Source of the DNA: Cyanidioschyzon merolae
Lineage: Eukaryota
Direction: 5' to 3' (one strand)
Assembly: GCA_000091205.1 (NCBI GenBank)
Contig: AP006498.2
Length of the DNA: 64,000 nt
How positions within the stretch are numbered: the stretch's first letter is position 1; each line of letters opens with the position of its first letter. The position numbers and the translations under genes were made by a program. Shown piece by piece: positions 1-64,000 of this stretch. The notes below the pieces were generated by a model that ran no database searches, had not been told where the DNA came from, and saw only the letters and a program-made list of their open reading frames with translations.

Positions 1-875
1 GTCGGAAAGCAAGCCGTGAGCCGTCCTCGTCCCTTTCAAATTCAGCCTTAGAAACAATGTACGCCCGAAGAAAGTTGGTCCGCGGCGGTATAACAAGTGT
101 GCTGCTGGAAACCCTCTGGAGTCGAAGCCTTCGTCTCACATGGCTGTACAAGGCCGTGCGCTCACTCGCGTAACACGAGTTGCAACCCGGTCGCCAAACC
201 GTCGATAGTACGAACGCCAATCGTGGAACAAGTTCACTGCCGTTTAAATCAGCAGTTCTGAAGCGCATGTCTGAAGTCCAAGTGTGACCGCTCCACCTGA
301 AATATCTCCGGCTCATATCTTTGAACCCATGGCTCACTTCTCGTGAATATCTCGCAGCAGACCTGAGCGCTGGTACGTGGCAGCGTCCGTTTCGCCCCAC
401 TGGCGCGAGGCGGTTTCGAATCGCAGAATTGCGCGCGAGCGGCGACCTCCGGGATCGATAAACAGCTCATAGATCGAGCGGTACTTGTGGGCGCTCTGTA
501 GAGAGACTCGAGCGACTTGGTGCCAGTCACTGGAACGTAGTTTCTTGACATCTTTCATCGTGGATATAGGCTTGGGACCTGTCACTGATTCCGTAGCGGG
601 TTCGAGTTCGGTGGTGGAGTGTTCTTTTTCTTTCCCAGGGGAGGCCAGCGTCATCCGCGTAGTTGCTGGACACACACACACACAGACAGACAAGGGAAGC
701 TGCATCGTGGGTTTCTAGTGTTTGCTGCGCAGTCTGCACCGCGCAGATTTCATCAAGTCTTGCTAGTAGTTCGTGTCAGGTGCTGCGGTGACAGCGGCTG
801 CACGCAACTTGCGCGTCGACTGTGTTGCTGGCGTTGGGCCTCTGCTTTTGGTGCGTTTTCTAACAAGCACGCTCC

Positions 876-2813
876 ATGGAAGCTAAGGACGACTGCACAG
901 TCATGAACGAGGCAGACAAGGTTGCAGCGTCGCTCGAGGAGCTCGCTGCGCACGAACCGATAGGAACCCTGCTCCTTCGGCGGGCACTAGCGGCAGATGA
1001 GGCGGTTTCGCACCTACATGAGTACGCTGGAGGCTCTGTATATCTCGAGCGACTTCATGCGCGAACAATGGTGGTGTACTTGAGGGATCGTTTCCGATTA
1101 AATCCACTTTTCGAAAGTTCAGACCAGGTTCTCGAAGTGGCGAATGTCATCCATTCATCGCATCCGCGCTCATTCGAGAAGTGTCAGGATCTGTTCCAGC
1201 GGTTTATGTTGGAACTACTCACCCAATATGTGCTCATGGACGCAATGGAGCGGTTGCAAAACCGTGGAACCTGGCAGGTAGACCTGGAACCTTTAGAAGA
1301 ACTCGTGCAGGAGGATCCATCGTACGCATCCGGTCTGGCGCGTGTGAGATTGCACGAGTTGGAAGCGATATTCGCGAAAAAGCATAGTCCGCTTTCGCAA
1401 AAGTCTTCCTCGAAGGCGAAGAAATCGTCGGCTTCTGCCAACAAGTATCTTGGTCTGGATCAGCGACAGCTGGCGACATCGCTTTTTCCAGAGGACCGCC
1501 TGCTCCCAATGGCCACGGAGTATGTGGAAGCGCTTCTTGAATGGCTTGGAAAGCCACCGTTGACTGCAGCGCTGGAAGCGCTTGCGATGCTCGAAAGGCA
1601 CAACGCTGCGAATCCGCATGGGCATGAAGCCGCATCTCCGTCGAGACTCGATTCCGAAGCACTCTCTGAGACGACTGCACGGCCGCAGAGGACGCAAACC
1701 GGGAATGAGAACCTTTCGCGATCACCGGGAAAAAGAGCGGAAATACGACCTGCCCCAGTAGCTGTTGCAGTTGGTGAGCAAGCGGCACAGACCACCGCGC
1801 TCGCGACCAAGAAGAGCGCTTCGAGGTCGCAAACGTCGACGCCGCCAGCCAGCGCTGCGGTACCACCAGCACCTCGTGGAACAAAACACGCTGAATCTGC
1901 GCTGGATGAAGCGTTTGCGCAGCATGGGCGCACAGGATCGTCAACGCGGGTTCAGGAAGCGTCGTCGACGGTGGATCAACAGCAAACCGAGCATGTGAAG
2001 TCGAGAACGCGAGTTCCGACACCAGCCGCGGACCAAGACCGGGAACCTGCTGCGAAACAGGTGGATCCGACAGATGATGCCATTGCGGAGGCCTTGCGAT
2101 ACAACGCACCAGATGAAAAAAGGCAGAGAGGAAAAGCCGCACCCCGTCTGCCTGCTGCAAAAGGGGCGCGCTTATTCCGACACCCTTCATCACTGACCAC
2201 GAATGAATATGTCGCTACACAGGAGAAGGTATCGGAGCACAAACGGCGGAAACGTGTGCATGAGCCTGTTGCGCCGGCATTCGAGTCAGATGCGGGCGGG
2301 AGACAGCCAGCTCGTCCTACGTCGCAGCCACAGGCACCTATGACGCGACCTGGTTCCCCGCAGCCAACGAAGCCGGCGACCAGAGGCGGTCATGAACTTC
2401 CTTTATCAAATGAGGGCGGCATCAAGCTCGGCCCCCTCGTTCGATACACCCCCGAAGAGGACGAGGCGCTACTTGACGGCATTCGGGCCTGTGGCGTGGG
2501 CCACTGGCGACTCATCCTGAATCGTATTCAGGACCGGCTACAGGAACCGCATCGGAGCTACCAGTCCGTTCGGAAACGAGCGGAGCAGCTGATATCCCAG
2601 ATTGGGACCCTCCCGGAGCCACCACCGCCTTTGAACAGCTTTGCCAAAGTCCACTTCACAGCCGAAGAAGATGCCGAACTGCGAAAGGGGATCGATCTCT
2701 TCGGCTACGGCTCGTGGTCGCGTATTCTCAAACACGGTCGTTTTCACCCAAAAAGAACCGCGGAGTCGCTAAAATCACGCGCTCGGGTTCTGAAGCTCAA
2801 TCGTCTGCTCTAG
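876..2813 (+). CDS. Myb/SANT (TRF/telobox-like) double-repeat DNA-binding protein
   Basis: 645-aa ORF. The C-terminus has two Myb-like repeats with conserved Trp/aromatic spacing: 'RYTPEEDEALLDGIRACGVGHWRLILNRIQD' and 'HFTAEEDAELRKGIDLFGYGSWSRILKHGRFHPKRTAESLKSRARVL'. This resembles TRF-type Myb domains. The N-terminal region is low complexity. Confidence 0.5.
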   Translation: MEAKDDCTVMNEADKVAASLEELAAHEPIGTLLLRRALAADEAVSHLHEYAGGSVYLERLHARTMVVYLRDRFRLNPLFESSDQVLEVANVIHSSHPRSFEKCQDLFQRFMLELLTQYVLMDAMERLQNRGTWQVDLEPLEELVQEDPSYASGLARVRLHELEAIFAKKHSPLSQKSSSKAKKSSASANKYLGLDQRQLATSLFPEDRLLPMATEYVEALLEWLGKPPLTAALEALAMLERHNAANPHGHEAASPSRLDSEALSETTARPQRTQTGNENLSRSPGKRAEIRPAPVAVAVGEQAAQTTALATKKSASRSQTSTPPASAAVPPAPRGTKHAESALDEAFAQHGRTGSSTRVQEASSTVDQQQTEHVKSRTRVPTPAADQDREPAAKQVDPTDDAIAEALRYNAPDEKRQRGKAAPRLPAAKGARLFRHPSSLTTNEYVATQEKVSEHKRRKRVHEPVAPAFESDAGGRQPARPTSQPQAPMTRPGSPQPTKPATRGGHELPLSNEGGIKLGPLVRYTPEEDEALLDGIRACGVGHWRLILNRIQDRLQEPHRSYQSVRKRAEQLISQIGTLPEPPPPLNSFAKVHFTAEEDAELRKGIDLFGYGSWSRILKHGRFHPKRTAESLKSRARVLKLNRLL

Positions 2814-3896
2814 CTTTGCCTCGAGCGCCAACACGCGACCTCGCATTATGCATGTCAACCTGCACTACAAGCGTCTGCTTCAGTTCAAGCCGAGCAAATC
2901 CGGAAACCACCCGGTTACCGCGTCTATGTTCTTGCGGACTGCCCGAGAGCACGCGCGGCTCGCACACGACCTATGAAGCGTGCACCGTGACGTCGCCGTT
3001 GTCGCAGACCCCAAACATCCCTACTTTCCGAGTCTGAACGCTTTGCACCGCTGCTTCTTTCTTCAACCCCAGCGTGCATTCCAAGGACACGTGTTCTCCT
3101 GCGATTCCGCACTGGCATGCACGTCGATGGCGACACGCATCGCAGGCTGCGGCATTGCATGCATCCTGCCACGTGTCCGATCTGCTGTCTCCGATGCGTG
3201 CAAGCTTTCACTTGTGTGCTATCGTGCGAATTTGAAGCGCGCATTGGTGCTTGATATAGTGCAACACATCCAAATTTGGGCACCGTGCCGTGGAAGCCTT
3301 TTTGGTTTTTTGAAGGGCTAAAGATTCGATGTAGGATCGTGTGTACACCAACCGTGATGCCTCGATTCCGCGATGGGTATCTGCGTTCGGGAAGGCATCC
3401 GAGGCTCCACGCCTTGCCACCGAGTTCCGGGACCCATGTCTGCCCTCGGAGATATTGGTCATTTCGCTGGTTCCATCCGGTGCGGAGTCTATCGTGAGCG
3501 CCCCCTGGGACGCTGCCAGCGTCGGTACCGATAGAATGTCCAGAGGGAACGGCTTCGTTATGTCGCTGAGGACGTCCGCCAGAGGCGCCGCTCATCCGAC
3601 GAGGATACGGTCTCGTCGTCCGTTCGTGCTGCAACAGTAGGCGTATGCAAGCCTGCCTTCGTCATACTGAAGAAAATCAGGTGCTAGAACGAATCCTGCG
3701 GACCGAGTTTCCGCTTCGTAATTGTATGCGGCATGCGTCGCTGTTTGGCGATGCAGGCCTTGGCTCGGCATGCACTAGTGCAGAGGATCACGAAGCGCAT
3801 GACCTGCATGCTCGTCCGGTTCACGGGGCCTACCGCTTAGAAGGTAAAATGCCCCGAGTGGGCCGTCTCATGATTTTGGAATACGACCGAATGCGC

Positions 3897-5378
3897 TCAG
3901 GTTGGTGTACGATTCCCGGTTTTTGCCGTGGTCGGCGGTCGCTGCTCCTGCTGCAGCTGCTGCCAGCGGTCATACAGGGCTCCTAAACCAGCGACCTCGC
4001 TGCAGAGTGCCTCTATGGCTAGGCTTCGGTGCAAGCCGTCGAGTATCGGCTGGGATGCTGTTCGACGATCGGCTGCTACAGCTGATGCCTCATAGGGCGG
4101 CAAGGCGACCAGGATGCGTCGCAGGCGTGACCATCGCTGAGCATCTTGTTCGGATAGACTAACATTCGTTTGCGCCGAGGTTTGATGGCTCTGCAGCTCC
4201 TGCACAAAGGATCGAGCGCCGCGCACACACTCTTCGAGCGCACAGACAGACTGCTCGAGAGCGCAGAGCTCTGCGTAGAGGCGGCTGCAGCTCACCGAGT
4301 CCTGTACGCTGCGCAACGCTAGCGACAGCGCCATGCTGAGGACCTCGCTTTGGCTCCAAGAATCCGAGGCTGGCTCGCTAACGCAATCCTCCGTCGAATC
4401 AGCTGTACTGACTGCCTGTGCATGTTTGACACCCTGGACGTTCGGGCAGCTTTCGGTGCGCAGCGCAGTCGGAATGATGCGTTCAGAAAAAACGCGTGCG
4501 GCTGTCGCGCATGTGTCGGTAGCGTCCCGAGTCCTCGACGGTTGGTCGTGCCCAGGTGCGGAAACATCTGCGCCCAATGATTCTTTATCGTCGCTTTCAG
4601 TCCCCGCGTGAATACGACCAGCATTCGAATGTGATGACGACGAGCCCCAAAAAAGCGTTTGAATGACGTATCGCTCGGCTTCGGATTCCTCGACGAGCAG
4701 AGAAAGCTGTCTGATGTGTAAGCTGCCGAGAAACTCCTCCCACTGCTTAATGGTGTGTGTCCGCGGCACCCAAGCAACCTCCGCTGCCCCCGCCGCTACC
4801 TCCTTGCCGTCGTTTTCTGAACGTGGAGCTATCAGCCAGACTCGCACATTAGGATCCGCTGATGCCGCAGCACCAGCAGTAGCAACAACTCCGTCTTCTT
4901 CCCGAGTCAACGTCGCAAACTTGACATCCAACCAGATTGCCTCTTCTACAAACTCATGCATGATCGCGGCGTCGACGCTTAGTTGACTAGCGTCTAATGC
5001 TGTCGATTCGTCTTTTGCACTCGCGCTTCCAGCTGCGTACCATCCGAGAAGCGTCATTTCCCGATACATCAGACGCGCCGCCTGATAGACGCGTTCAATA
5101 TGGTGTGGCGTGAAAGGTACACACTCCGCTACAGCCATAATGCGCCAACAACAAGACCTTGAAACTGCAGCGGCACACTGAAGATGCAGCACGGCCGTCT
5201 CCGCAGGCCAGTCCGGCCTCGTTCCAAAGACAAGCCCCTGTGTCACCACACGCCCAGTAGCCTGGGTGCCACTAGAGGCTCCCCGGGCCCCGGCACAGAG
5301 CCGCTCAAGGGACCGTGTGTAGGTTTCCGATACTCTCAGAAGCGCTAACGGGTGCACGCATACTGCCTGGGCATCCAT
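3897..5378 (-). CDS. MPN(-) domain protein, CSN6/eIF3f-family-like
   Basis: Begins 'VCVHPLALLRVSETYTRS', the classic start of the Mov34/MPN fold. Also has '...REMTLLGWYAAGS' (the LGWYxTG motif of catalytically inactive MPN proteins) and 'SEAERYVIQTL', similar to the TEAERIGVDH segment. A C-terminal helical extension follows. Confidence 0.45.
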   Translation of the reverse strand: MDAQAVCVHPLALLRVSETYTRSLERLCAGARGASSGTQATGRVVTQGLVFGTRPDWPAETAVLHLQCAAAVSRSCCWRIMAVAECVPFTPHHIERVYQAARLMYREMTLLGWYAAGSASAKDESTALDASQLSVDAAIMHEFVEEAIWLDVKFATLTREEDGVVATAGAAASADPNVRVWLIAPRSENDGKEVAAGAAEVAWVPRTHTIKQWEEFLGSLHIRQLSLLVEESEAERYVIQTLFWGSSSSHSNAGRIHAGTESDDKESLGADVSAPGHDQPSRTRDATDTCATAARVFSERIIPTALRTESCPNVQGVKHAQAVSTADSTEDCVSEPASDSWSQSEVLSMALSLALRSVQDSVSCSRLYAELCALEQSVCALEECVRGARSFVQELQSHQTSAQTNVSLSEQDAQRWSRLRRILVALPPYEASAVAADRRTASQPILDGLHRSLAIEALCSEVAGLGALYDRWQQLQQEQRPPTTAKTGNRTPT

Positions 5379-5825
5379 ACTGCTCCTGTGTGCCGTCTAA
5401 ACGCCGAGGGCAAGCTCCACGCCAGGAGTCGCTGCAAAGAGCGCTGCCGGCACTATCAACCAACCAGGGCTTCGAGTCAGTGTGCACGCGCTTCCTTGTC
5501 CACAACGCTGATTGATAGCGATATACCTGCAAACGCGACGTGAACGCCAACCTACCAGGGCTTCGGGTCAGTGCGCACCCGCTTCCTTGTCCACAACGCT
5601 GATTATTAGCGATATACCCGCAAACACAACAACTGATGAAGCAGCGATCTCGCCGGCAAACGTGCACCCAACGCTACCAACTATGCTCGTCCAGGATGTA
5701 GTGTCTGTGCCGCCCAGTCCATGCTGATAGTTCAGTTACCGCTCCACGGAGTCGGTGGAGGATTGTCTAGCCCCCCTGCAAAGCATGCACTGCGGTAGCC
5801 GCGATGCCTGCCCGCATCACTCGAT

Positions 5826-5935
5826 ACGCGGTGTATGGAAGCGTTGGCTGGCTGGCTGCCTGGATGGCTGCCTGGATGGCTGCCTGCCTGCCTGCCTGGA
5901 TAGCTGCCTGCCTGCCTGGATGGATGGATTCGGGG
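5826..5935. repeat. GCCTG/GGATG-rich microsatellite-like tract
   Basis: Reads 'ggctggctgcctggatggctgcctggatggctgcctgcctgcctgcctggatagctgcctgcctgcctggatggatgg'. Short-period repeats are visible directly. Confidence 0.7.
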
Positions 5936-6034
5936 CGGCATCGGTGCGCTGCCCGTGACACCCTGCAATCGACGTGCGCCTAGCCCAGACTGGCCCCAGA
6001 CGCTGCAGCAGTTTTGAGCGAATAACCCTGCTGC

Positions 6035-7597
6035 ATGGGGGACGATAGCTCGGACAAGGGCCCAGACAAAGAGCCCAAATGGGATCAAGCAGGGCAAGGC
6101 TGGTCTCTCCCGAGACCCACGGGGTCATGCTCCGAACCAGGATGCGTTGAGTACGGATCCACTCCTGATTTAGGCGCAAACGAGCCTAGTGCCGCAGGCT
6201 CGACTTCACTTGCCGCGGCGGAAGATTGGAGCAACGTCGCTGGCGTTGACGATGATTTTGATAACGCTGACGACGACGACAACGACGACAACGTCGAGGA
6301 CCTGGAGTTTGTGCACCAAGGCGCGAGCGAGTTCGCTTCTGAGGGTGTCGATGTGGACGGGACGTCAACGCAGACGCGGTCGAAAGGTCGCCAGCGCCCG
6401 GCGAACCAGCGTTCCAGGATTAGTCGGCGTAGCAGACGCTACGACCCGCTTCCCCAGCAACCGGATGGTGTTGTGGTACGCCGAAGAAAGGAGCCTGCGA
6501 AAGTTGAGAACGCCACACAGGGAAACTTTGGTTTGTTCGCACACCAGGAAACTGCCGCAGGAGACAACACGCTGGAGATTGAGCCCGCACCCGAGGATGC
6601 TCCTTCCGAAGGTGTCCCTATCCGAGGCCAGGATCCAAACGAGCTGGCTCCATTCGATCACGCCGAAACGCTGGATTTAGAGCAAGGTGTCACCCATGAA
6701 CCAGTGCTTTTTAACGCAGCAGTACGTCCAAAGCGATGGACTTGGAAGCGTCTCTGGAGGCGGCTTTTTCGATGGCGGCGACCGCTGGACCCCACAACGA
6801 GCGGGAGCGCGCTCACGCCCCAGCCCTATGACGCGCTGCGCAGGGAGCCGGGGCCCTCAAACAACCCTGCGGATGTCGAGTTGGACCCAGAGGATGAAGA
6901 AGGTCCAGAAATGCTCAGCGCAGCCATTGGTGACTTTTTGTCGGCACAGTACAGCTGGGAAATCCACGCGCATCGACTGGTGTCGCAGCCGGATCAATCC
7001 TATGCCATTGCAGTGAATCGAGAAGCGCTGGAGCGCAAGGAGCAGCTCCGTACCGAAGAGCAGCGTCAAGCTGCAGAGCAATCTCGGCTGCGCATGGCAG
7101 CGATGCAGTTCCGTTCGCTCTTCATCAGGGACGCTTCGCATGACGAGGCCATGGCAACCGGTGATCCCGACGCTTTCGACTTGAGTGTTGCTGAGCTTGA
7201 AATGCATGAGAGACGCGTTCGCGCGTTTCGAATTCTGCTGCTCTTTGATGCGATCTTTTTTGTCTTGCTTAGCATTACTTGGCTTGATGCGCTGATTGCG
7301 CACGACGTCAGCAATCTGCAGAGCACTATAATTGACGGAGTCGTGTGTGGCACCAACATCGTCATTGACATTATAGGCCTTCGTGCCGTCAGCGTCCAGT
7401 CTGCCAGGTGGCTTGGCGTCTTCATCGCGCTCTACTGGATATCTCTGATCGGTACCATTATTGCGATTCCGCTACTGCCACTGATTCCGTTGCTGAGATT
7501 CCTTTTGCTGCCCATGGCTGCGGCCATCAAACAGTTCATCGAATTTCAGGAACGGCAACAACAGCAGCTTCAAAATCAAGCAATGATTTTCGTCTAG
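6035..7597 (+). CDS. hypothetical protein with an acidic N-terminal half and C-terminal transmembrane helices
   Basis: 520-aa ORF. Contains D/E/N-rich tracts ('DDDFDNADDDDNDDNVEDLEF'). The C-terminus has hydrophobic segments ('ILLLFDAIFFVLLSITWL', 'WLGVFIALYWISLIGTIIAIPLLPLIPLL'). No family recognised. Confidence 0.35.
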   Translation: MGDDSSDKGPDKEPKWDQAGQGWSLPRPTGSCSEPGCVEYGSTPDLGANEPSAAGSTSLAAAEDWSNVAGVDDDFDNADDDDNDDNVEDLEFVHQGASEFASEGVDVDGTSTQTRSKGRQRPANQRSRISRRSRRYDPLPQQPDGVVVRRRKEPAKVENATQGNFGLFAHQETAAGDNTLEIEPAPEDAPSEGVPIRGQDPNELAPFDHAETLDLEQGVTHEPVLFNAAVRPKRWTWKRLWRRLFRWRRPLDPTTSGSALTPQPYDALRREPGPSNNPADVELDPEDEEGPEMLSAAIGDFLSAQYSWEIHAHRLVSQPDQSYAIAVNREALERKEQLRTEEQRQAAEQSRLRMAAMQFRSLFIRDASHDEAMATGDPDAFDLSVAELEMHERRVRAFRILLLFDAIFFVLLSITWLDALIAHDVSNLQSTIIDGVVCGTNIVIDIIGLRAVSVQSARWLGVFIALYWISLIGTIIAIPLLPLIPLLRFLLLPMAAAIKQFIEFQERQQQQLQNQAMIFV

Positions 7598-8999
7598 TAG
7601 GTGCACGAGGCAGCTTGCACGTGCATGCACGGACGATACGAGTGGATGGTATTCTCTAGCATCGTTTCGAGGCAAGTCTGCAAATGGCATCAACTTGCAA
7701 CGGATCATTCGGCGGAATCCTAGCTCGTTTTCGCGAGCCACGACGGCATTCATCCAATACGCCTCCGAATCTCGCAACAGCGTCTTGTTGACACTGTTGC
7801 CACCTAGTGCAGCTTGCCAGGCGACGTTTCGCACCGAATCCGGTGAACCTACACGCGTTCGCCTACCCTGACGGTGTCGCGTTCCACTTGCGGATACTCG
7901 TGCACGAATACCGCATGTGATGCGAATCCGAGCACCTGGCCTGTGTCGGTGCATGTTGTTTCTCGAGCACGGGTTGCTTTGGCGCTGCTCGGGACATAGA
8001 ATCGCCACGCCGTAGCCAGCGGTGGCTTTGTGAATAAACACGTAGCATGCAACGATATTCTGCTCGGTGCGTACCAGCAGTTGCGGGGCGCATGACCGCT
8101 CAGCGTGTAGTACAACGCACCTGAAACGTCGTTTTGGGTCCGTGTGAGTGCCGCGGTTGCCCGCTGAACCTCATTCATGGCCCTGTCGCACGACACCGTC
8201 TGGGTAGCGGTGATGCACTCGTTTACGTGGAGGGTGTCTCTGAATTAGGCTCGAGACCGCCAACTTCGGTCAGCTGCAGCTGTGTATCGGAGCACTGGTG
8301 CGAGCCATGTGCGCTTCGGTCGCGGGGTTCCAGCCCTCTGTTATTGGTCGGTGTCGAAGACCCGCTTACGTTTCAGGGAACCGCACGCAACAGCGGTACT
8401 ATGCATATCCGGCACCGATACCGGAACCCGAAGGTCTACCGTACCGCCCTTGTCCGGGGACGCAGCGCACCGTCGTTGACGTCGCTGAGCTGCCGCAACA
8501 ACGACTGCCGGTACTGCTTGTTGTAGAGCGACTTACGCGGGCGCTGCCAGTGCTGTTGGTGCTGGTGCTGGTGCCACGGCTCGGCAGCGTAGTTCCAACG
8601 ATGAAGTTGGTACGCAGTGTACCCTGGGTTCGGTTTCACTCGCAGATGCCTTGTGCTGGCTGACTTCGAAAGCTCTCCAGTGCGTTCTGCAAAAAGCCGA
8701 ATCGACCTGCGTGGTGTCGGCAGCTTACCGTCTGGGGTCTTGCTCGCTTCCGCTCCTGAGAGCACCGCGCTCCCTCTATGGACGCGCTTTCCAGAGACGT
8801 CGAGCGCTCACTCAAACCTCTCTGAGTAGCGTAGAACGGTTCGGGAAAATGTCGCCTGCACCGGACACGCATCGAACTGCCGCTGTTCGCTTGAAGCGAC
8901 CTATTTGCACTAGGGCCTCACTTCGCTTTACACCTCAGGGATGCTCGGGTTGAGGCTCAGGAACGCAACGGTGAACACTCGCCTACGCTTCGCCTTGTT

Positions 9000-10571
9000 C
9001 TATGCCTCGACAGTGATGATTCGCAGGAGGTTCGTTGATCCAGAGACGCCCTCTCGCATTCCCGAAATAAGTATCACCAAGTCACCGGTGGCAACGATGC
9101 CACTGGCGCGTGCAGTCTGCAGACCCCGAGCGATGAGACTCTCTGTACCGATCATACTCCCAACGACGACGGGAAAACAATCTCGAGAGAGCAGACATTG
9201 CCGCGCGGTGAGCTCGTTTGAGGTGAGCACCAGACACGGGCAACTGGGACGATACTTGCACACGAGCCGCGCAGTTCTACCAGTCTCACTGAGGCAGAGA
9301 ATCATGGTTGCCTTGAGGTCATACGCTGCTTTCACTGCGGAAGATGCGATCGCTTCGGTGACCGACAGCTCATGACTGCGGGCAAAGTTGCGGATCGCCT
9401 GGAAGACGGCAGCGTGGTCGAGGGCACGCTCCGCCTCCATACAGATATTCACCATCGTTTGGACTGCCTGCACCGGATAGAGACCTTTGGCTGTCTCGCC
9501 GCTCAGCATGACGCAATCGGTGCCGTCGAAAACTGCATTCGCAACATCGCTAACTTCTGCTCTGGTTGGCCGCGGGTTCTTGATCATGGAATCCAGCATT
9601 TGAGTCGCGGTGATGACTGGTTTGCCCGCCACGTTGCATTTACTGATCATATGCTTCTGCGCGCTTGCAACGAGCTCAAGGCGTACCTCTACACCGAGAT
9701 CACCCCTAGCGACCATGATTCCATCGCTGGCTTCCAGGATATCGTCAAAGTTTTCTAACCCTTCCTGGTTTTCGATTTTGCTGATGATCTGAATTGCGGA
9801 ACCGCCATGTTCTTTGAGGAACGAGCGAATCTGCTCAACGTCAATGCGCTTGCGAATGAACGAGGCGGCCACAAAGTCCACACCCTGCGCGATGCCAAAG
9901 AGAATGTCCTGCATATCCTGCTCCGTCAGTGCAGGTAGGTTATAGGTTGCTCCAGGCAGGTTGATTCCCTTGCGCTCACCGAGAACGCCGTCATTCATGA
10001 CTCGGCAGTGAACCTGATCCGCACACACCTCTTCCACGGTCAGAGCGATCAGACCGTCATCAATGAGAACTTGCGCGCCAGGAGAGAGAATGCTGCTCAG
10101 ATCTCGGCAACTCTGGAAGACTCCTTTTGCGTTGCCGCGTTGCCGTTGAGGATCAGACAGATTACTATACAGCGTAAAGGTTTGCCCTGCTTTCAAGGCA
10201 ACTTCACCGTGGAGTTCTTCAGAGAGAAGACCCGTCCGAATCTCGGGACCGCGCGTATCCAACATGACTGCACAGGTACGTTTGGTCTCAGCGAGAACCT
10301 CACGAAGCATGGATATCGTCCCGGCGTGGTAGTCATGCGTGCCGTGGGAAAAGTTCAGCCGCACGACGTTCATGCCAGCGCTGAGCAGCGCAGCGATCGT
10401 TTGCTTCGAACGTGTCGCGGGACCAAGCGTGCACACTACTTTTGTCCGCACGATCCCGTGCCGTGTGGGAGCTTTGGAGATTGCACCACGAAACGTAAGC
10501 CGCACATTGTTTTCGATGGTTGTCATGGGGCAGCAACAGCGCGCTCCCGGAGCGCGCTGTTCGAAGCACAA
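9000..10571 (-). CDS. PK: pyruvate kinase
   Basis: 523 aa. Contains 'KVVCTLGPATRSKQTIAALLSAGMNVVRLNFSHGTHDYH' and 'MLDTRGPEIRTG' (the canonical LDTKGPEIRTG motif), plus 'GIMVARGDLGVE' and 'KPVITATQMLDSM'. These are the full-length pyruvate kinase barrel and C-terminal domain signatures. Confidence 0.92.
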   Translation of the reverse strand: MCFEQRAPGARCCCPMTTIENNVRLTFRGAISKAPTRHGIVRTKVVCTLGPATRSKQTIAALLSAGMNVVRLNFSHGTHDYHAGTISMLREVLAETKRTCAVMLDTRGPEIRTGLLSEELHGEVALKAGQTFTLYSNLSDPQRQRGNAKGVFQSCRDLSSILSPGAQVLIDDGLIALTVEEVCADQVHCRVMNDGVLGERKGINLPGATYNLPALTEQDMQDILFGIAQGVDFVAASFIRKRIDVEQIRSFLKEHGGSAIQIISKIENQEGLENFDDILEASDGIMVARGDLGVEVRLELVASAQKHMISKCNVAGKPVITATQMLDSMIKNPRPTRAEVSDVANAVFDGTDCVMLSGETAKGLYPVQAVQTMVNICMEAERALDHAAVFQAIRNFARSHELSVTEAIASSAVKAAYDLKATMILCLSETGRTARLVCKYRPSCPCLVLTSNELTARQCLLSRDCFPVVVGSMIGTESLIARGLQTARASGIVATGDLVILISGMREGVSGSTNLLRIITVEA

Positions 10572-11598
10572 CGACCCTCAACTGGTGATTGCAGCAATCG
10601 TAGGTGTACTGATGGTGACGGCGGTGATGATGTTGGCACAGATCGTCTTCAGTTCTTGAAACAACGGCCACACTGGTGATCGCCCACGCCAACTGGTCGT
10701 AAAGTGCTCAACTGAAGGTTGAAAGTAGCCCCCGCGACGGTGTCGGCAAACCTGCCTAGCGAAGGCGTCTGTCGATCGCATCGGATTGGCGACGTTGACG
10801 GGAGCGTTTGGCGCCGCCGCCGTAGTCGCAATAGCCGCCGCCCCTGGTATGCGCGCTACAGTAGCGTCTGGTGCTGGAACAGTCGTTTATGCCCTGCTTA
10901 CTGAGACTACATCGATGAATCAAGCTGCTTACGGACTTGAAAGAGAGCATGGATGGAGAGACGTCAGGCTACCTGTGTCTCCACAGTGCCGTGGATTGCA
11001 GATCACTGCGGATAGACGGGCGCGCTCCCGGGGTTCGCAGTCTGGCACGGAGCGCATATGCTTCATTCTTTCAGTGGTGCGCAAGCGTCTGCGCAGTGTG
11101 TTATGACTGACATGGGAGTGGCATGCAGTCCTCCTCGCCCTGTTCCGTATACAATACGTATCCTACAAGCAAGTCGTCTACGATTTTTACTGTTTATTGC
11201 ACTGTGATGTCCATCTCCTGCTATATACGCCGCAGCACGGCTCAAATAAAACAGCGTTGAAAGACTATAAATTGCAGCCAGCCAGCCAGCCAGCGTACCA
11301 GTGACTACACCAACAAGTATCGACGCTCGAGTTGTCAAACACGCGCGAAGGTAGCAGCCAGCTGTCGCTGCAGTGCAGCAGATCGCGCACTGCGAATGCC
11401 GATTTGGATGCCATTCTTGGAGCGGCCACGCGCAGGCGACACGTGTACGTGGAAACAGCCCGACAACGTATCGTACAGGGCGTGCTAGCGTTCGAACTGG
11501 TGCTTGTTGCGGGCTTGGTTGTCGTTTAAACTTGTACCTAGCACCAGGGGGACGCTTTCTGTGCGTTTCCGCATAGAAGCAGGTGTATCACGCTGGTC

Positions 11599-14154
11599 AT
11601 GGAGGAACCTACAGTGCGGCAAGGCCGTGTTCGTCAGCAGACGAGTCGCTGCGGTTTTACGCTCGTAGCGCTGGGTGCGCCAACTCGAAAGACGACGTTC
11701 ATCGAGGAAAAGCCGTCCAGTGCCTGGGCGTTGCCAGTGCGGTTTGGGTCCTTCGACGCTCGTTGGCGGTGCGTCAGCGGGAGAAAGAGGCTGCGGGTTA
11801 GCGCAGTGAACGCTCGAAGGAGCGTGCTCTCACTGAGCTTTGTAGCGCTGCCAGCGTGGGACGCTGCCTTCGTGGAGGCTGTATTTCTCCACGCAAACGC
11901 CGGCTCTGTTCGAAGTTACGAAGAGGAGTACGTCGCTCGCGAACGGATTCGGTCTCTTGAGAAAGCTGACAAGGCTCTATCGGGTAATCCTGCTGAACAG
12001 TCAGCGAGCGGCAGCGCTACACTGCCGAATTTGAACTTGGAGGAGGCGCGAAGTGCGCCTCGGCGCCCTATTCGCCTGCGAATACCGCGCTGGGGTATGC
12101 CAAGAAGGTCGTCGCTACCAGTCGAGCCGGAGCAAAGCACACCTGGGCAACTGAAAGCAACGCAGCAACTGCGGGAAGGTACGGACCCAATCAGAGACCA
12201 GCGCAGCAGCTGGCAGGACAGGGGCTCGATCCTTGCGGATAAGCAAATGGTTCCACCTGATCTTTTACCAGACGCTGACCCAGAAGGTGCGAACAGCGAT
12301 GGCTCTGGTTCGGGCGTCCATGAACTCCCTGACTCTCTCAGTCCAGAGAGCACGTTCGAGCACCCTATGCGTCTGCATGAGCGAATCCGTGCCCTGACTG
12401 CGCCGGTTATGGGTTGGCTCTGGTATATGCTATTTTCGCGCAACTGGAGTGCTTTTTTGTCACGACTGAGCCTCGTTGTCGCACTTTTGATTCTTCTGCG
12501 GTATGGTGTGAACCGCTCACTTCGCTGGCTCTACAAGCGCTTCCAGTCGGTCGACCCCAAAGGCACGACGCTCCCTTTCGAGGATTCAGTCTTCGAAAGC
12601 ATGCAGCGACCGCTTGAGATCTTTGCAGTGACTCTACTGGGAACCTACATGGCGGAAGCGGTCTCGCGTCCTTTGGCAGCGACTGGCATTATCAAGTACC
12701 TGCACCCGCTGCGTGAGCTCGGCATTATCATCGCCACAACCATGTTCGTCCTGCGATGGGTGAACAAGATCCGCCTCCGCTTCCTGCGAGCGCCAGAGTC
12801 GCAACGGCGGGGTATCGACCAGGCCCAAGTGGACGCTGTGAGCCGCATCGTGAGTGTAGCCACTGTCGTTGTCGCACTGCTGATCAGTTTGGATACATTT
12901 GGCGTGAACATACAAGCCGTCTTAGCCTTCGGTGGTATCGGTGGTGTCGCAATCGGTTTCGCAGGTCGCGAAGTCATTTCGAACTTTTTCTCGGGATTCA
13001 TGATCTATTTAACCCGTCCTTTTACGGTGGGTGAATGGATTCGCAGCATCAACGAAGACGACCCCATCGATGGCTTTGTCGAAGACATTGGCTGGTATCT
13101 GACAAGAGTGCGAACCTGGGAGAAGCGTCCTCTGTACATTCCGAATTCAAAATTTTCCACCTTGATTATTGAGAATCCCTCACGGATGACGAATCGTCGA
13201 ATCAAGAAAACGCTCCACTTGCGCATTGAGGATATGCATGTCGTCAAGACCGTGGTGGATGAGATCCGTACGATGCTCATGTCGCATCCGGATCTGGACC
13301 CCAAGCAGCACCGAATGGTTTATGTGGAAGGCTTTACGGAATTCAGCTGTAATATCTGGTTGAGCTGCTACACAAAACAGGTTTTCCTTGAGTCGTACAT
13401 GAAAACGCAGCAGGATATCATGCTGAAAATCCATGAAATTCTGCGAAAACATGGGGCCCGCCTCGCTACAACGCTGGTTCGTGATCTTCGCGACGGAACC
13501 AATCCCGATATCTACGGAGCCGGTGCTCGTTTGCGACCCATGGATATGGAGCAGGAGTACAGAGCTGGCGCGGCACCTGTGGAGTATCACTTGAATCGCA
13601 CTGGGGCTCCGGTTCCCGAGCTTGGGCGCGATCGCCCAGCGCCTCCGATGGAGGCAACAGGTCCGTCGACGTGGGGCGAGGCTGCCACGAAGAACGTCTC
13701 GCCTGGTTCTACAACGACTGCTGGTTACACTAGCGGATCTGGTACCTCCGAAAGCGGCTCGGAATCGTCCGTGGACAGAGCATCGAGCAAGAAATTGCGC
13801 GATATCGGCCAGGGTGGCAACGGCAGTCATGGCTACGTCCGAGAGCCCAAGAGCCCTGCGGGCGCTCTTGGTGGCGTCGCTGCACCCAGCACTGGTGGTG
13901 GGGGCAACACCGCCACCGGCGGCTCGAATGGGTCAGGGAATGGTGCCGGTGGTGTGACCGCAAAGCGCAGCGAGGCGTCGACGCCCCCCGGGGGCGAAGC
14001 GCGCCCCAGGAGTGTGACGACGACGCAACAAGGCATGATCATTCGCGGCGATACCTCGACGAGCGCTGCCTACGGGAATACCAACGAGGAGGAAACAGCC
14101 CGGGCAGGTCGCCGATCGGAGGATGTGAGCGACAAGCCTTCAAAGGGCTCGTAA
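11599..14154 (+). CDS. MscS-like mechanosensitive ion channel (MSL family)
   Basis: 851 aa. The MscS pore/beta-domain signature is 'AFGGIGGVAIGFAGREVISNFFSGFMIYLTRPFTVGEWI' (compare the bacterial MscS 'RPFKVGDWI'). Multiple TM helices lie upstream. The C-terminal tail is G/S/T-rich and low complexity. Confidence 0.8.
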   Translation: MEEPTVRQGRVRQQTSRCGFTLVALGAPTRKTTFIEEKPSSAWALPVRFGSFDARWRCVSGRKRLRVSAVNARRSVLSLSFVALPAWDAAFVEAVFLHANAGSVRSYEEEYVARERIRSLEKADKALSGNPAEQSASGSATLPNLNLEEARSAPRRPIRLRIPRWGMPRRSSLPVEPEQSTPGQLKATQQLREGTDPIRDQRSSWQDRGSILADKQMVPPDLLPDADPEGANSDGSGSGVHELPDSLSPESTFEHPMRLHERIRALTAPVMGWLWYMLFSRNWSAFLSRLSLVVALLILLRYGVNRSLRWLYKRFQSVDPKGTTLPFEDSVFESMQRPLEIFAVTLLGTYMAEAVSRPLAATGIIKYLHPLRELGIIIATTMFVLRWVNKIRLRFLRAPESQRRGIDQAQVDAVSRIVSVATVVVALLISLDTFGVNIQAVLAFGGIGGVAIGFAGREVISNFFSGFMIYLTRPFTVGEWIRSINEDDPIDGFVEDIGWYLTRVRTWEKRPLYIPNSKFSTLIIENPSRMTNRRIKKTLHLRIEDMHVVKTVVDEIRTMLMSHPDLDPKQHRMVYVEGFTEFSCNIWLSCYTKQVFLESYMKTQQDIMLKIHEILRKHGARLATTLVRDLRDGTNPDIYGAGARLRPMDMEQEYRAGAAPVEYHLNRTGAPVPELGRDRPAPPMEATGPSTWGEAATKNVSPGSTTTAGYTSGSGTSESGSESSVDRASSKKLRDIGQGGNGSHGYVREPKSPAGALGGVAAPSTGGGGNTATGGSNGSGNGAGGVTAKRSEASTPPGGEARPRSVTTTQQGMIIRGDTSTSAAYGNTNEEETARAGRRSEDVSDKPSKGS

Positions 14155-16975
14155 CGACCCCCGAGGCTGTTTGCTTTTACGTTGGCGGGGCAAAAGCCCG
14201 AGTGCTGGCGTTGCGCGCTCCGCGGCGCTGCCGACACCCCTGTCATTTTAAAACGCAACACTGATCTGTGCATGCTGTTCCTTGCTTTCGATTTACTTTT
14301 GAGTGTTGTTTTAGATGTTCAACCTCGACATTCTAAGCGCAGCGATGAGGGCTTACGGACGCATGCGAAGTTTCAAGGCGCTCGATTGTCGTTCTGGAGT
14401 ATCTCCTGCGACGCTTTGGCGCTAGATTTCGTGACTACACCGGAATCAGGACGATTCGCGACGCCCTCGAACCTGGTTCCGTAAAATGACCGATTTCGTG
14501 ATCCAATGCATACGCACAAGCCGCCAATTTTCTCATTTCATAACTGTGGGATGCTCAAATCATGCGTTCTTCAAAACTTCGATTTTTTTGTCACCCGGCT
14601 ATTCGTAAGCCCAGCTACTCGCGCCACTGGATTGACGACGAAAAATTCGACATCATACTTTGACAACCAGTTCGCACACTCATGCCGATACCTACCTTTC
14701 CGCGTCAAATAATCGATTTCATTCGAAACAAATCCCCCTCTGTGTCATCGACGAAACGGTAATCAGCTCCAATATGATATCTCTCATGGAAAGCGTTCTC
14801 AGCGCATCTGCGTCTCTTCTGTTTGCACGGGAAAGAATCATGGACTCGAAGCTGAGTGATCGCAGCGACCGCTTCCAGTGGAACAGGCGTTACCGCGTTG
14901 TATGCAGGTAGTATCGACCGATCGAAATCTCTCGACTTGTTCTCCGGAATGTATTTTCTGTTGGGTATTTATGTCATCAAGGGCGAGATCGCGCTCCTCA
15001 AACCCTGTGTCCAATGGGAAAGCGTTCGCTCGTTTGTGCAGCAGATAGAGAACGCGAGCGAGCGGATCGCGCAGAAGAGGCCCGTGATCATTCGGTGCGG
15101 TACCAGGCACGAAAACGAAAATGAACATGGAGTGGCGCTTTTGGTACCCGTCAAGTGCATGTACCGAGCGATGGAGCAGGCTGTCACGCTCCAAAGGACG
15201 GATCTCGCAGGCGAATGAGCAGAGGATATGGTCGAACGCCTGACCACGGTCGAGTGTCATTGCTGCGAAGTGGGCGCACACAAGATGTATGCAAAAAAGA
15301 CACAAATGGCAAGCAAAGCGTATACTGCAAGTTTTGTACGTGTACGAAATAATACGGCAACAGCTGGAAGCCGCGAAAGCCAGAATTGAACGCTGCCATC
15401 AACAAACTTCGACTGCTCACAACAGCTCTTGAGGGAGCCGGCAGACCCACGGACGTAAAGCTGGGGACCACTGAGAAGAAAGGGGAACAGTCGCAAAAAA
15501 CCCACAAACGACCAGTGTTCATCACCGTGAAAAGCGCCCCAGACTACAACGTGTGGGCGTGAGTCAGAGAACCTGGTCCATGTTGAGTCCGACGTTCGAG
15601 GAGTCAGAGGCCAGCGCTTCAAGTGGCAGCGAGCTGCTTGTCCGGCAACCGCCCGCTCTTACGAGCTACTTTACCCCAGTGCAAGCACATTTGAGTTCCG
15701 TGGCGCTGATTCCTAGTTCACCCGCTACTCTAAAAAAAGCTCCGCGCTATGGTGATTCCCAGACCTCCAAGGAAAAGCACCATAATCAGTACAAACGCGA
15801 GCAGTCCGTACCAGGTTTGTTCTTCCTTGGGGCGTGGTTGCTCTGGACGTTTTGTAGCCGAAACCGATGGGAGTCGATTCTCCGGTTCCGGCACAGGAGC
15901 GTTTCCCAGCGGGCTCGACTTGTTGGTCATGCTCCAGCGAGCTGGCCGAGCGCCTGTGCGCCATGAAACGAGTTGCGGCCTCAGTTGAACCTGTCGCTGA
16001 GGGTCCACACGCATCCGCAGCTGCGTTCTGTTGACTGAACCCGGCGAAACCGCAAAAGCTATAGACATGATCCGTTGCTTGGTACACACAAACGTACGGC
16101 CAACCGTCGGTGGCGCTGCTACGATGATGCAGGAGCGGCAGGACGGCTGGGCAACGCCAGTATCATACTTTATCCGATATTATATATTTTGTATGATTTA
16201 TGTCCAGTTATGAACAGAATCCAAGAGCATCGCGAACGAATGGGGACGCTCACGATCCCCGGGGTCTACCCCTGGTGGTGGTGCAGCGCCAGAAACTAGG
16301 TGTCGGCATCCGCGCGCGCGTGCGCAAAACCGCTCGGACACGGGACACCTGCATGGCGCAGGCACCAATAAGCCCATTATTCCTCGACACCAGTGGGCGC
16401 TCGCTGGTCCTTGGTGCACGGTTCACGGCTCGTGGTTATTCAGGGCCCTCGCACGGCGGATGCGAGACCCGACGCGAATGCGTGGCGCCTCAGCGTGCGC
16501 GTCTTCCAGCTCACGAGCGCCTGGAAACGTGGGCGATGCTGTACTCTGGTGTTGACCTCGCTGGTGGCATTGCAGGGTACGCTGTGGCGATGCAGAACGG
16601 AATGGACCTCCAAGAACCGAGTTCGCCGTCTCATCGACTGATACGAGACATGCTGGGGGATACCTAGCAAGCTTCTGGTGCAGGCGACGGTATCCCGAAT
16701 AGCTGCCTCAGTTCGAGATCGCTTCTGATAACCATGACACGCAGCCAGGTCTGTGAGCCGTTCATCCGACTGGGATGCATCGCGCGATCAAGATTCGGAA
16801 CATGAGGCTGCTTCTCCTTCTCTGTTGTCGCGCTCGGAAGCGCCGGCAGCCGCCAGTTACACACCAGGCCCGACAAGCATTCCACAGGTGCCGCACGGGA
16901 TACATTGCGTGGTGGGGTCAGGTCGGAGGTCGCAGGCAACGCTGCAGCGGCGGTTCGCAACCGGTGCATGCCGGC

Positions 16976-17629
16976 TCAGTGGTACGCTTCTCTTGAGCTG
17001 ACGCTCCCTGCACCCACGTTTGGTGCCTCGAAGGCGGCATTCGGCGTCTCGGCGCTGGCCTCATGTTTCTGTTCGTTCATGATACCGAGCACCGTGCCCA
17101 TGGTCGCAACGCTCTGCTGCAGCGCGTTCAAAGTCGCTCGAAGTTCGGCGAGTTGCTCTTGCTGCTCGAGCCGTTGGCTGCTGATGGACTCCAGTTCGGC
17201 ACGTCGCTCGCAGATCTCCAACTCCAACTCGGAACAATTTGGTAGTCGCTCGATCTCGACACACAAAGCCCGCAGCTCTCGCTCGCTAGCTAACTGCGAC
17301 TCAGCAACGCTGAGCGCCTTCTTTTCCTCCGCGTATTGTTCCCGAAGTTGCTTCACTTGCGCCTCCAGTGTAGGCAGTGCTAGGCAACGAAGGTTGTCCT
17401 CGTCAGTGGCGAGCGCCTGCGCGGCTCTGGCGAAATGCTCGGCCGACTGCTCGAGCGCAGCCAGCGATCGAGCCAAAGCGTCCGGGGAGGTTTCCACTCC
17501 GCGTCCTGCTTGCGTGAGTACCAGCACTTGACCTGCTGACTGTAGGAACTCGTCGTAGCGCTGTTCAAGTCGTGCAGCGATTGCTGTTTCACAGTCACCG
17601 CTGTCGCTAACGGTGTACATTAGTGGCAT
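16976..17629 (-). CDS. hypothetical coiled-coil protein
   Basis: ORF rich in heptad-like 'LEQ...AEL...LRE' segments. The track start at 17698 lies inside the conserved Fanzor tail. The first in-frame ATGs are at 17629 and 17620, so the start is uncertain. No family recognised. Confidence 0.3.
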   Translation of the reverse strand: MPLMYTVSDSGDCETAIAARLEQRYDEFLQSAGQVLVLTQAGRGVETSPDALARSLAALEQSAEHFARAAQALATDEDNLRCLALPTLEAQVKQLREQYAEEKKALSVAESQLASERELRALCVEIERLPNCSELELEICERRAELESISSQRLEQQEQLAELRATLNALQQSVATMGTVLGIMNEQKHEASAETPNAAFEAPNVGAGSVSSREAYH

Positions 17630-17747
17630 GTGGCCCGCCCTAGACGAGAGGTCTCCAACTGACGTGCAGACGCGTCCCCGTCTTTTTCGACCGGCCACCC
17701 ACTACTGCTTCTAACTTTTTCTTATATAGTTCGACTTTAAGAGGTTG

Positions 17748-19716
17748 TCAAACAAAGTTCTCTCTTGTCAACTCTGGAGCTCTCGTCTCCAGCACCGCAC
17801 ATCTCCTGATATTGATGGCGGCATCGAAGTCACGATTCACGAATTCCATACGTTTCTTGCCATCGTTGGTTGTACTGACCAATGCGAGTAGTCCACGAAC
17901 TTTCGCCATCCTTTCCATTTGCTCCTCCGTAAGCGGTCCATACTTTATTATATCTTCAGGGCTCCTCTGGCACTTTTCCATCTCCACTCTCTGAAGTGTA
18001 CAACCCAGCTCGTGGTGTGTATACGATGTTCGAAACTCATCTACAGGTATCGTAACGAAACGCCGTGCACACTCCTTGTGCGCTCTCGTCGTTGGAGCTG
18101 GTGTACACCCTTTTTGGGTCTTCCAGCGCCCTGCTCCGTATGCTACGACGAGCCTCTGACTTTCATCCTCCTTCAGGGCGTTCAACTGATTGAAAAAGTT
18201 CGCGAACGCCCGCTGTTTCCCACAGTATAGATTCATACGCAGACGAGCCCACCGAGGCTTTGTATACTCCTCCCACAGCGCCTCCCAATGAGCAACGCGA
18301 ACTTTCATGAATTTCAGAAAAGCTTGAAAGTCCGCTCCTCGGCTCGTCACCTCGCTCATAGCTTCCAAGTGGTCCTTTATTCCTGCATTCCATGTCTTAA
18401 TTTTCTTCCTCGCATTCATGATTCCCGATTCTCGATAGTCTCTTGCTGTCGAGAACCTCAGAAGACGCATGTGTTTCTGACGCAAGTTACCGTCAGTACC
18501 GTCGTCCGCAAGCTTGGATACAGCGATGGATATGATATTTGTGTTTCCGGGGTCCGCGCCAACGACAAAGTCGTTTTCCTGCACTTTCTGCGTCGCAGCA
18601 TCCGCTTGTTTGTTTTCTTCATGTTTCGCCGAGCGCGAAGCCGAGGGCGGAACTGGACGATCTTTCCTCAACCGCAGATAGTGTACACACATGGGTATTC
18701 CATCGCTTTCAATCAACCCAGTGAATTCCTTTTTCTTGCTGACTTTGAGCCCTTTGAAATTGAAGATATTCTTCCAGTACGTCTCGCGGGTTTCGGCGGT
18801 GATCTCTGTGCTCCTTACATCGAACTCGGGACTGGTCTCAGTCATGATGCCGTAAAGGACGCCGGAGTCGATAGTCACAAAATGTGACTTGATGTTGCCC
18901 AACGGAACCACGTTGAAGCGCTCGCCCATTAGGAACGCCTTCCGTCTCTCCCATTCTTCATTTTTTTCCTCACTCAGCTTCATCTCCGCTTTGCGATCGA
19001 GCTCTCGGTCCAAAAACACAAAATACCGTAGGACGAGACGATCGTATCTTTCCTTATCTTTTTTCAACTCTGATATCTTGTCTGTCGGATTCGCCAGCCC
19101 CGAAACTGCACGGTGCTCTTGCATAACCGCACGGATTACAGAAGCTGCATTCGTGATCTCTTTTGACGCCTTCTTGTCGACGAATCCGATCCCATCTACA
19201 CGCCGGCGATTGTTCGTGATGCCATTGATAATCGCCCATATCCCTTTGGGAGAGATGCCCGGGATAGAGTGCAAATGCGGCGCGTATCATGAAACGTTCG
19301 AGGTTCGTTGTCAAACGATTCTCCAGATTCGTGAGTCACTTCATCGCCCCATAGTCGTAAATATCCCGGTCATCCCTGTACTGGGTACCCTCGAAGCGGA
19401 ATTCCGCGAAGTTTTCGTGGAGGGCATGCACCCGCTCATTTTCCATCCGCGCATCCTTTGTACCAAGCATCAGCTGACGAATAAACTTCTTATCGAAAAA
19501 CTCGTCCGGAATCTCGACCGTTTCCATGTGCGTCACGTCGCGATACATCTCCCGTACCAAATGCATCAGTCCTGACGACGCCTTTACAATACTCTTGGAG
19601 TACGAGTCGACACGGTTTCTGATAGCGTCTCGCAACTTTTCCCTGTAGGGATCCTTGATATGCTTAAGGACACCGGCTTTCACCACCATCTCGTCGTACA
19701 TTCGTCTTTCTTGCAT
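17748..19716 (-). pseudogene. Fanzor1-like TnpB-family RuvC nuclease, disrupted (~655 codons)
   Basis: The three track ORFs 19336..19716, 19054..19314 and 17748..19274 are pieces of one gene. Motifs: '[12 protein letters not shown]' (RuvC-I), 'CTPAPTTRAHKEC...HHELGCTLQRVEMEKC' (zinc finger) and 'KKRMEFVNRDFDAAINIRR' (RuvC-III). An in-frame TGA at 19333-19335 falls where copy B has Tyr. Near 19272 a 1-bp insertion ('tatcccggg' vs copy B 'tgcccggg') shifts the frame. Confidence 0.75.
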
Positions 19717-19733
19717 CGTTCGACGTAGAGCCT

Positions 19734-19743
19734 CCCCCCCCCC
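19734..19743. repeat. poly(C) tract (10 nt on + strand; poly(G) immediately 5' of the copy-A Fanzor start codon on the - strand)
   Basis: Reads 'cctccccccccccttt'. Confidence 0.8.
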
Positions 19744-20703
19744 TTTGGTCCTTCTTCTTTTCCTTTTCTTCTGGACTCGTCACTGTTTTTTGTTTTTTCT
19801 GGCAGCCGGCGACACTGGGCCTCCAGGATCGTGGACTTGCTTTTTCATCACTTTCCTTTTCTTGTTTGTTTTTGAAAAACAACGCTCTTTGATCCCTTCT
19901 GTTATACACAGCAAAAAATCAATCGAGCATTTTTCCTTGAGGTTTGAAACACAAATGAACTGAAAACTGTACTTTGCTACGACCTCAACGCAAACACAAC
20001 TTTTACAGCTGAACAAGACGCTTCTGATCGCGATTGCGTCTCCCTTCAACGGCGACGGGCGCGTCGTGTCTAATGCCTGCCAGATAAGGATGTGCGCGTA
20101 TCGGGCGCACTCTATAGAACAAAGAACAGATACTGACCATTAAATCGCCACGAGATAACGATTTCTTTCCCCTCTACGATAAACGTTGAGACGGGGAAAA
20201 CTGTCGGTACTTTCGAAAGTTTACCTTCTAGACGCAAGGTCCCGCGGATTGCACGAGTCTCCCAGGCTCGTGCTTCACGCTCCGCCACTGGCAGGTGCTT
20301 TCGTGACATCTGAGCAACTCGTCCGTAACGCACTCCACTCTGGGACTTGGAACGGGTAGCCGCCGTCTGGGCGTTGCCCATGATGCAGTGGACTCCTGGT
20401 ATATCGCGTTGCGCTGCCGCAGGCACTAGATCAATCTGCGCAGCTTGCAGACTCCTAGAACGACTATGAGCCACGACTCCGTTTCAGGTGAAGCGTTCCT
20501 CGGTCCGACGCCCTCAGAGGTATGGCAAAGCCGTTCAGTCTCCGTGATGCATCGGCATCAGCGATAGAACCGCAATTGCGGGTGCTCAAAGCAGGTAATC
20601 GGCGCTCGATAGAGCATAAGAATCGACCATTACATCCGAAAAGGTTTATGGGTCATGTAGCTTGAGGGTAAGTGCATCATGATGGATGCTTTCCCGAAAC
20701 CCA

Positions 20704-20728
20704 ACATCCATCCATCCATCCATCCATT
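20704..20728. repeat. (CATC)n microsatellite
   Basis: Reads 'catccatccatccatccatccat'. Confidence 0.85.
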
Positions 20729-21050
20729 CTGCAATCTAGGATCCATGGTCCACGTAAACGTTTTGTATAAAAAATTCTCATCAGCAGCAGCGACGGCGCT
20801 AGGCCCCAGCCGTCATCCTGGCGCCCGCTGAAGGCTCGCTGCGAAGCCTCGGCTGCATCGCAAGCCCAGGTGTCGTTCCGTTGTCAACCGAAAACACTTG
20901 TAGATCGAGTTGGTGCTGAACAACGTGGGCTCTGTGACTCCTCCCTAAACTCTTGCTCGCTTCTGATTGGGAAAAGGTTTGCAGCCTCAAACAGTGTGTG
21001 GAGAACACTAGAACTTAACCAACACCACACCGCCCACGACACAGTTACCC

Positions 21051-22034
21051 ATGGACCTGGTGCCAGTCGCTGGCGTTACAGGCCAGACGCTGCAGGTGCA
21101 CGCTTCGCCCACGGTTATTCTTGAGATTCTTGAACAATTCTTTCTGAAGAAACCAGACCAGGAACGGGTGATCGGCGCACTGCTCGGCGAAGTGAACGTG
21201 CTCGACGATGAGCACTCCACAAGTGCAGGCACCGACGCAGCGGTGCGTCGGCAAATCGAGGTCTGGGGGAGTTTTTACGTCCCACATAGCGAGACGGACA
21301 CGGAAATCGCTTTAGATATCGATTACTTTGGACAAATGCGTGCACTGAGTTTACAGGATGGGAGCACGGGCCCGACCGTCGACATCATCGGCTGGTACAC
21401 GACCGGCGGGATCGACAAGCCCACGTCGATCATCATTCACGAGTTCTTTGCACGTCAGTGTAACCTTCCCGTTGACCAGGTCGTCTGCTTGCTGGTGCGT
21501 CCGGATATACGCGAGAGCAATGCTTCCAAACGCGTGGTCCATCCACCGCTGATCCAAGCATACTCAGGATTTGCTTCCGTTCTTGGCCGTCAGAACATGA
21601 GCACGGACTTGGAACCCGTGCCTCTGGAAGTAACCGCATCAGACGCAGAGCAGTTGATGCTGAATGGTGTCGTTCAGGCGCTCGCAGCACAGAGCAATGT
21701 GCATTCGCGCTTCGGGCGGATAACACGGGCGACGGCGCTCGGCGGGGCGACGCACGAGCTCGTCAACCTGACGCGTAGCCTGCGCAAACTGGTTGACGCC
21801 TTGGACACTGTCCTCGAGTACCTACGAGATGTGGTATCTGGTGAAAAAGCTGGCGATCCCGCTGTGTTGGAGCTGTTGAACTTGGTAGAGGCTGAGCTGA
21901 ATGCCTGCGGCGACGAGGCGCTCATGCACGCGCTGGATACGAATCTGAAAGACCAGCTCATGACCCTGTACCTCAGTAGACTCACGAGTGCGAATCTCGT
22001 TCTGGGCGAACGCCTGCTCACTCTGGAGAAATAG
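21051..22034 (+). CDS. eIF3 subunit F-like MPN(-) domain protein
   Basis: 327 aa. 'LQVHASPTVILEILEQF' opens the MPN fold. 'DIIGWYTTGGIDKPTSIIIHEFFARQ' closely parallels the eIF3f segment '[25 protein letters not shown]'. CSN6 is the alternative assignment. Confidence 0.55.
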   Translation: MDLVPVAGVTGQTLQVHASPTVILEILEQFFLKKPDQERVIGALLGEVNVLDDEHSTSAGTDAAVRRQIEVWGSFYVPHSETDTEIALDIDYFGQMRALSLQDGSTGPTVDIIGWYTTGGIDKPTSIIIHEFFARQCNLPVDQVVCLLVRPDIRESNASKRVVHPPLIQAYSGFASVLGRQNMSTDLEPVPLEVTASDAEQLMLNGVVQALAAQSNVHSRFGRITRATALGGATHELVNLTRSLRKLVDALDTVLEYLRDVVSGEKAGDPAVLELLNLVEAELNACGDEALMHALDTNLKDQLMTLYLSRLTSANLVLGERLLTLEK

Positions 22035-22618
22035 GGAACCTGACCTCGCAGACCCAACGAGCGAACGAACGATAGGGACCCAGGGAAGCGACGCGCGCGC
22101 AACGCAGCTGCAGCACTTGCCTTTGCCGAGAACTATGGAGGTGGCATCGCTCGGCAAGAGGCATCTGTTCGAATCGCTTTGTTGTTGCACAGATCAGAGC
22201 ATGGATGCGCGAGACTCACCAGGTATGGCAATGGCTTTACAGGCGACAATGAATACCACGATGCAATCATCCACGCATGCGTGCATCTATCAAGCGTGCA
22301 CAGGCAGGACACGTGTAGCACACGTGTCCCCGAGTCAAGCGCCGCTGCGGCGGCATCGACGGCACCACCGCCGCACGGCAGCCCTGATGCACTGGCAAGC
22401 GCGTGCAGTGCCCGGCTATCCCACAGGTTTGGACGACTTGCTAGCCACAGGCATGACATGGGAAGTTTGATCCGTAGTATACCCACTGCGCCTTCTCTGT
22501 GCATACTGCCTGGATGCGTCCGTGCAGGAACCGCTGGTAACCGTACTGGTAGTCCCGATGACCTCGCACTGGCCTCAACAACGCTGCAGGTGAATCGGAG
22601 GGACCGGTGCAGCTCTTT

Positions 22619-25453
22619 TCACACGGATGCAGGGCGCTGGTCATCGTCTTCGCTCGAGTAAAACGATTCCGGTGTGCGCATCGTGTCACTCATCGCACCA
22701 ACTGGATCCGAGTCCGCTGCAGCCGCTGTTCCGATAGGGGTCTCTGCGCGCAGGCCGTCGAGCCGTGTCATAAACGCCGACCGCACCGTCGGATACGCAG
22801 CAGACAGACGATTGGAAGGCGGCACAGACTGGTGCACCACTGCAGGGCGCTCGGGTGCTGCCTGTGCCCGCTCGGCGTCGTCCTTTGTGAGGTCGCCGCC
22901 TACTTGCTGCGGAACGGCCGTCGAGACGCCACATAACATCGTTGGCATGCCGTCGCGTGCCTGCCCGTCGTCGTTACCATGTGGAGGCGTTGCGACTACC
23001 GAGCGCTCGACCTTGTTGTCGGCGGGAAGGCGCTTTTCCGACGCATCCAGTAGTGCTGTGCCGGGTGCGTACGACGCGTATGGCAGCGCTGGATCCAACG
23101 CTTCCGCTGTACCCGATATGGACGCAGCGCGATCATCACGAATCGATGCAGCGATGTTTGCATTGGACTCTGCTCGAGCGGCTCTTGTCGTATGCCCGTT
23201 GCTGGCTTCTGACTCGGGCTGCACCAGACCCGATGCGGGTGACGGGCTTGCCGGCCCCGGGCAGACCGTCGGGCAAGGCGTTGCTCCTTGTGCCCTGCTT
23301 TGTGACTGGTGCTCATGCGCTTTCCCAATGCGCGGACTCGTTGCGACGGATTGTTGGTGCTGTCGCTCCAGTTGCTGTCGCAGAATATACTGGATAATAA
23401 AATAGGCCACATCTCGCGACCGCCAGTAATTCAAATGCGCCGACAAGCCCCACAGATCTTCCATAAAATTTGGTCGCATCACATAATCGATCCGAAACTG
23501 GCAGACCAACTTGCGAACAGTTTCGAGCTGGGGGAACCATCCATGAGGCTGCGGCGATCGTGTCCAGTGCAGGGGCTGCGTAGTCGCGGGGTCTCCCGTC
23601 GACGACTCTTCGGGGAGCTCGCGTTGCACCGGCGAAGTGCCATTTCTTGGTTTGAACGCTGCGCTGCCCAGTTGCTTGCCTGCTGTTGACGCCGCAACCG
23701 GTGCGCAGGACAAGGTCCCTGAATCGTGGTCGCTGACAAAGTCGCCGCTGCCGCTACCGTCTGCACTACCATCCTTGGCGTTAGCGGTGCGCGCCCTGCC
23801 AGAGCGACCAGTGGACTGGAACGACAACCACGAGCTCGCACCACCAGCCATCGCAGGGATCTCCACCGGTGGAATATCGGCAAAGAACGGGTCCAGAATC
23901 GGTTCAATTCGACAGGCGGCCGGGTCGCTGGGATTGATAATGTTCACCAGTCGGAACGGCCAGTATCCTATAGTGGATCGAAGATGATCATCGACATTGA
24001 GCACGTGCCCGAGCGGCGATCCGGTTAGAAACAGGTTGTGCACGGGAAAACGTAGGCGCAGGCCTTCACGTTCCAACATAATAGGGTCACTGAGCACTTG
24101 CTGAACCAGCAGCTCGTACGAAATGACGCTTCCAAGCGAGTGACCTAGAATAGAAATATCGCCGCGAAATTCCGGATACTTCTGGCGGAACCGCTCGTAC
24201 TCTTCGTTGAGTTGCGCGACCACTTCGCACTGAATAAAGCGTTTGATTCGAGGCGTCAAGTAAAACAGTATATCCATCAACTTGTTGTTGACGAGTGTGC
24301 GCCAGCGCGACGGTGTTTGGTCGCCCAGTGGATTGAGCTGCAGCATCCGTTGGTATACATCGAGCTTTCGCAGCGCTGCACGCCAATGGCAGTATATTGT
24401 CTTAATCCCAAAGTGCGTTAGCGCATCGGGAAGCGTGTTCTGCATAACCTCATCGAGCGCATCATGAAAGTTTTTCAGGTTCTCGCGCAGCCGCTGTTCA
24501 TCAGATCCAATGCCGTGAACGATACAGATCAAATGTTGCGGTGGGGTCACTTCCGCCAACATGCCGCGAATACTACGGCGATGGGTCACCGCATCGTTCG
24601 TTTGTTGGCCCTTCTGGATATTTGTTTTGGCGACAACCGAGGCCGCCTCGGCCATGGAGGGAATCGCATGTGCGGGTGGTGCAACCGAGCGTGCGCGGAA
24701 GAATGCCTCCTTCCAGCAGATCAGATCCTCCTCGGAGTCTGCCGCGAAATAGTGCACAACGCCCTTGGCATCTTTCACTTCCAAAATATAGGGACGTCGT
24801 GGATCGCTATAACTTGGCGTTCGAATATAGTCCCAGTAGAAGAGAGAGATGGTGTGAATGAGCCGGCCACGCCGTCCCGTTCGTGGGTCGTGTTCGAAGA
24901 ATCGCAGCAGCGAACCGTCCAGGGACAACCAACATCGCTGCCAACGCATGCGCCAGCGATAATAGAGATAGCCGGCCATGTCCGGCTTTACGAGTTTGTG
25001 CAGCATCTCCGGGGACAGCAGCACAGCGGACGCGTCGATGGTGATCTGTCCAACACTCCGTCGCTTGAGGTTCGGGCTAGAGGAGGCAGCGGTCTGCGTT
25101 GCAGGTACACCAGCGTGAACCAGTTTCCGAGGAGGGCTATCAGCTGGCGAGCGCTGCTGCACCGCAGGTTCCCCTGTGGCACCTTGAGCGTTTGAGGAGC
25201 GCGCTCGTTCCGCTGCTCGCGCTGCTGGTTCAGGAGCCACCAGCGCCGAGCTCCATCCCGTTGCAGTTGAAGTGCCTACTTGCTCACCAGGTAACTCGTT
25301 CACGTGACGCTCTGCATGATTTGTGTTTTTCTGTGATGCCGAACGATACCACCAGCGGGCGAGCGCGGAAAGCGACGACTCGGACGTAATACGAGCCCAT
25401 TTGTCGGGAGCTGCCCCACTGTCGTCGTTTTCACTCTCCATGTTTTTTAGCAT
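22619..25453 (-). CDS. PH-domain protein with a GxSxG lipase/alpha-beta hydrolase region (PA-PLA1/DDHD-like phospholipase candidate)
   Basis: 944 aa. The PH-like segment is 'MAGYLYYRWRMRWQRCWLSLDGSLLRFFE'. The nucleophile elbow is 'ILGHSLGSVISYELL', and 'ICIVHGIGSDEQRL' lies upstream, a lipase-class arrangement. The termini are low complexity. Confidence 0.55.
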   Translation of the reverse strand: MLKNMESENDDSGAAPDKWARITSESSLSALARWWYRSASQKNTNHAERHVNELPGEQVGTSTATGWSSALVAPEPAARAAERARSSNAQGATGEPAVQQRSPADSPPRKLVHAGVPATQTAASSSPNLKRRSVGQITIDASAVLLSPEMLHKLVKPDMAGYLYYRWRMRWQRCWLSLDGSLLRFFEHDPRTGRRGRLIHTISLFYWDYIRTPSYSDPRRPYILEVKDAKGVVHYFAADSEEDLICWKEAFFRARSVAPPAHAIPSMAEAASVVAKTNIQKGQQTNDAVTHRRSIRGMLAEVTPPQHLICIVHGIGSDEQRLRENLKNFHDALDEVMQNTLPDALTHFGIKTIYCHWRAALRKLDVYQRMLQLNPLGDQTPSRWRTLVNNKLMDILFYLTPRIKRFIQCEVVAQLNEEYERFRQKYPEFRGDISILGHSLGSVISYELLVQQVLSDPIMLEREGLRLRFPVHNLFLTGSPLGHVLNVDDHLRSTIGYWPFRLVNIINPSDPAACRIEPILDPFFADIPPVEIPAMAGGASSWLSFQSTGRSGRARTANAKDGSADGSGSGDFVSDHDSGTLSCAPVAASTAGKQLGSAAFKPRNGTSPVQRELPEESSTGDPATTQPLHWTRSPQPHGWFPQLETVRKLVCQFRIDYVMRPNFMEDLWGLSAHLNYWRSRDVAYFIIQYILRQQLERQHQQSVATSPRIGKAHEHQSQSRAQGATPCPTVCPGPASPSPASGLVQPESEASNGHTTRAARAESNANIAASIRDDRAASISGTAEALDPALPYASYAPGTALLDASEKRLPADNKVERSVVATPPHGNDDGQARDGMPTMLCGVSTAVPQQVGGDLTKDDAERAQAAPERPAVVHQSVPPSNRLSAAYPTVRSAFMTRLDGLRAETPIGTAAAADSDPVGAMSDTMRTPESFYSSEDDDQRPASV

Positions 25454-25662
25454 GACGCGCAGAACAACGCGGACTTGGAAGCGAAGTCGCTGATGCCCAC
25501 TGCACTACCCGTACGAGTCCAGGGGTCTAAGCTGTGACTGTCCGGCGTCCAGCACGAGCAGCGAAAATCGCGAAAGCGTTTTGGCTTGACGCTGGGCGCT
25601 GTGTCCAGTGTGACTGGATCCGCCAACGTTGACGACGCGTGCGCCGCACGTGGCATTCCTGG

Positions 25663-26130
25663 AGCGGGCGTATGCGAACCCTGAACCTACGGAAGCGAGT
25701 TGCTCTCAGAGCGGGCGTGTGCGAACCCTGAACCTACGGAGGCGAGTTGCTCTCAGAGCGGGCGTGTGCGAACCCTGAACCTACGGAGGCGAGTTGCTCT
25801 CAGAGCGGGCGTATGCGAACCCTGAACCTACGGAAGCGAGTTGCTCTCAGAGCGGGCGTATGCGAACCCTGAACCTACGGAGGCGAGTTGCTCTCAGAGC
25901 GGGCGTGTGCGAACCCTGAACCTACGGAGGCGAGTTGCTCTCAGAGCGGGCGTGTGCGAACCCTGAACCTACGGAGGCGAGTTGCTCTCAGAGCGGGCGT
26001 ATGCGAACCCTGAACCTACGGAAGCGAGTTGCTCTCAGAGCGGGCGTATGCGAACCCTGAACCTACGGAGGCGAGTTGCTCTCAGAGCGGGCGTATGCGA
26101 ACCCTGAACTTACGGAAGCGAGTTGCTCCC
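25663..26130. repeat. 47-bp minisatellite, ~10 tandem copies
   Basis: The unit 'gagcgggcgt(a/g)tgcgaaccctgaacctacgga(a/g)gcgagttgctctca' repeats head-to-tail with a/g variants at two positions. It lies ~200 bp upstream of the 25453 start of the lipase-like gene. Confidence 0.9.
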
Positions 26131-28261
26131 GGAACGAGCTTCGGATTCTGGAAAAGCGTTCGCAGTCTATGGAAGCGATGAAATCCTGTAGATGCGTTGA
26201 GATTGTATGGAGGCTCCCGCACCTGTAGTGGCGTTTGCTCAGTATTCAAGCTTCCGCTGAAGATGCGCTTGACCATTTACCGAAGCATCGATGCTCTTCG
26301 GTACGTGACTGCTCGAATCCGAATTGATTTCCGCTACACAGACAAATTTGAAGGTGTCGGGTTTCGCTCCTTCTCCTAATCGTATTTTCGACGGTATTCC
26401 CGGTACCGAGCCTGACGGTTCACAGACTCGATCCTGTGGCGATCTGGAGGCCCCGAAAGCGTCTAGCAGAATAGTAGTTGCGCGGAGCACTTGGTGGCCT
26501 ATGATTATCGATCTAGTCTGCAGCAAGTATGTGTTTTTAAATGCTCGGCGTTTTTTTGGCGTCTGCGACCCCAAAACGTTCTCTTGTATTTAATGAAGAA
26601 CAAGCTCGACGGCCGAGTCTGCGCACACGGATACGGAACACGTGCTGAACGTCGATGCACTGGCAACGCGCGAAGCACGCTGCACTTTCAGAACAGCAGC
26701 GTGTGCGGCTCGCTCGATTTCATGCATCCGCAGCAAGTCACCAGCAAAGCGACGAGCTGCGCGACTCTCGTATTCTCGCTAACAGGTCGCTGGCGACTTG
26801 CTCAGGTTTCCATACAGCCGAGGCACCATGGGTATATGCTCCAAACGACCCCGCTCGCTGCTTGTTGAAGTTCACGCGAAACGTTTGGGCCGTAAATGTG
26901 CGGACCCGCCCCAAGGATCTGGAGAAACGTTCCACGCGATGCGTCGCTGCTTGCTCGCAAGACTCAAACCCGTTTTCAATCGATGCTCTGTGCGAAGAAC
27001 AGAGCGCCATCCCGGTTCGGCGGCTGGGCCTCAGATCGAGCACGGGTGTACTACCTCTTATGGGGCGGGCATCTTTATCCTATTCGTCTTTTTATGATAG
27101 GCTCGGACACGTGTCCGCGACACGCATATCGGGCTCGCCTGCCCTGAGCGCCCCCCGGACACGTAGCGCTCAGATGCGTGCGTGTCTGAGTACCTAGACA
27201 TGAATGTACAATTAGGACGATGCAGGGTGAATTCTCCACAACGCCTCTTTACCTCTCGTGTGATCCCAGGAGCGAAGCGCATGCATCCCAGCAATATGCA
27301 TCCTGCATATAGCGCAAAGACAATGAAATGATGTCCAGTTCAGTTGCTTCGGGATACTAATCGGAGCGAACGGACCTGGACTTGTGGTTGTGCAGGTTGT
27401 CGTCTTCTAGACCGCACGTGGTTCTGGGCCCGAGTCCAATCGGCATTCCAGGAGGACGCTAGCAGCTGGCATGCCATGAGCATGAGCGAGCGACGGAAGC
27501 GGGTAATGGACGAGTCGATCGCCGGCTACAGGCCCAGCAAACCAGCGCTCGGTTTCGCAGCTCGTTCTTTCACGATATCCTCTTAGCGGTGGCTGCAAAG
27601 CGCGTTGGATAAGTACAGTCCAGGCACTGGAGCGAGCTTTAACGGAACTGCGAACAATATCCATTCCAGACGCTATTCAGCTTGCGTACGTACAGCGTTG
27701 CCATAGGAAGCAACCAGGCCCCTTGAAAAGAAAGGGTTGTTCTGGGCTCCCGTCCCGCTGATGAAGCGTACCTCCATCTATCAAACGCTCATCTCCAGAA
27801 CGTCGCAAGTTCGGCGACAAGACAATCAAGTGTGGGATCAGACGGGCCTCAGCGGCTGGCGTCATGTTGGCGTCGGAGTAGTTCTCAAAGGGCGTGTGTG
27901 TGTGTGTGCCGCCGCCCCAGCTTTTTCTTATGGCTCGCACTCGTTGCGTCCCCGAACCAGGTTCCCCGGAAGCGGGGGTACGGCAGGTACGTCAGGACGA
28001 TGAACAGAGCTCGTCCGCAGTCGATTCCATATACGCACTGCTTCTGCACCAGACAGGAACTCGTTGCTGACAACTGGCCTCAGCCGCACGAAGCGAGCCG
28101 TGCTGAGCGATGATTCGGGGGCGTCCAGAGATCCAGCGCAGTCGAGTCGTTCTGGGGCCCGAGGTGCACTGAACTCAATACCCGCTGTTACTCGCTCGCA
28201 TTCCTATTCATCAAAGTTCGAATCGGCCGACATATGCGTGCCATTGGGTCACTGAACGTCC

Positions 28262-30406
28262 ATGTCAACCGAAGAGAGCCGTGTAAAGCGCCTTGAACTT
28301 GTGCTCAACGGCGTCGAAGACGAGCGAGAACGCGAGCGAGCGCACGCAGTTCGGACTTTGCAGTCGCTGCTCCCGTTACAACCACTGGAAGTTTTGCTGA
28401 TTGTCAAAAGAATCGACGCAGCTTTACGAGCAGAGCGGCCACCTCACTGGAAGTACACAACGGGGGCTTTAACGGTCGCTGCTGCACTCTTGTCAGCCGA
28501 ACGTGGAGAGGCGCTGGAGCAGCTCACGACCACAGCCCGGGTCAGTAGAAGAAACGTTGCACCGGGGGTTGCTGAGAGACATTGTTTCCAGGAAACCCCG
28601 CAAAGGATGGCACTGGTTCAATCCGTTGACCACGAAACACTCGAAGCACTCCTTGAGCTCTTAACCGCAACCTTACCCGTGTTTCTGGGGCGGTCGGAGG
28701 CAGCGCTTCGGGTAGCTGCCGTCGAAGCCTTGCGCCAAGTTGTCTCGCACCGGAGTCTTGCGGCCTGGACTTACCTTGTCCCTACACTTTTATGTCTACT
28801 GGAAGAACAACTGGTGCGCTCGCGCTCCTCTGAGTCTATCACACTAACACAGGACAAAGCGAAGGCCACGATTTCCGAGACTTTTGCAGTTTCCGACAAA
28901 CCAGTAACCACAGCGCAGGAGACTTTCGCACTAGAAAGCACACTAGATGCGATTGCAGCGGGTTTGAGTGCCCTCGCACCGCTCGATCTGGTTCCCAGTC
29001 TCGTACTTGCGCATCATGCCTTCTTGGAAAGCAACGTTCTATCCCGCTGTTTACAACATCGCAACCGTTTTGTTCGTGAATCGCTTCTGCATCTTGTATG
29101 CGAGTTGATAAGACGTTGTCAGGATTTGCTGGATCGTTGCGAAGGCCAAGTTCAGGATAATCGACAGCTCGTCCGAGCGACTGCGCTGGCATGTGCGCCG
29201 CTGATCGCCCGGGGCCTCGACGACAACTGGAGCCAGGTTCGCTTCGCGGGCATGCTCGCTGCGCACCGTCTCTACCTGGTGTTCGAACAGCTTCCACTAC
29301 AGCTTCGTTTCAGCGTTGATCGCCTCCTGTTACCTCGCTTGTGTCTGAATCGACACTACTTGGCTGAAGGCGTTCGAGAGTATGCCCGTAAGACCTGGCT
29401 TGCGTTGTTTGGTGCGCATGGACGAGAGCTGGTGGCCACCAACTTGGCGGATGTCATTCCGTATGTATTGAAAGAGTCGCAGGCTGAGAACCATGCCGTG
29501 CGAGAGGCCGCTTGCCATTTGATGGCGGAGATCGCGGATCGCCTGGATCCTTGTCTAGTGAAGCCGTACGTCGATGCGCTGCTTACGGCGCTTATCGACT
29601 GCTTTCACGACGAGAGCTGGCCCGTTCGGGATTGTGCGAGCAGTGCTTGTGCAGCGCTCGCCATGGTGTTTGATCTCCACGAGCAGCCTCCAGAACGTGT
29701 TGATGAACTCTTTACCCTATGGTTCAGACATTGCGCGGATAACATCCCTTCGGTACGCCAGCACGCTGCGGAGGCGCTGGCGAAAGTGAGCGCTCGACTG
29801 CAGGGCGCCTACCTGGAACGCGTCTTCGAGTACCTGGGTTCGGCGCTCGCTCGAGCAACGGAGCAGCCTCCAGACCTTGTCGCTGGCGAGAGTGCCTCCA
29901 CGGAAGTGACGGAAACCACATTTCAATCGATGAAACAAGTTCGCGACAATGATGTGCGTCTGCATAGCAATCAAACCATGTATAGCTGCGGCTCCTTGGC
30001 CCCGAAAATGCGCGCTCGCCATCAGCGAGTGGGCTGTATGGATTGCGCGTACCTGCGTGAACCAGAACCCTGGGAGTATACTGATGGAGCGCTTTATGTA
30101 TGGCGGCATCTCTCAGAGCTAGGATATGGCGAGCGTTGCGCTTCGAGTCCGTATCTGGAGCTTATTGTGGAGCGCCTGATCCAGCTGCCCATGTTTCATC
30201 GCTTGCCCACACTCTGGGCTACGTTATGGACCCAGTTTGCGCTGGCTTTGCCTTTTTTGCCACCGCAACGAATCGCAGAGATGCTGCCCAGGATCCGTGC
30301 AGCCATGGGGCGTGTTGCAGACTGCGGACAAGCGCATGTCCTCAGAGCACTCGAAGAGATGCGGCAGGCACTGAAGCCATGGGAAACGACCGACGATTCC
30401 AAGTGA
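28262..30406 (+). CDS. hypothetical alpha-helical (HEAT/ARM-like) repeat protein
   Basis: 714-aa uninterrupted ORF with regularly spaced Leu/Ala-rich helical segments. No specific motif recognised. Confidence 0.4.
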   Translation: MSTEESRVKRLELVLNGVEDERERERAHAVRTLQSLLPLQPLEVLLIVKRIDAALRAERPPHWKYTTGALTVAAALLSAERGEALEQLTTTARVSRRNVAPGVAERHCFQETPQRMALVQSVDHETLEALLELLTATLPVFLGRSEAALRVAAVEALRQVVSHRSLAAWTYLVPTLLCLLEEQLVRSRSSESITLTQDKAKATISETFAVSDKPVTTAQETFALESTLDAIAAGLSALAPLDLVPSLVLAHHAFLESNVLSRCLQHRNRFVRESLLHLVCELIRRCQDLLDRCEGQVQDNRQLVRATALACAPLIARGLDDNWSQVRFAGMLAAHRLYLVFEQLPLQLRFSVDRLLLPRLCLNRHYLAEGVREYARKTWLALFGAHGRELVATNLADVIPYVLKESQAENHAVREAACHLMAEIADRLDPCLVKPYVDALLTALIDCFHDESWPVRDCASSACAALAMVFDLHEQPPERVDELFTLWFRHCADNIPSVRQHAAEALAKVSARLQGAYLERVFEYLGSALARATEQPPDLVAGESASTEVTETTFQSMKQVRDNDVRLHSNQTMYSCGSLAPKMRARHQRVGCMDCAYLREPEPWEYTDGALYVWRHLSELGYGERCASSPYLELIVERLIQLPMFHRLPTLWATLWTQFALALPFLPPQRIAEMLPRIRAAMGRVADCGQAHVLRALEEMRQALKPWETTDDSK

Positions 30407-32346
30407 AGCTCGCGCACCCATGTGATATCAGCATGCTCAAGTTCGCAAAGCAGGTACACTGGAGCGATGGAGAGACCCGTTGCTGCGACAGGGGCTCAAT
30501 GCTCCTGTCTGCGTTAACGCACCACTTGATTCGTACCGGCTGCGTGCCAGCGACGCTGCAGCCGTGGCGGCGCCCACTGCTGCCTTAGTATGGCGGTTTG
30601 GCCCGGCGCAGTGCATCCGAGCGAGCCGGCCTGCAGCCAGGCACCTTGTCGGGTTCATGGCGCATACGCCACCGTGAAACCCGATACACCAATACGGGCA
30701 AACTGGGCTAAAGCAGCCGAGGTGTTCGTGCGCAGCCACAAGCTTCACTTGCCCTGCTGCATGTGCGAACGGTTCGCGTTATCATCCCTATTTCCCGCTG
30801 AAAGTCCTGTTCATGCGCACGTGGTATACCTGCTCTGCATCGGAGCTTGAGTTGCTCACCGATAGGTAGGGGCGCGCTAGACCTCGTGTTTTTGCGGGCC
30901 TGCCCCACAGCCAGTCAACGTGGCGGACCCACATGGCCAGCGCCAACGCACTCGGGGCAGAACAGTTCTTATGCAAGTTTCACAGCAGACCCTGAGGAGG
31001 CCGCCGCTTCGTCTTCCTGACGATCTTGAGCAAAGATAACACGCTGCTTGTCTGTCTGCCTTTCTGCCTGTCTGTGTCCGTTGAACAAGCATTCGGCAAT
31101 ACAACGCGCTGGCGTCAACGCCGTGCCGCTGCTCATGGCTTCTCATGTTGAAACCGAATATCGTTCACTCTATCATGTTGAAACATGGATCCTGGTCGTA
31201 AACTTGGATGTTTCCATGGACATGGTCCAAGCATAAGACGCACCATTCACTGATCCAGATACATGTATGCATGGTTGGAACGGGGCGGTACCTCCGCATG
31301 CACTGCAGCTGTGTTGCGTGCACAGGACGTCGGCAAGCGCACACACGTGAGGATGCAGAAGCAGCGCTCAGTCACCTGCAATTCAAACGGTACAGGTGCA
31401 CTTGACATCGGCGAGTCGAGCAAGCGCCACCTCCCGTGAATGAAGACAATCAGAGCTCTGACGCTGCGAGCATCGTGGTAAGCGTCTCTTCCAGAAGAGA
31501 GGTCGTTCCTTCGAAAACCCGCCGAGAAACACGCCGCCCTGAGCGTACCGTGTAGATCTGGCCTAATGAAGACACCGACATCGACAATGCTGACATGTAT
31601 CTGGATCAGCGACTTGGACCCGGTGGTCGGTGCCGCTGCCCCCTGACCGAGGCTCTCGCTGTGATGGACAGTTTGCCGCTAATGGACCCAGTTTATGCTT
31701 GAAGCTCTATCCGGCGTGCACCATCTCGACACAGATTGCCTCGTTGTTAACGCCGGAAAGCGTCAGGTCGATCCCATGCACCACCGGCTGCTAGACGCGA
31801 TCAATTGCCTGGGCGGCACGATCGACAACACGCATACGATGGATCGTTACACGATAAAGTCACGTTCTGTCCATAAAAATAGATAATTGTATTGCCTCAG
31901 ATGACGCTGACGTTCCCATAGCACGCAGCGCACCACAAGTACTGCATACACGCATACGATGGATCGTTACACGATGAAGACACGTCCTATCCATAAAAGT
32001 ATAGCTTTGTACTACCCCTCATGCCACCCTCGTTGCCACGGCACGCGCAGCATCACCGAAGGCACCCCAGGGCATCGCGGCTTTGGCCCGCCTCCAGTCA
32101 AGCGCGCGCGCCAATTCGGCAGCGATTCGAAACCGACGCGACGACGCCCGGGCGCTGAGGTGCAATCGTTTTTTCTCGAACGTGAGAAGGCCGTTGCAAG
32201 TAACCGCTTCTGTGGGGTGCGCTCGTTCCTCGAACCACATAACGCCTAGACTTGGAATACTTTCAGAAGACAATTTATTCCTAGGAACTGTCTTGCATAT
32301 AACATCGTGCTTGTGGAGAGGTTGCGGCGCTACATGGGCGTTTTGT

Positions 32347-33153
32347 ATGGAGCAGCAGAGCCAAAGACCAAGCGACGCCAGCGCCTGGGAGCGAGGAACG
32401 CCACAACCTGAAACGAGCCCGCGTGCCGATCTGGCGTCATTGAGGCACGCAGAGGGATATGCAGAAGATCCCTTGTTGTCTACGGAGTTCATCGGTGAGA
32501 TCGACGTGGACCAGTTGGTTGCCGAACTGGAGAGCCAGGCGCCACAGCTTCTATCTCAAGGGGGAGGCTTTTTCGCGGAAAGCTCGTTTGGTGAAAGCAC
32601 CCGAGGCGCGCCTGAGGCGAGAGAAGTTCCCGGCATACAGCGCGGTACAGTCGCGCCCGCTTATGTGGAAAGGAGCGTTTCTGGTGGCGTCGGTAACGCT
32701 GCTGCCTCAACCGGCGCCAGGCGTTACAGCAGTGGCTCCGCAGCAAGCGCCAGCACCAGAGCTGTTGGCCTTGAGACGGCCGAGGTCAGCTCGTTTGAGG
32801 TGAGCTCGCTCGGCAAGCGACCTAGTGCGCTGGGCAGCCCATTCTTGCATCGGAGTCGCAGCCTCACGGCAAGTATGGCTGCAGCTGCTGCCGCCGCCGC
32901 CGCTGGAGTCGGCTCAAGCGCTGAGTTTCGCCAACAGTTCGAGGAGCGGCTACGCAAGCTTGAGCAAGACTACATGGAACTATGTCGATATGTGAATGAG
33001 ATCCAGGCCAACGTGGCCATAGAAAGACATGTGGAACTCCATCGTTTACAGCGAGATAATGCCGAGCTCGCGGCGCTGAACCGCCGCCTGGCCGAGGAAC
33101 TCGCTCGTATGCAGAAGCGCCTCCAGGAGGGTCACGGCGGAGCCCAGTCGTGA
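32347..33153 (+). CDS. hypothetical protein with a poly-Ala tract and a C-terminal coiled coil
   Basis: The track ORF begins at 32083, and the first plausible Met is at 32347 ('MEQQSQRP'). The C-terminus 'FEERLRKLEQDYMELCRYVNEIQANVAIERHVELHRLQRDNAELAALNRRLAEELARMQKRLQE' is a heptad coiled coil. 'MAAAAAAAAAG' is a poly-Ala tract. Confidence 0.3.
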   Translation: MEQQSQRPSDASAWERGTPQPETSPRADLASLRHAEGYAEDPLLSTEFIGEIDVDQLVAELESQAPQLLSQGGGFFAESSFGESTRGAPEAREVPGIQRGTVAPAYVERSVSGGVGNAAASTGARRYSSGSAASASTRAVGLETAEVSSFEVSSLGKRPSALGSPFLHRSRSLTASMAAAAAAAAAGVGSSAEFRQQFEERLRKLEQDYMELCRYVNEIQANVAIERHVELHRLQRDNAELAALNRRLAEELARMQKRLQEGHGGAQS

Positions 33154-34296
33154 ACGCGAGCCCCTATTTATACGAACAGGCTGGGATTCCATTGCCGCGG
33201 TTGCCGTCATTGCCATACGTGCACGTGTTTGGGCATGGTAATGCGCTGGAAGGCAAACATGCATTTAAAGAGTGTTTGACAAAACATCACTGCAAAGAAA
33301 GTACTGCCAAAGGCGATTCAGCCAGAGACTCCATGCGCATTGCAGCGTTCGTGTCTTGAGCGGTATGGAGTGCGCTGCCCGCTTTCCAAGACGAACACGC
33401 CTCCGAGTGCGCCGGTGGCTTTCCGCAACTTCAAGCGACACTGTGCTGCCAGAGACGTTGCGCCCAAGATATTAAAAAACAAGGAGCGCAAACGATGTCG
33501 AACGCGCCAACGACCAAGTGCAGTAATCCAGCGTTGAGGCGCTACCCTCTCGAAAAACGGCGACTCGTTGGGAAGCCACCAGCAAAACAACCCTTCTTTG
33601 CGCTCATCCCCGAGGCAATACCTTCTTGCCACGTGACCCGAACGTCGTGCACAGGTCTCAGGTTGCGCTATGCGCCGCTGCAGCTCCTCTACACGGGTAG
33701 CAGCCGTCGTGCACCAGTGTCGCAACCCAGTCCCCTGGGCGACGTTTTCCGCTCTGTCTCACCGCCGTGTCAGCCGCGTGTCAGCTTCGGTGCGCACAGC
33801 TGCTGACCATCACACCCATACATATGCGACTCGAAAGCACTAGGTTGCTTCTATCCCGGGCCCATGAAGCATAACCGCTCTGGCATGCACACCCAGTGCA
33901 CACTGCCGCTCCAGTAGATGCGGCAATTGCATCGATGATGAGCTTGGACTGCTGCTGCAAGGGCGCGCACGACCTCGACGACGACGACGACGACGACAAC
34001 AACCACGCCCGTCGTGGCGTTCGGCTTAGGGCTTTGGGAGCTACCTGTCGTGAGCACGCTACATGCCTAAAGCTTGCAAGGTTTACCGACACTTTTCAGG
34101 TCCTTGATTCGGTGCAACCATGTTCATCTCGTATAGTGTCAGCAGCTTGTGGCGAGTGAGCGATTATGACACGAGCTTCGTGTCATCAACGGGTCCACGC
34201 GCCCCAAATAACGAACGGCAACGGCGGGTAAGCACACGTCCATTTGCGCAGAACTTGCGTCTGGCAGAGGAACCAGTCTGGGATCGCAGACAACTT

Positions 34297-35052
34297 ATGA
34301 AGCAAGCTGGAGTTCTGCTTGAGTTGCTGGCGATAAGCTCTGTTGCATCAGCCAAGGCAGCACAAGTTGCAGACAATCCGCCGACACAGCACACCAGCTG
34401 CCGAGCGGGGACTCCGTTCGCGAAAGTGACCGATAAAGCTCGTTTCGTAGTGCAAATAGGTACAACTAGTGGAAGCGAGCGGCTACCTCTTGTTATAGGG
34501 CTCTTCGGCACCGAGGCGCCTGAAGCGGTCGAGCGTTTCAAGCAACTCGTGGAACAGCGACTGGTGCATCACGGCCGACAACTCGGCTATTCGTATACAA
34601 CGGCGTCGCGCATCATACCTAACCAAAGGATTGAACTGGGTCGTATATCGCAACTGGAGGACTTGGCAACAGCTGATGGTGTCCCACTTCGCCCGAGGAT
34701 GCTGCTCTCCCCGGGGACCCGGGATCGTAACGCACTCCGGCATCGATGTGCTGGGACTGTATCGATTCCGCATGAGCCGGGACGCGGTTTCGAGTTTTGC
34801 ATTCTACCTGTTGATGTATCCGATGAGCATGCATTTGTTCAGGAGCTCGATGCGGAAAATGTTGTCATTGGCTGCGTGATCCAGGGTATGGATACCGTGC
34901 GCCAGCTCAACGAGATTCCAGTGAGTCGACCTACCCCGCGTGACATGCTGCGGCGAGTGGGGCAGGCCCTGGGCGACGTGCGTGCTCGCCAGGATCCAAC
35001 GTGGCGACCGCTGCGTAAAGTACGCATCCTGGAATGCTCCTTAATTCCCTAA
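34297..35052 (+). CDS. divergent cyclophilin-type peptidyl-prolyl isomerase-like protein with an N-terminal signal/transit-like peptide
   Basis: An internal Met gives 'MKQAGVLLELLAISSVASA', which is signal-like. The cyclophilin-like blocks are 'RFVVQIGTTSGSERLPLVIGLFGTEAPEAVERFKQLVE', 'AGTVSIPHEPGRGFEFCILP' and 'ENVVIGCVIQGMDTVRQLNEIP' (compare 'HVVFGKVIEGMDVVKKIE'). Confidence 0.5.
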   Translation: MKQAGVLLELLAISSVASAKAAQVADNPPTQHTSCRAGTPFAKVTDKARFVVQIGTTSGSERLPLVIGLFGTEAPEAVERFKQLVEQRLVHHGRQLGYSYTTASRIIPNQRIELGRISQLEDLATADGVPLRPRMLLSPGTRDRNALRHRCAGTVSIPHEPGRGFEFCILPVDVSDEHAFVQELDAENVVIGCVIQGMDTVRQLNEIPVSRPTPRDMLRRVGQALGDVRARQDPTWRPLRKVRILECSLIP

Positions 35053-36328
35053 GGGATTTGAAGAGATATGGTGATCTCGATTCACAGTGAGCGCGTCCAT
35101 GCATCCTGCTCAGCAAGGCACAGAGGATCTGGGCATTCGAATCTGCGCCAAATGATGGGAGAACAGCTCTTTCGGAGGGAGGACGTCCATGCTCGTGTAT
35201 GCACAGCTTCGATATCTGCTTCCATTTCCCTGAGGAGGGAGGATGCAAATTCAGGAACTTGTCCAAGACGCCGGGTGACGGCTTTATATGAGCGACGGCG
35301 TCGTTGTTTTTGCCTGTGTACATGTTGCGTGGATTCTTCTCCTCTAACGAGTAACAGAGCCTTGGTTGTTCGTCTTCCAAGGTGTTTGTTTAGCAAGCGA
35401 TACGTCTCGCAGAGGAACAGGAACGCAGTCTATATACAAATATGGGGTCAGTGGGAGTCTTCGTGAACCAGCAAGTCGTAAACATGAGACTCGTTTCATG
35501 CTACATGAAACAACGAGTCGATAGTTCGACACAGGGGAAACTTGGATCGTGCATAATTCACTGGAGAACTGAGTGTCAGGAACCGTCCTTTTTCAAGAAC
35601 CGTCTAGGGCAAGGCGGGAAGCGCAAGGGTGCGCTGCGTCCAAGGGCCTCGCGCAACTGGCGGCTGTCCCCCAGTGCCGACGAGGCAGCGATATGCCCCG
35701 ATACCATCTCAAAGTATATTGGAGCTCTGAAAACTCTTGCATATGAAATAGCTCGGGATTCAATCTCTCAACGCCAAGGCGGTATCCAGGTCAACAATGC
35801 ACCCGTCATCCGATCCGTTTATTGCCGGCAAACTGAAACGCGTCGCTTCGCCTGCGAAACGCTACCGCGAAGCTCGCTATGCACTGTCGGCATCCGACGA
35901 GTGACCGACGCGTCAAAAAACGCTCTTCGGGTGACACCTCCTTTTCATGGAACCAACCTGTCCGAGAGAAAGTTTCGGAGTACGGTCGCTTACGGCCTTG
36001 TCCTGGACCGCAGTAGACCCGGTGAAGCGGCACAAGTCAACAGCGCGTACTCCTTGCGCTCATCAGTTCTTGCACTATGTATACTTGGACACAGTGAGCG
36101 CACCCGCTCCGCCAGGGAACCGCAACGAACGTCCATACCTATTTTATGCAGCAGCTGGAAGCCTATGCGTGGGCTCGAACTGAGCCCACACACATCAGCT
36201 GTGAATCCCTCTGGCAGTCGGTCCGCTGACGCTCGTAAGCGGAGACCGCTCCACAGGCACTCAACAGGCCTGATGTCGGCAAATCACAGCCTACCTTTAA
36301 CCGTGCAAGTGACTAGCGCCACGGAACA

Positions 36329-39300
36329 ATGACGTGCAGTTGGGGACAGGTCGCACCCAGCGGCGCTCTTGCCTCAGCGCGAACGTCTAGCAGGTGCACT
36401 CGACTGCCCGTGTTCCAGTGGTGTGCGCAAGAGCCCGCTGCATTGAGCCTAGAGACACCGCCAAAAACCCTCTTTCGTATCACTGGCCCATATCCTGCTT
36501 GGGAGAGAGAGCGCATTCCTCTCGTCTGGCGTACGTGCAGCGGCAGCGGAAAGTGCCTACCCCAAAATACCGCTGCCGCCGTGGTTGCTTCCGCGACTCA
36601 CAACCTCAAGGCCTTCAAACGTTCTGGTTCCCTCGCGCGTCGGCTACGGCTCCTACGACTGTGTCTGCTGACGCAGCCTCTTACGGAAAACGTGCTCTGT
36701 CTTCCGCTCATGTCCGTGGAGGATGTGTCGGACATCGTTTTCGAAGAGGAGAAGCTGAAGTTTGTACAACTCGGCCGCCTCGCTGAACCTTCCATCCGAG
36801 CAGAGGCGGTGCAAAAACCCCGAGGTGTGCTCGATCTCGGAAAGTCTCTGGAAGCAGCTGCGCCAACAGCACCAACAGATGAGCTCTCGGAACGACACTA
36901 CCTCTGGCAGAACCATTGTGTAGTTGCAGCACCGTTGAATGTACTCCTTTTGGCCACTGAGGACCGTCTGGTTCGCCTGCCACTGGCAGAGACGCTTGCT
37001 GCCGCCCAGCAGTACCAGAAACCAGAGCTACTGCGGGAGAACCCGTTTCCCGAATGGGACGAGACCCTACCGGGCAAGAGTGGCCCAGCGAGCACCGTTC
37101 GTTCTGCTCCGTTTGATACGAACACGTTCGGTGCAGTCTGCGACTTGCAGGTAAACGTGGACCTGGCTGTTGTCGCTGTGAATACGACTCGGGGGCGGGT
37201 TCTCCTGTACACGCTCTCCGACTTGCGCTTGGCACGAGTGCTGCCAGATGCGTTTGATCGCTTATGGTGCTGGATACCGGAGACGCCGGCGGGTGCCGTG
37301 CTCACGAGACGAGCGGACCGTTGCGCAGCTGTGGTAGCAGACATCGTCGAAGCATCGACCAAAGCCCAAGTACTCGATGTACCCGCGGTACAGACACTCG
37401 TCATGGTTCCGGGGAGCAATGTTGTGCTGTGCCTCGTGTTCAAGAATCATCAGTGGAGCTGCGTTCGTCTCAGGGTGCGTAGCCAGAGCGTATCAGACGC
37501 TACAAACGTCACAGTGGATTCGCTGGACACGACCGTCTTGCAGACTGCAGGAAAGTTGCAGGCCATCTGCCGAATGACGCCTTTGAATGCCTCCGAGTTC
37601 ATCATCGCGTACACGGAGCAGGACAGTCTACTTGTGTCTCCGGATACGATCCAGTTCGCTCTGGTGCGTCTCGCTGGAGTCGAAACGTCCCTGCGCGGCA
37701 CGCCCGAAGCATCCCAGGTGACATCGTTTCGCGCCCCGCACTGGATCACTTTCGGAGAAGTCTGTCCCATTTTGTTGGATGATGAGGAGGATAGGAGCCG
37801 CTGGTTCACTTTCCTGGTGGCGCTCCCCGGATGGGGTCTTTGTGTGTGCGCGTTGGCACCTAGCGATGAACTGGAGCTTTTGGGAGATAGCCGCTTTCAA
37901 GAATCCGTGCCAGCTTGGCGTATTTTGCGTCCGCCTGACGCGTACCGAGCACAGTTACCCGCTTTCGAGAACAGTGAGTATGTGCGGATTCTCGGCATGG
38001 ATGTGTTCTACCGAAAGAGCAGTGCGAGCGGGGACACACCCAGCGCTGAGGTTTTCGAGCCACTCCTTGTCGTCTTTACGAACAACGGACTTGTACATTG
38101 GTTTTGTCTCCAGGGACGGGAGCGTTGTGCTGAGCGTCCCCCTCGAGAAAAAACATGGGCTCGTGCACCCTTCTCGAAACGCTTGCTTACGTTGCCGCCG
38201 GCCACGACGACGACTTTGGAACTGCGTGAATCTGCATTGGACGATGTTGCGGCATCGCGGCGAGTCCCTGCTGCTGCGGACGTTGCCACGAGTACCGGTA
38301 CGGCCACTAGGGCTCCTAGAGATGTTGCCACTGCCACCGGAACTGAAGGCGCTACTACCCGGACTGGTACGCATGCGACTGCCGCATGGAACCAAGCACC
38401 CCCGCGGATGGAAATGTCGCTATCCGAATCCACGTCAGGAGCGCTCCCTGAGCAAGGCAGACATCAGATAGATCCGGAACGTTCCGTTTTAGGCTCTAGA
38501 CAAGAGACGGAGTACCTGAAGCATTCAGCGGAACACCGCACGCATTTTTCGAGCGAAGCCAGCCGAGCGGAACAGCACCAGCTCGTGAAATCCATCCTGC
38601 AGCTTGGTGTCACGGACACAGAGGCGGTACCAGTTCCCGACGCAGATATCCGTCATGACGATGAACAAAACATATTGAAACAAATTCGTGAACAACAGCG
38701 ATTCATGCTGCGACAGATGTGGGCGACCGTGGATCAGTTCGCACGGCTGGTTGACTTGTTTTCCGATCAAGTCGAGGAACAATCGTCTCGAATGGACGCT
38801 TCGCCACAGCACGCCGCCCAGACGGCGTCGACACGCTCGCTACAGAGCCTCAGTGAACAAATTCATGACATTCTGAAACAGAGCAACGAATGTCTTGATC
38901 AGTGTGCGGCATCCATAGGGCTTGTCTGGAAACAGGTGGCACCGCTCGAGCGTCAAGTTCAGCTGATGCAGCGGGAAGCTACCTTATCGGTTGCGTCCAC
39001 GGACTCGGACCTTGCACTCGATTCCTCGACCAGGCGGTTCCTTCAACACGTGCACCAGATTGAACGTCAGGCGGAACGAGTGCAGGAGATGGTGGACCAC
39101 CTTGAACGCCTCCTGAGGAGTAGGCACGGGGGCGCGAGTTTGTCATCACACCAACGGACTCTGTCATCAACCGGCGTCACGGAAGCGATGGGACAATTAC
39201 GATACCAATACGGGGAACGGCTGCGGCAGCTGTACGAGACGCTCTTCCGATGCAGCGTAGCCACTGCGCAAGCGGAGCAAGCATGGGAAGCCCTTGCAGC

Positions 39301-41521
39301 GCGAGCACAACGCATCTCCGAACTGTTACAGGATGAGAGGTTGCCGGCAGCACGGGCGGCGCTCCAGCGACTACTCTCACAGAACGACGACCAGGAACAG
39401 CAGTTTTACTCGGAGTTGTTCGCAGACAAGTTTCTGGTGCCACCAGGTGCACCCCTGTTGAGGAACGCACCCGACACCAGTTCCGACAGCAGAGCGAGCC
39501 CGACGTTCCCCAGAGCTGAGACGACGCTTCCGTCGTCGCTGCGATGCAGTCGTAGTGCCTTGCAAAACAGAGTGCGGCAAGCACTGCGTCATCAAGCATT
39601 GAAACAAGGTCGTGATGCTATTGGTCTCGCGGGGCTGCAAACAATTCAGCACTACGCGAGGAGCTGGAGTGTCTCATCAACCCCGGATCCGTCACCAGGG
39701 GCTTCCTTGTCACGTTCGTGTCGTCGCAGCGAGCCTCCTAGCAGCCAGACCAGATCACCGTCGCAGCGTCTCGAGTTGCGACAGACAGCAGATGCGAAAA
39801 CTTTCCCCGAGGGAGCGTCCGTCGCTCATGCATCTGCAGCAGCAGTTACCGTCACTGGAACCCAAGCACGCGATCCGGGTATGCATCCTGATCGGAAAGC
39901 AGACGAGATATCTGTGCGAAGGACACTTTCGATCGAGCGACCAGGTGCTGGTGAAATAGGATCGGAGCATCCCAGTGCTTCATCGTCGATCACGGTGCCA
40001 TGGCGTTTGAAAACGCCGTCGCAAGCGTCCGCCAGTCAAGCGCCTGCCTCCAATGATGCTCCTGCTACCTCTAATGACGCCCAACGTGTACGGCCTCAGA
40101 ATGGGATCGCATCGTCGAGAGAGCAAGCGCCGGAGCAGCTCGGTCATGATCTGAACCCTCTGGCGAAAGAGCAACACCGAGGGAAAGCAGCGAACGCTGG
40201 TTTCGAAGATGCGCTGCAAGCGGTATCTAGTCTCGAGATGTCCAGCAAAACAGAAAGCAAGACGCCGCGCGATACCTGCCAGCCATCTGCCGATATTGAA
40301 GCGAAACCAGCAACAGGCACCGGACTCCAGGAAACAGCACAACGGAAATCTGCAGGTTCACCAGTGCAAGTTTCCTGGACCAGAACACCGCAGAGCTCGC
40401 AGCCGCTCGAGGCTTACCCGAGTACGTCGTTTCGAAGCACTGCTGCTGCTGCTGCTGCTGCTGCCGGCAAGTTTGACGCCAATGAACGCAGCGATACGAA
40501 TTTGCCTGTATCTCGTTTACCAGAGGAAACGGAACCTGAACAAGCCAAAAGCGAGACTTGGGCATCGAAACACGCGGAACAAACGCTTGCTTCCGATACC
40601 CAAACCGCAGCGCAGCGTATAGAAACGACCACATCGCTCATGATGCAGCCAGGCGTTGCATCGACAAAGCCAGAGCCGAGGACGAAAGACATCACCGCAA
40701 GCGCCTCCACTGAAGACGACACCAACAGTCGGATAGATCGTGCATCGGACTCGGTAGCGCTGGCATTGTCGCCATCGTCAGCACCGAGCGCAACGCAAGC
40801 GCCAACACCCGTCGTACCCGGGAAGCAGTCCAGTGAAACCGGTGCCGCCAATCTACCAGCGTTACCCGCCTCTACGCCTTTCGAGGGCATACATGCGTCA
40901 GAGAACGTACCACAGGTGCCTGAGGGTGCTCGTGCCGCCATCCAGTTCGGGCTGGTGCATCGTGAGCCTCCAGAGCGCCCCGCAGCACAGCATACCACCT
41001 CGACGACTGGGTTCTTCGCGGGCCCATCGGTGTTCACGAATCAAGCTCCGAAACCAGTATTCGGTGCACCTTCTACCCTGGGGAGTGGGTTTGGGTTCAA
41101 TGCACTGACACCGGGGTTTCCAGCTGCAAGCAGCAGCAGCAGCAGCAGCAGCAGCATCCCAAGTACAGCGAGTTCGGTATTCGCCGCGCCTGCTACGACC
41201 TCACCTGTGACGTTTGGTCAGTCGCTGGGCACGGGTACCGGAACGCCGCTGTCGTTTGGGGCACTCGCACAGGCACCGCAACCTCCGAGTAACCCGTTTG
41301 GAGCACAGCCTGCTACACCAGGTGCGTTCGGAGCCCAGGGGCCAACGAACCCTCGTCCAGTGGGGTTTGGGTTCGCCACTGTTGGCGCCCCGAACGACGC
41401 GGTATCCACTGGGAGCCAGCCGCCCCGTGACAACACCAGTTGGTTCGGTGGCGTATCGGCTGCAGCTGGAACGAATCGCCGTCCGCTGCAGTCACCAGCT
41501 TTCACCCAACGTCGAGCTTGA
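36329..41521 (+). CDS. FG-repeat nucleoporin (Nup214/Nup159-like architecture)
   Basis: 1730 aa. The N-terminal ~600 aa is structured. A central region has long coiled coils ('QVQLMQREATL...ERQAERVQEMVDHLERLL'). A Ser/Thr/Pro-rich linker follows. The C-terminus has FG/GFGF repeats ('VFGAPSTLGSGFGFNALTPGFPAASSSSSSSSSIPS...FGALAQAPQPPSNPFGAQPATPGAFGAQGPTNPRPVGFGFATVGAP'). Confidence 0.6.
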   Translation: MTCSWGQVAPSGALASARTSSRCTRLPVFQWCAQEPAALSLETPPKTLFRITGPYPAWERERIPLVWRTCSGSGKCLPQNTAAAVVASATHNLKAFKRSGSLARRLRLLRLCLLTQPLTENVLCLPLMSVEDVSDIVFEEEKLKFVQLGRLAEPSIRAEAVQKPRGVLDLGKSLEAAAPTAPTDELSERHYLWQNHCVVAAPLNVLLLATEDRLVRLPLAETLAAAQQYQKPELLRENPFPEWDETLPGKSGPASTVRSAPFDTNTFGAVCDLQVNVDLAVVAVNTTRGRVLLYTLSDLRLARVLPDAFDRLWCWIPETPAGAVLTRRADRCAAVVADIVEASTKAQVLDVPAVQTLVMVPGSNVVLCLVFKNHQWSCVRLRVRSQSVSDATNVTVDSLDTTVLQTAGKLQAICRMTPLNASEFIIAYTEQDSLLVSPDTIQFALVRLAGVETSLRGTPEASQVTSFRAPHWITFGEVCPILLDDEEDRSRWFTFLVALPGWGLCVCALAPSDELELLGDSRFQESVPAWRILRPPDAYRAQLPAFENSEYVRILGMDVFYRKSSASGDTPSAEVFEPLLVVFTNNGLVHWFCLQGRERCAERPPREKTWARAPFSKRLLTLPPATTTTLELRESALDDVAASRRVPAAADVATSTGTATRAPRDVATATGTEGATTRTGTHATAAWNQAPPRMEMSLSESTSGALPEQGRHQIDPERSVLGSRQETEYLKHSAEHRTHFSSEASRAEQHQLVKSILQLGVTDTEAVPVPDADIRHDDEQNILKQIREQQRFMLRQMWATVDQFARLVDLFSDQVEEQSSRMDASPQHAAQTASTRSLQSLSEQIHDILKQSNECLDQCAASIGLVWKQVAPLERQVQLMQREATLSVASTDSDLALDSSTRRFLQHVHQIERQAERVQEMVDHLERLLRSRHGGASLSSHQRTLSSTGVTEAMGQLRYQYGERLRQLYETLFRCSVATAQAEQAWEALAARAQRISELLQDERLPAARAALQRLLSQNDDQEQQFYSELFADKFLVPPGAPLLRNAPDTSSDSRASPTFPRAETTLPSSLRCSRSALQNRVRQALRHQALKQGRDAIGLAGLQTIQHYARSWSVSSTPDPSPGASLSRSCRRSEPPSSQTRSPSQRLELRQTADAKTFPEGASVAHASAAAVTVTGTQARDPGMHPDRKADEISVRRTLSIERPGAGEIGSEHPSASSSITVPWRLKTPSQASASQAPASNDAPATSNDAQRVRPQNGIASSREQAPEQLGHDLNPLAKEQHRGKAANAGFEDALQAVSSLEMSSKTESKTPRDTCQPSADIEAKPATGTGLQETAQRKSAGSPVQVSWTRTPQSSQPLEAYPSTSFRSTAAAAAAAAGKFDANERSDTNLPVSRLPEETEPEQAKSETWASKHAEQTLASDTQTAAQRIETTTSLMMQPGVASTKPEPRTKDITASASTEDDTNSRIDRASDSVALALSPSSAPSATQAPTPVVPGKQSSETGAANLPALPASTPFEGIHASENVPQVPEGARAAIQFGLVHREPPERPAAQHTTSTTGFFAGPSVFTNQAPKPVFGAPSTLGSGFGFNALTPGFPAASSSSSSSSSIPSTASSVFAAPATTSPVTFGQSLGTGTGTPLSFGALAQAPQPPSNPFGAQPATPGAFGAQGPTNPRPVGFGFATVGAPNDAVSTGSQPPRDNTSWFGGVSAAAGTNRRPLQSPAFTQRRA

Positions 41522-42063
41522 GCGGATGCAACGTTTCTTGCTCCTGCTCAGCGGGTACAGCGCACCCCGTCTAGTACGAGGAAACAGTGAGCGCGTCTGT
41601 ATCCCAGACTGCTGCTGCTTCGGATACGTCCAGGGCAGCATCGGTTATGTTCGCGGGCGCACGATACGTTCTACGTTGAACGACTTGCTTAAAGTCATGT
41701 TTCGTTCTCCTCCTTGTTCTGCTTCTTAACCGAGGGCGTGGTGCGTCCGTCCATGTCCGTGCCAAGGGCGGTTCATGCGCCTTCGGCACCGAAATCCAGG
41801 TGCATCACATCGTTCCACGCTTGTGACAGTATGCTTGGACGCAACCAAGGTACCGCTACTGAACGAGACACGGTACTGGAACGTGGTCATTTCCTACAGC
41901 AGGGGCAGCGTGTCACCCACAAAAGGTCCATCCGCGGTTCGTAGCGACCTTTTTTCGCACGCTCAACCGAGCATACATCTCCTAGGTTTGTGCTGTGGGT
42001 GCCTCTGAGGACAAAAGCTCCAAACGTGAGAAGCTTGAGGCGTTGGCAGTGCCGTTCATCGCC

Positions 42064-43197
42064 TTATGAGGACCATCTTCGTTTCGCAGCCTCTTGGTCA
42101 GGCTGCCAATACCAGCTGGGTGCCTGCAAACGCTCTAATGCGGCCGGGTTGTAACGATAGTTCAGAAACAGTTCTTCATCCTGCAAATCGCGCAAAGCGA
42201 TGAGAACGACGCCCGGAATTTCGGTTAGAGACATGTTATCCTGGTGCCCAAGCGAATCGAACCAGTGGCGAAACCGAGACCAGAGCATCGACGTAGGTCC
42301 AAGTATCCCGGATGACAGCTGCCGATACTTCGTAAATAGTCGATTGGGGATAAAGGAAAGCAGGCTCGGTTCCAGACGCTGCAAATCGAAATTCCATGCA
42401 CAAGGCATGACGTTCGCTTCCCGTCCTCGAGGCGGGTGGTTAACGCGGTGACCCAGCGCGTACGGGTTGAGGCCCACCCAACACTCATGGAGCGATTCAG
42501 TTTGCCGCGTATGTCGGACAACGCTCTCAAGTGCATGATCAAGGATCGGTATATTCATGAGCCCACGTGACACTTCGAGGTTCGGATTTGCGTCGACAAT
42601 TACACGATCGTAGCGGGCGAATAGGTACGGATTCTGGGCTGTGATGTACGGGTACCCGGGTATCGAGGTCCAGTGCCGGACCCTGTACGCAATGCCCGGA
42701 TAGAATGCAACAACGGAACCCATGCGGGCGTGCCCGTTCAAGATGACACCATATCCTGCATTGACATTGGATTGGCTCGGGCGCAAACTCAAGGTGAAGG
42801 CTGGCCCGCTCGTAGCCGCAGAGGCGCTAGTTGGCATACTCGCTGCTGCTGCAAGTAGATTGTGTACTTGACGTGCATTGACCCGTTCTATCAAGCGTGA
42901 CTGGGCGCCCTGATCATCAAGTATGTGCTGTGGAGAGTCTGTCTTCATTTCGAGAGAAGCGGAATGCTTCCAAACCGATAAGGCACGGCGAAACATGAGG
43001 AGTGGACTGCTTGCGCGCGTTGCCTGCTCCGCCGACGAAACTATTTCCTGAGCGAGCGCCCGCGCCTGTTCGAAGCCTTTTTCATAAGATACTGCGAGAA
43101 GAAAGAGCTGCATGTTATCGCGTTGGTGTTGTAGCTCGCGCCAGTTCGTCTGGCGCTCGCTCAGCGCGTCGACGAGACGCGTCCATAGCCGTCGCAT
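42064..43197 (-). CDS. SET-domain protein (putative lysine methyltransferase)
   Basis: 'GYGVILNGHARMGSVVAFYPG' is SET-N-like. 'NHPPRGREANV' aligns with the NHSCxPN motif. 'DEELFLNYRYNP' aligns with the GEELtfdY SET-C motif. Confidence 0.45.
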   Translation of the reverse strand: MRRLWTRLVDALSERQTNWRELQHQRDNMQLFLLAVSYEKGFEQARALAQEIVSSAEQATRASSPLLMFRRALSVWKHSASLEMKTDSPQHILDDQGAQSRLIERVNARQVHNLLAAAASMPTSASAATSGPAFTLSLRPSQSNVNAGYGVILNGHARMGSVVAFYPGIAYRVRHWTSIPGYPYITAQNPYLFARYDRVIVDANPNLEVSRGLMNIPILDHALESVVRHTRQTESLHECWVGLNPYALGHRVNHPPRGREANVMPCAWNFDLQRLEPSLLSFIPNRLFTKYRQLSSGILGPTSMLWSRFRHWFDSLGHQDNMSLTEIPGVVLIALRDLQDEELFLNYRYNPAALERLQAPSWYWQPDQEAAKRRWSS

Positions 43198-43595
43198 GCT
43201 ATCCGGTGTCGTGGCGATTCAAAGGTTTCGACCGCTCTGTGTTAGCCAACGGGTAAAACGTAAACAATCTGAGGGATCAATGGAAAATCCCACTCTAAGG
43301 TTCACGGAGCAGTGACCTGCTCGAACCTCGAACGCCAGGCAGAAGCTACATAAGCACAAGGCCACGGGACGAAGAAGCGCTGCCCAGACCCGCGTGTACT
43401 TCCGACAGCCAGCGCTCGCGTACAGATCCAAGACTTTTTCATAGAACCATACGTCAAACTAGTGTTATTCTAGAGACGTGCCGTTAGCATTGGCAACGCT
43501 TGGTGGAGCGCTAGCGTGCGCTTGTATTGTATGGACGGCAAATGGACTGGAGTGTATTCGGGTGCGGGGTACACGCGCGAACGACGTTGCTTGCG

Positions 43596-43925
43596 CAGAC
43601 AATCAGAATGTCCGTCTCGTTCTATAAACTACTGGTATGAACGTCTCTGCGAGTCGCTTGTCGTCAGGATGTCCGTCTCTTTCCATAAAATACAGGTATG
43701 GCAAGTTTCTACTTGCCGCTTGTCGTCAGAATGTCCGTCTCTTTCCATAAAATACAGGTATGGCAAGTTTCTACTTGCCGCTTGTCGTCAGAATGTCCGT
43801 CTCTTTCCATAAAATACAGGTATGGCAAGTTTCTACTTGCCGCTTGTCGTCAGAATGTCCGTCTCTTTCCATAAAATACAGGTATGGCAAGTTTCTACTT
43901 GCCGCTTGTCGTCAGAATGTCCGTT
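43596..43925. repeat. 62-bp tandem repeat, ~5 copies
   Basis: The unit is 'cgcttgtcgtcagaatgtccgtctctttccataaaatacaggtatggcaagtttctacttgc'. The first copy is degenerate and four are near-perfect. Track ORFs 43516/43760/43822 are artefacts of the repeat. Confidence 0.9.
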
Positions 43926-44421
43926 TATTCAAGCAAATTTCATATATGCATCATTTCGAGGAGTCGGTGAAATCGTCCGTTGTTCGCCGCGCACGCATCC
44001 TGGCGTTCGGGATGCGCGCGGCGTTCGCGCAATCTTCGGACGGCTCATGTTATGATCGAGTTTCCCCGCTGATGTTCCGGAACAAGTAGTCAGATGTTTC
44101 CCATCCCTACCACTGGACCACGTCAAATCAAATGTACTCGTTTATACAGCATAATTTTGATCAAGTTCCATGACATGTGAAACGCAAACTGAGCCGCGTA
44201 CGCTTCTTGGTTCCGAGGCCTCTGGTATCTATCGGTCCGTGCTGAGCAGCTCACAAGCACATGAAGACCAGTTTCGGTTCGTCGACGCTGTACCGCGTCA
44301 TGCGGCGGGGCGCGATAGCGCTTCTAGTTCAGCCCTGCAATGAGGTCGGCCTAGCACTTCACGGTTCTTGGGCGTTCTTGGGCATGATTTAAATATTTAC
44401 GCGACAAATCTAGACGACTCG

Positions 44422-45690
44422 CTAGGCCTGCGCGTTTGCCTGCTTGTCTAGCGGTTTCCGGGCGACAATAAAAAACGAGGGTGTAAAAATTCCCAGCTTT
44501 CCGGCCGCGATAAGGTCTCTAGCTCCATCCATGAGCGTTCGACTCATTTTCGCGCTGCCTCTAGGCGCGATGCGCACCGTCTCCAGTGCGGAGACCAGCG
44601 CGTGCGTCATATAGTGCCCCAAACGCGTGTGGCGAAAGCCGCTCCAATGGAAAGCGTTTTCACCACTCAGTGGCGTGTACCAGGGCTTGATGCTGAGCGT
44701 CGTGGCATCGTAGGCGTCCTCGATTTGAAACCCAACTTGTCGCATAGCGTTGACGATTTCTTCTGTTTTCATCAAATCCGGAATGCCGTTCCCGATCTCG
44801 ATACCAAACTTGAGCCGCTGGTGTTCCGAAGCAGCGGCATCGAAGCGATCCGTAAGCGCCCATTCGTAACCGACAAAACGAGCGCCTGGCTTCAGGACCC
44901 GGAAGACTTCACCGTAGGTTTTCAGCTTGTCGGGACTGTGACAGGTGGCTTCGATCTGATACGCACCGTCTTTTGAATTTTCTTCAAAGGGAAGGTTATT
45001 AAAGTCGGCTTTGATTATCGTGCACTGATCCATGAGACCATCGTCCTCGATATACCGAAGGCCACGAAGAATCTGGTAGTCACAGATATTCACGCCGACA
45101 ATCTGGCAGCGTGCGAAGCGAGCAATATTCCGAAGCGGGCCTCCGACTCCACAGCCAAGGTCAATCACCGCAGCCCCAGGGTCCAGCTTGAGCCGTAGAG
45201 CAATCGTGTACTCGTATCGGCGCGTGGCTTCCCGAAACGTCTCATCTGGCCCGTAGACTGCAAAGTGGAAGCTTGGACCCCAACCCCACTCGTAAAAGTC
45301 TGTTGCAATATCGTACATGCCGTTGCTTAACTCTTTATAGCGGCGTTTGCGCAGCGCGATATCCTCTGCGGAGCCAGAGCCGCGCGCAAACAAGGTCAGG
45401 TACTCTCTAAGCTCCTCCTCAGTAGATTTTCCAGTCGTTTTCGTGTGCCCTCTGCGACCTACAACTGGCAGGAAACGGAACAAGAACTCCCAAAAGTTCG
45501 CCGCAGCGTCCGCGCTCTTCGCCGTAGCCAGCTGCCAAAGGCCGCCGTCCTTTCGAATGGGCACCTTTAGCAACGTGAACCGGCGGTTTCTCGCGCTTTG
45601 GCGAGCACCTGTCCCTTTCCTAATGCTCTCGCGTGCTCCAGGTGTACTGTCCTTTGTTCTCTTGGTCATTTTCGTACGTAGCGCTACCAA
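44422..45690 (-). CDS. SMT1: sterol 24-C-methyltransferase (SMT1/ERG6 family)
   Basis: Contains 'YDIATDFYEWGWGPSFHFAVYGPDETFREATRRYEYTIA' (compare ERG6 'YEYGWGSSFHF'). The SAM motif I is 'VIDLGCGVGGPLRNIARFARCQIVGVNICDYQI' (compare 'VLDVGCGVGGPAREIARF...GLNNNDYQI'). Confidence 0.88.
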   Translation of the reverse strand: MVALRTKMTKRTKDSTPGARESIRKGTGARQSARNRRFTLLKVPIRKDGGLWQLATAKSADAAANFWEFLFRFLPVVGRRGHTKTTGKSTEEELREYLTLFARGSGSAEDIALRKRRYKELSNGMYDIATDFYEWGWGPSFHFAVYGPDETFREATRRYEYTIALRLKLDPGAAVIDLGCGVGGPLRNIARFARCQIVGVNICDYQILRGLRYIEDDGLMDQCTIIKADFNNLPFEENSKDGAYQIEATCHSPDKLKTYGEVFRVLKPGARFVGYEWALTDRFDAAASEHQRLKFGIEIGNGIPDLMKTEEIVNAMRQVGFQIEDAYDATTLSIKPWYTPLSGENAFHWSGFRHTRLGHYMTHALVSALETVRIAPRGSAKMSRTLMDGARDLIAAGKLGIFTPSFFIVARKPLDKQANAQA

Positions 45691-45789
45691 CGCGAAGCCC
45701 TGCAGCGCTGTGGGCCACGCCGCACAGAGCGCCTATTGGTGTGCGCCGCTCGCTCAAATCCTGCTCCGCCGATCGCTCTATCAACGTCT

Positions 45790-46310
45790 GGCGTACAAGC
45801 AACGTCCCAAGTTGATCCATCCATCTATGTATTTATACTCAGCAAAACGGATATCTTTCTAGGACCATAGAGTGTGTATAGAAACCTACTGACAGACGCC
45901 CCGTAGCATCAATGGACCCATGGGCTGCAATCAGCTTAAGTTTATACCTGCACACTTCGTGCATCAAAGGCTGCGTCGCAAAATTCACTCGTGTCTGCTC
46001 CGCGAGTCTCGTCTTCAGCACCGCTTTCCGTCTGACATTGATGGCGGTGTAAAAGTCCCAGTTCACGAATTCCATGCGTTTATCGCCTCTGGTGAAACGG
46101 ACGTATGCAAGGATGCCTCGAAATCATACCCTCCGTGCCACTAGTCTCGTGGATCTCTCCTCTTCTTCCTCACCTACTCTTCTTCGCACGACGGTCGGCG
46201 AGAAAAGGATCTTTTTCGTTATTTTTCCGGGAGCCGGCGACACCGGGCCTCCAGTATCCTCGATTTCCATGTACATAACTTTTCCTTGATTCTTTTATTT
46301 CTTCAAATAA
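45790..46310 (-). mobile_element. internally deleted Fanzor-family element (5' conserved block fused to the RuvC-III coding remnant plus 3' tail)
   Basis: ORF 45839..46075(-) reads '...RGILAYVRFTRGDKRMEFVNWDFYTAINVRR', matching the copy-A C-terminus 'RGLLALVSTTNDGKKRMEFVNRDFDAAINIRR'. The DNA below it is homologous to the copy A/B tail ('ggtccattgatgctacggggcgtctgtcagtagg' vs 'ggtccaaaaaaggggaggcgtctgcacgtcagttgg'). Positions 46141-46310 match the copy-A 5' block ('gggagccggcgacaccgggcctccagtatcc' vs 'ggcagccggcgacactgggcctccaggatcg'). Confidence 0.6.
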
Positions 46311-46389
46311 ATGCAGTTCTTTGTGCCCGTAGATAAGGAACTTCCCGGAGGGAGTGGGACTTGCGGAAGAGAGCCGAAACGTGTCCCGG

Positions 46390-46880
46390 TGTGTCATTGT
46401 GTGCCGAACGCTTTCGTGATTCGCCCAGTGGAGTGATCGTCACGTTTCACGATACAAAACGCTCCTTCGATGTGGTTGAGTCAAGTCGCGTACTGAGGAG
46501 TGAAAGGCGGCTCTACTCCGATAGAATCGGCAATAGCTCGAACACATGGGTAATGGTGAAATGCAACGTCGTCGAATGGACGGACGTCACCAGACTTCAG
46601 CGAGAAGTCTTCAATGATTCGACGAACTGTGTTCTGTTGTATATGCCTTCCCCAGGAGCGAAACGGAGACCTCCAAATGAGTCCACATCAGCAAGAACAG
46701 ATGATGTCCTCGTTCTGTTGGGGATCGATCGGACATACGACGATCCGCCCCTCCGCGAATACCCATGTACCATCCGACAGTTTCATCCGAATCAAGTCTC
46801 ATTGACTCAAAAAACAAACCAAAGTCCCTGTGCTTCACATCGATCGTGGCGTTCCAGGAACGCTGTAGGTGCAAATTCTG
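46390..46880 (-). pseudogene. possible Tc1/mariner-like DDE transposase relic
   Basis: Minus-strand frames give 'RLDSDETVGWYM...' and '...DVRPFDDVAFHHYPCVRAIADSIGVEPPFTPQYAT*'. This is reminiscent of the Tc1 DNA(x)H ... PPYSPDLNP C-terminal block. It is interrupted by stops. The resemblance is weak. Confidence 0.25.
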
Positions 46881-47612
46881 TGGAAGATGGCGGTGATTGA
46901 ACTAGGACTCTTTTTTGCGATTAGATTCCAGTGATCTCAGGATCCGCACCATCAAGCTGTTGAGAATCAGAGATGCCGGTTGCGGCTACTATGGTCGCTT
47001 TTGTTGCTCGTAAGTAGTTCATGTTGAAACCATTGACCGAAAGCAGTATCTGATATTACCATTTTTTGGCGCGGAGCGCAGATACTTGTTTCACTCAGTA
47101 TTCCTCAAGCATTTGAGTACTGTGTCAAGACTCACCTGAAGGAAGAATGTTGTCCTTCTTGCACGATTCAGTAAAGAATATATCCTGCAAACAAGTCGTC
47201 GACGATGCATACGGCATGTAGCATCATGATGTCGATCTACTGCTACACACTGAGAAGGAGCATTCGATGACACAGACACCAGAGATGGAACGTAACTGAG
47301 ATGAAAGACGATAACACCGTATTCGATACAGAACTATAACATAAGGGTCAATGTGGACACATTTTCTAAGTGACCTACATGAACTCTGGGGCTGTCGCCT
47401 AACTTTCATAACCGCAAACTCTTCGCGTGGTTTCCAGTGCTCGCTGCTGCGTCTCCACCACACTGCCCTGTAACCTAGTAGTTGCAGTGGAGGCTGCCGG
47501 TGTGGAGAAGCAAACGGGCTGTATACCGTGAACGTGACAGCGAGCGGCGAGTCTTCCTAGAACGTTCCTGTTCGCTGGCCGGGAGTGTAAACCTGCACCG
47601 GGCCTCGCCATC

Positions 47613-49028
47613 ATGTGGTGGAGCGCACTTTCGCGAGCAGCACAGCAGCGAAGCTGTTCGCTGTGGACGCCACTTGCGTGGCATTGGCGTCAGCGCTTCG
47701 ATAAAAAATTGGACCTGAGTTCGCGCTCTGCGAGCACAGACGTCGGGGCCATCATCGGCAACAACGAGAGTATACAACGCAAGCTTGCTGTCGATCCGAC
47801 TCGTCCGCGCGTTCGGAAACGCAAACCAACAACGCCGTCAAACCGTGCTACCGCTTTGATCGACTTTTCAGTGCTTTACCGAGGTCCTCCAGTCAAGCGA
47901 CTTACCGGGGGACTGCGGCGTTCCACCGGGGGGCGGAATAACCAAGGCCGCACGACTGTCTGGCACCGGGGCGGTGGACACCGACGCCTCTACCGGATTC
48001 TCGACTTGCATCGACGTCAGTACGCAGGATTGCCGGGCTGTGTTGAACGTGTAGAGTATGATCCAAACCGCAGTGGCCTCATTGCTCTACTGAGATATAC
48101 GCTGCCCGAGAAGGACGCGTCATCGGATACGACGACGACGACGTCGTCGTCATCAACGACGGTGTTTAGCGATCTGTATCGAAACCTTGCCAACGCACTA
48201 CAAGGAGCGACGACACCGCTGCCAACGTCGCCTTCTCCGGAGCCGAGACTTGTGTATCTTCCTTACGAGGTAGCGAAATCCGGGGCAGGCACGTCAGTAT
48301 CGGAGACTGGTACCAGTGCCCCGGCGACGATCACGGCAAATTCGTCAACGAATGCCTCGACGGCTTTGCCCAGCAGTGACGCCCCTGTGGAGCCATCGCG
48401 ACGCCCTGAACCAACAGTTCACATGGAAACCATTCGATCGAATGTGCGAGTTCTGAAAAGGCGCTCCGGATCCAGCCCCAAAACCCATCTATCGTACATT
48501 CTATGCCCGCAGGGTATTCGAATCGGGGACTTGCTGCTTTCTCGCACAGATGGCCCCGTAGAACCGAAACCGGGGAATGCGTGCCCCCTGCGTTACTTGC
48601 CCATCGGTACCACGGTACACAATATCGAAATGCGACCCCGCTCTGGAGGGCAACTCTGCCGCGCCGCCGGCACCAGTGCTCAGTTGCTCGAAAAGGACGA
48701 AAAGCGCAAACGAGCTTTATTAAGATTGCAGAGTCGTGAGGTGCGCTACATCCACTTGGACTGTATGGCCACAGTAGGCGCGGTGAGTAATCCAGAGCAT
48801 CGCAACCAATCGATTGGCAAAGCAGGTCGAAGTCGCTGGCTAGGCCGTCGACCAGTGACGCGCGGTGTCGCCATGAATCCGGTGGATCACCCGCACGGCG
48901 GCGGCGAGGGCAAGACCAGTGGCGGGCGACCGTCAGTGACCCCGTGGGGAAAACCAACCAAAGGGTATCGGACCGTGCGAAAGCCACGCGGTGCGAATTT
49001 CATCGTACGAAGGCGTTTCAAAGAGTGA
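47613..49028 (+). CDS. RPL2: bacterial-type ribosomal protein uL2 (organellar, nucleus-encoded) with an N-terminal presequence and a ~110-aa low-complexity insertion
   Basis: 'GGRNNQGRTTVWHRGGGHRRLYRILDLHRRQ...VERVEYDPNRSGLIALLRY' matches bacterial L2 '[29 protein letters not shown]...VERLEYDPNRSANIALVLY'. 'VTRGVAMNPVDHPHGGGEGKTSGGRPSVTPWGKPTKGYRTVRKPRGANFIVRRR' matches the L2 C-terminus. An S/T-rich insertion lies between 'LLRY' and 'HLSYILCPQGIRIGDLL'. The N-terminal 'MWWSALSRAAQQRSCSLW...' is targeting-peptide-like. Confidence 0.8.
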   Translation: MWWSALSRAAQQRSCSLWTPLAWHWRQRFDKKLDLSSRSASTDVGAIIGNNESIQRKLAVDPTRPRVRKRKPTTPSNRATALIDFSVLYRGPPVKRLTGGLRRSTGGRNNQGRTTVWHRGGGHRRLYRILDLHRRQYAGLPGCVERVEYDPNRSGLIALLRYTLPEKDASSDTTTTTSSSSTTVFSDLYRNLANALQGATTPLPTSPSPEPRLVYLPYEVAKSGAGTSVSETGTSAPATITANSSTNASTALPSSDAPVEPSRRPEPTVHMETIRSNVRVLKRRSGSSPKTHLSYILCPQGIRIGDLLLSRTDGPVEPKPGNACPLRYLPIGTTVHNIEMRPRSGGQLCRAAGTSAQLLEKDEKRKRALLRLQSREVRYIHLDCMATVGAVSNPEHRNQSIGKAGRSRWLGRRPVTRGVAMNPVDHPHGGGEGKTSGGRPSVTPWGKPTKGYRTVRKPRGANFIVRRRFKE

Positions 49029-49672
49029 CTGTGCACGAGCGGGAAAGCGGCGACGTATCGCGCGTACTGGAGTGGATGGCGACTCCCGGACCCTCGCCGC
49101 AGAGGTGCACCCGCAACGGCTTCCGATACGATGGTCTGGTACGCGCGGGACCGTTCGACATTCTTGGATGCTGCTTGGCGTGGATCGAACGCTCAACCAT
49201 TTGTACCGTACTGAAGCGGTGACACCAGCTTGACGGCACGTATATGAGGCTACGTCTGGCAAGCACGTTATGCTCGGTAAACATCTCGACGCTTTTTCCG
49301 GCTAGACATTACACTGAGCAAAGTGAAACACAACGCTTAGGAGAACAAACTCGTTTAAACGTACTCCACTGGATTACCGCGATGCGTTGGCTGGCATCCA
49401 AGCCGGGTGTTCAGCCTCAAGGGCGCACGCTCGCCTGACACCCGCCTTTGATGCCGGCAGATGGTCGCCGTCGGCTCCCCGGTACGCTGAGGCTCGAACA
49501 CTTCTCCAGTGCCTCTATGCTTCTGATTTTCCTATCCTAAATGCATTAAAAAATGGTCTGTTTGCCTCGACTAGATACGAAGCACGACTGAGAACGGTTT
49601 TGTCGGGCGCACAAGGTTGCTCCCGCGGGCGGAAGCCACGTCAGTCGTAGGCTCGCGCACCTACCTCCACAT

Positions 49673-49951
49673 CTACTGAACCTCCGAGCCAAAGGATGAC
49701 CCTGCTAACGAGTCCACTTTGGCAATGTACTGACGCATGGCATCGTCAGCACTCATGCCTTTCAGGGAGTTCCAGGCTTCCCATTTGGCGCGTTCCTTGG
49801 GGTTAAGTATTCCCGGCTTTCCAGTGTTGCAGTCTCCGACCTTTGCCTGCTTGAAGCGACCATAGAGATACTTTTGATCATCCTGTGAAACAGATGACAG
49901 TGTTTTCACGTGTTCCGCAGCTTTGTCGAATACCTGTTTAAGGTTGCTCAT
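49673..49951 (-). CDS. ACBP: acyl-CoA-binding protein (ACBP)
   Basis: 'MSNLKQVFDKAAEHVKTLSSVSQDDQKYLYGRFKQAKVGDCNTGKPGILNPKERAKWEAWNSLKGMSADDAMRQYIAKV' follows the ACBP pattern (KQAtvGD ... RPG(M/I)ldfkgkAKWdAW ... GmSkedAmkaYIakV). The track start at 49999 is upstream of the conserved Met. Confidence 0.82.
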   Translation of the reverse strand: MSNLKQVFDKAAEHVKTLSSVSQDDQKYLYGRFKQAKVGDCNTGKPGILNPKERAKWEAWNSLKGMSADDAMRQYIAKVDSLAGSSFGSEVQ

Positions 49952-50095
49952 ACTCGTCACGAAACGCGAGCACAATACGCACAGCTCCGAGTCGGGCATC
50001 TGGCAGTGCAGGTGCTCTCGACGGGGGTATCTGGCGCGGCAGTCGCGATCCGCGGCGCTTTCGTTTGTGACGCTCGGCGATCAATTCGTGACAGC

Positions 50096-50101
50096 ACGAC
50101 G

Positions 50102-50133
<32 letters not shown>

Positions 50134-50255
50134 GCAGCGGCTGGAATGCGCACCTAATCGGAGAACGCTGGCCCAAGTAAACGTTTTGTCAATGAAAAAA
50201 AAGCTGGAATGCGCACCTAATCGGAGAACGCTGGCCCAAGTAAACGTTTTGTCAA
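50096..50255. repeat. (GCGT)n microsatellite followed by a ~62-bp tandem duplication (2.3 copies)
   Basis: 'acgtgcgtgcgtgcgtgcgtgcgtgcgtgcgtgcgg' is followed by 'gctggaatgcgcacctaatcggagaacgctggcccaagtaaacgttttgtcaatgaaaaaaaa' twice plus a partial third copy. It lies 150-300 bp upstream of the ACBP start. Confidence 0.85.
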
Positions 50256-51014
50256 TGAAAAAAAAAGCTGGAATGCGCAGGCGCTCTGCATTCGCCAAAT
50301 GCGATCGTGCGGTGCCTGCTTCCGCTGCTGCTTCTCGCGCATTCGGGCCCTGGGCAGTGCCTCGTACATTCGTCGATACTGTACCACACGAGTCGATCCG
50401 GCTGCATCAGAGAGCAGCAGCTTTAGCGGGATACGAGTTTTGGTCGAAGGTAGGTCGTTTAGATTCAAGGAGCTCATGATGTGGAGTTTTGAAGTGAATA
50501 GCGCCCGCGACATCACCCGAGTCGATGCAATCTGCTTTCGCTGATGCGGGAGACGGAGTATTTCCGATCACAAAACGTTTACGTTGACCATGTATCCCAG
50601 ATTGCGGAGTGGTTACTGGTTTTCGGGAAAGCGTTCATTATAACGCAACCTACCTTCAAGTTCTATGGCCTGTTCTCAGATATTCTGGTCGTTTTGTTCG
50701 TTCTATTATGCGCCGAGTTCCTGTCTTACTGCACCCGCCGTGGCGCTTATGCCGTTGAGGCAGATGCTTCACGGAGCTGAATAGCATTGCCATATCACTA
50801 GCGGCTTCGGTTCGAGGCATGATTCATTCGACATGGAGTCGGGCTATATGATTATCCTGGGAGCCTGCAAGCTGCGCAAACAGGCCGACAGTCTGCGACA
50901 GCGTGAAGCGATAAGCTGGGAGTCCATTGCGACCAGGGCGACGCCCAGATGTAGCGTTCCAGTCCCAGTTCCAGAATGAACTGCATTGCGGGCGAGTTGC
51001 TTGGATCTCCCTAC

Positions 51015-53195
51015 AGCTTTAGCTACTGAGGGGTGAATGAAGCACGAGCCTAGGGGACATTCTTGGACATATCAAGGATCCGTACGAGCAGGAATTTCGA
51101 GAGGCCATCAGAAACCGTTTCGCGTCCCACTCCATGAGTATTAAAAAGGCTTCTTCAGAACTAATGCATATGGTGAAGGAGATTTATCGCGACATGACTG
51201 ACATCATAACAGTGGAGGTTCCGGAAGAATTTTGGAACAGGAACTTTATTCGTCACCTGATGCCTGGCACATGGGAAACGTCAAAGAGAGATGAACTCGT
51301 GCGTGCGTTCCACGAGGGTCGCGCCGAATTCCGCTTCAAGGGTACTCGATACAGGGGCGATAGGGATATTTACGACTATGGGGCTATGAAGTATCTCACG
51401 AACCTGAAGAACCATTTGACAACCAACCTCGAACGTTTCATAATAAGAGCCGTATTTGCGCTCTGCCCGGGCATCTCTCGCAAAGGGATATGGGCGATTA
51501 TCAATGACATCACGAACGATCGCAAGCATGAAGATGGGGTCGAATTCGTCGACAAGAAGGAGTCAAACGAGAGCACGAATGAAGCTTCTGTGATCCGTGC
51601 GGTTGTACAAGAGCACCGTGCAGTCGTGGGGCTGGCGAATCCGCCAGAAAAGATATCAGAGTTGAAAAAAGATAAGGAAAGATACGATCGCCTCGTCCTG
51701 CGCTATTTCCTGTTTTTGGACCGAGAACTCGAACGCAAGGCGGAGATGAAACTGAGTGAGGAAAGCAATGAAGAGTGGGAGAGACAGAAGGCTTTCCTAG
51801 TGGGTAAGCGCTTCAATGGCGTTCTGTTGTGCAACATAAAGTCACATTTCGTGAGTATCGACTCCGGAGTCCTCTAAGGCATCATGAAGGAGATCTGTCC
51901 GGAGTTCGATGTCAGCAGGGAGGAATTCACCGGCGAAACCCGTCCGACGTACTGGAAGAGTATCTTCGATTTCAAACGTCTCAAAGTGAGCAGGCAAAAG
52001 TTGTTCACTGGGATAATCGAAACCGATGGAGTAGCCATGTCTGTAAACTATCGGCTGTTGAAGAAAGATCGTCCAGTTCCGCCCTCGGCTTCGCCAGTGA
52101 CGAAGGATGAAGAAAAGGAGGAGGCCGGTCCTGCGACACAGGATGTGCAGGATAACGACCTTGTCGTTGGCGCGGCGAAGGATGAAGATGAGGAGGAGGC
52201 GGGTCCTGCGACGCACAAAGTGCAAGATAACGACTTTGCCGTTGGCGCGGACCCCGGAAACACAAATATCATCACCATGGCAGTACCCAAGCGTGTGGAA
52301 GATGGCGCTGACGGCAACTTACGTCAGAAAGACATGCGTTTGTTGAGATTCTCGAGAGCGAGACACTATCGAGAATCGGGAATCATGAATGCGAGGAAGA
52401 AAATCGAGACTTGGAATGCTGGAATAAAGGACCACTTGGAAGCTATGAGCGAGGTGACGAGCCGAGGAGCGGGCTTTCAAGCTTTCCGGAAATTTATGAA
52501 AGTTCGCGTTGCTCACTGGGATGCGCTGTGGGAAGAATATACAAAGCCTCGGTGGGCTCGTCTGCGTATGAATCTATACTGTGGGAAGCAGCGGGCGTTC
52601 GCGAACTTTTTCAATCAGTTGAGCGCCCTGAAGGAGGATGAAAGTCAGAGGCTCGTCGTAGCATACGGAGCAGGGCGCTGGAAGACCCAAAAAGGGTGTA
52701 CGCCAGCTCCAACTACAAGAACGTACAAGGAGTGTGCACGGCGTTTCGTTACGATACCTGTAGATGAGTTTCGAACATCGTATACACACCACGAGCTGGG
52801 TTGTACACTTCAGAGAGTGGAGATGGAAAAGTGCCAGAGGAGCCCTGAGGAAATCGCAAAGTACGCACCGCTGACGGAGAAGCAAATGGAAAGGATGGCG
52901 AAAGGTCGACGACTACTTGCATTAGTAAGTACAACCAATGATAGCAAGAAACGTATGGAGTTCGTGAACCGAAACTTTAACGCCGCTATCAATATAAGGA
53001 GATGTGTGGCGCTGTAGAAAAGACCCTCCAGAGTTGAGAGAATTTCGTGGGACAACCTCTCAAAGTGGAACTATATGAGAAAAAGTTGAGAGAAGTAGTA
53101 GGTGGCCGGTCCAAAAAAGGGGAGGCGTCTGCACGTCAGTTGGCGACTTCGTGTCTAGGGCGCATTCGCCGCCACTACTGTACACCGCTGGCGAC
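51015..53195 (+). mobile_element. Fanzor/TnpB-like element copy B (5'-altered decayed ORF plus conserved 3' non-coding tail)
   Basis: Homologous to copy A at the protein level and along the 3' tail through ~53195. Copy B lacks the 5' 'ccggcgacac' block seen in copy A and the deleted copy. Confidence 0.7.
51037..53017 (+). pseudogene. Fanzor1-like TnpB-family RuvC nuclease, disrupted (copy B)
   Basis: An in-frame TAA at 51878-51880 falls where copy A has Tyr (TAC). A ~14-nt indel near the N-terminus sits between ATG 51037 and 'catatcaaggatcc'. A 75-bp in-frame tandem duplication (52103-52252) gives '[25 protein letters not shown]|[25 protein letters not shown]'. RuvC-III reads 'NRNFNAAINIRR' (Asp to Asn) and the stop comes earlier ('CVAL*'). 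Confidence 0.75.
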
Positions 53196-53326
53196 TGCTT
53201 TCGACTTTTGAAAGGCGTTCGCTGTCGCTGCCATGTGCTTCCGCAAAACCGCCTCCTCTGAACGGCCTCGACATCCGCTTTCGCAATAAAAGGCTCCGCG
53301 GGGTTTCCAATTGCTAAAACACGAGC

Positions 53327-54376
53327 TTAAAGACGGCGGTGTCTTTGAAAGATAAACACCGACTTGTCCCCGAGATCGTCCCGGATATTCTGCACAAATT
53401 TCCGTAAGGAAAATACCGTCATGAAAATGGCGACTACTGTGCTCAACGCGAGTCCCGAGTTTCCGGACGCGGTGCTCCACCAACCCAAGAAGTGTCCACC
53501 AACGAGTACCGGGACCAGCATGGCAAGCACCGACGCTTCTGCGCGTCGGAAACAGAACGCTTCCTTGAAGAACACGCCTGTCAGCGCCGCCGCCACCCAG
53601 CCGGCTCCCGTTAGAACGCCAACTGGATGCTGTATCAACCAGTGCACATACAAGTCGTGCGTGTTTGTCCATACCATCCACTCACTCAGTGCCGAGGTGA
53701 GTATTCCAAAGCCCAGCAAATACTGCAGCGCTCGATGAAGCGGCTTCAAGTAGATGTGGATGTAGTGTAGTGCGATACCCAGCCCGGCGACGCCACTCCA
53801 GTAGAGCGCCTCCACGAACGCAGTCGACCTGAATTGAGCCAAGTCCAGTGGGAGCTCTCCGTTCCCACTCGTTAACCAGGCCGCTCCAACAGCTGTCACA
53901 GCAGCTAAGGTAACCAACGCCATGCCCGCACGGTAAGCGCGCACCTCGCGAACGTCGGCCTCGGTTAGGAACCACTCACCAAAGGCGCCGGCGTACGGAC
54001 CACCGAGAACTTTATCTTCGTTTTGGCTGGACTTGAACGAGTTTGGTGAGAGCGACAGGCGCCAGCAGCGCTCCATACCACCATTACAACGCCGGCGACC
54101 TTGTCGTCGCTGCTGAACGCACCTGCTGTTCCGTGCTCTGAGCAAGGCGCGCATCTCAAATTGACGAGACGCTTGCCGACAGCACGTCTTGCTCCCATGT
54201 GTGCTAGGTAATAAAACCGTTCGAGAAAAAGACGAGTAAACAAAGTTGAAAGTCATGACGAACGGACCGTCGACGAGAGCGAAAAGCGCGTCTCGAAACC
54301 CAAGGAGATTATCGTTCCAGTGTTTCCGCCACTGCACGGCGGCCGATGACGACTTCGAGCTGCATACGCGGCACAA
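53327..54376 (-). CDS. hypothetical multi-pass membrane protein
   Basis: Several hydrophobic helices ('GMALVTLAAVTAVGAAWL', 'WSGVAGLGIALHYIHIYL', 'LLGFGILTSALSEWMVW', 'GVLTGAGWVAAALTGVFF', 'VLAMLVPVLVGGHFLGWW', 'LALSTVVAIFMTVFSL'). The true start is uncertain ('MRALLRARNS' or 'MERCW' are plausible internal starts). No family recognised. Confidence 0.35.
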   Translation of the reverse strand: MCRVCSSKSSSAAVQWRKHWNDNLLGFRDALFALVDGPFVMTFNFVYSSFSRTVLLPSTHGSKTCCRQASRQFEMRALLRARNSRCVQQRRQGRRRCNGGMERCWRLSLSPNSFKSSQNEDKVLGGPYAGAFGEWFLTEADVREVRAYRAGMALVTLAAVTAVGAAWLTSGNGELPLDLAQFRSTAFVEALYWSGVAGLGIALHYIHIYLKPLHRALQYLLGFGILTSALSEWMVWTNTHDLYVHWLIQHPVGVLTGAGWVAAALTGVFFKEAFCFRRAEASVLAMLVPVLVGGHFLGWWSTASGNSGLALSTVVAIFMTVFSLRKFVQNIRDDLGDKSVFIFQRHRRL

Positions 54377-54519
54377 CGCTGGACTTGGATACGAAACCCG
54401 GTACCTGATTCAAATCGAAGTTTGAACGGGTAGCTGTGTATCTCGAAAATCGAGGCTGTATATATACAAGAACGAAAGAGTGCAACATAGCGAGCTGTTG
54501 TTTGTGGCACTTTACATAT

Positions 54520-55250
54520 TGTGAGTAAACCAGAAAATGTTCCACGGATACTGGGGGTAGATTCATACCCACCAATAGAAACATCCGAGCATTTATGGAC
54601 TGGCCGCCTGCTTTCGGCATCAGCTTCTCCTTATAAAAGCATCAGAGGCTGCATCATGATTTTAGATCGCCTCAGGTCTTCAAGTCTGTTCTTCAGTGCC
54701 GCAAATCGTCTGATATCTATGCTCGCGTTACAGTCTCGTTTCACAAACTCTAGGCGTTTATTGCCACTGGTTGAACTCATGATTGCAAGCATTGCTAGCA
54801 CTGGTGCCGTCAACCACTCTACAGTTTCGTCTGTCGCTCATCTTCTCCTTTTCCCATTTCTTCGTTATTTGCTCTTCTTCGCTCCATGTTCGGCGAGAAG
54901 AGCTATTTGCCCGACGACACAATGATGAGCCTGTCGTGGCACTGAGGTCGCGAGTTCTAGCAATCCTTGCATATCTGCGTTCAACCAGAGGCAATAAACG
55001 CATGAATTCAGTGAACCGAGGCGTCGACGCCAGCATCAATATCAGACGAGTTGCAGTGCTAAAGACGAGCCCCCAGGAGCTGACGCGAGCCAACGCTGTC
55101 CGGCAACCTCTGATACTCCAGGTATTCCGGGAGAAACGGAAGCCGATAGCATTCGACCGCTCCATAAATGCCACGAGACGTCTCCAAGTGGATATACCAT
55201 GCATCCCCATGATTGGGGAATGTTTTTCGTTTTATCGTTATTGCCCGCGG
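54520..55250. repeat. ~730-bp near-palindrome (inverted repeat) built from two Fanzor 3' ends, arms ~54520-54850 (-) and ~54910-55250 (+), centred ~54885
   Basis: The reverse complement of the left arm aligns with the right arm at ~80% identity. Each arm encodes a RuvC-III remnant: 'NKRLEFVKRDCNASIDIRRFAAL' on the minus strand and 'NKRMNSVNRGVDASINIRRVAVLKTSPQELTRAN' on the plus strand. Each continues into sequence homologous to the copy A/B non-coding tail ('ggcaacctctgatactccagg' vs 'ggacaacctctcaaagtggaac'). The centre is itself palindromic: 'gctcttcttcgctccatgttcggcgagaagagc'. Confidence 0.75.
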
Positions 55251-55372
55251 CGGCTTCAGAGGCGTTGTCGCTCCGCAGGGTTTCCAGCCAAATAGCTTCA
55301 ACGCACTACGCTGGCACGTTTTCGGCACTACCGCCACCAGCTTGTCTGTGTGTTGGTGTATTTATCTGATCC

Positions 55373-58300
55373 ATGCGTCTTTCCGAGAGGCCGTGGTCAC
55401 CGGTGACGCCTTTCTTGGGCGCCTTTCAGTGTTTGCGGCGATCAGTTGATCCTGAAGCTGCAAGCTCCCGGAAGACGCCTGTCGACGGGGTACGGACGAC
55501 GACTCGAAGTCACTCGGTAACCGCTGTCGGAATAGAACGCGCTAGCTCGCTCGTGTCAAACGTTACTGAGGATGAGCTTCTTGATCAGTCGATACGCCCA
55601 GAACTTGTGCGACTCTTATCGAAAGGCGAGGGTGCACTCAAGTCCGAAAAGGAACCAGCAGCGCCCGTTACGGTACGTCTGCAGCTGAAACGCTGGCGAC
55701 GACGAGAGGCGTCCTCGGTAGAACACTGGAATCCAGCGGTTACGTGCCATGTAAGGCAAGGTCCCGACTGGGAGACCGCCTACGGTTCATGCCCAGCATC
55801 TGTCTACCTTGATGAGTTGGACTCGCTCTGGAGTATTTGTCAACGAAGTGCGCTGGATTCATCGAACACGGAGCAACCACAGCGCGTTGCATTAGCCGAT
55901 CGGTTGTGGTCTCTGTCGCTTCAACTACAAAGCATCGTGCATACTGGACGAATCAACTGGGCCAAACTTGCAGGTGCATGCGAGAGCGGCTGCCTGAATG
56001 CTTCCGGGCCTCGTCACGATACCGTTTCGGACTTGGGCGGTTCATCGACGACGCGTCTCATGACGGATGACGGACAAAACCTCCTGAATCATTCGTCCGA
56101 ATCTCCTTCATGTTACCAAGCGCCCGCTCAGGAGACGCATCATGACGATTCACCATCGTGGGTGTCGTCCAAGACGAGTCAAGGCAGTGCGGAGCTACCA
56201 TCGGTGCCGCTTTCACCTCAGATACGCCCGAAAGCAGCATTCGTATCCGCTGATATGGAACTAGTGGCTATTGCCGATGATCAGGGGCGGGCGGCATCGT
56301 ACGCTGACGGTGAGCATGCCACAGCAGTGTGTGCAAAGCTCGTTTCATGGCCCAGCGACGACGACGACGACGACGACGACTCGCAAGTATGGGATGCCTC
56401 TGCAGACGAGACGATGCGACGCTCACGAAGAAAGCACGTGCTCCGGATCCCGAAAGCAAAGCAGGAATACCTCGTGTCGGTACCTGCGTCATGTCCACAC
56501 TGGGGCATCTGGTGGCTGCCTGGAACCGCAATCCTCGAACCGCTCCTGGAGATACTGGAGAGCCCTACCGCCTCGATCGCCGTTGTTACCGCGACGCTGG
56601 AAACACTAGAGCGCCTCCTGCGGCGAGGAGCTGCTCGTGGCCTTGTGCTCGATGAACAGCGGGATGTTGTTGTCACAGTGGCGACAAGTAGCGTAGCAAC
56701 CGACGCAGGTTGCACCCAGGGATCAGCGACTGCCTCTATAGAAAGCTTTCGCGTACTTGGCCGCCGCTGGCTTGACCTCTACGCCCGGGAACGGGTGCTC
56801 GCGAGACTCGTGGTGGTTGCCCTCACGCGCTGGTATCAGCAGCAAGTTCGCGTAGCCGGCGCCGAGTCCGCTCTACTTTGCTTTCTTCATTTGGTGCAGA
56901 CCATTGTGGACGCTGGCGTTCCCAGTCTCGATGGAGACGCTGTCGCGTCTTCTACCGCTCTGAATAGAGACACCGGTGCCGCCTCGAGTTGCGGAGCATT
57001 GCCAGTCAGCGCGCTCGAGTCGCTCTGCCTGATGTGTCTGCACTGTGCCGCGGGACGTCATCGACTTCGTTCACCGCTGTTACGACGTCGCGGGGAAGAG
57101 GTGCTGGTGAAGATCAGTGAACTGCTCTTCCGTCGTGCGTCTGGAGCAGCAATTCGCAAGTGGATGCTTCGGCTGATTGCAGCGATGATAGACCCCACGG
57201 TTGCGGATGCTGCGCTTGTCATTTGTGGTGAAGACGCAGCGTCGATCACCGCGGAATCGTCATCTCCGGGGGAAACGGTGAACGATGATCACGTTGCAAA
57301 CCCCGTTTCTGAACTCCGTCGCATCCTCTGGGAGGACAAGTCCACTGGACGCGCTGCCACGGAATGGCTCGGCCTCGGCCTGCTGAACAGTTCCGTGGAT
57401 GCCAACCGTCGACGAAAAGAGACACAAGTACTGGGATTACGCATGCTGCATCCAGTTCTGGATGCCCTGATCCAGGCTCAGACGCCCATCTCCGAGCAGG
57501 TGCTGGGCGTGGATGCAACGCTTCGAGCGCTGGTGCTGGGTCCACTCAGCCTGGCCTTGTTGCGCTGTTTAGCCCAGAGCGATGACGCCTTGTGCGCAGA
57601 GGTACATGCGTTAGCGTTTCCACTCGCGCTCAAGCTCGTGGAATGCCTGGGACCGGAGGCGCTCACCTTTTTTCATACCCTGTTGACTGTGATCCTGCCG
57701 AGCGCCCTGGAGGGTGTCCGCGAACCCGCGATGCGCTCGAACGGCTCCGTTGCTCAAGAGCTGTGTTTCCCGCTGCTGCGTCAGCTGCTGTCGCGTCTGG
57801 ATCTACTCTGGAGCGCCTACCTTGCCTATGACTGCAGCCTGCAGTTTGCCGACGCTCTCGGGCCGCTGTTCCAGGTCATCGCGAACGCATCGCACCCGTT
57901 TGCGGTACCGCTCATGGCTACGCTGCTGGAGAGCCTCCAGCAACGCGACTGGGGTCCACGGCCGCTGCGGCTAAAGCCCTGCACTGCCGCGGACTGGGAC
58001 ACTTTGTACCAGCAGCGAGCACAGAAGCAGCGACGTCAACAAGTGCTGGATACATTGGCGGGAAACGGGGCCTCCCAGCGAGACTGGAATGCCACTGACT
58101 TGTGGAAGAGTCTCCAGAAAAGTCAGCTGCTCGGCGAGGGCACTCCACCAGAGCCAGCAGCAACACCATCTGCAGCGTCTTTGCTGGCGCAGTTTCTCCG
58201 CGCTACACCCGAACTTGACAAAGTCCTCATTGGCCAAGTGATCGGCAGTCCAGACCCGTTCAGTCAACAAGTGTTGGCTGCTTACGCGCAGACCTTTGAC

Positions 58301-61300
58301 CTGCACCAGCTTCCCATTGATGCAGCGCTGCGTCTCTTTCTCGAGTCGTTCCGCTTGCCAGGAGAGAGTCAGAAAATCGATCGCATCATGCAGGCATTTG
58401 CCACCCATTACTTTAACCAGAATCAGGGACCATCGTTGCCGCTGGCTTCAGCAGACGCTGCTCATGTACTCAGTTTCGCGATGATTATGTTGAATACGGA
58501 TCAACATCATGGACAGGTGAAGCAGCGCATGACTCTCGCAGATTTTACGCACAACAATCGAGGTATCAATGACGGTGACGATCTCCCTGCGGCCTATTTG
58601 CAGGGCATCTATGAGCGCATTCGTCAACAGGAGATACGACTCAGCGATGATCACGGTGTTGCTGCGCTCGACCGTGTCCACTGGGAGGCACTGCTGCGGA
58701 ACCAGCAGCATGCCCTGCAGGTAGGCAGCGGGCATGCCGAGCAGCTCTGGACGTCCCCAAGACGTGCTGCAGCGTGTTTGCTCGGTTTCATCTGGCCTAC
58801 GCTGCTCGAGGCGTTTGGATCACGACTCGTGCTGTTACTGTTTCCACCGGGAGTCGCCAGTGCAGAGGCCGGTGCCACGACTGCACATTCGTCGTCGACG
58901 ACGACGTCGACGCTGTCCAGCGCCCTGACAGAGCGACCCCAGTCCGCGGAGCACCGGAGCATGCGGCGTGCTGGGCGTTTGCTTAGCCAGGGCACCAGCA
59001 GTGGTAGCGGTAGCGGCTCTGAGCATCCTGCCGAGCCGCTTCTATTACCGGTGCTTGGTGCCGCTGACCCGTCATGGGATCAGGTCGAAGAGGACGCTTT
59101 GCCGTCGGGCGATGAGTCACGTGTCCAGTTGCAGGAACGCTGGCTCACACGTTGGGATCACTGGAGACGTACCATTGTTGAGGATCAAGGCCCGTGGCTC
59201 GTTCGCTATCGAACCCGAGCTGCGCTCCGCGAGGCCGTTCTCCGTCTCTTTTGTCGACTGGGCTGGACTGCGCATCTGCTGGCGATGCCTACGATTCTTG
59301 GACAGGTGCTCGAGCTTCTGACGCTGCTCACGGGTGTCGTCGATGATCGTTGGCCAGAGCCGACTCCGGAAACCGCAAGCCACCGCTGCTCGCTACCAGA
59401 AGCTCCATGTCCGTGTATCCAAGCACCTGAACAAGATGAAGCGGTCTGGGTGTTTCTAAGTCACTGGAAACGCTCCCGCCGGAAGACGCGCTCTGCTACC
59501 TGGCTCGGACGACATCGACCAGCACAGCAGGTTCTGGTTGCAGTCCTCGGGCTAGCAGCTCGGTGTCTACCCGGTTTGGACGCCGCCGCCTGGTGTGCGT
59601 TAACTGCGCTCCAGTTACGGCTGGTGGAGATGCGCCTCACGAGTCCGCTGCTCATCGAACCCGAATTCGTGAACTGGCTGCCGGCACTCTGGGCGCCCGA
59701 CGGGACCCTGTTGCTGCCGGGACGCTTTGCACCGCCCTGGGCGTCTATGCTGCGGGATCTGGCTCTTCGAGAGTGCCCTGAGCTGCAGTTGCTGCGGCCG
59801 TCAGCGGCGGACGTAGCGTCGCCTCAGCCGGAGCCAACCAGTCTGTCGGGGTGCGTGGCGGCCGGTACACCCCAGTCACCACAGCAGCGACACATGCGAA
59901 AGACTCGTTCCGCTGAGGAACGCCTCGAGAGGCGCACCAAACACACTGCTGCCGATGCCGACACCCAGAGCCTCATCGCCTCCAGAGGCATCGGAGGCGA
60001 TGACGGTGATGATGATGAGGATCATGCAACTGCGTCTGCTGCACAGCATACCGTGGATGCCCCTAGACTGGGTGACAGGATGCAGGTGCTACCCCAGGAG
60101 CTCGTGGATATGGCCGACGATTCCTCCGAGGCCAACAGTTACGGTGCGAGCGGAAGCGGGCTCTTGGCTACGCTCCTCAGCGGCATCGGGTTCGGATTCA
60201 GCGGCACCGAGACGAGTACCAGCACCAGTGCAGACTCCGCTGCGGCCAAAGGGCGTCCTCGACACGACAAGACGCAGACCGGCGGCGACAATGACCTTGA
60301 GCGAGCGCGTTCTTGGCGAGCTGTCGAGCGACTCATCGCGGATCCCGAGCCAGACGAGTTGTCGGACCTGGATGCGTATCGCAGTCCAACGGAATGTGCA
60401 CCTTCTACTCGAAACGCAGATGCCTCGCTTTCGCAGCCTGCAACGACGACGACAACCACCGCTGCCGATACAGGCGCTGGGAAGACAACAGCCCCTGAAA
60501 CGGAGCCGTGGCGGCGTCTGGTCGTCGAGGACTCGTGGGACCTCGTGCGAGCGGTTTTCCCGCGGTATCTACGGAAACCTGATATGGACGCGGAACGAAG
60601 GGCGCTTACCCGCCGCTGCCTAGTCTATGCCCTGCAGCAAGCGAACCTCTTTGACCCGGCTCGTTGGATGACGGCTTCCGCCGGACTGCTGGAGGCTCTC
60701 GGCCATGCAGCGCGTTGGGCGTACCAGCTGCCGATGCCCGCGGCAACACGGCCTGTTGCACTGGAAACCCTGCACCCAGACTCGGGGAATCAGCAGCACG
60801 AGCAGCACCAGCAACACCAGCAGAAACAGCAGCAGCCTGAGAGCGCTCTCACATCGACCTGGACTGTGTCAGCATGTCGCTGGTTTCCGCGTAGAGCGCT
60901 GTGGCGGTACGCACACCTCAGCGCCGCAGATACCGCAACCTGGCGCAAAGCCTGGCTCCTGGAACATGTATCACTGGTTGTGCTGAGTGATGTGGGACGA
61001 ATGCTTGCGCACTGGGGCGTGCTCCAGGAGCTCGTGCACATGGAAATGGCCACTGCCGTCGATGACCCGACGCTTTCCCTAGAATGTGCGGTGTTTGCTT
61101 TGGTGCGTTTGGTGCTGCGTGTGCTTGCCGTAGCGGAGCGCAACTTGTCCGATAGAGTCTGTTGGACAATTCTGGCGGCTGTCTACAAGAATCTGCGTCT
61201 GCTGATGCCGTTGGCGACCTCCGCCTTCGACGCGCTTTGTTTACCGGTGTTGGTTGCACTGGGAACGATACTGGAGCGGTATCCACGCTGGATACCCCCT

Positions 61301-62533
61301 GAGGACGGCTGGGAAACGCTGTGTCTTGTATTGGAGCGTGCTCTCCGACAGTCAGAGTCGACGGTGCAGGTAGCTTGGCAGGTGCTCATGCTTCTGCTTG
61401 CGCGGCTAGATCAGCAAATGGAGCATGGAACGCTCCACGAGACCGAGGAGTTTTCGCTCCAATGTCTCGAATTGCTTCTCACGGCGATCGAGCAGCCGTA
61501 TCGTCCAGCAGCTACTACTGCTGCATCCACTGGCACAAATGCCGTCTCTCCATATGGATGCTTTCAGCGCTTGTTTGCACAGCGTGCGGCTCTGTTGACT
61601 GGAGCCGAGCGTTGCTTACCGCTCCTCGGACGTCTCGCACGTGTCGTCGCTACCCACCGGTCCATATCGGTACGCTACGAAGCCCTGGTAACACTGGAAC
61701 GCATCCTGATGGAGCCGCTCTGGCAGAATATCTCGGAATCGTCGCGCGTAGAATTGTTTACCGGTGTGTTGCTGCCGCTCGCTGAAGCGCTGCAATGGGA
61801 GGTGCTCTCCAACGAGAGCACGTTGCACACAGATCCGGTGCTCCGAGAGCGCCTTCTCATCCGCTTGGTCATGGTGCTGAACCGGTTCTGGCTTTTGCAG
61901 CACATGCTGTTGCAGCAAGTACCAGAAACGACCATCAACGACTGGTGGATGCGCCTAGTGCGCATCCTAGGTGACCTGTACGCTGTTGCGGTACGGCGTT
62001 CGCGAGCACAGCGCCTCGCTGGCGTCTCCGACGGCCGCTGGGCATCGGCACCGGTGCCTGTAGCGGCCTCGGAGACGCTCGCGGAGCACATCCATGAGAC
62101 GCTCAAGAATACGCTCCTGGTTATGGTAACGGGTGGTTTTCTGGATCCAACTCTGGAGCTTGCTGGTGCAGAAACGACCGCTGTCACTGAGAATGCGTGC
62201 AGTACAGCTGCTCGACGTTGGTCGGAGACGTTCACGCTTCTGGCTCCGCTGTTTCCCGCGCTCGAGGAGGACCTGTTGGGACTTTTGGCGCAAGCACCGA
62301 TGCATCGCTCTCGCGCTGTTCAGCGAGACACGGACGCCGCCCATACGCTTGCCGAACAAAAAATCAGTCCGACACCCGTGGATGTTCCACAGCGACCGGA
62401 TGATGTCACGACGCATACACTGACCGAGACGAGCGCTCAGACAACGGACGCCAGCACGTCCACCTATGAATCGGCAGCGCCGAGTGCGGTGCTCTGCACC
62501 GACGAGCACTCCTGTACCGAACTGGACAAGTAA
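55373..62533 (+). CDS. large Sec7-domain ARF guanine-nucleotide exchange factor (BIG/GBF1-like)
   Basis: 2386-aa uninterrupted ORF. The Sec7 domain reads 'FRLPGESQKIDRIMQAFATHYFNQNQGP...VLSFAMIMLNTDQHHGQVKQRMTLADFTHNNRGINDGDDLPAAYLQGIYERIRQQEI' (canonical FRLPGE-QKIDRIME-F and IMLNTD blocks). Long helical regions lie on both sides, as in the DCB/HUS/HDS regions of large ARF-GEFs. Poly-Asp and (QH)n tracts are present. Confidence 0.85.
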   Translation: MRLSERPWSPVTPFLGAFQCLRRSVDPEAASSRKTPVDGVRTTTRSHSVTAVGIERASSLVSNVTEDELLDQSIRPELVRLLSKGEGALKSEKEPAAPVTVRLQLKRWRRREASSVEHWNPAVTCHVRQGPDWETAYGSCPASVYLDELDSLWSICQRSALDSSNTEQPQRVALADRLWSLSLQLQSIVHTGRINWAKLAGACESGCLNASGPRHDTVSDLGGSSTTRLMTDDGQNLLNHSSESPSCYQAPAQETHHDDSPSWVSSKTSQGSAELPSVPLSPQIRPKAAFVSADMELVAIADDQGRAASYADGEHATAVCAKLVSWPSDDDDDDDDSQVWDASADETMRRSRRKHVLRIPKAKQEYLVSVPASCPHWGIWWLPGTAILEPLLEILESPTASIAVVTATLETLERLLRRGAARGLVLDEQRDVVVTVATSSVATDAGCTQGSATASIESFRVLGRRWLDLYARERVLARLVVVALTRWYQQQVRVAGAESALLCFLHLVQTIVDAGVPSLDGDAVASSTALNRDTGAASSCGALPVSALESLCLMCLHCAAGRHRLRSPLLRRRGEEVLVKISELLFRRASGAAIRKWMLRLIAAMIDPTVADAALVICGEDAASITAESSSPGETVNDDHVANPVSELRRILWEDKSTGRAATEWLGLGLLNSSVDANRRRKETQVLGLRMLHPVLDALIQAQTPISEQVLGVDATLRALVLGPLSLALLRCLAQSDDALCAEVHALAFPLALKLVECLGPEALTFFHTLLTVILPSALEGVREPAMRSNGSVAQELCFPLLRQLLSRLDLLWSAYLAYDCSLQFADALGPLFQVIANASHPFAVPLMATLLESLQQRDWGPRPLRLKPCTAADWDTLYQQRAQKQRRQQVLDTLAGNGASQRDWNATDLWKSLQKSQLLGEGTPPEPAATPSAASLLAQFLRATPELDKVLIGQVIGSPDPFSQQVLAAYAQTFDLHQLPIDAALRLFLESFRLPGESQKIDRIMQAFATHYFNQNQGPSLPLASADAAHVLSFAMIMLNTDQHHGQVKQRMTLADFTHNNRGINDGDDLPAAYLQGIYERIRQQEIRLSDDHGVAALDRVHWEALLRNQQHALQVGSGHAEQLWTSPRRAAACLLGFIWPTLLEAFGSRLVLLLFPPGVASAEAGATTAHSSSTTTSTLSSALTERPQSAEHRSMRRAGRLLSQGTSSGSGSGSEHPAEPLLLPVLGAADPSWDQVEEDALPSGDESRVQLQERWLTRWDHWRRTIVEDQGPWLVRYRTRAALREAVLRLFCRLGWTAHLLAMPTILGQVLELLTLLTGVVDDRWPEPTPETASHRCSLPEAPCPCIQAPEQDEAVWVFLSHWKRSRRKTRSATWLGRHRPAQQVLVAVLGLAARCLPGLDAAAWCALTALQLRLVEMRLTSPLLIEPEFVNWLPALWAPDGTLLLPGRFAPPWASMLRDLALRECPELQLLRPSAADVASPQPEPTSLSGCVAAGTPQSPQQRHMRKTRSAEERLERRTKHTAADADTQSLIASRGIGGDDGDDDEDHATASAAQHTVDAPRLGDRMQVLPQELVDMADDSSEANSYGASGSGLLATLLSGIGFGFSGTETSTSTSADSAAAKGRPRHDKTQTGGDNDLERARSWRAVERLIADPEPDELSDLDAYRSPTECAPSTRNADASLSQPATTTTTTAADTGAGKTTAPETEPWRRLVVEDSWDLVRAVFPRYLRKPDMDAERRALTRRCLVYALQQANLFDPARWMTASAGLLEALGHAARWAYQLPMPAATRPVALETLHPDSGNQQHEQHQQHQQKQQQPESALTSTWTVSACRWFPRRALWRYAHLSAADTATWRKAWLLEHVSLVVLSDVGRMLAHWGVLQELVHMEMATAVDDPTLSLECAVFALVRLVLRVLAVAERNLSDRVCWTILAAVYKNLRLLMPLATSAFDALCLPVLVALGTILERYPRWIPPEDGWETLCLVLERALRQSESTVQVAWQVLMLLLARLDQQMEHGTLHETEEFSLQCLELLLTAIEQPYRPAATTAASTGTNAVSPYGCFQRLFAQRAALLTGAERCLPLLGRLARVVATHRSISVRYEALVTLERILMEPLWQNISESSRVELFTGVLLPLAEALQWEVLSNESTLHTDPVLRERLLIRLVMVLNRFWLLQHMLLQQVPETTINDWWMRLVRILGDLYAVAVRRSRAQRLAGVSDGRWASAPVPVAASETLAEHIHETLKNTLLVMVTGGFLDPTLELAGAETTAVTENACSTAARRWSETFTLLAPLFPALEEDLLGLLAQAPMHRSRAVQRDTDAAHTLAEQKISPTPVDVPQRPDDVTTHTLTETSAQTTDASTSTYESAAPSAVLCTDEHSCTELDK

Positions 62534-62576
62534 AAAAGCAAGACGATGAGGCGCGCATTGCAGTGCATGCTCGATG

Positions 62577-62597
62577 GTGTGTGTGTGTGTGTGTGCA
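62577..62597. repeat. (GT)n microsatellite
   Basis: Reads 'gtgtgtgtgtgtgtgtgtg', just 3' of the Sec7 gene stop. Confidence 0.85.
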
Positions 62598-63577
62598 TTC
62601 TGAAACCGCTCGCGATTGTGTATGATGGAAAGCAACGTTCACAAATAGGCGTGTAGGTGCGTAAAGGCGTATACGCGTCTGTGTGTGCGTCTGCGTATGC
62701 ATTCGTGCATTCCTCTTTGTTACATCGACCTCTTCGCGGGGAGACGAGTGCAAACGTCGCGAACCGGGTGCATAGAGAGAGGCCAATAGCGCACAGTTCG
62801 CTGCGAAAAAGGACCAAGAAACGAGACAAGGTAGATCGACCGTATCTGCATGGCTACACCTGATCGGAGTGCACCCTTCTGCAAACGATGCGGTTTGGTT
62901 CAGATCGTAGGCACCCAAAGTCATGCGCCTTGGTGAGAGCGTTTCATGGTGCAGAGCAGTCGCGCTCGCCTTGTCCCGTGTCGTCTATTTGTGATCAGGG
63001 CAAGTGCGAGGCGTCCAGCAGCGCACAGAGTTCAACGCTCGACTAGGTCGCTCGGCTCGTACACTCTGTGGTATTGTTGTTGTGACTGCGGTTGCCGTGC
63101 TCTGGGGAATCAGCGACAAGCCGCGAGCATTCCATCTGGGGATGGTTTTACGAAACGTCTTCTCTTTGCTGAACCCCGGCGGGTTGGCACTTGAAAGGAC
63201 TCCACAGGGCAAGTGAACGCGTACGAGCACCAGCGCGTCTTCAATCGTGTGCGGGCACTTGTGGAAAACGCGACGCCGACTGGACTTGCAGGATGCATCA
63301 AGCTGTTCATCGCGAGTTTCGATCGCGCAAGGAATCAAGAACGACACGGTGCTTGCATGACAGCTAGCCTCGAAAGCGATGAACAAAACACCACCGATCG
63401 AGGCCTAACATTGCAGTGACGCAATAACGGATCATGAACGGCATTGTGCTTGCATCAAAAGGTCGTACCTGGTTGGCCTGGAACTTTGGCGCTGCCTCCA
63501 CAACGATAACTCTCGGAGCCACCACCATAAAATGAAATTGCGTGCTTCTTCACTTGATACCCGAGCGCACATGCGCT

Positions 63578-64000
63578 TCAGCATATGTGCTCCGTGGCGA
63601 GCACACAAAGGATGCCACTGACCAAGCCAGTCATTTGCCAGAGCGTGCGCTGCATATGCTTTCGACGTGGACTCGCGAAAGTTTTCGTTGCTCCCTGATG
63701 AACCGGAGCGAAGAACGGTACAGTTTGTTGCATCTGAGATAGCAGATTCGTTGTGGCGAGGTAGAGGAGTCCACCTGCGGCGAACGGGGCTACTCGCCGT
63801 TGGACAGAAGCGAGCATCATCGGAACAGAAGCATCCAAGGATTCGCCTAGTCGATATCCAAGCATCCAGTATCCACAAAAGACGACCAGTGCACCAGCAA
63901 CAGCACTCAGCGAACATACCAGGTTCAGGTAGAGCGCCCGGAACGGGGTAAAACCTGCCTGTACGAGCACCAGGTAGTCACTGATCTCCTGCGGGAGCTC
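63578..64000 (-). CDS. ZIP (Zrt/Irt-like, SLC39) metal transporter, 3' portion; the gene continues beyond the window edge
   Basis: The reading frame is open to the window end: '...ELPQEISDYLVLVQAGFTPFRALYLNLV' matches the ZIP TM5 signature 'HE(L/I)PHE(L/I)GDFA(I/V)LLQ(S/A)G(F/C)(S/T)'. 'VAPFAAGGLLYLATTNLL' matches the TM8 'IAFAAGTFLYVAL' block. The track 'M' at 63970 is a CTG codon, not a real start. Confidence 0.6.
   Translation of the reverse strand, partial: ELPQEISDYLVLVQAGFTPFRALYLNLVCSLSAVAGALVVFCGYWMLGYRLGESLDASVPMMLASVQRRVAPFAAGGLLYLATTNLLSQMQQTVPFFAPVHQGATKTFASPRRKHMQRTLWQMTGLVSGILCVLATEHIC

Follow-up and report, generated by a model that had tools for sequence, protein, structure and literature searches.

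Inverted repeat between the DUF2301 and Sec7 genes

The window, by which we mean the whole 64,000-nt stretch of Cyanidioschyzon merolae DNA that was analyzed, contains an extended inverted repeat at positions 54526–55234. On one side a gene for a DUF2301 membrane protein runs along the minus strand (53327..54256), and on the other a gene for a Sec7-domain ARF-GEF runs along the plus strand (55373..62533). The arms of the repeat fill 709 bp of the divergent intergenic region of about 1.1 kb that separates these genes, and each arm is the end of a transposon copy that points outward, with the 3′ end of the left element (L) 270 nt from the first ATG of the DUF2301 gene (54256) and that of the right element (R) 139 nt from the Sec7 ATG. 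An earlier note on this DNA had placed the start of the membrane-protein gene at about 54376; an ORF does begin there, with TTG, but the first ATG lies further in, and a public gene call starts at about 54076. Exact-sequence look-ups for the DUF2301, Sec7 and Fanzor ORFs of the window found none on record.

Comparison of the region with itself by blastn delimited the repeat, and when the left arm was aligned locally, with gaps, to the reverse complement of the right arm the score was 96.5, as against 11.6 ± 1.8 (maximum 24.5) for 200 shuffles. The extended inverted symmetry that the earlier note had described from the letters alone is thus present and far above shuffled expectation, but the arms are less alike than the roughly 80% given there, with 216 of 324 positions identical (67%) in the pairwise alignment and 61–63% in multiple alignments. 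Gapped alignment was needed to see this, because an ungapped repeat finder returned just a single 42-nt inverted pair (79%). The inverted symmetry is therefore real, but amounts to just about 65%. The near-identical arms and short spacer of a long palindrome or cruciform-forming repeat are not what we observed, as the longest exact complementary run between the arms is 12 nt, and a near-perfect or "fragile" palindrome finds no support.

Different samples contributed four JGI metagenome contigs and one Logan contig with the same arrangement. All of them match at 99.3–99.7% identity without gaps and stay collinear from one flanking gene through the two arms to the other, which excludes the assembly chimera about which the earlier note had been concerned. 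With five independent assemblies in agreement, and with arms that differ at about one third of positions and therefore are not collapsible repeats, an artefact such as a chimeric join between two repeat copies has a negligible chance of explaining the structure, and nothing beyond the generic risk for repeats speaks for it.

The Fanzor1 family CMe-1 and its miniature derivative

Both arms go back to the 3′ end of CMe-1, a Fanzor1 transposon family from C. merolae (Bao & Jurka 2013, Mob DNA 4:12; PMC3627910). Together with copies A, B and C elsewhere in the window, they map to the CMe-1A consensus of 3,169 bp (PMC3627910), which bears out the claim that they are inverted, outward-facing 3′-terminal parts of a Fanzor element and names the family. 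Copy A (17599..20766, minus strand; consensus mapping and translation) is a full-length CMe-1A that spans consensus 6–3151 at 85% DNA identity, and of its Fanzor1 ORF just the final 508 codons (17748–19274) are open. Copy B (50565..53217, plus strand; consensus mapping) is a CMe-1A without consensus 500–1080, and its ORF carries an in-frame stop and a change of NRDFN to NRNFN. Both Fanzor genes of the window are defective; their proteins are 84% (copy A) and 80% (copy B) identical to the published CMe-1 consensus protein. These copies resemble the CMe-1A elements of the original description, which are likewise old, at about 80% identity to the consensus or less, and have neither terminal inverted repeats nor determinable target-site duplications (PMC3627910).

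A profile of 91 diverse relatives of the nuclease matched the solved structures of PpFz1 (9cf0, E = 4.8e-25), SpuFz1 (8gkh, 7.9e-18) and GtFz1 (9cer, 2.2e-13), in alignments that cover the catalytic motifs, whereas single-sequence and shallow 14-sequence-profile searches of solved structures found no match. The protein has a split RuvC, whose catalytic residues D … E … D follow the TnpB order, and a C-terminal RD.NAA.NI motif. Specifically, D241 (in DPG), E413 (in VDEFRT) and R481 are invariant among the 91 sequences and D482 (in NRD.NAA.NI) is conserved in at least 90% of them, while the C4 zinc finger of the Bao & Jurka motif is degenerate in the CMe-1-type family. A local Pfam search gave no match to the nuclease, and scans with Pfam, NCBIfam and PHROGs gave nothing usable beyond a weak NCBIfam guided_TnpB match to its C-terminus (E = 0.016) and a Cas12f1-like_TNB match (E = 0.23); an AlphaFold model from the 14-sequence alignment had a mean pLDDT of 40, too low to use. 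The public tag on these nucleases is PF26935 (DUF8286), and the profile search firmly links public proteins so labeled to solved Fanzor1 structures. Judged by profile similarity, RuvC motifs and identity to CMe-1, the parent gene of the arms is a Fanzor1.

The earlier note had treated the arms as simple 3′ fragments. Instead, they are 5′-truncated members of a multi-copy miniature derivative of CMe-1 with an internal deletion, in which consensus ~789/869–1068, a piece around the start of the Fanzor ORF, is joined to consensus ~2835–3133, the last ~300 bp. One deletion junction (...ACGAGACTGTAGTGGCAC.GA-GGGCACGAGTTCTAGCAATCCTTGCA...) is common to copy C, L098, L099–L104, L105/106, L and R, as expected of independent copies of a non-autonomous internal-deletion derivative. 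At least four other loci carry the derivative, every time as a single copy and never head-to-head. Copy C (45844..46330, minus strand; consensus mapping and family alignment) is one such single copy, consisting of consensus 867–~1025 and the GA-rich region joined to 2833–~3132, and lies ~175 nt upstream of a sterol methyltransferase gene. Copy C, L and R belong to one subgroup, and this subgroup is diverged, as the arms are 55–58% identical to the CMe-1A consensus with 42–49 shared derived sites. The internal-deletion derivative from which they descend is absent from the CMe-1 paper (PMC3627910).

The termini of the CMe-1 family are not defined in the literature (PMC3627910). We observed that the 3′ end is constant among family elements, with the derivative kept to about consensus 3133 and ending there without the terminal GCCACTACTGTAC stem partner, while 5′ starts vary (consensus ~789, ~867–869, ~2737, the hairpin described below, or the segment called seg2); the 5′ homology of the derivative begins at ~789–869, not at position 1. 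The short CMe-1 relative TE-N2_CMe, unlike this 3′-end derivative, corresponds to the 5′ 635 bp (PMC3627910). Parallels are the Fanzor1 3′-end copies without a nuclease gene in Chlamydomonas, namely the stand-alone fRNA/omegaRNA copies (Jiang et al. 2023, PMC10530073) and CRe-1 to CRe-3 (Bao & Jurka 2013), in which, too, the 3′ ends are constant and the 5′ ends variable or truncated. The Chlamydomonas copies, however, are reported to be highly conserved and linked to Helitron2 ends, whereas those of C. merolae are 60–70% identical, decay neutrally and have no detectable conserved RNA structure. The derivative is also reminiscent of MITEs and of IS200/IS605 PATEs in being short, multi-copy, non-coding and near genes and in keeping terminal parts of its parent, but it differs in having no terminal inverted repeats or recognizable target-site duplication and in starting just upstream of the ORF rather than at parent position 1. 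What is documented here is thus a Fanzor1 derivative reduced to the start of the ORF and the final ~300 bp, the guide-RNA region in studied systems; with only these two parts left, it could help to show which sequences Fanzor1 elements require in cis for mobility.

Junction of the two elements and origin of the pair

L (54526..54903, minus strand), delimited by consensus mapping, family alignment and translation, is a 5′-truncated copy of the derivative in its "C-type" form. Its 3′ segment (54526–~54836, minus strand) maps to consensus ~2835–3133 of CMe-1A and contains a RuvC-III remnant; next comes GA-rich sequence that derives from the N-terminal part of the ORF (54837–54870, minus strand; consensus mapping and family alignment), and the element ends in a hairpin ancestral to the family (54871..54903, minus strand; family alignment). 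Read in gene sense, the hairpin comprises a left stem (54893–54903), a 10-nt loop (54883–54892) and a right stem (54871–54882), and it derives from the ORF stretch that encodes ILFSPT.ERRR. The earlier note had taken this feature for a short palindromic center of the inverted pair. The palindrome exists and is one base longer than had been noted, but it was not made by the junction: copy C has the same hairpin, and the central 33 bp match the hairpin of four single-copy family members at 25–29 of 33 positions in the sense of L, as against 16–18 of 33 in the sense of R.

R (54904..55234, plus strand; consensus mapping, translation and family alignment) is a copy of the same derivative whose 5′ truncation lies ~100 nt further in than that of L, so that in family coordinates ~100 nt beside the junction are unique to L. 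From 54904 on, TATTTGCCCGAC matches L098, L099 and L105 in the family alignment, and R includes a ~22-nt segment, TTTGCCCGAC..ACAATGA (also given as ..ACAATGT), that L does not have. The 3′ segment of R corresponds to consensus 2833–~3133, with a RuvC-III remnant in which the catalytic RD has become RG, and an uninterrupted ORF (54783–55295) passes through the element. Translation of the Fanzor C-terminal coding remnants gave GNKRLEFVKRDCNASIDIRR for L and GNKRMNSVNRGVDASINIRR for R, in agreement with the RuvC-III remnant that the earlier note had recognized in each arm.

The two elements meet in 11 bp of microhomology (54893..54903, assigned to neither strand; family alignment), which are at once the complement of the left stem of L and homologous to the start of seg2, a segment of the R lineage (GACGAGAAAAGG in L099). 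These family alignments join sequences that are 60–70% identical, and indel boundaries in the GA-rich center are uncertain. An initial geometry, in which the loop of the family hairpin formed the center of the palindrome and R began as a mirror copy at its stem, was revised once the family alignment placed the start of R inside seg2, ~100 nt further in. A deletion that seemed diagnostic of C and L, separating L from R, was likewise dropped: its boundaries differ (about 33 vs about 22 nt), a second indel gives a conflicting grouping, and the region is GA-rich and of low complexity.

L and R are equally old, having diverged from the family majority by 24.9% and 24.2% (relative-rate test 36 vs 31, p = 0.63). 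Both are degenerate, non-coding and decaying neutrally, with differences of 0.31/0.32/0.37 and singleton counts of 22/29/22 over the three codon positions (p = 0.51), compared with 13/11/26 in the control pair A vs B. The same codon-position test led us to reject selection on a mini-ORF that, as in P0270, fuses the Fanzor N-terminus in frame to what remains of the C-terminus. Equal decay is compatible with L and R being sister copies but does not prove it, and neither arm is the closest relative of the other, as identity is 0.63 between L and R, 0.69 between R and L099 and 0.65 between L and L099. The three derived sites exclusive to L and R are at background level, and a quartet test gave 9–10 for L with R, 11–13 for C with L and 13–18 for C with R.

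Our best reading, for which we see about an even chance, is that the pair goes back to a single ancient event, in which fold-back copying took place at a short inverted repeat that the element itself carries, and is now a relic of it. This event would have taken place at, or shortly after, the insertion of one copy. At the short hairpin (left stem CTCTTCTCGC), a DNA end may have folded onto similar GA-rich sequence ~100 nt further in and primed reverse-orientation copying of the rest of the element, a fold-back or template-switch inverted duplication whose product would have been a pair of identical arms separated by ~100 nt of unique spacer. Arm identity would later have fallen to ~65% through point mutations and small deletions, among them a ~22-nt loss in L. 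Evidence for this comes from the equal age of the arms and from the junction, which falls at a pre-existing short inverted repeat. R begins within seg2, and the 11 boundary bp agree with either lineage, a pattern that marks joining primed by microhomology at an intrinsic inverted repeat. That two insertions, each truncated independently, should meet exactly there in opposite orientation would be an unlikely coincidence. The model carries two requirements. Because L and R are not closest relatives, any fold-back must predate the private mutations of the inserted copy, and because R has the ~22-nt stretch that is absent from L, a later deletion in L is needed. The absence of a head-to-head pair at the other four loci with the derivative counts against it.

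Fold-back (hairpin-primed) inverted duplications at short inverted repeats beside DNA breaks are known from Tetrahymena, yeast and tumor amplicons. The present pair resembles them in its inverted arms around a unique spacer and in a junction with microhomology inside a pre-existing short inverted repeat, but differs in that the arms are ~35% diverged and asymmetric near the center and that the predicted sisterhood is not demonstrable. As a dated natural inverted pair with its junction in the element's own short hairpin, it bears on how such structures form and on how they survive by diverging.

The earlier note had offered both a fold-back duplication and two head-to-head insertions, and of these the second is less probable than the first. 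Two insertions would belong to the same burst of activity: a truncated L would have inserted first and an oppositely oriented R second, with the 5′ end of R joined to the L hairpin by microhomology-mediated end joining and the intervening DNA lost. The star-like relationship of L, R and C, the lack of an excess of derived sites common to L and R, and the position of L099 nearer to R than L is are all consistent with such a history, as are the different 5′ truncation points, the segment retained in R and missing from L, and the constant 3′ and variable 5′ ends of family elements. Family elements also sit preferentially directly upstream of genes, and between divergently transcribed genes there are two places of that kind. 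Against this, the second 5′ junction must hit the very end of the first copy, inside the intrinsic inverted repeat; the equal divergence of the arms, expected for one event, needs coincident timing for two; and no other locus has two copies. A nested insertion of R into the L hairpin, displacing the 5′ part of L, was rejected, as neither outer flank resembles the 5′ part of the element. The search for orthologous loci, which the earlier note had proposed, yielded same-species strains (98–99.7% identical) and then relatives of the flanking gene at ~40% protein identity, and no empty or intermediate site among them.

Regulatory and guide-RNA readings of the arms

The earlier note had also considered that a structure between two divergent genes could affect both. 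The arms would then be a cis-regulatory or structural element, serving in a bidirectional promoter, in 5′ UTRs, or as a long hairpin RNA or cruciform acting on both neighbors, which we consider improbable. They do make up most of the sequence between two divergent start codons, the structure is kept in all five sampled populations, and a transcript across the whole region would form one long imperfect hairpin, whose fold is far more stable than shuffles (z = −10.9 as RNA, −10.4 as DNA). Perfect duplex of at most 12 nt, however, is too imperfect for cruciform extrusion or long perfect double-stranded RNA, and since both genes are transcribed away from the structure, a transcript over both arms would not be expected. 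C. merolae is reported to lack RNAi machinery. The arms are not specially conserved, as strain SNP density is 0.85% within them, compared with 0.43% and 1.27% in the coding regions on either side. The weight of the structure for cell biology is small: it is a decayed relic of a published transposon family, and nothing suggests regulation of its neighbors or fragility.

The "omegaRNA tail" of the earlier note does lie at the 3′ end of the element, but most of it is coding in the consensus, being the final ~37 codons of the Fanzor1 ORF up to its stop at 3110, and about 25 nt come after. The arms cover consensus ~2835–3133 of 3,169 and so match the 3′-end location of omegaRNA, a purely positional agreement. 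RNAalifold detected no conserved RNA structure in 14 copies (consensus energy −2.8 kcal/mol, covariation term −0.2), a result to be read in light of the facts that most differences among copies are post-insertion decay and that Fanzor1 scaffolds can be minimal. Taken singly, neither arm folds better than its shuffles (z = −1.7 and −0.4), the consensus 3′ region gives z = −2.1, and the arms have no match in Rfam. Fanzor1 omegaRNA past stem-loop 1 is little constrained (PMC11423790), and for this reason the absence of covariation is weak evidence against an omegaRNA.

A further proposal in the earlier note was a derivative selected for two outward-facing omegaRNA modules. On such a reading it would have been retained for the scaffold in its 3′ ~300 bp, and would take its guides from the flanks beside the promoters of DUF2301 and Sec7. 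Characterized Fanzors do obtain their guide RNA from the 3′ region, next to the right end of the transposon, exactly the region that the derivative retains, and Chlamydomonas has 20 extra stand-alone copies of the Fanzor guide-RNA region (PMC10530073). Of 13 loci, 12 also have the 3′ end turned toward a gene start, at distances of −30 to 461 nt. What looked at first like an orientation rule was downgraded, because the majority of these loci are in divergent intergenic regions and such an arrangement arises there automatically. The proposal is left unsupported by the neutral substitution pattern of arms that have each decayed by ~25%, by the lack of covariation, the shuffle-like folds and the empty Rfam search, and by the defects in both Fanzor genes of the window, and we regard a functional dual guide-RNA module as very improbable. 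With moderate confidence, we take the arms today to be a relic that gives no indication of guide-RNA production.

A broader form of the idea, likewise very improbable, is that the derivatives as a class are stand-alone guide-RNA genes upstream of host genes, transcribed outward into promoters or 5′ UTRs, to which a Fanzor1 acting in trans or a nuclease-dead descendant would be guided, with the inverted pair as a double module for the two divergent genes. TnpB-derived RNA-guided transcription factors are known in bacteria, and guide genes of this kind would, if real, be their eukaryotic counterpart.

Fanzor1 identity of the arms

The sequence of the inverted pair at 54526-55234 (left arm L, right arm R), which lies between the divergent DUF2301 and Sec7 genes, recurs in three more copies in the window, two of which form the 3′ ends of long ORFs at 17748-19274 (minus strand) and 51134-53017 (plus strand), the latter with an in-frame stop and its NRDFN motif changed to NRNFN. 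We mapped the window on the consensus DNA and protein of CMe-1A, a Fanzor1 transposon family of C. merolae, taken from the supplementary files of Bao and Jurka (2013, PMC3627910). The consensus of this published parent family spans 3,169 bp and is matched at roughly 80% identity by each of about 150 copies; the family encodes a single-exon protein of 734 residues and lacks terminal inverted repeats, and its target-site duplications could not be determined (PMC3627910). Copy A (20766-17599, minus strand) is full length, covering consensus 6-3151 at 85% identity, and copy B (50565-53217, plus strand) covers 1-499 and 1081-3169 with an internal deletion; at the protein level, A shares 84% and B 80% identity with the CMe-1 consensus. 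The arms correspond to 3′ segments, L (54811-54577, minus strand) to consensus 2840-3082 and R (54937-55189, plus strand) to 2833-3088.

Local Pfam, NCBIfam and PHROGs scans did not recognize the nuclease protein, whose public tag is PF26935 (DUF8286). An exhaustive profile search with the window nuclease (relatives of 17748-19274) gave 2,928 representative clusters at 50% identity, and a 91-cluster profile matched the solved Fanzor1 structures from Parasitella (9cf0, E = 4.8e-25), Spizellomyces (8gkh, 7.9e-18) and Guillardia (9cer, 2.2e-13), in alignments that cover the DPG, DEFRT and NRD..A..NI motifs. D241, E413 and R481 are invariant in the 91-sequence alignment, and D482 is kept in at least 90%. 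The consensus mapping, the protein identity and the profile match to solved structures thus bear out the earlier note, which had called the arms Fanzor 3′ ends. What it had taken for an omegaRNA tail is mostly former coding sequence, because the consensus ORF extends to position 3110, 37 codons past the stop of copy A, and the right arm still translates collinearly with it, to ...RRLQV against ...RRLHV; only about 25 nt remain beyond the consensus stop. Public collections label the family of proteins P0001-P0266 only as DUF8286 (PF26935) or ‘hypothetical protein’ despite the match to Fanzor1 structures, which constitutes an annotation gap.

Inverted symmetry and a deletion derivative

The inverted symmetry of 54526-55234 is real. 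In a blastn self-comparison the region matched its reverse complement end to end (E = 5e-60 over 722 columns), and when the left half was locally aligned, with gaps, to the reverse complement of the right half, the score was 96.5, far above 200 shuffles (11.6 ± 1.8, maximum 24.5). The arms, described earlier as ~80% identical, agree at 216/324 positions (67%) in pairwise alignment and at 61-63% of ungapped columns in multiple alignments; their longest exact complementary run is 12 nt, and an ungapped repeat finder returned a single inverted pair of 42 nt at 79%. Across the two arms and the two neighbouring genes, the window is collinear, without gaps and at 99.3-99.7% identity, with four JGI metagenome contigs (L001-L004) and with a Logan contig of a geothermal-spring run (L109); these five assemblies rule out an assembly artefact, the chimera that the earlier note had wanted checked. 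The hot-spring origin of the matching metagenomes, taken with the family match, suggests that the DNA comes from C. merolae or a very close relative.

The third extra copy, C (45844-46330, minus strand), joins consensus 867 to about 1025, with a GA-rich continuation, to 2833 to about 3132, and the 3′ segments of C, L and R have a common start position in the consensus. With a profile of the C, L and R peptides we searched short ORFs in the public collection and inspected their contigs, and found the same architecture and deletion junction at three more independent loci (L098, L099-L104 and L105/106), all single copies. One of the ORFs, P0270, is a Fanzor N-terminus fused in frame to a C-terminal remnant, a fusion of 112 codons in L098. 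Because 42-49 derived sites are common to C, L and R, as judged against the CMe-1A consensus, A and B, the three form a diverged subgroup rather than being simply decayed CMe-1A copies. Two solo 3′ fragments, in L107 (142-487) and L092 (12060-12406), start at consensus ~2737-2739, which points to another recurrent 5′ boundary or another class of derivative; in this family the 3′ end is thus constant and the 5′ end varies, as in Fanzor1 elements of Chlamydomonas (Bao and Jurka, PMC3627910). Stand-alone 3′ parts of Fanzor1 elements likewise have precedent in Chlamydomonas (PMC10530073; PMC3627910). The novelty is modest: a miniature CMe-1 deletion derivative that retains the start of the ORF and the final ~300 bp, which Repbase may already list, and one decayed inverted pair.

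C, L and R, which have motifs such as CCAT..ATGC and CTGAT.C in common and belong to the most diverged subgroup, all lie within 9.4 kb, and the other members come from unrelated loci; the clustering may reflect local transposition or copying. Fragments at 3341-3848 and in three contigs (L099:1-125, L105:7-184 and L092:4822-5091) align solely with the 5′-most few hundred bp of the CMe-1A consensus, at 58-85% identity, and are probably copies of TE-N2_CMe, a short element identical to the 5′ 635 bp of CMe-1A (Bao and Jurka, PMC3627910).

Junction, age and origin of the pair

All single-copy members contain a short imperfect hairpin, CTCTTCTCGC - 10 nt - GCGAAGAAGAGC, which derives from the ORF stretch coding ILFSPT.ERRR. 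The central mini-palindrome of the pair (54871-54903) matches this hairpin at 25-29/33 positions in the sense of the left element and at only 16-18/33 in that of the right, and is therefore the left element's own ancestral hairpin rather than a product of the junction. From 54904 on, TATTTGCCCGACGACACAATGA... is homologous to a segment that lies about 100 nt deeper in the element, kept in L098, L099 and L105 and lost from L and C. Both lineages can account for the 11 bp at 54893-54903, as the complement of L's left stem and as the start of the right-lineage segment (GACGAGAAAAGG in L099), so the L/R junction is a microhomology inside an intrinsic inverted repeat. The two arms are asymmetric in family coordinates.

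Neither L nor R is the other's closest relative: identities are 0.63 for L-R, 0.69 for R-L099 and 0.65 for L-L099, the L-R pair has 3 exclusive derived sites, which is background (top pairs, 5-8), and quartet tests rooted on the consensus, A or B gave 9-10 sites for LR, 11-13 for CL and 13-18 for CR. Their decay is equal, with 36 sole departures from the family majority in L and 31 in R (p = 0.63) and a divergence from it of 24.9% and 24.2%; the Jukes-Cantor distance between them is about 0.5 substitutions per site. Among derivative copies, differences fall at nearly equal rates on the three codon positions (0.31/0.32/0.37 per site; private changes 22/29/22, p = 0.51), unlike those between the gene-bearing A and B (13/11/26), where the third-position excess is as under coding constraint; the arms are thus old and neutrally decaying. 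The former Fanzor frame is still open across the right arm, in an uninterrupted 170-codon ORF (54783-55295, plus strand; 97 codons from ATG) that is called as protein P0268 in public collections; given the codon-position test, this ORF and the L098 fusion are probably chance survivals.

Short inverted repeats are known sites of inverted duplication by fold-back. Here, a DNA end at the left stem of L's hairpin would have folded onto similar GA-rich sequence ~100 nt deeper in the same element and primed inverted copying of the rest of the element, an event that would have to precede the private mutations of the inserted copy and be followed by a ~22-nt deletion in L. We give such a single fold-back an even chance and prefer it to two insertions, mainly because two independent events would hardly abut so exactly at an intrinsic inverted repeat; it also predicts precisely the junction seen and equal arm ages. 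Two insertions of one burst, with the 5′ end of the second copy joined to L's hairpin by microhomology, would agree with the star-like relationship of the copies and with the differing truncation points of the arms, but the second junction must then hit the exact end of the first copy, and we regard this origin as possible though doubtful. A nested insertion is ruled out, as the outer flanks hold no sequence from the 5′ part of the element.

Functional potential and neighbouring features

Tests for RNA structure were negative, though weakly so, since most of the variation is noise acquired after insertion and Fanzor1 scaffolds past stem-loop 1 are under little constraint (PMC11423790): for 14 copies of the 3′ region the RNAalifold consensus had an energy of -2.8 kcal/mol and a covariation term of -0.2, single arms folded no better than shuffles (z = -1.7 and -0.4), and Rfam had no match anywhere within the 64-kb window. 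The consensus 3′ region folded with z = -2.1. As one strand or transcript the whole region would form one long imperfect hairpin (z = -10.9 as RNA, -10.4 as DNA). The neighbouring genes are transcribed away from the pair, and no perfect duplex longer than 12 nt is left between arms that are this diverged (61-67% identical), so the concerns once raised over palindrome fragility and hairpin RNA find no support, nor, given neutral decay and the RNA-structure results, do selected dual omegaRNA modules. At 0.85%, strain SNP density in the arms falls between the values for the flanking coding regions (0.43% and 1.27%).

In 12/13 informative loci a CMe-1-derived element has its 3′ end directed at the next host start codon, which lies -30 to 461 nt away (median about 200). 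This pattern is automatic in divergent intergenic regions, where most loci lie; only two tandem cases (L099 and L092b) are informative, both conforming. The count took in 17599, 45844, 54526 and 55234 in the window and contigs L080, L081, L087, L091, L092, L099, L105 and L107; the exception is copy B, which is tail-to-tail with DUF2301. We judge it very improbable that the mini-elements serve as stand-alone guide genes directed at the promoters next to them.

A 217-codon host ORF (MPLMYTVSDSGD...; 16976-17629, minus strand) has its first ATG inside the 3′ terminal sequence of copy A (17599-17640; ATGCCACTAATGTACACCG, consensus GCCGCCACTACTGTACACCG), so a host gene, or else an ORF artefact, may take its start from the end of copy A. 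Some metagenome contigs (L081-L086) have an IF-2 gene after an identical 449-residue Fanzor ORF, P0012, and others (L087-L090) have a DAO/FAD-oxidoreductase gene there, so either a CMe-1 copy moved recently or the assemblies are chimeric at the repeat. Tandem repeats lie at 25662-26128 (47 nt × 9.9 copies, 97% matching), at 43603-43924 (62 nt × 5.2 copies) and at 50140-50279 (63 nt × 2.2 copies), the last of them about 290 nt before copy B begins at its 5′ end; within the copy B ORF, a 75-nt duplication at 52101-52250 repeats a 17-letter peptide.
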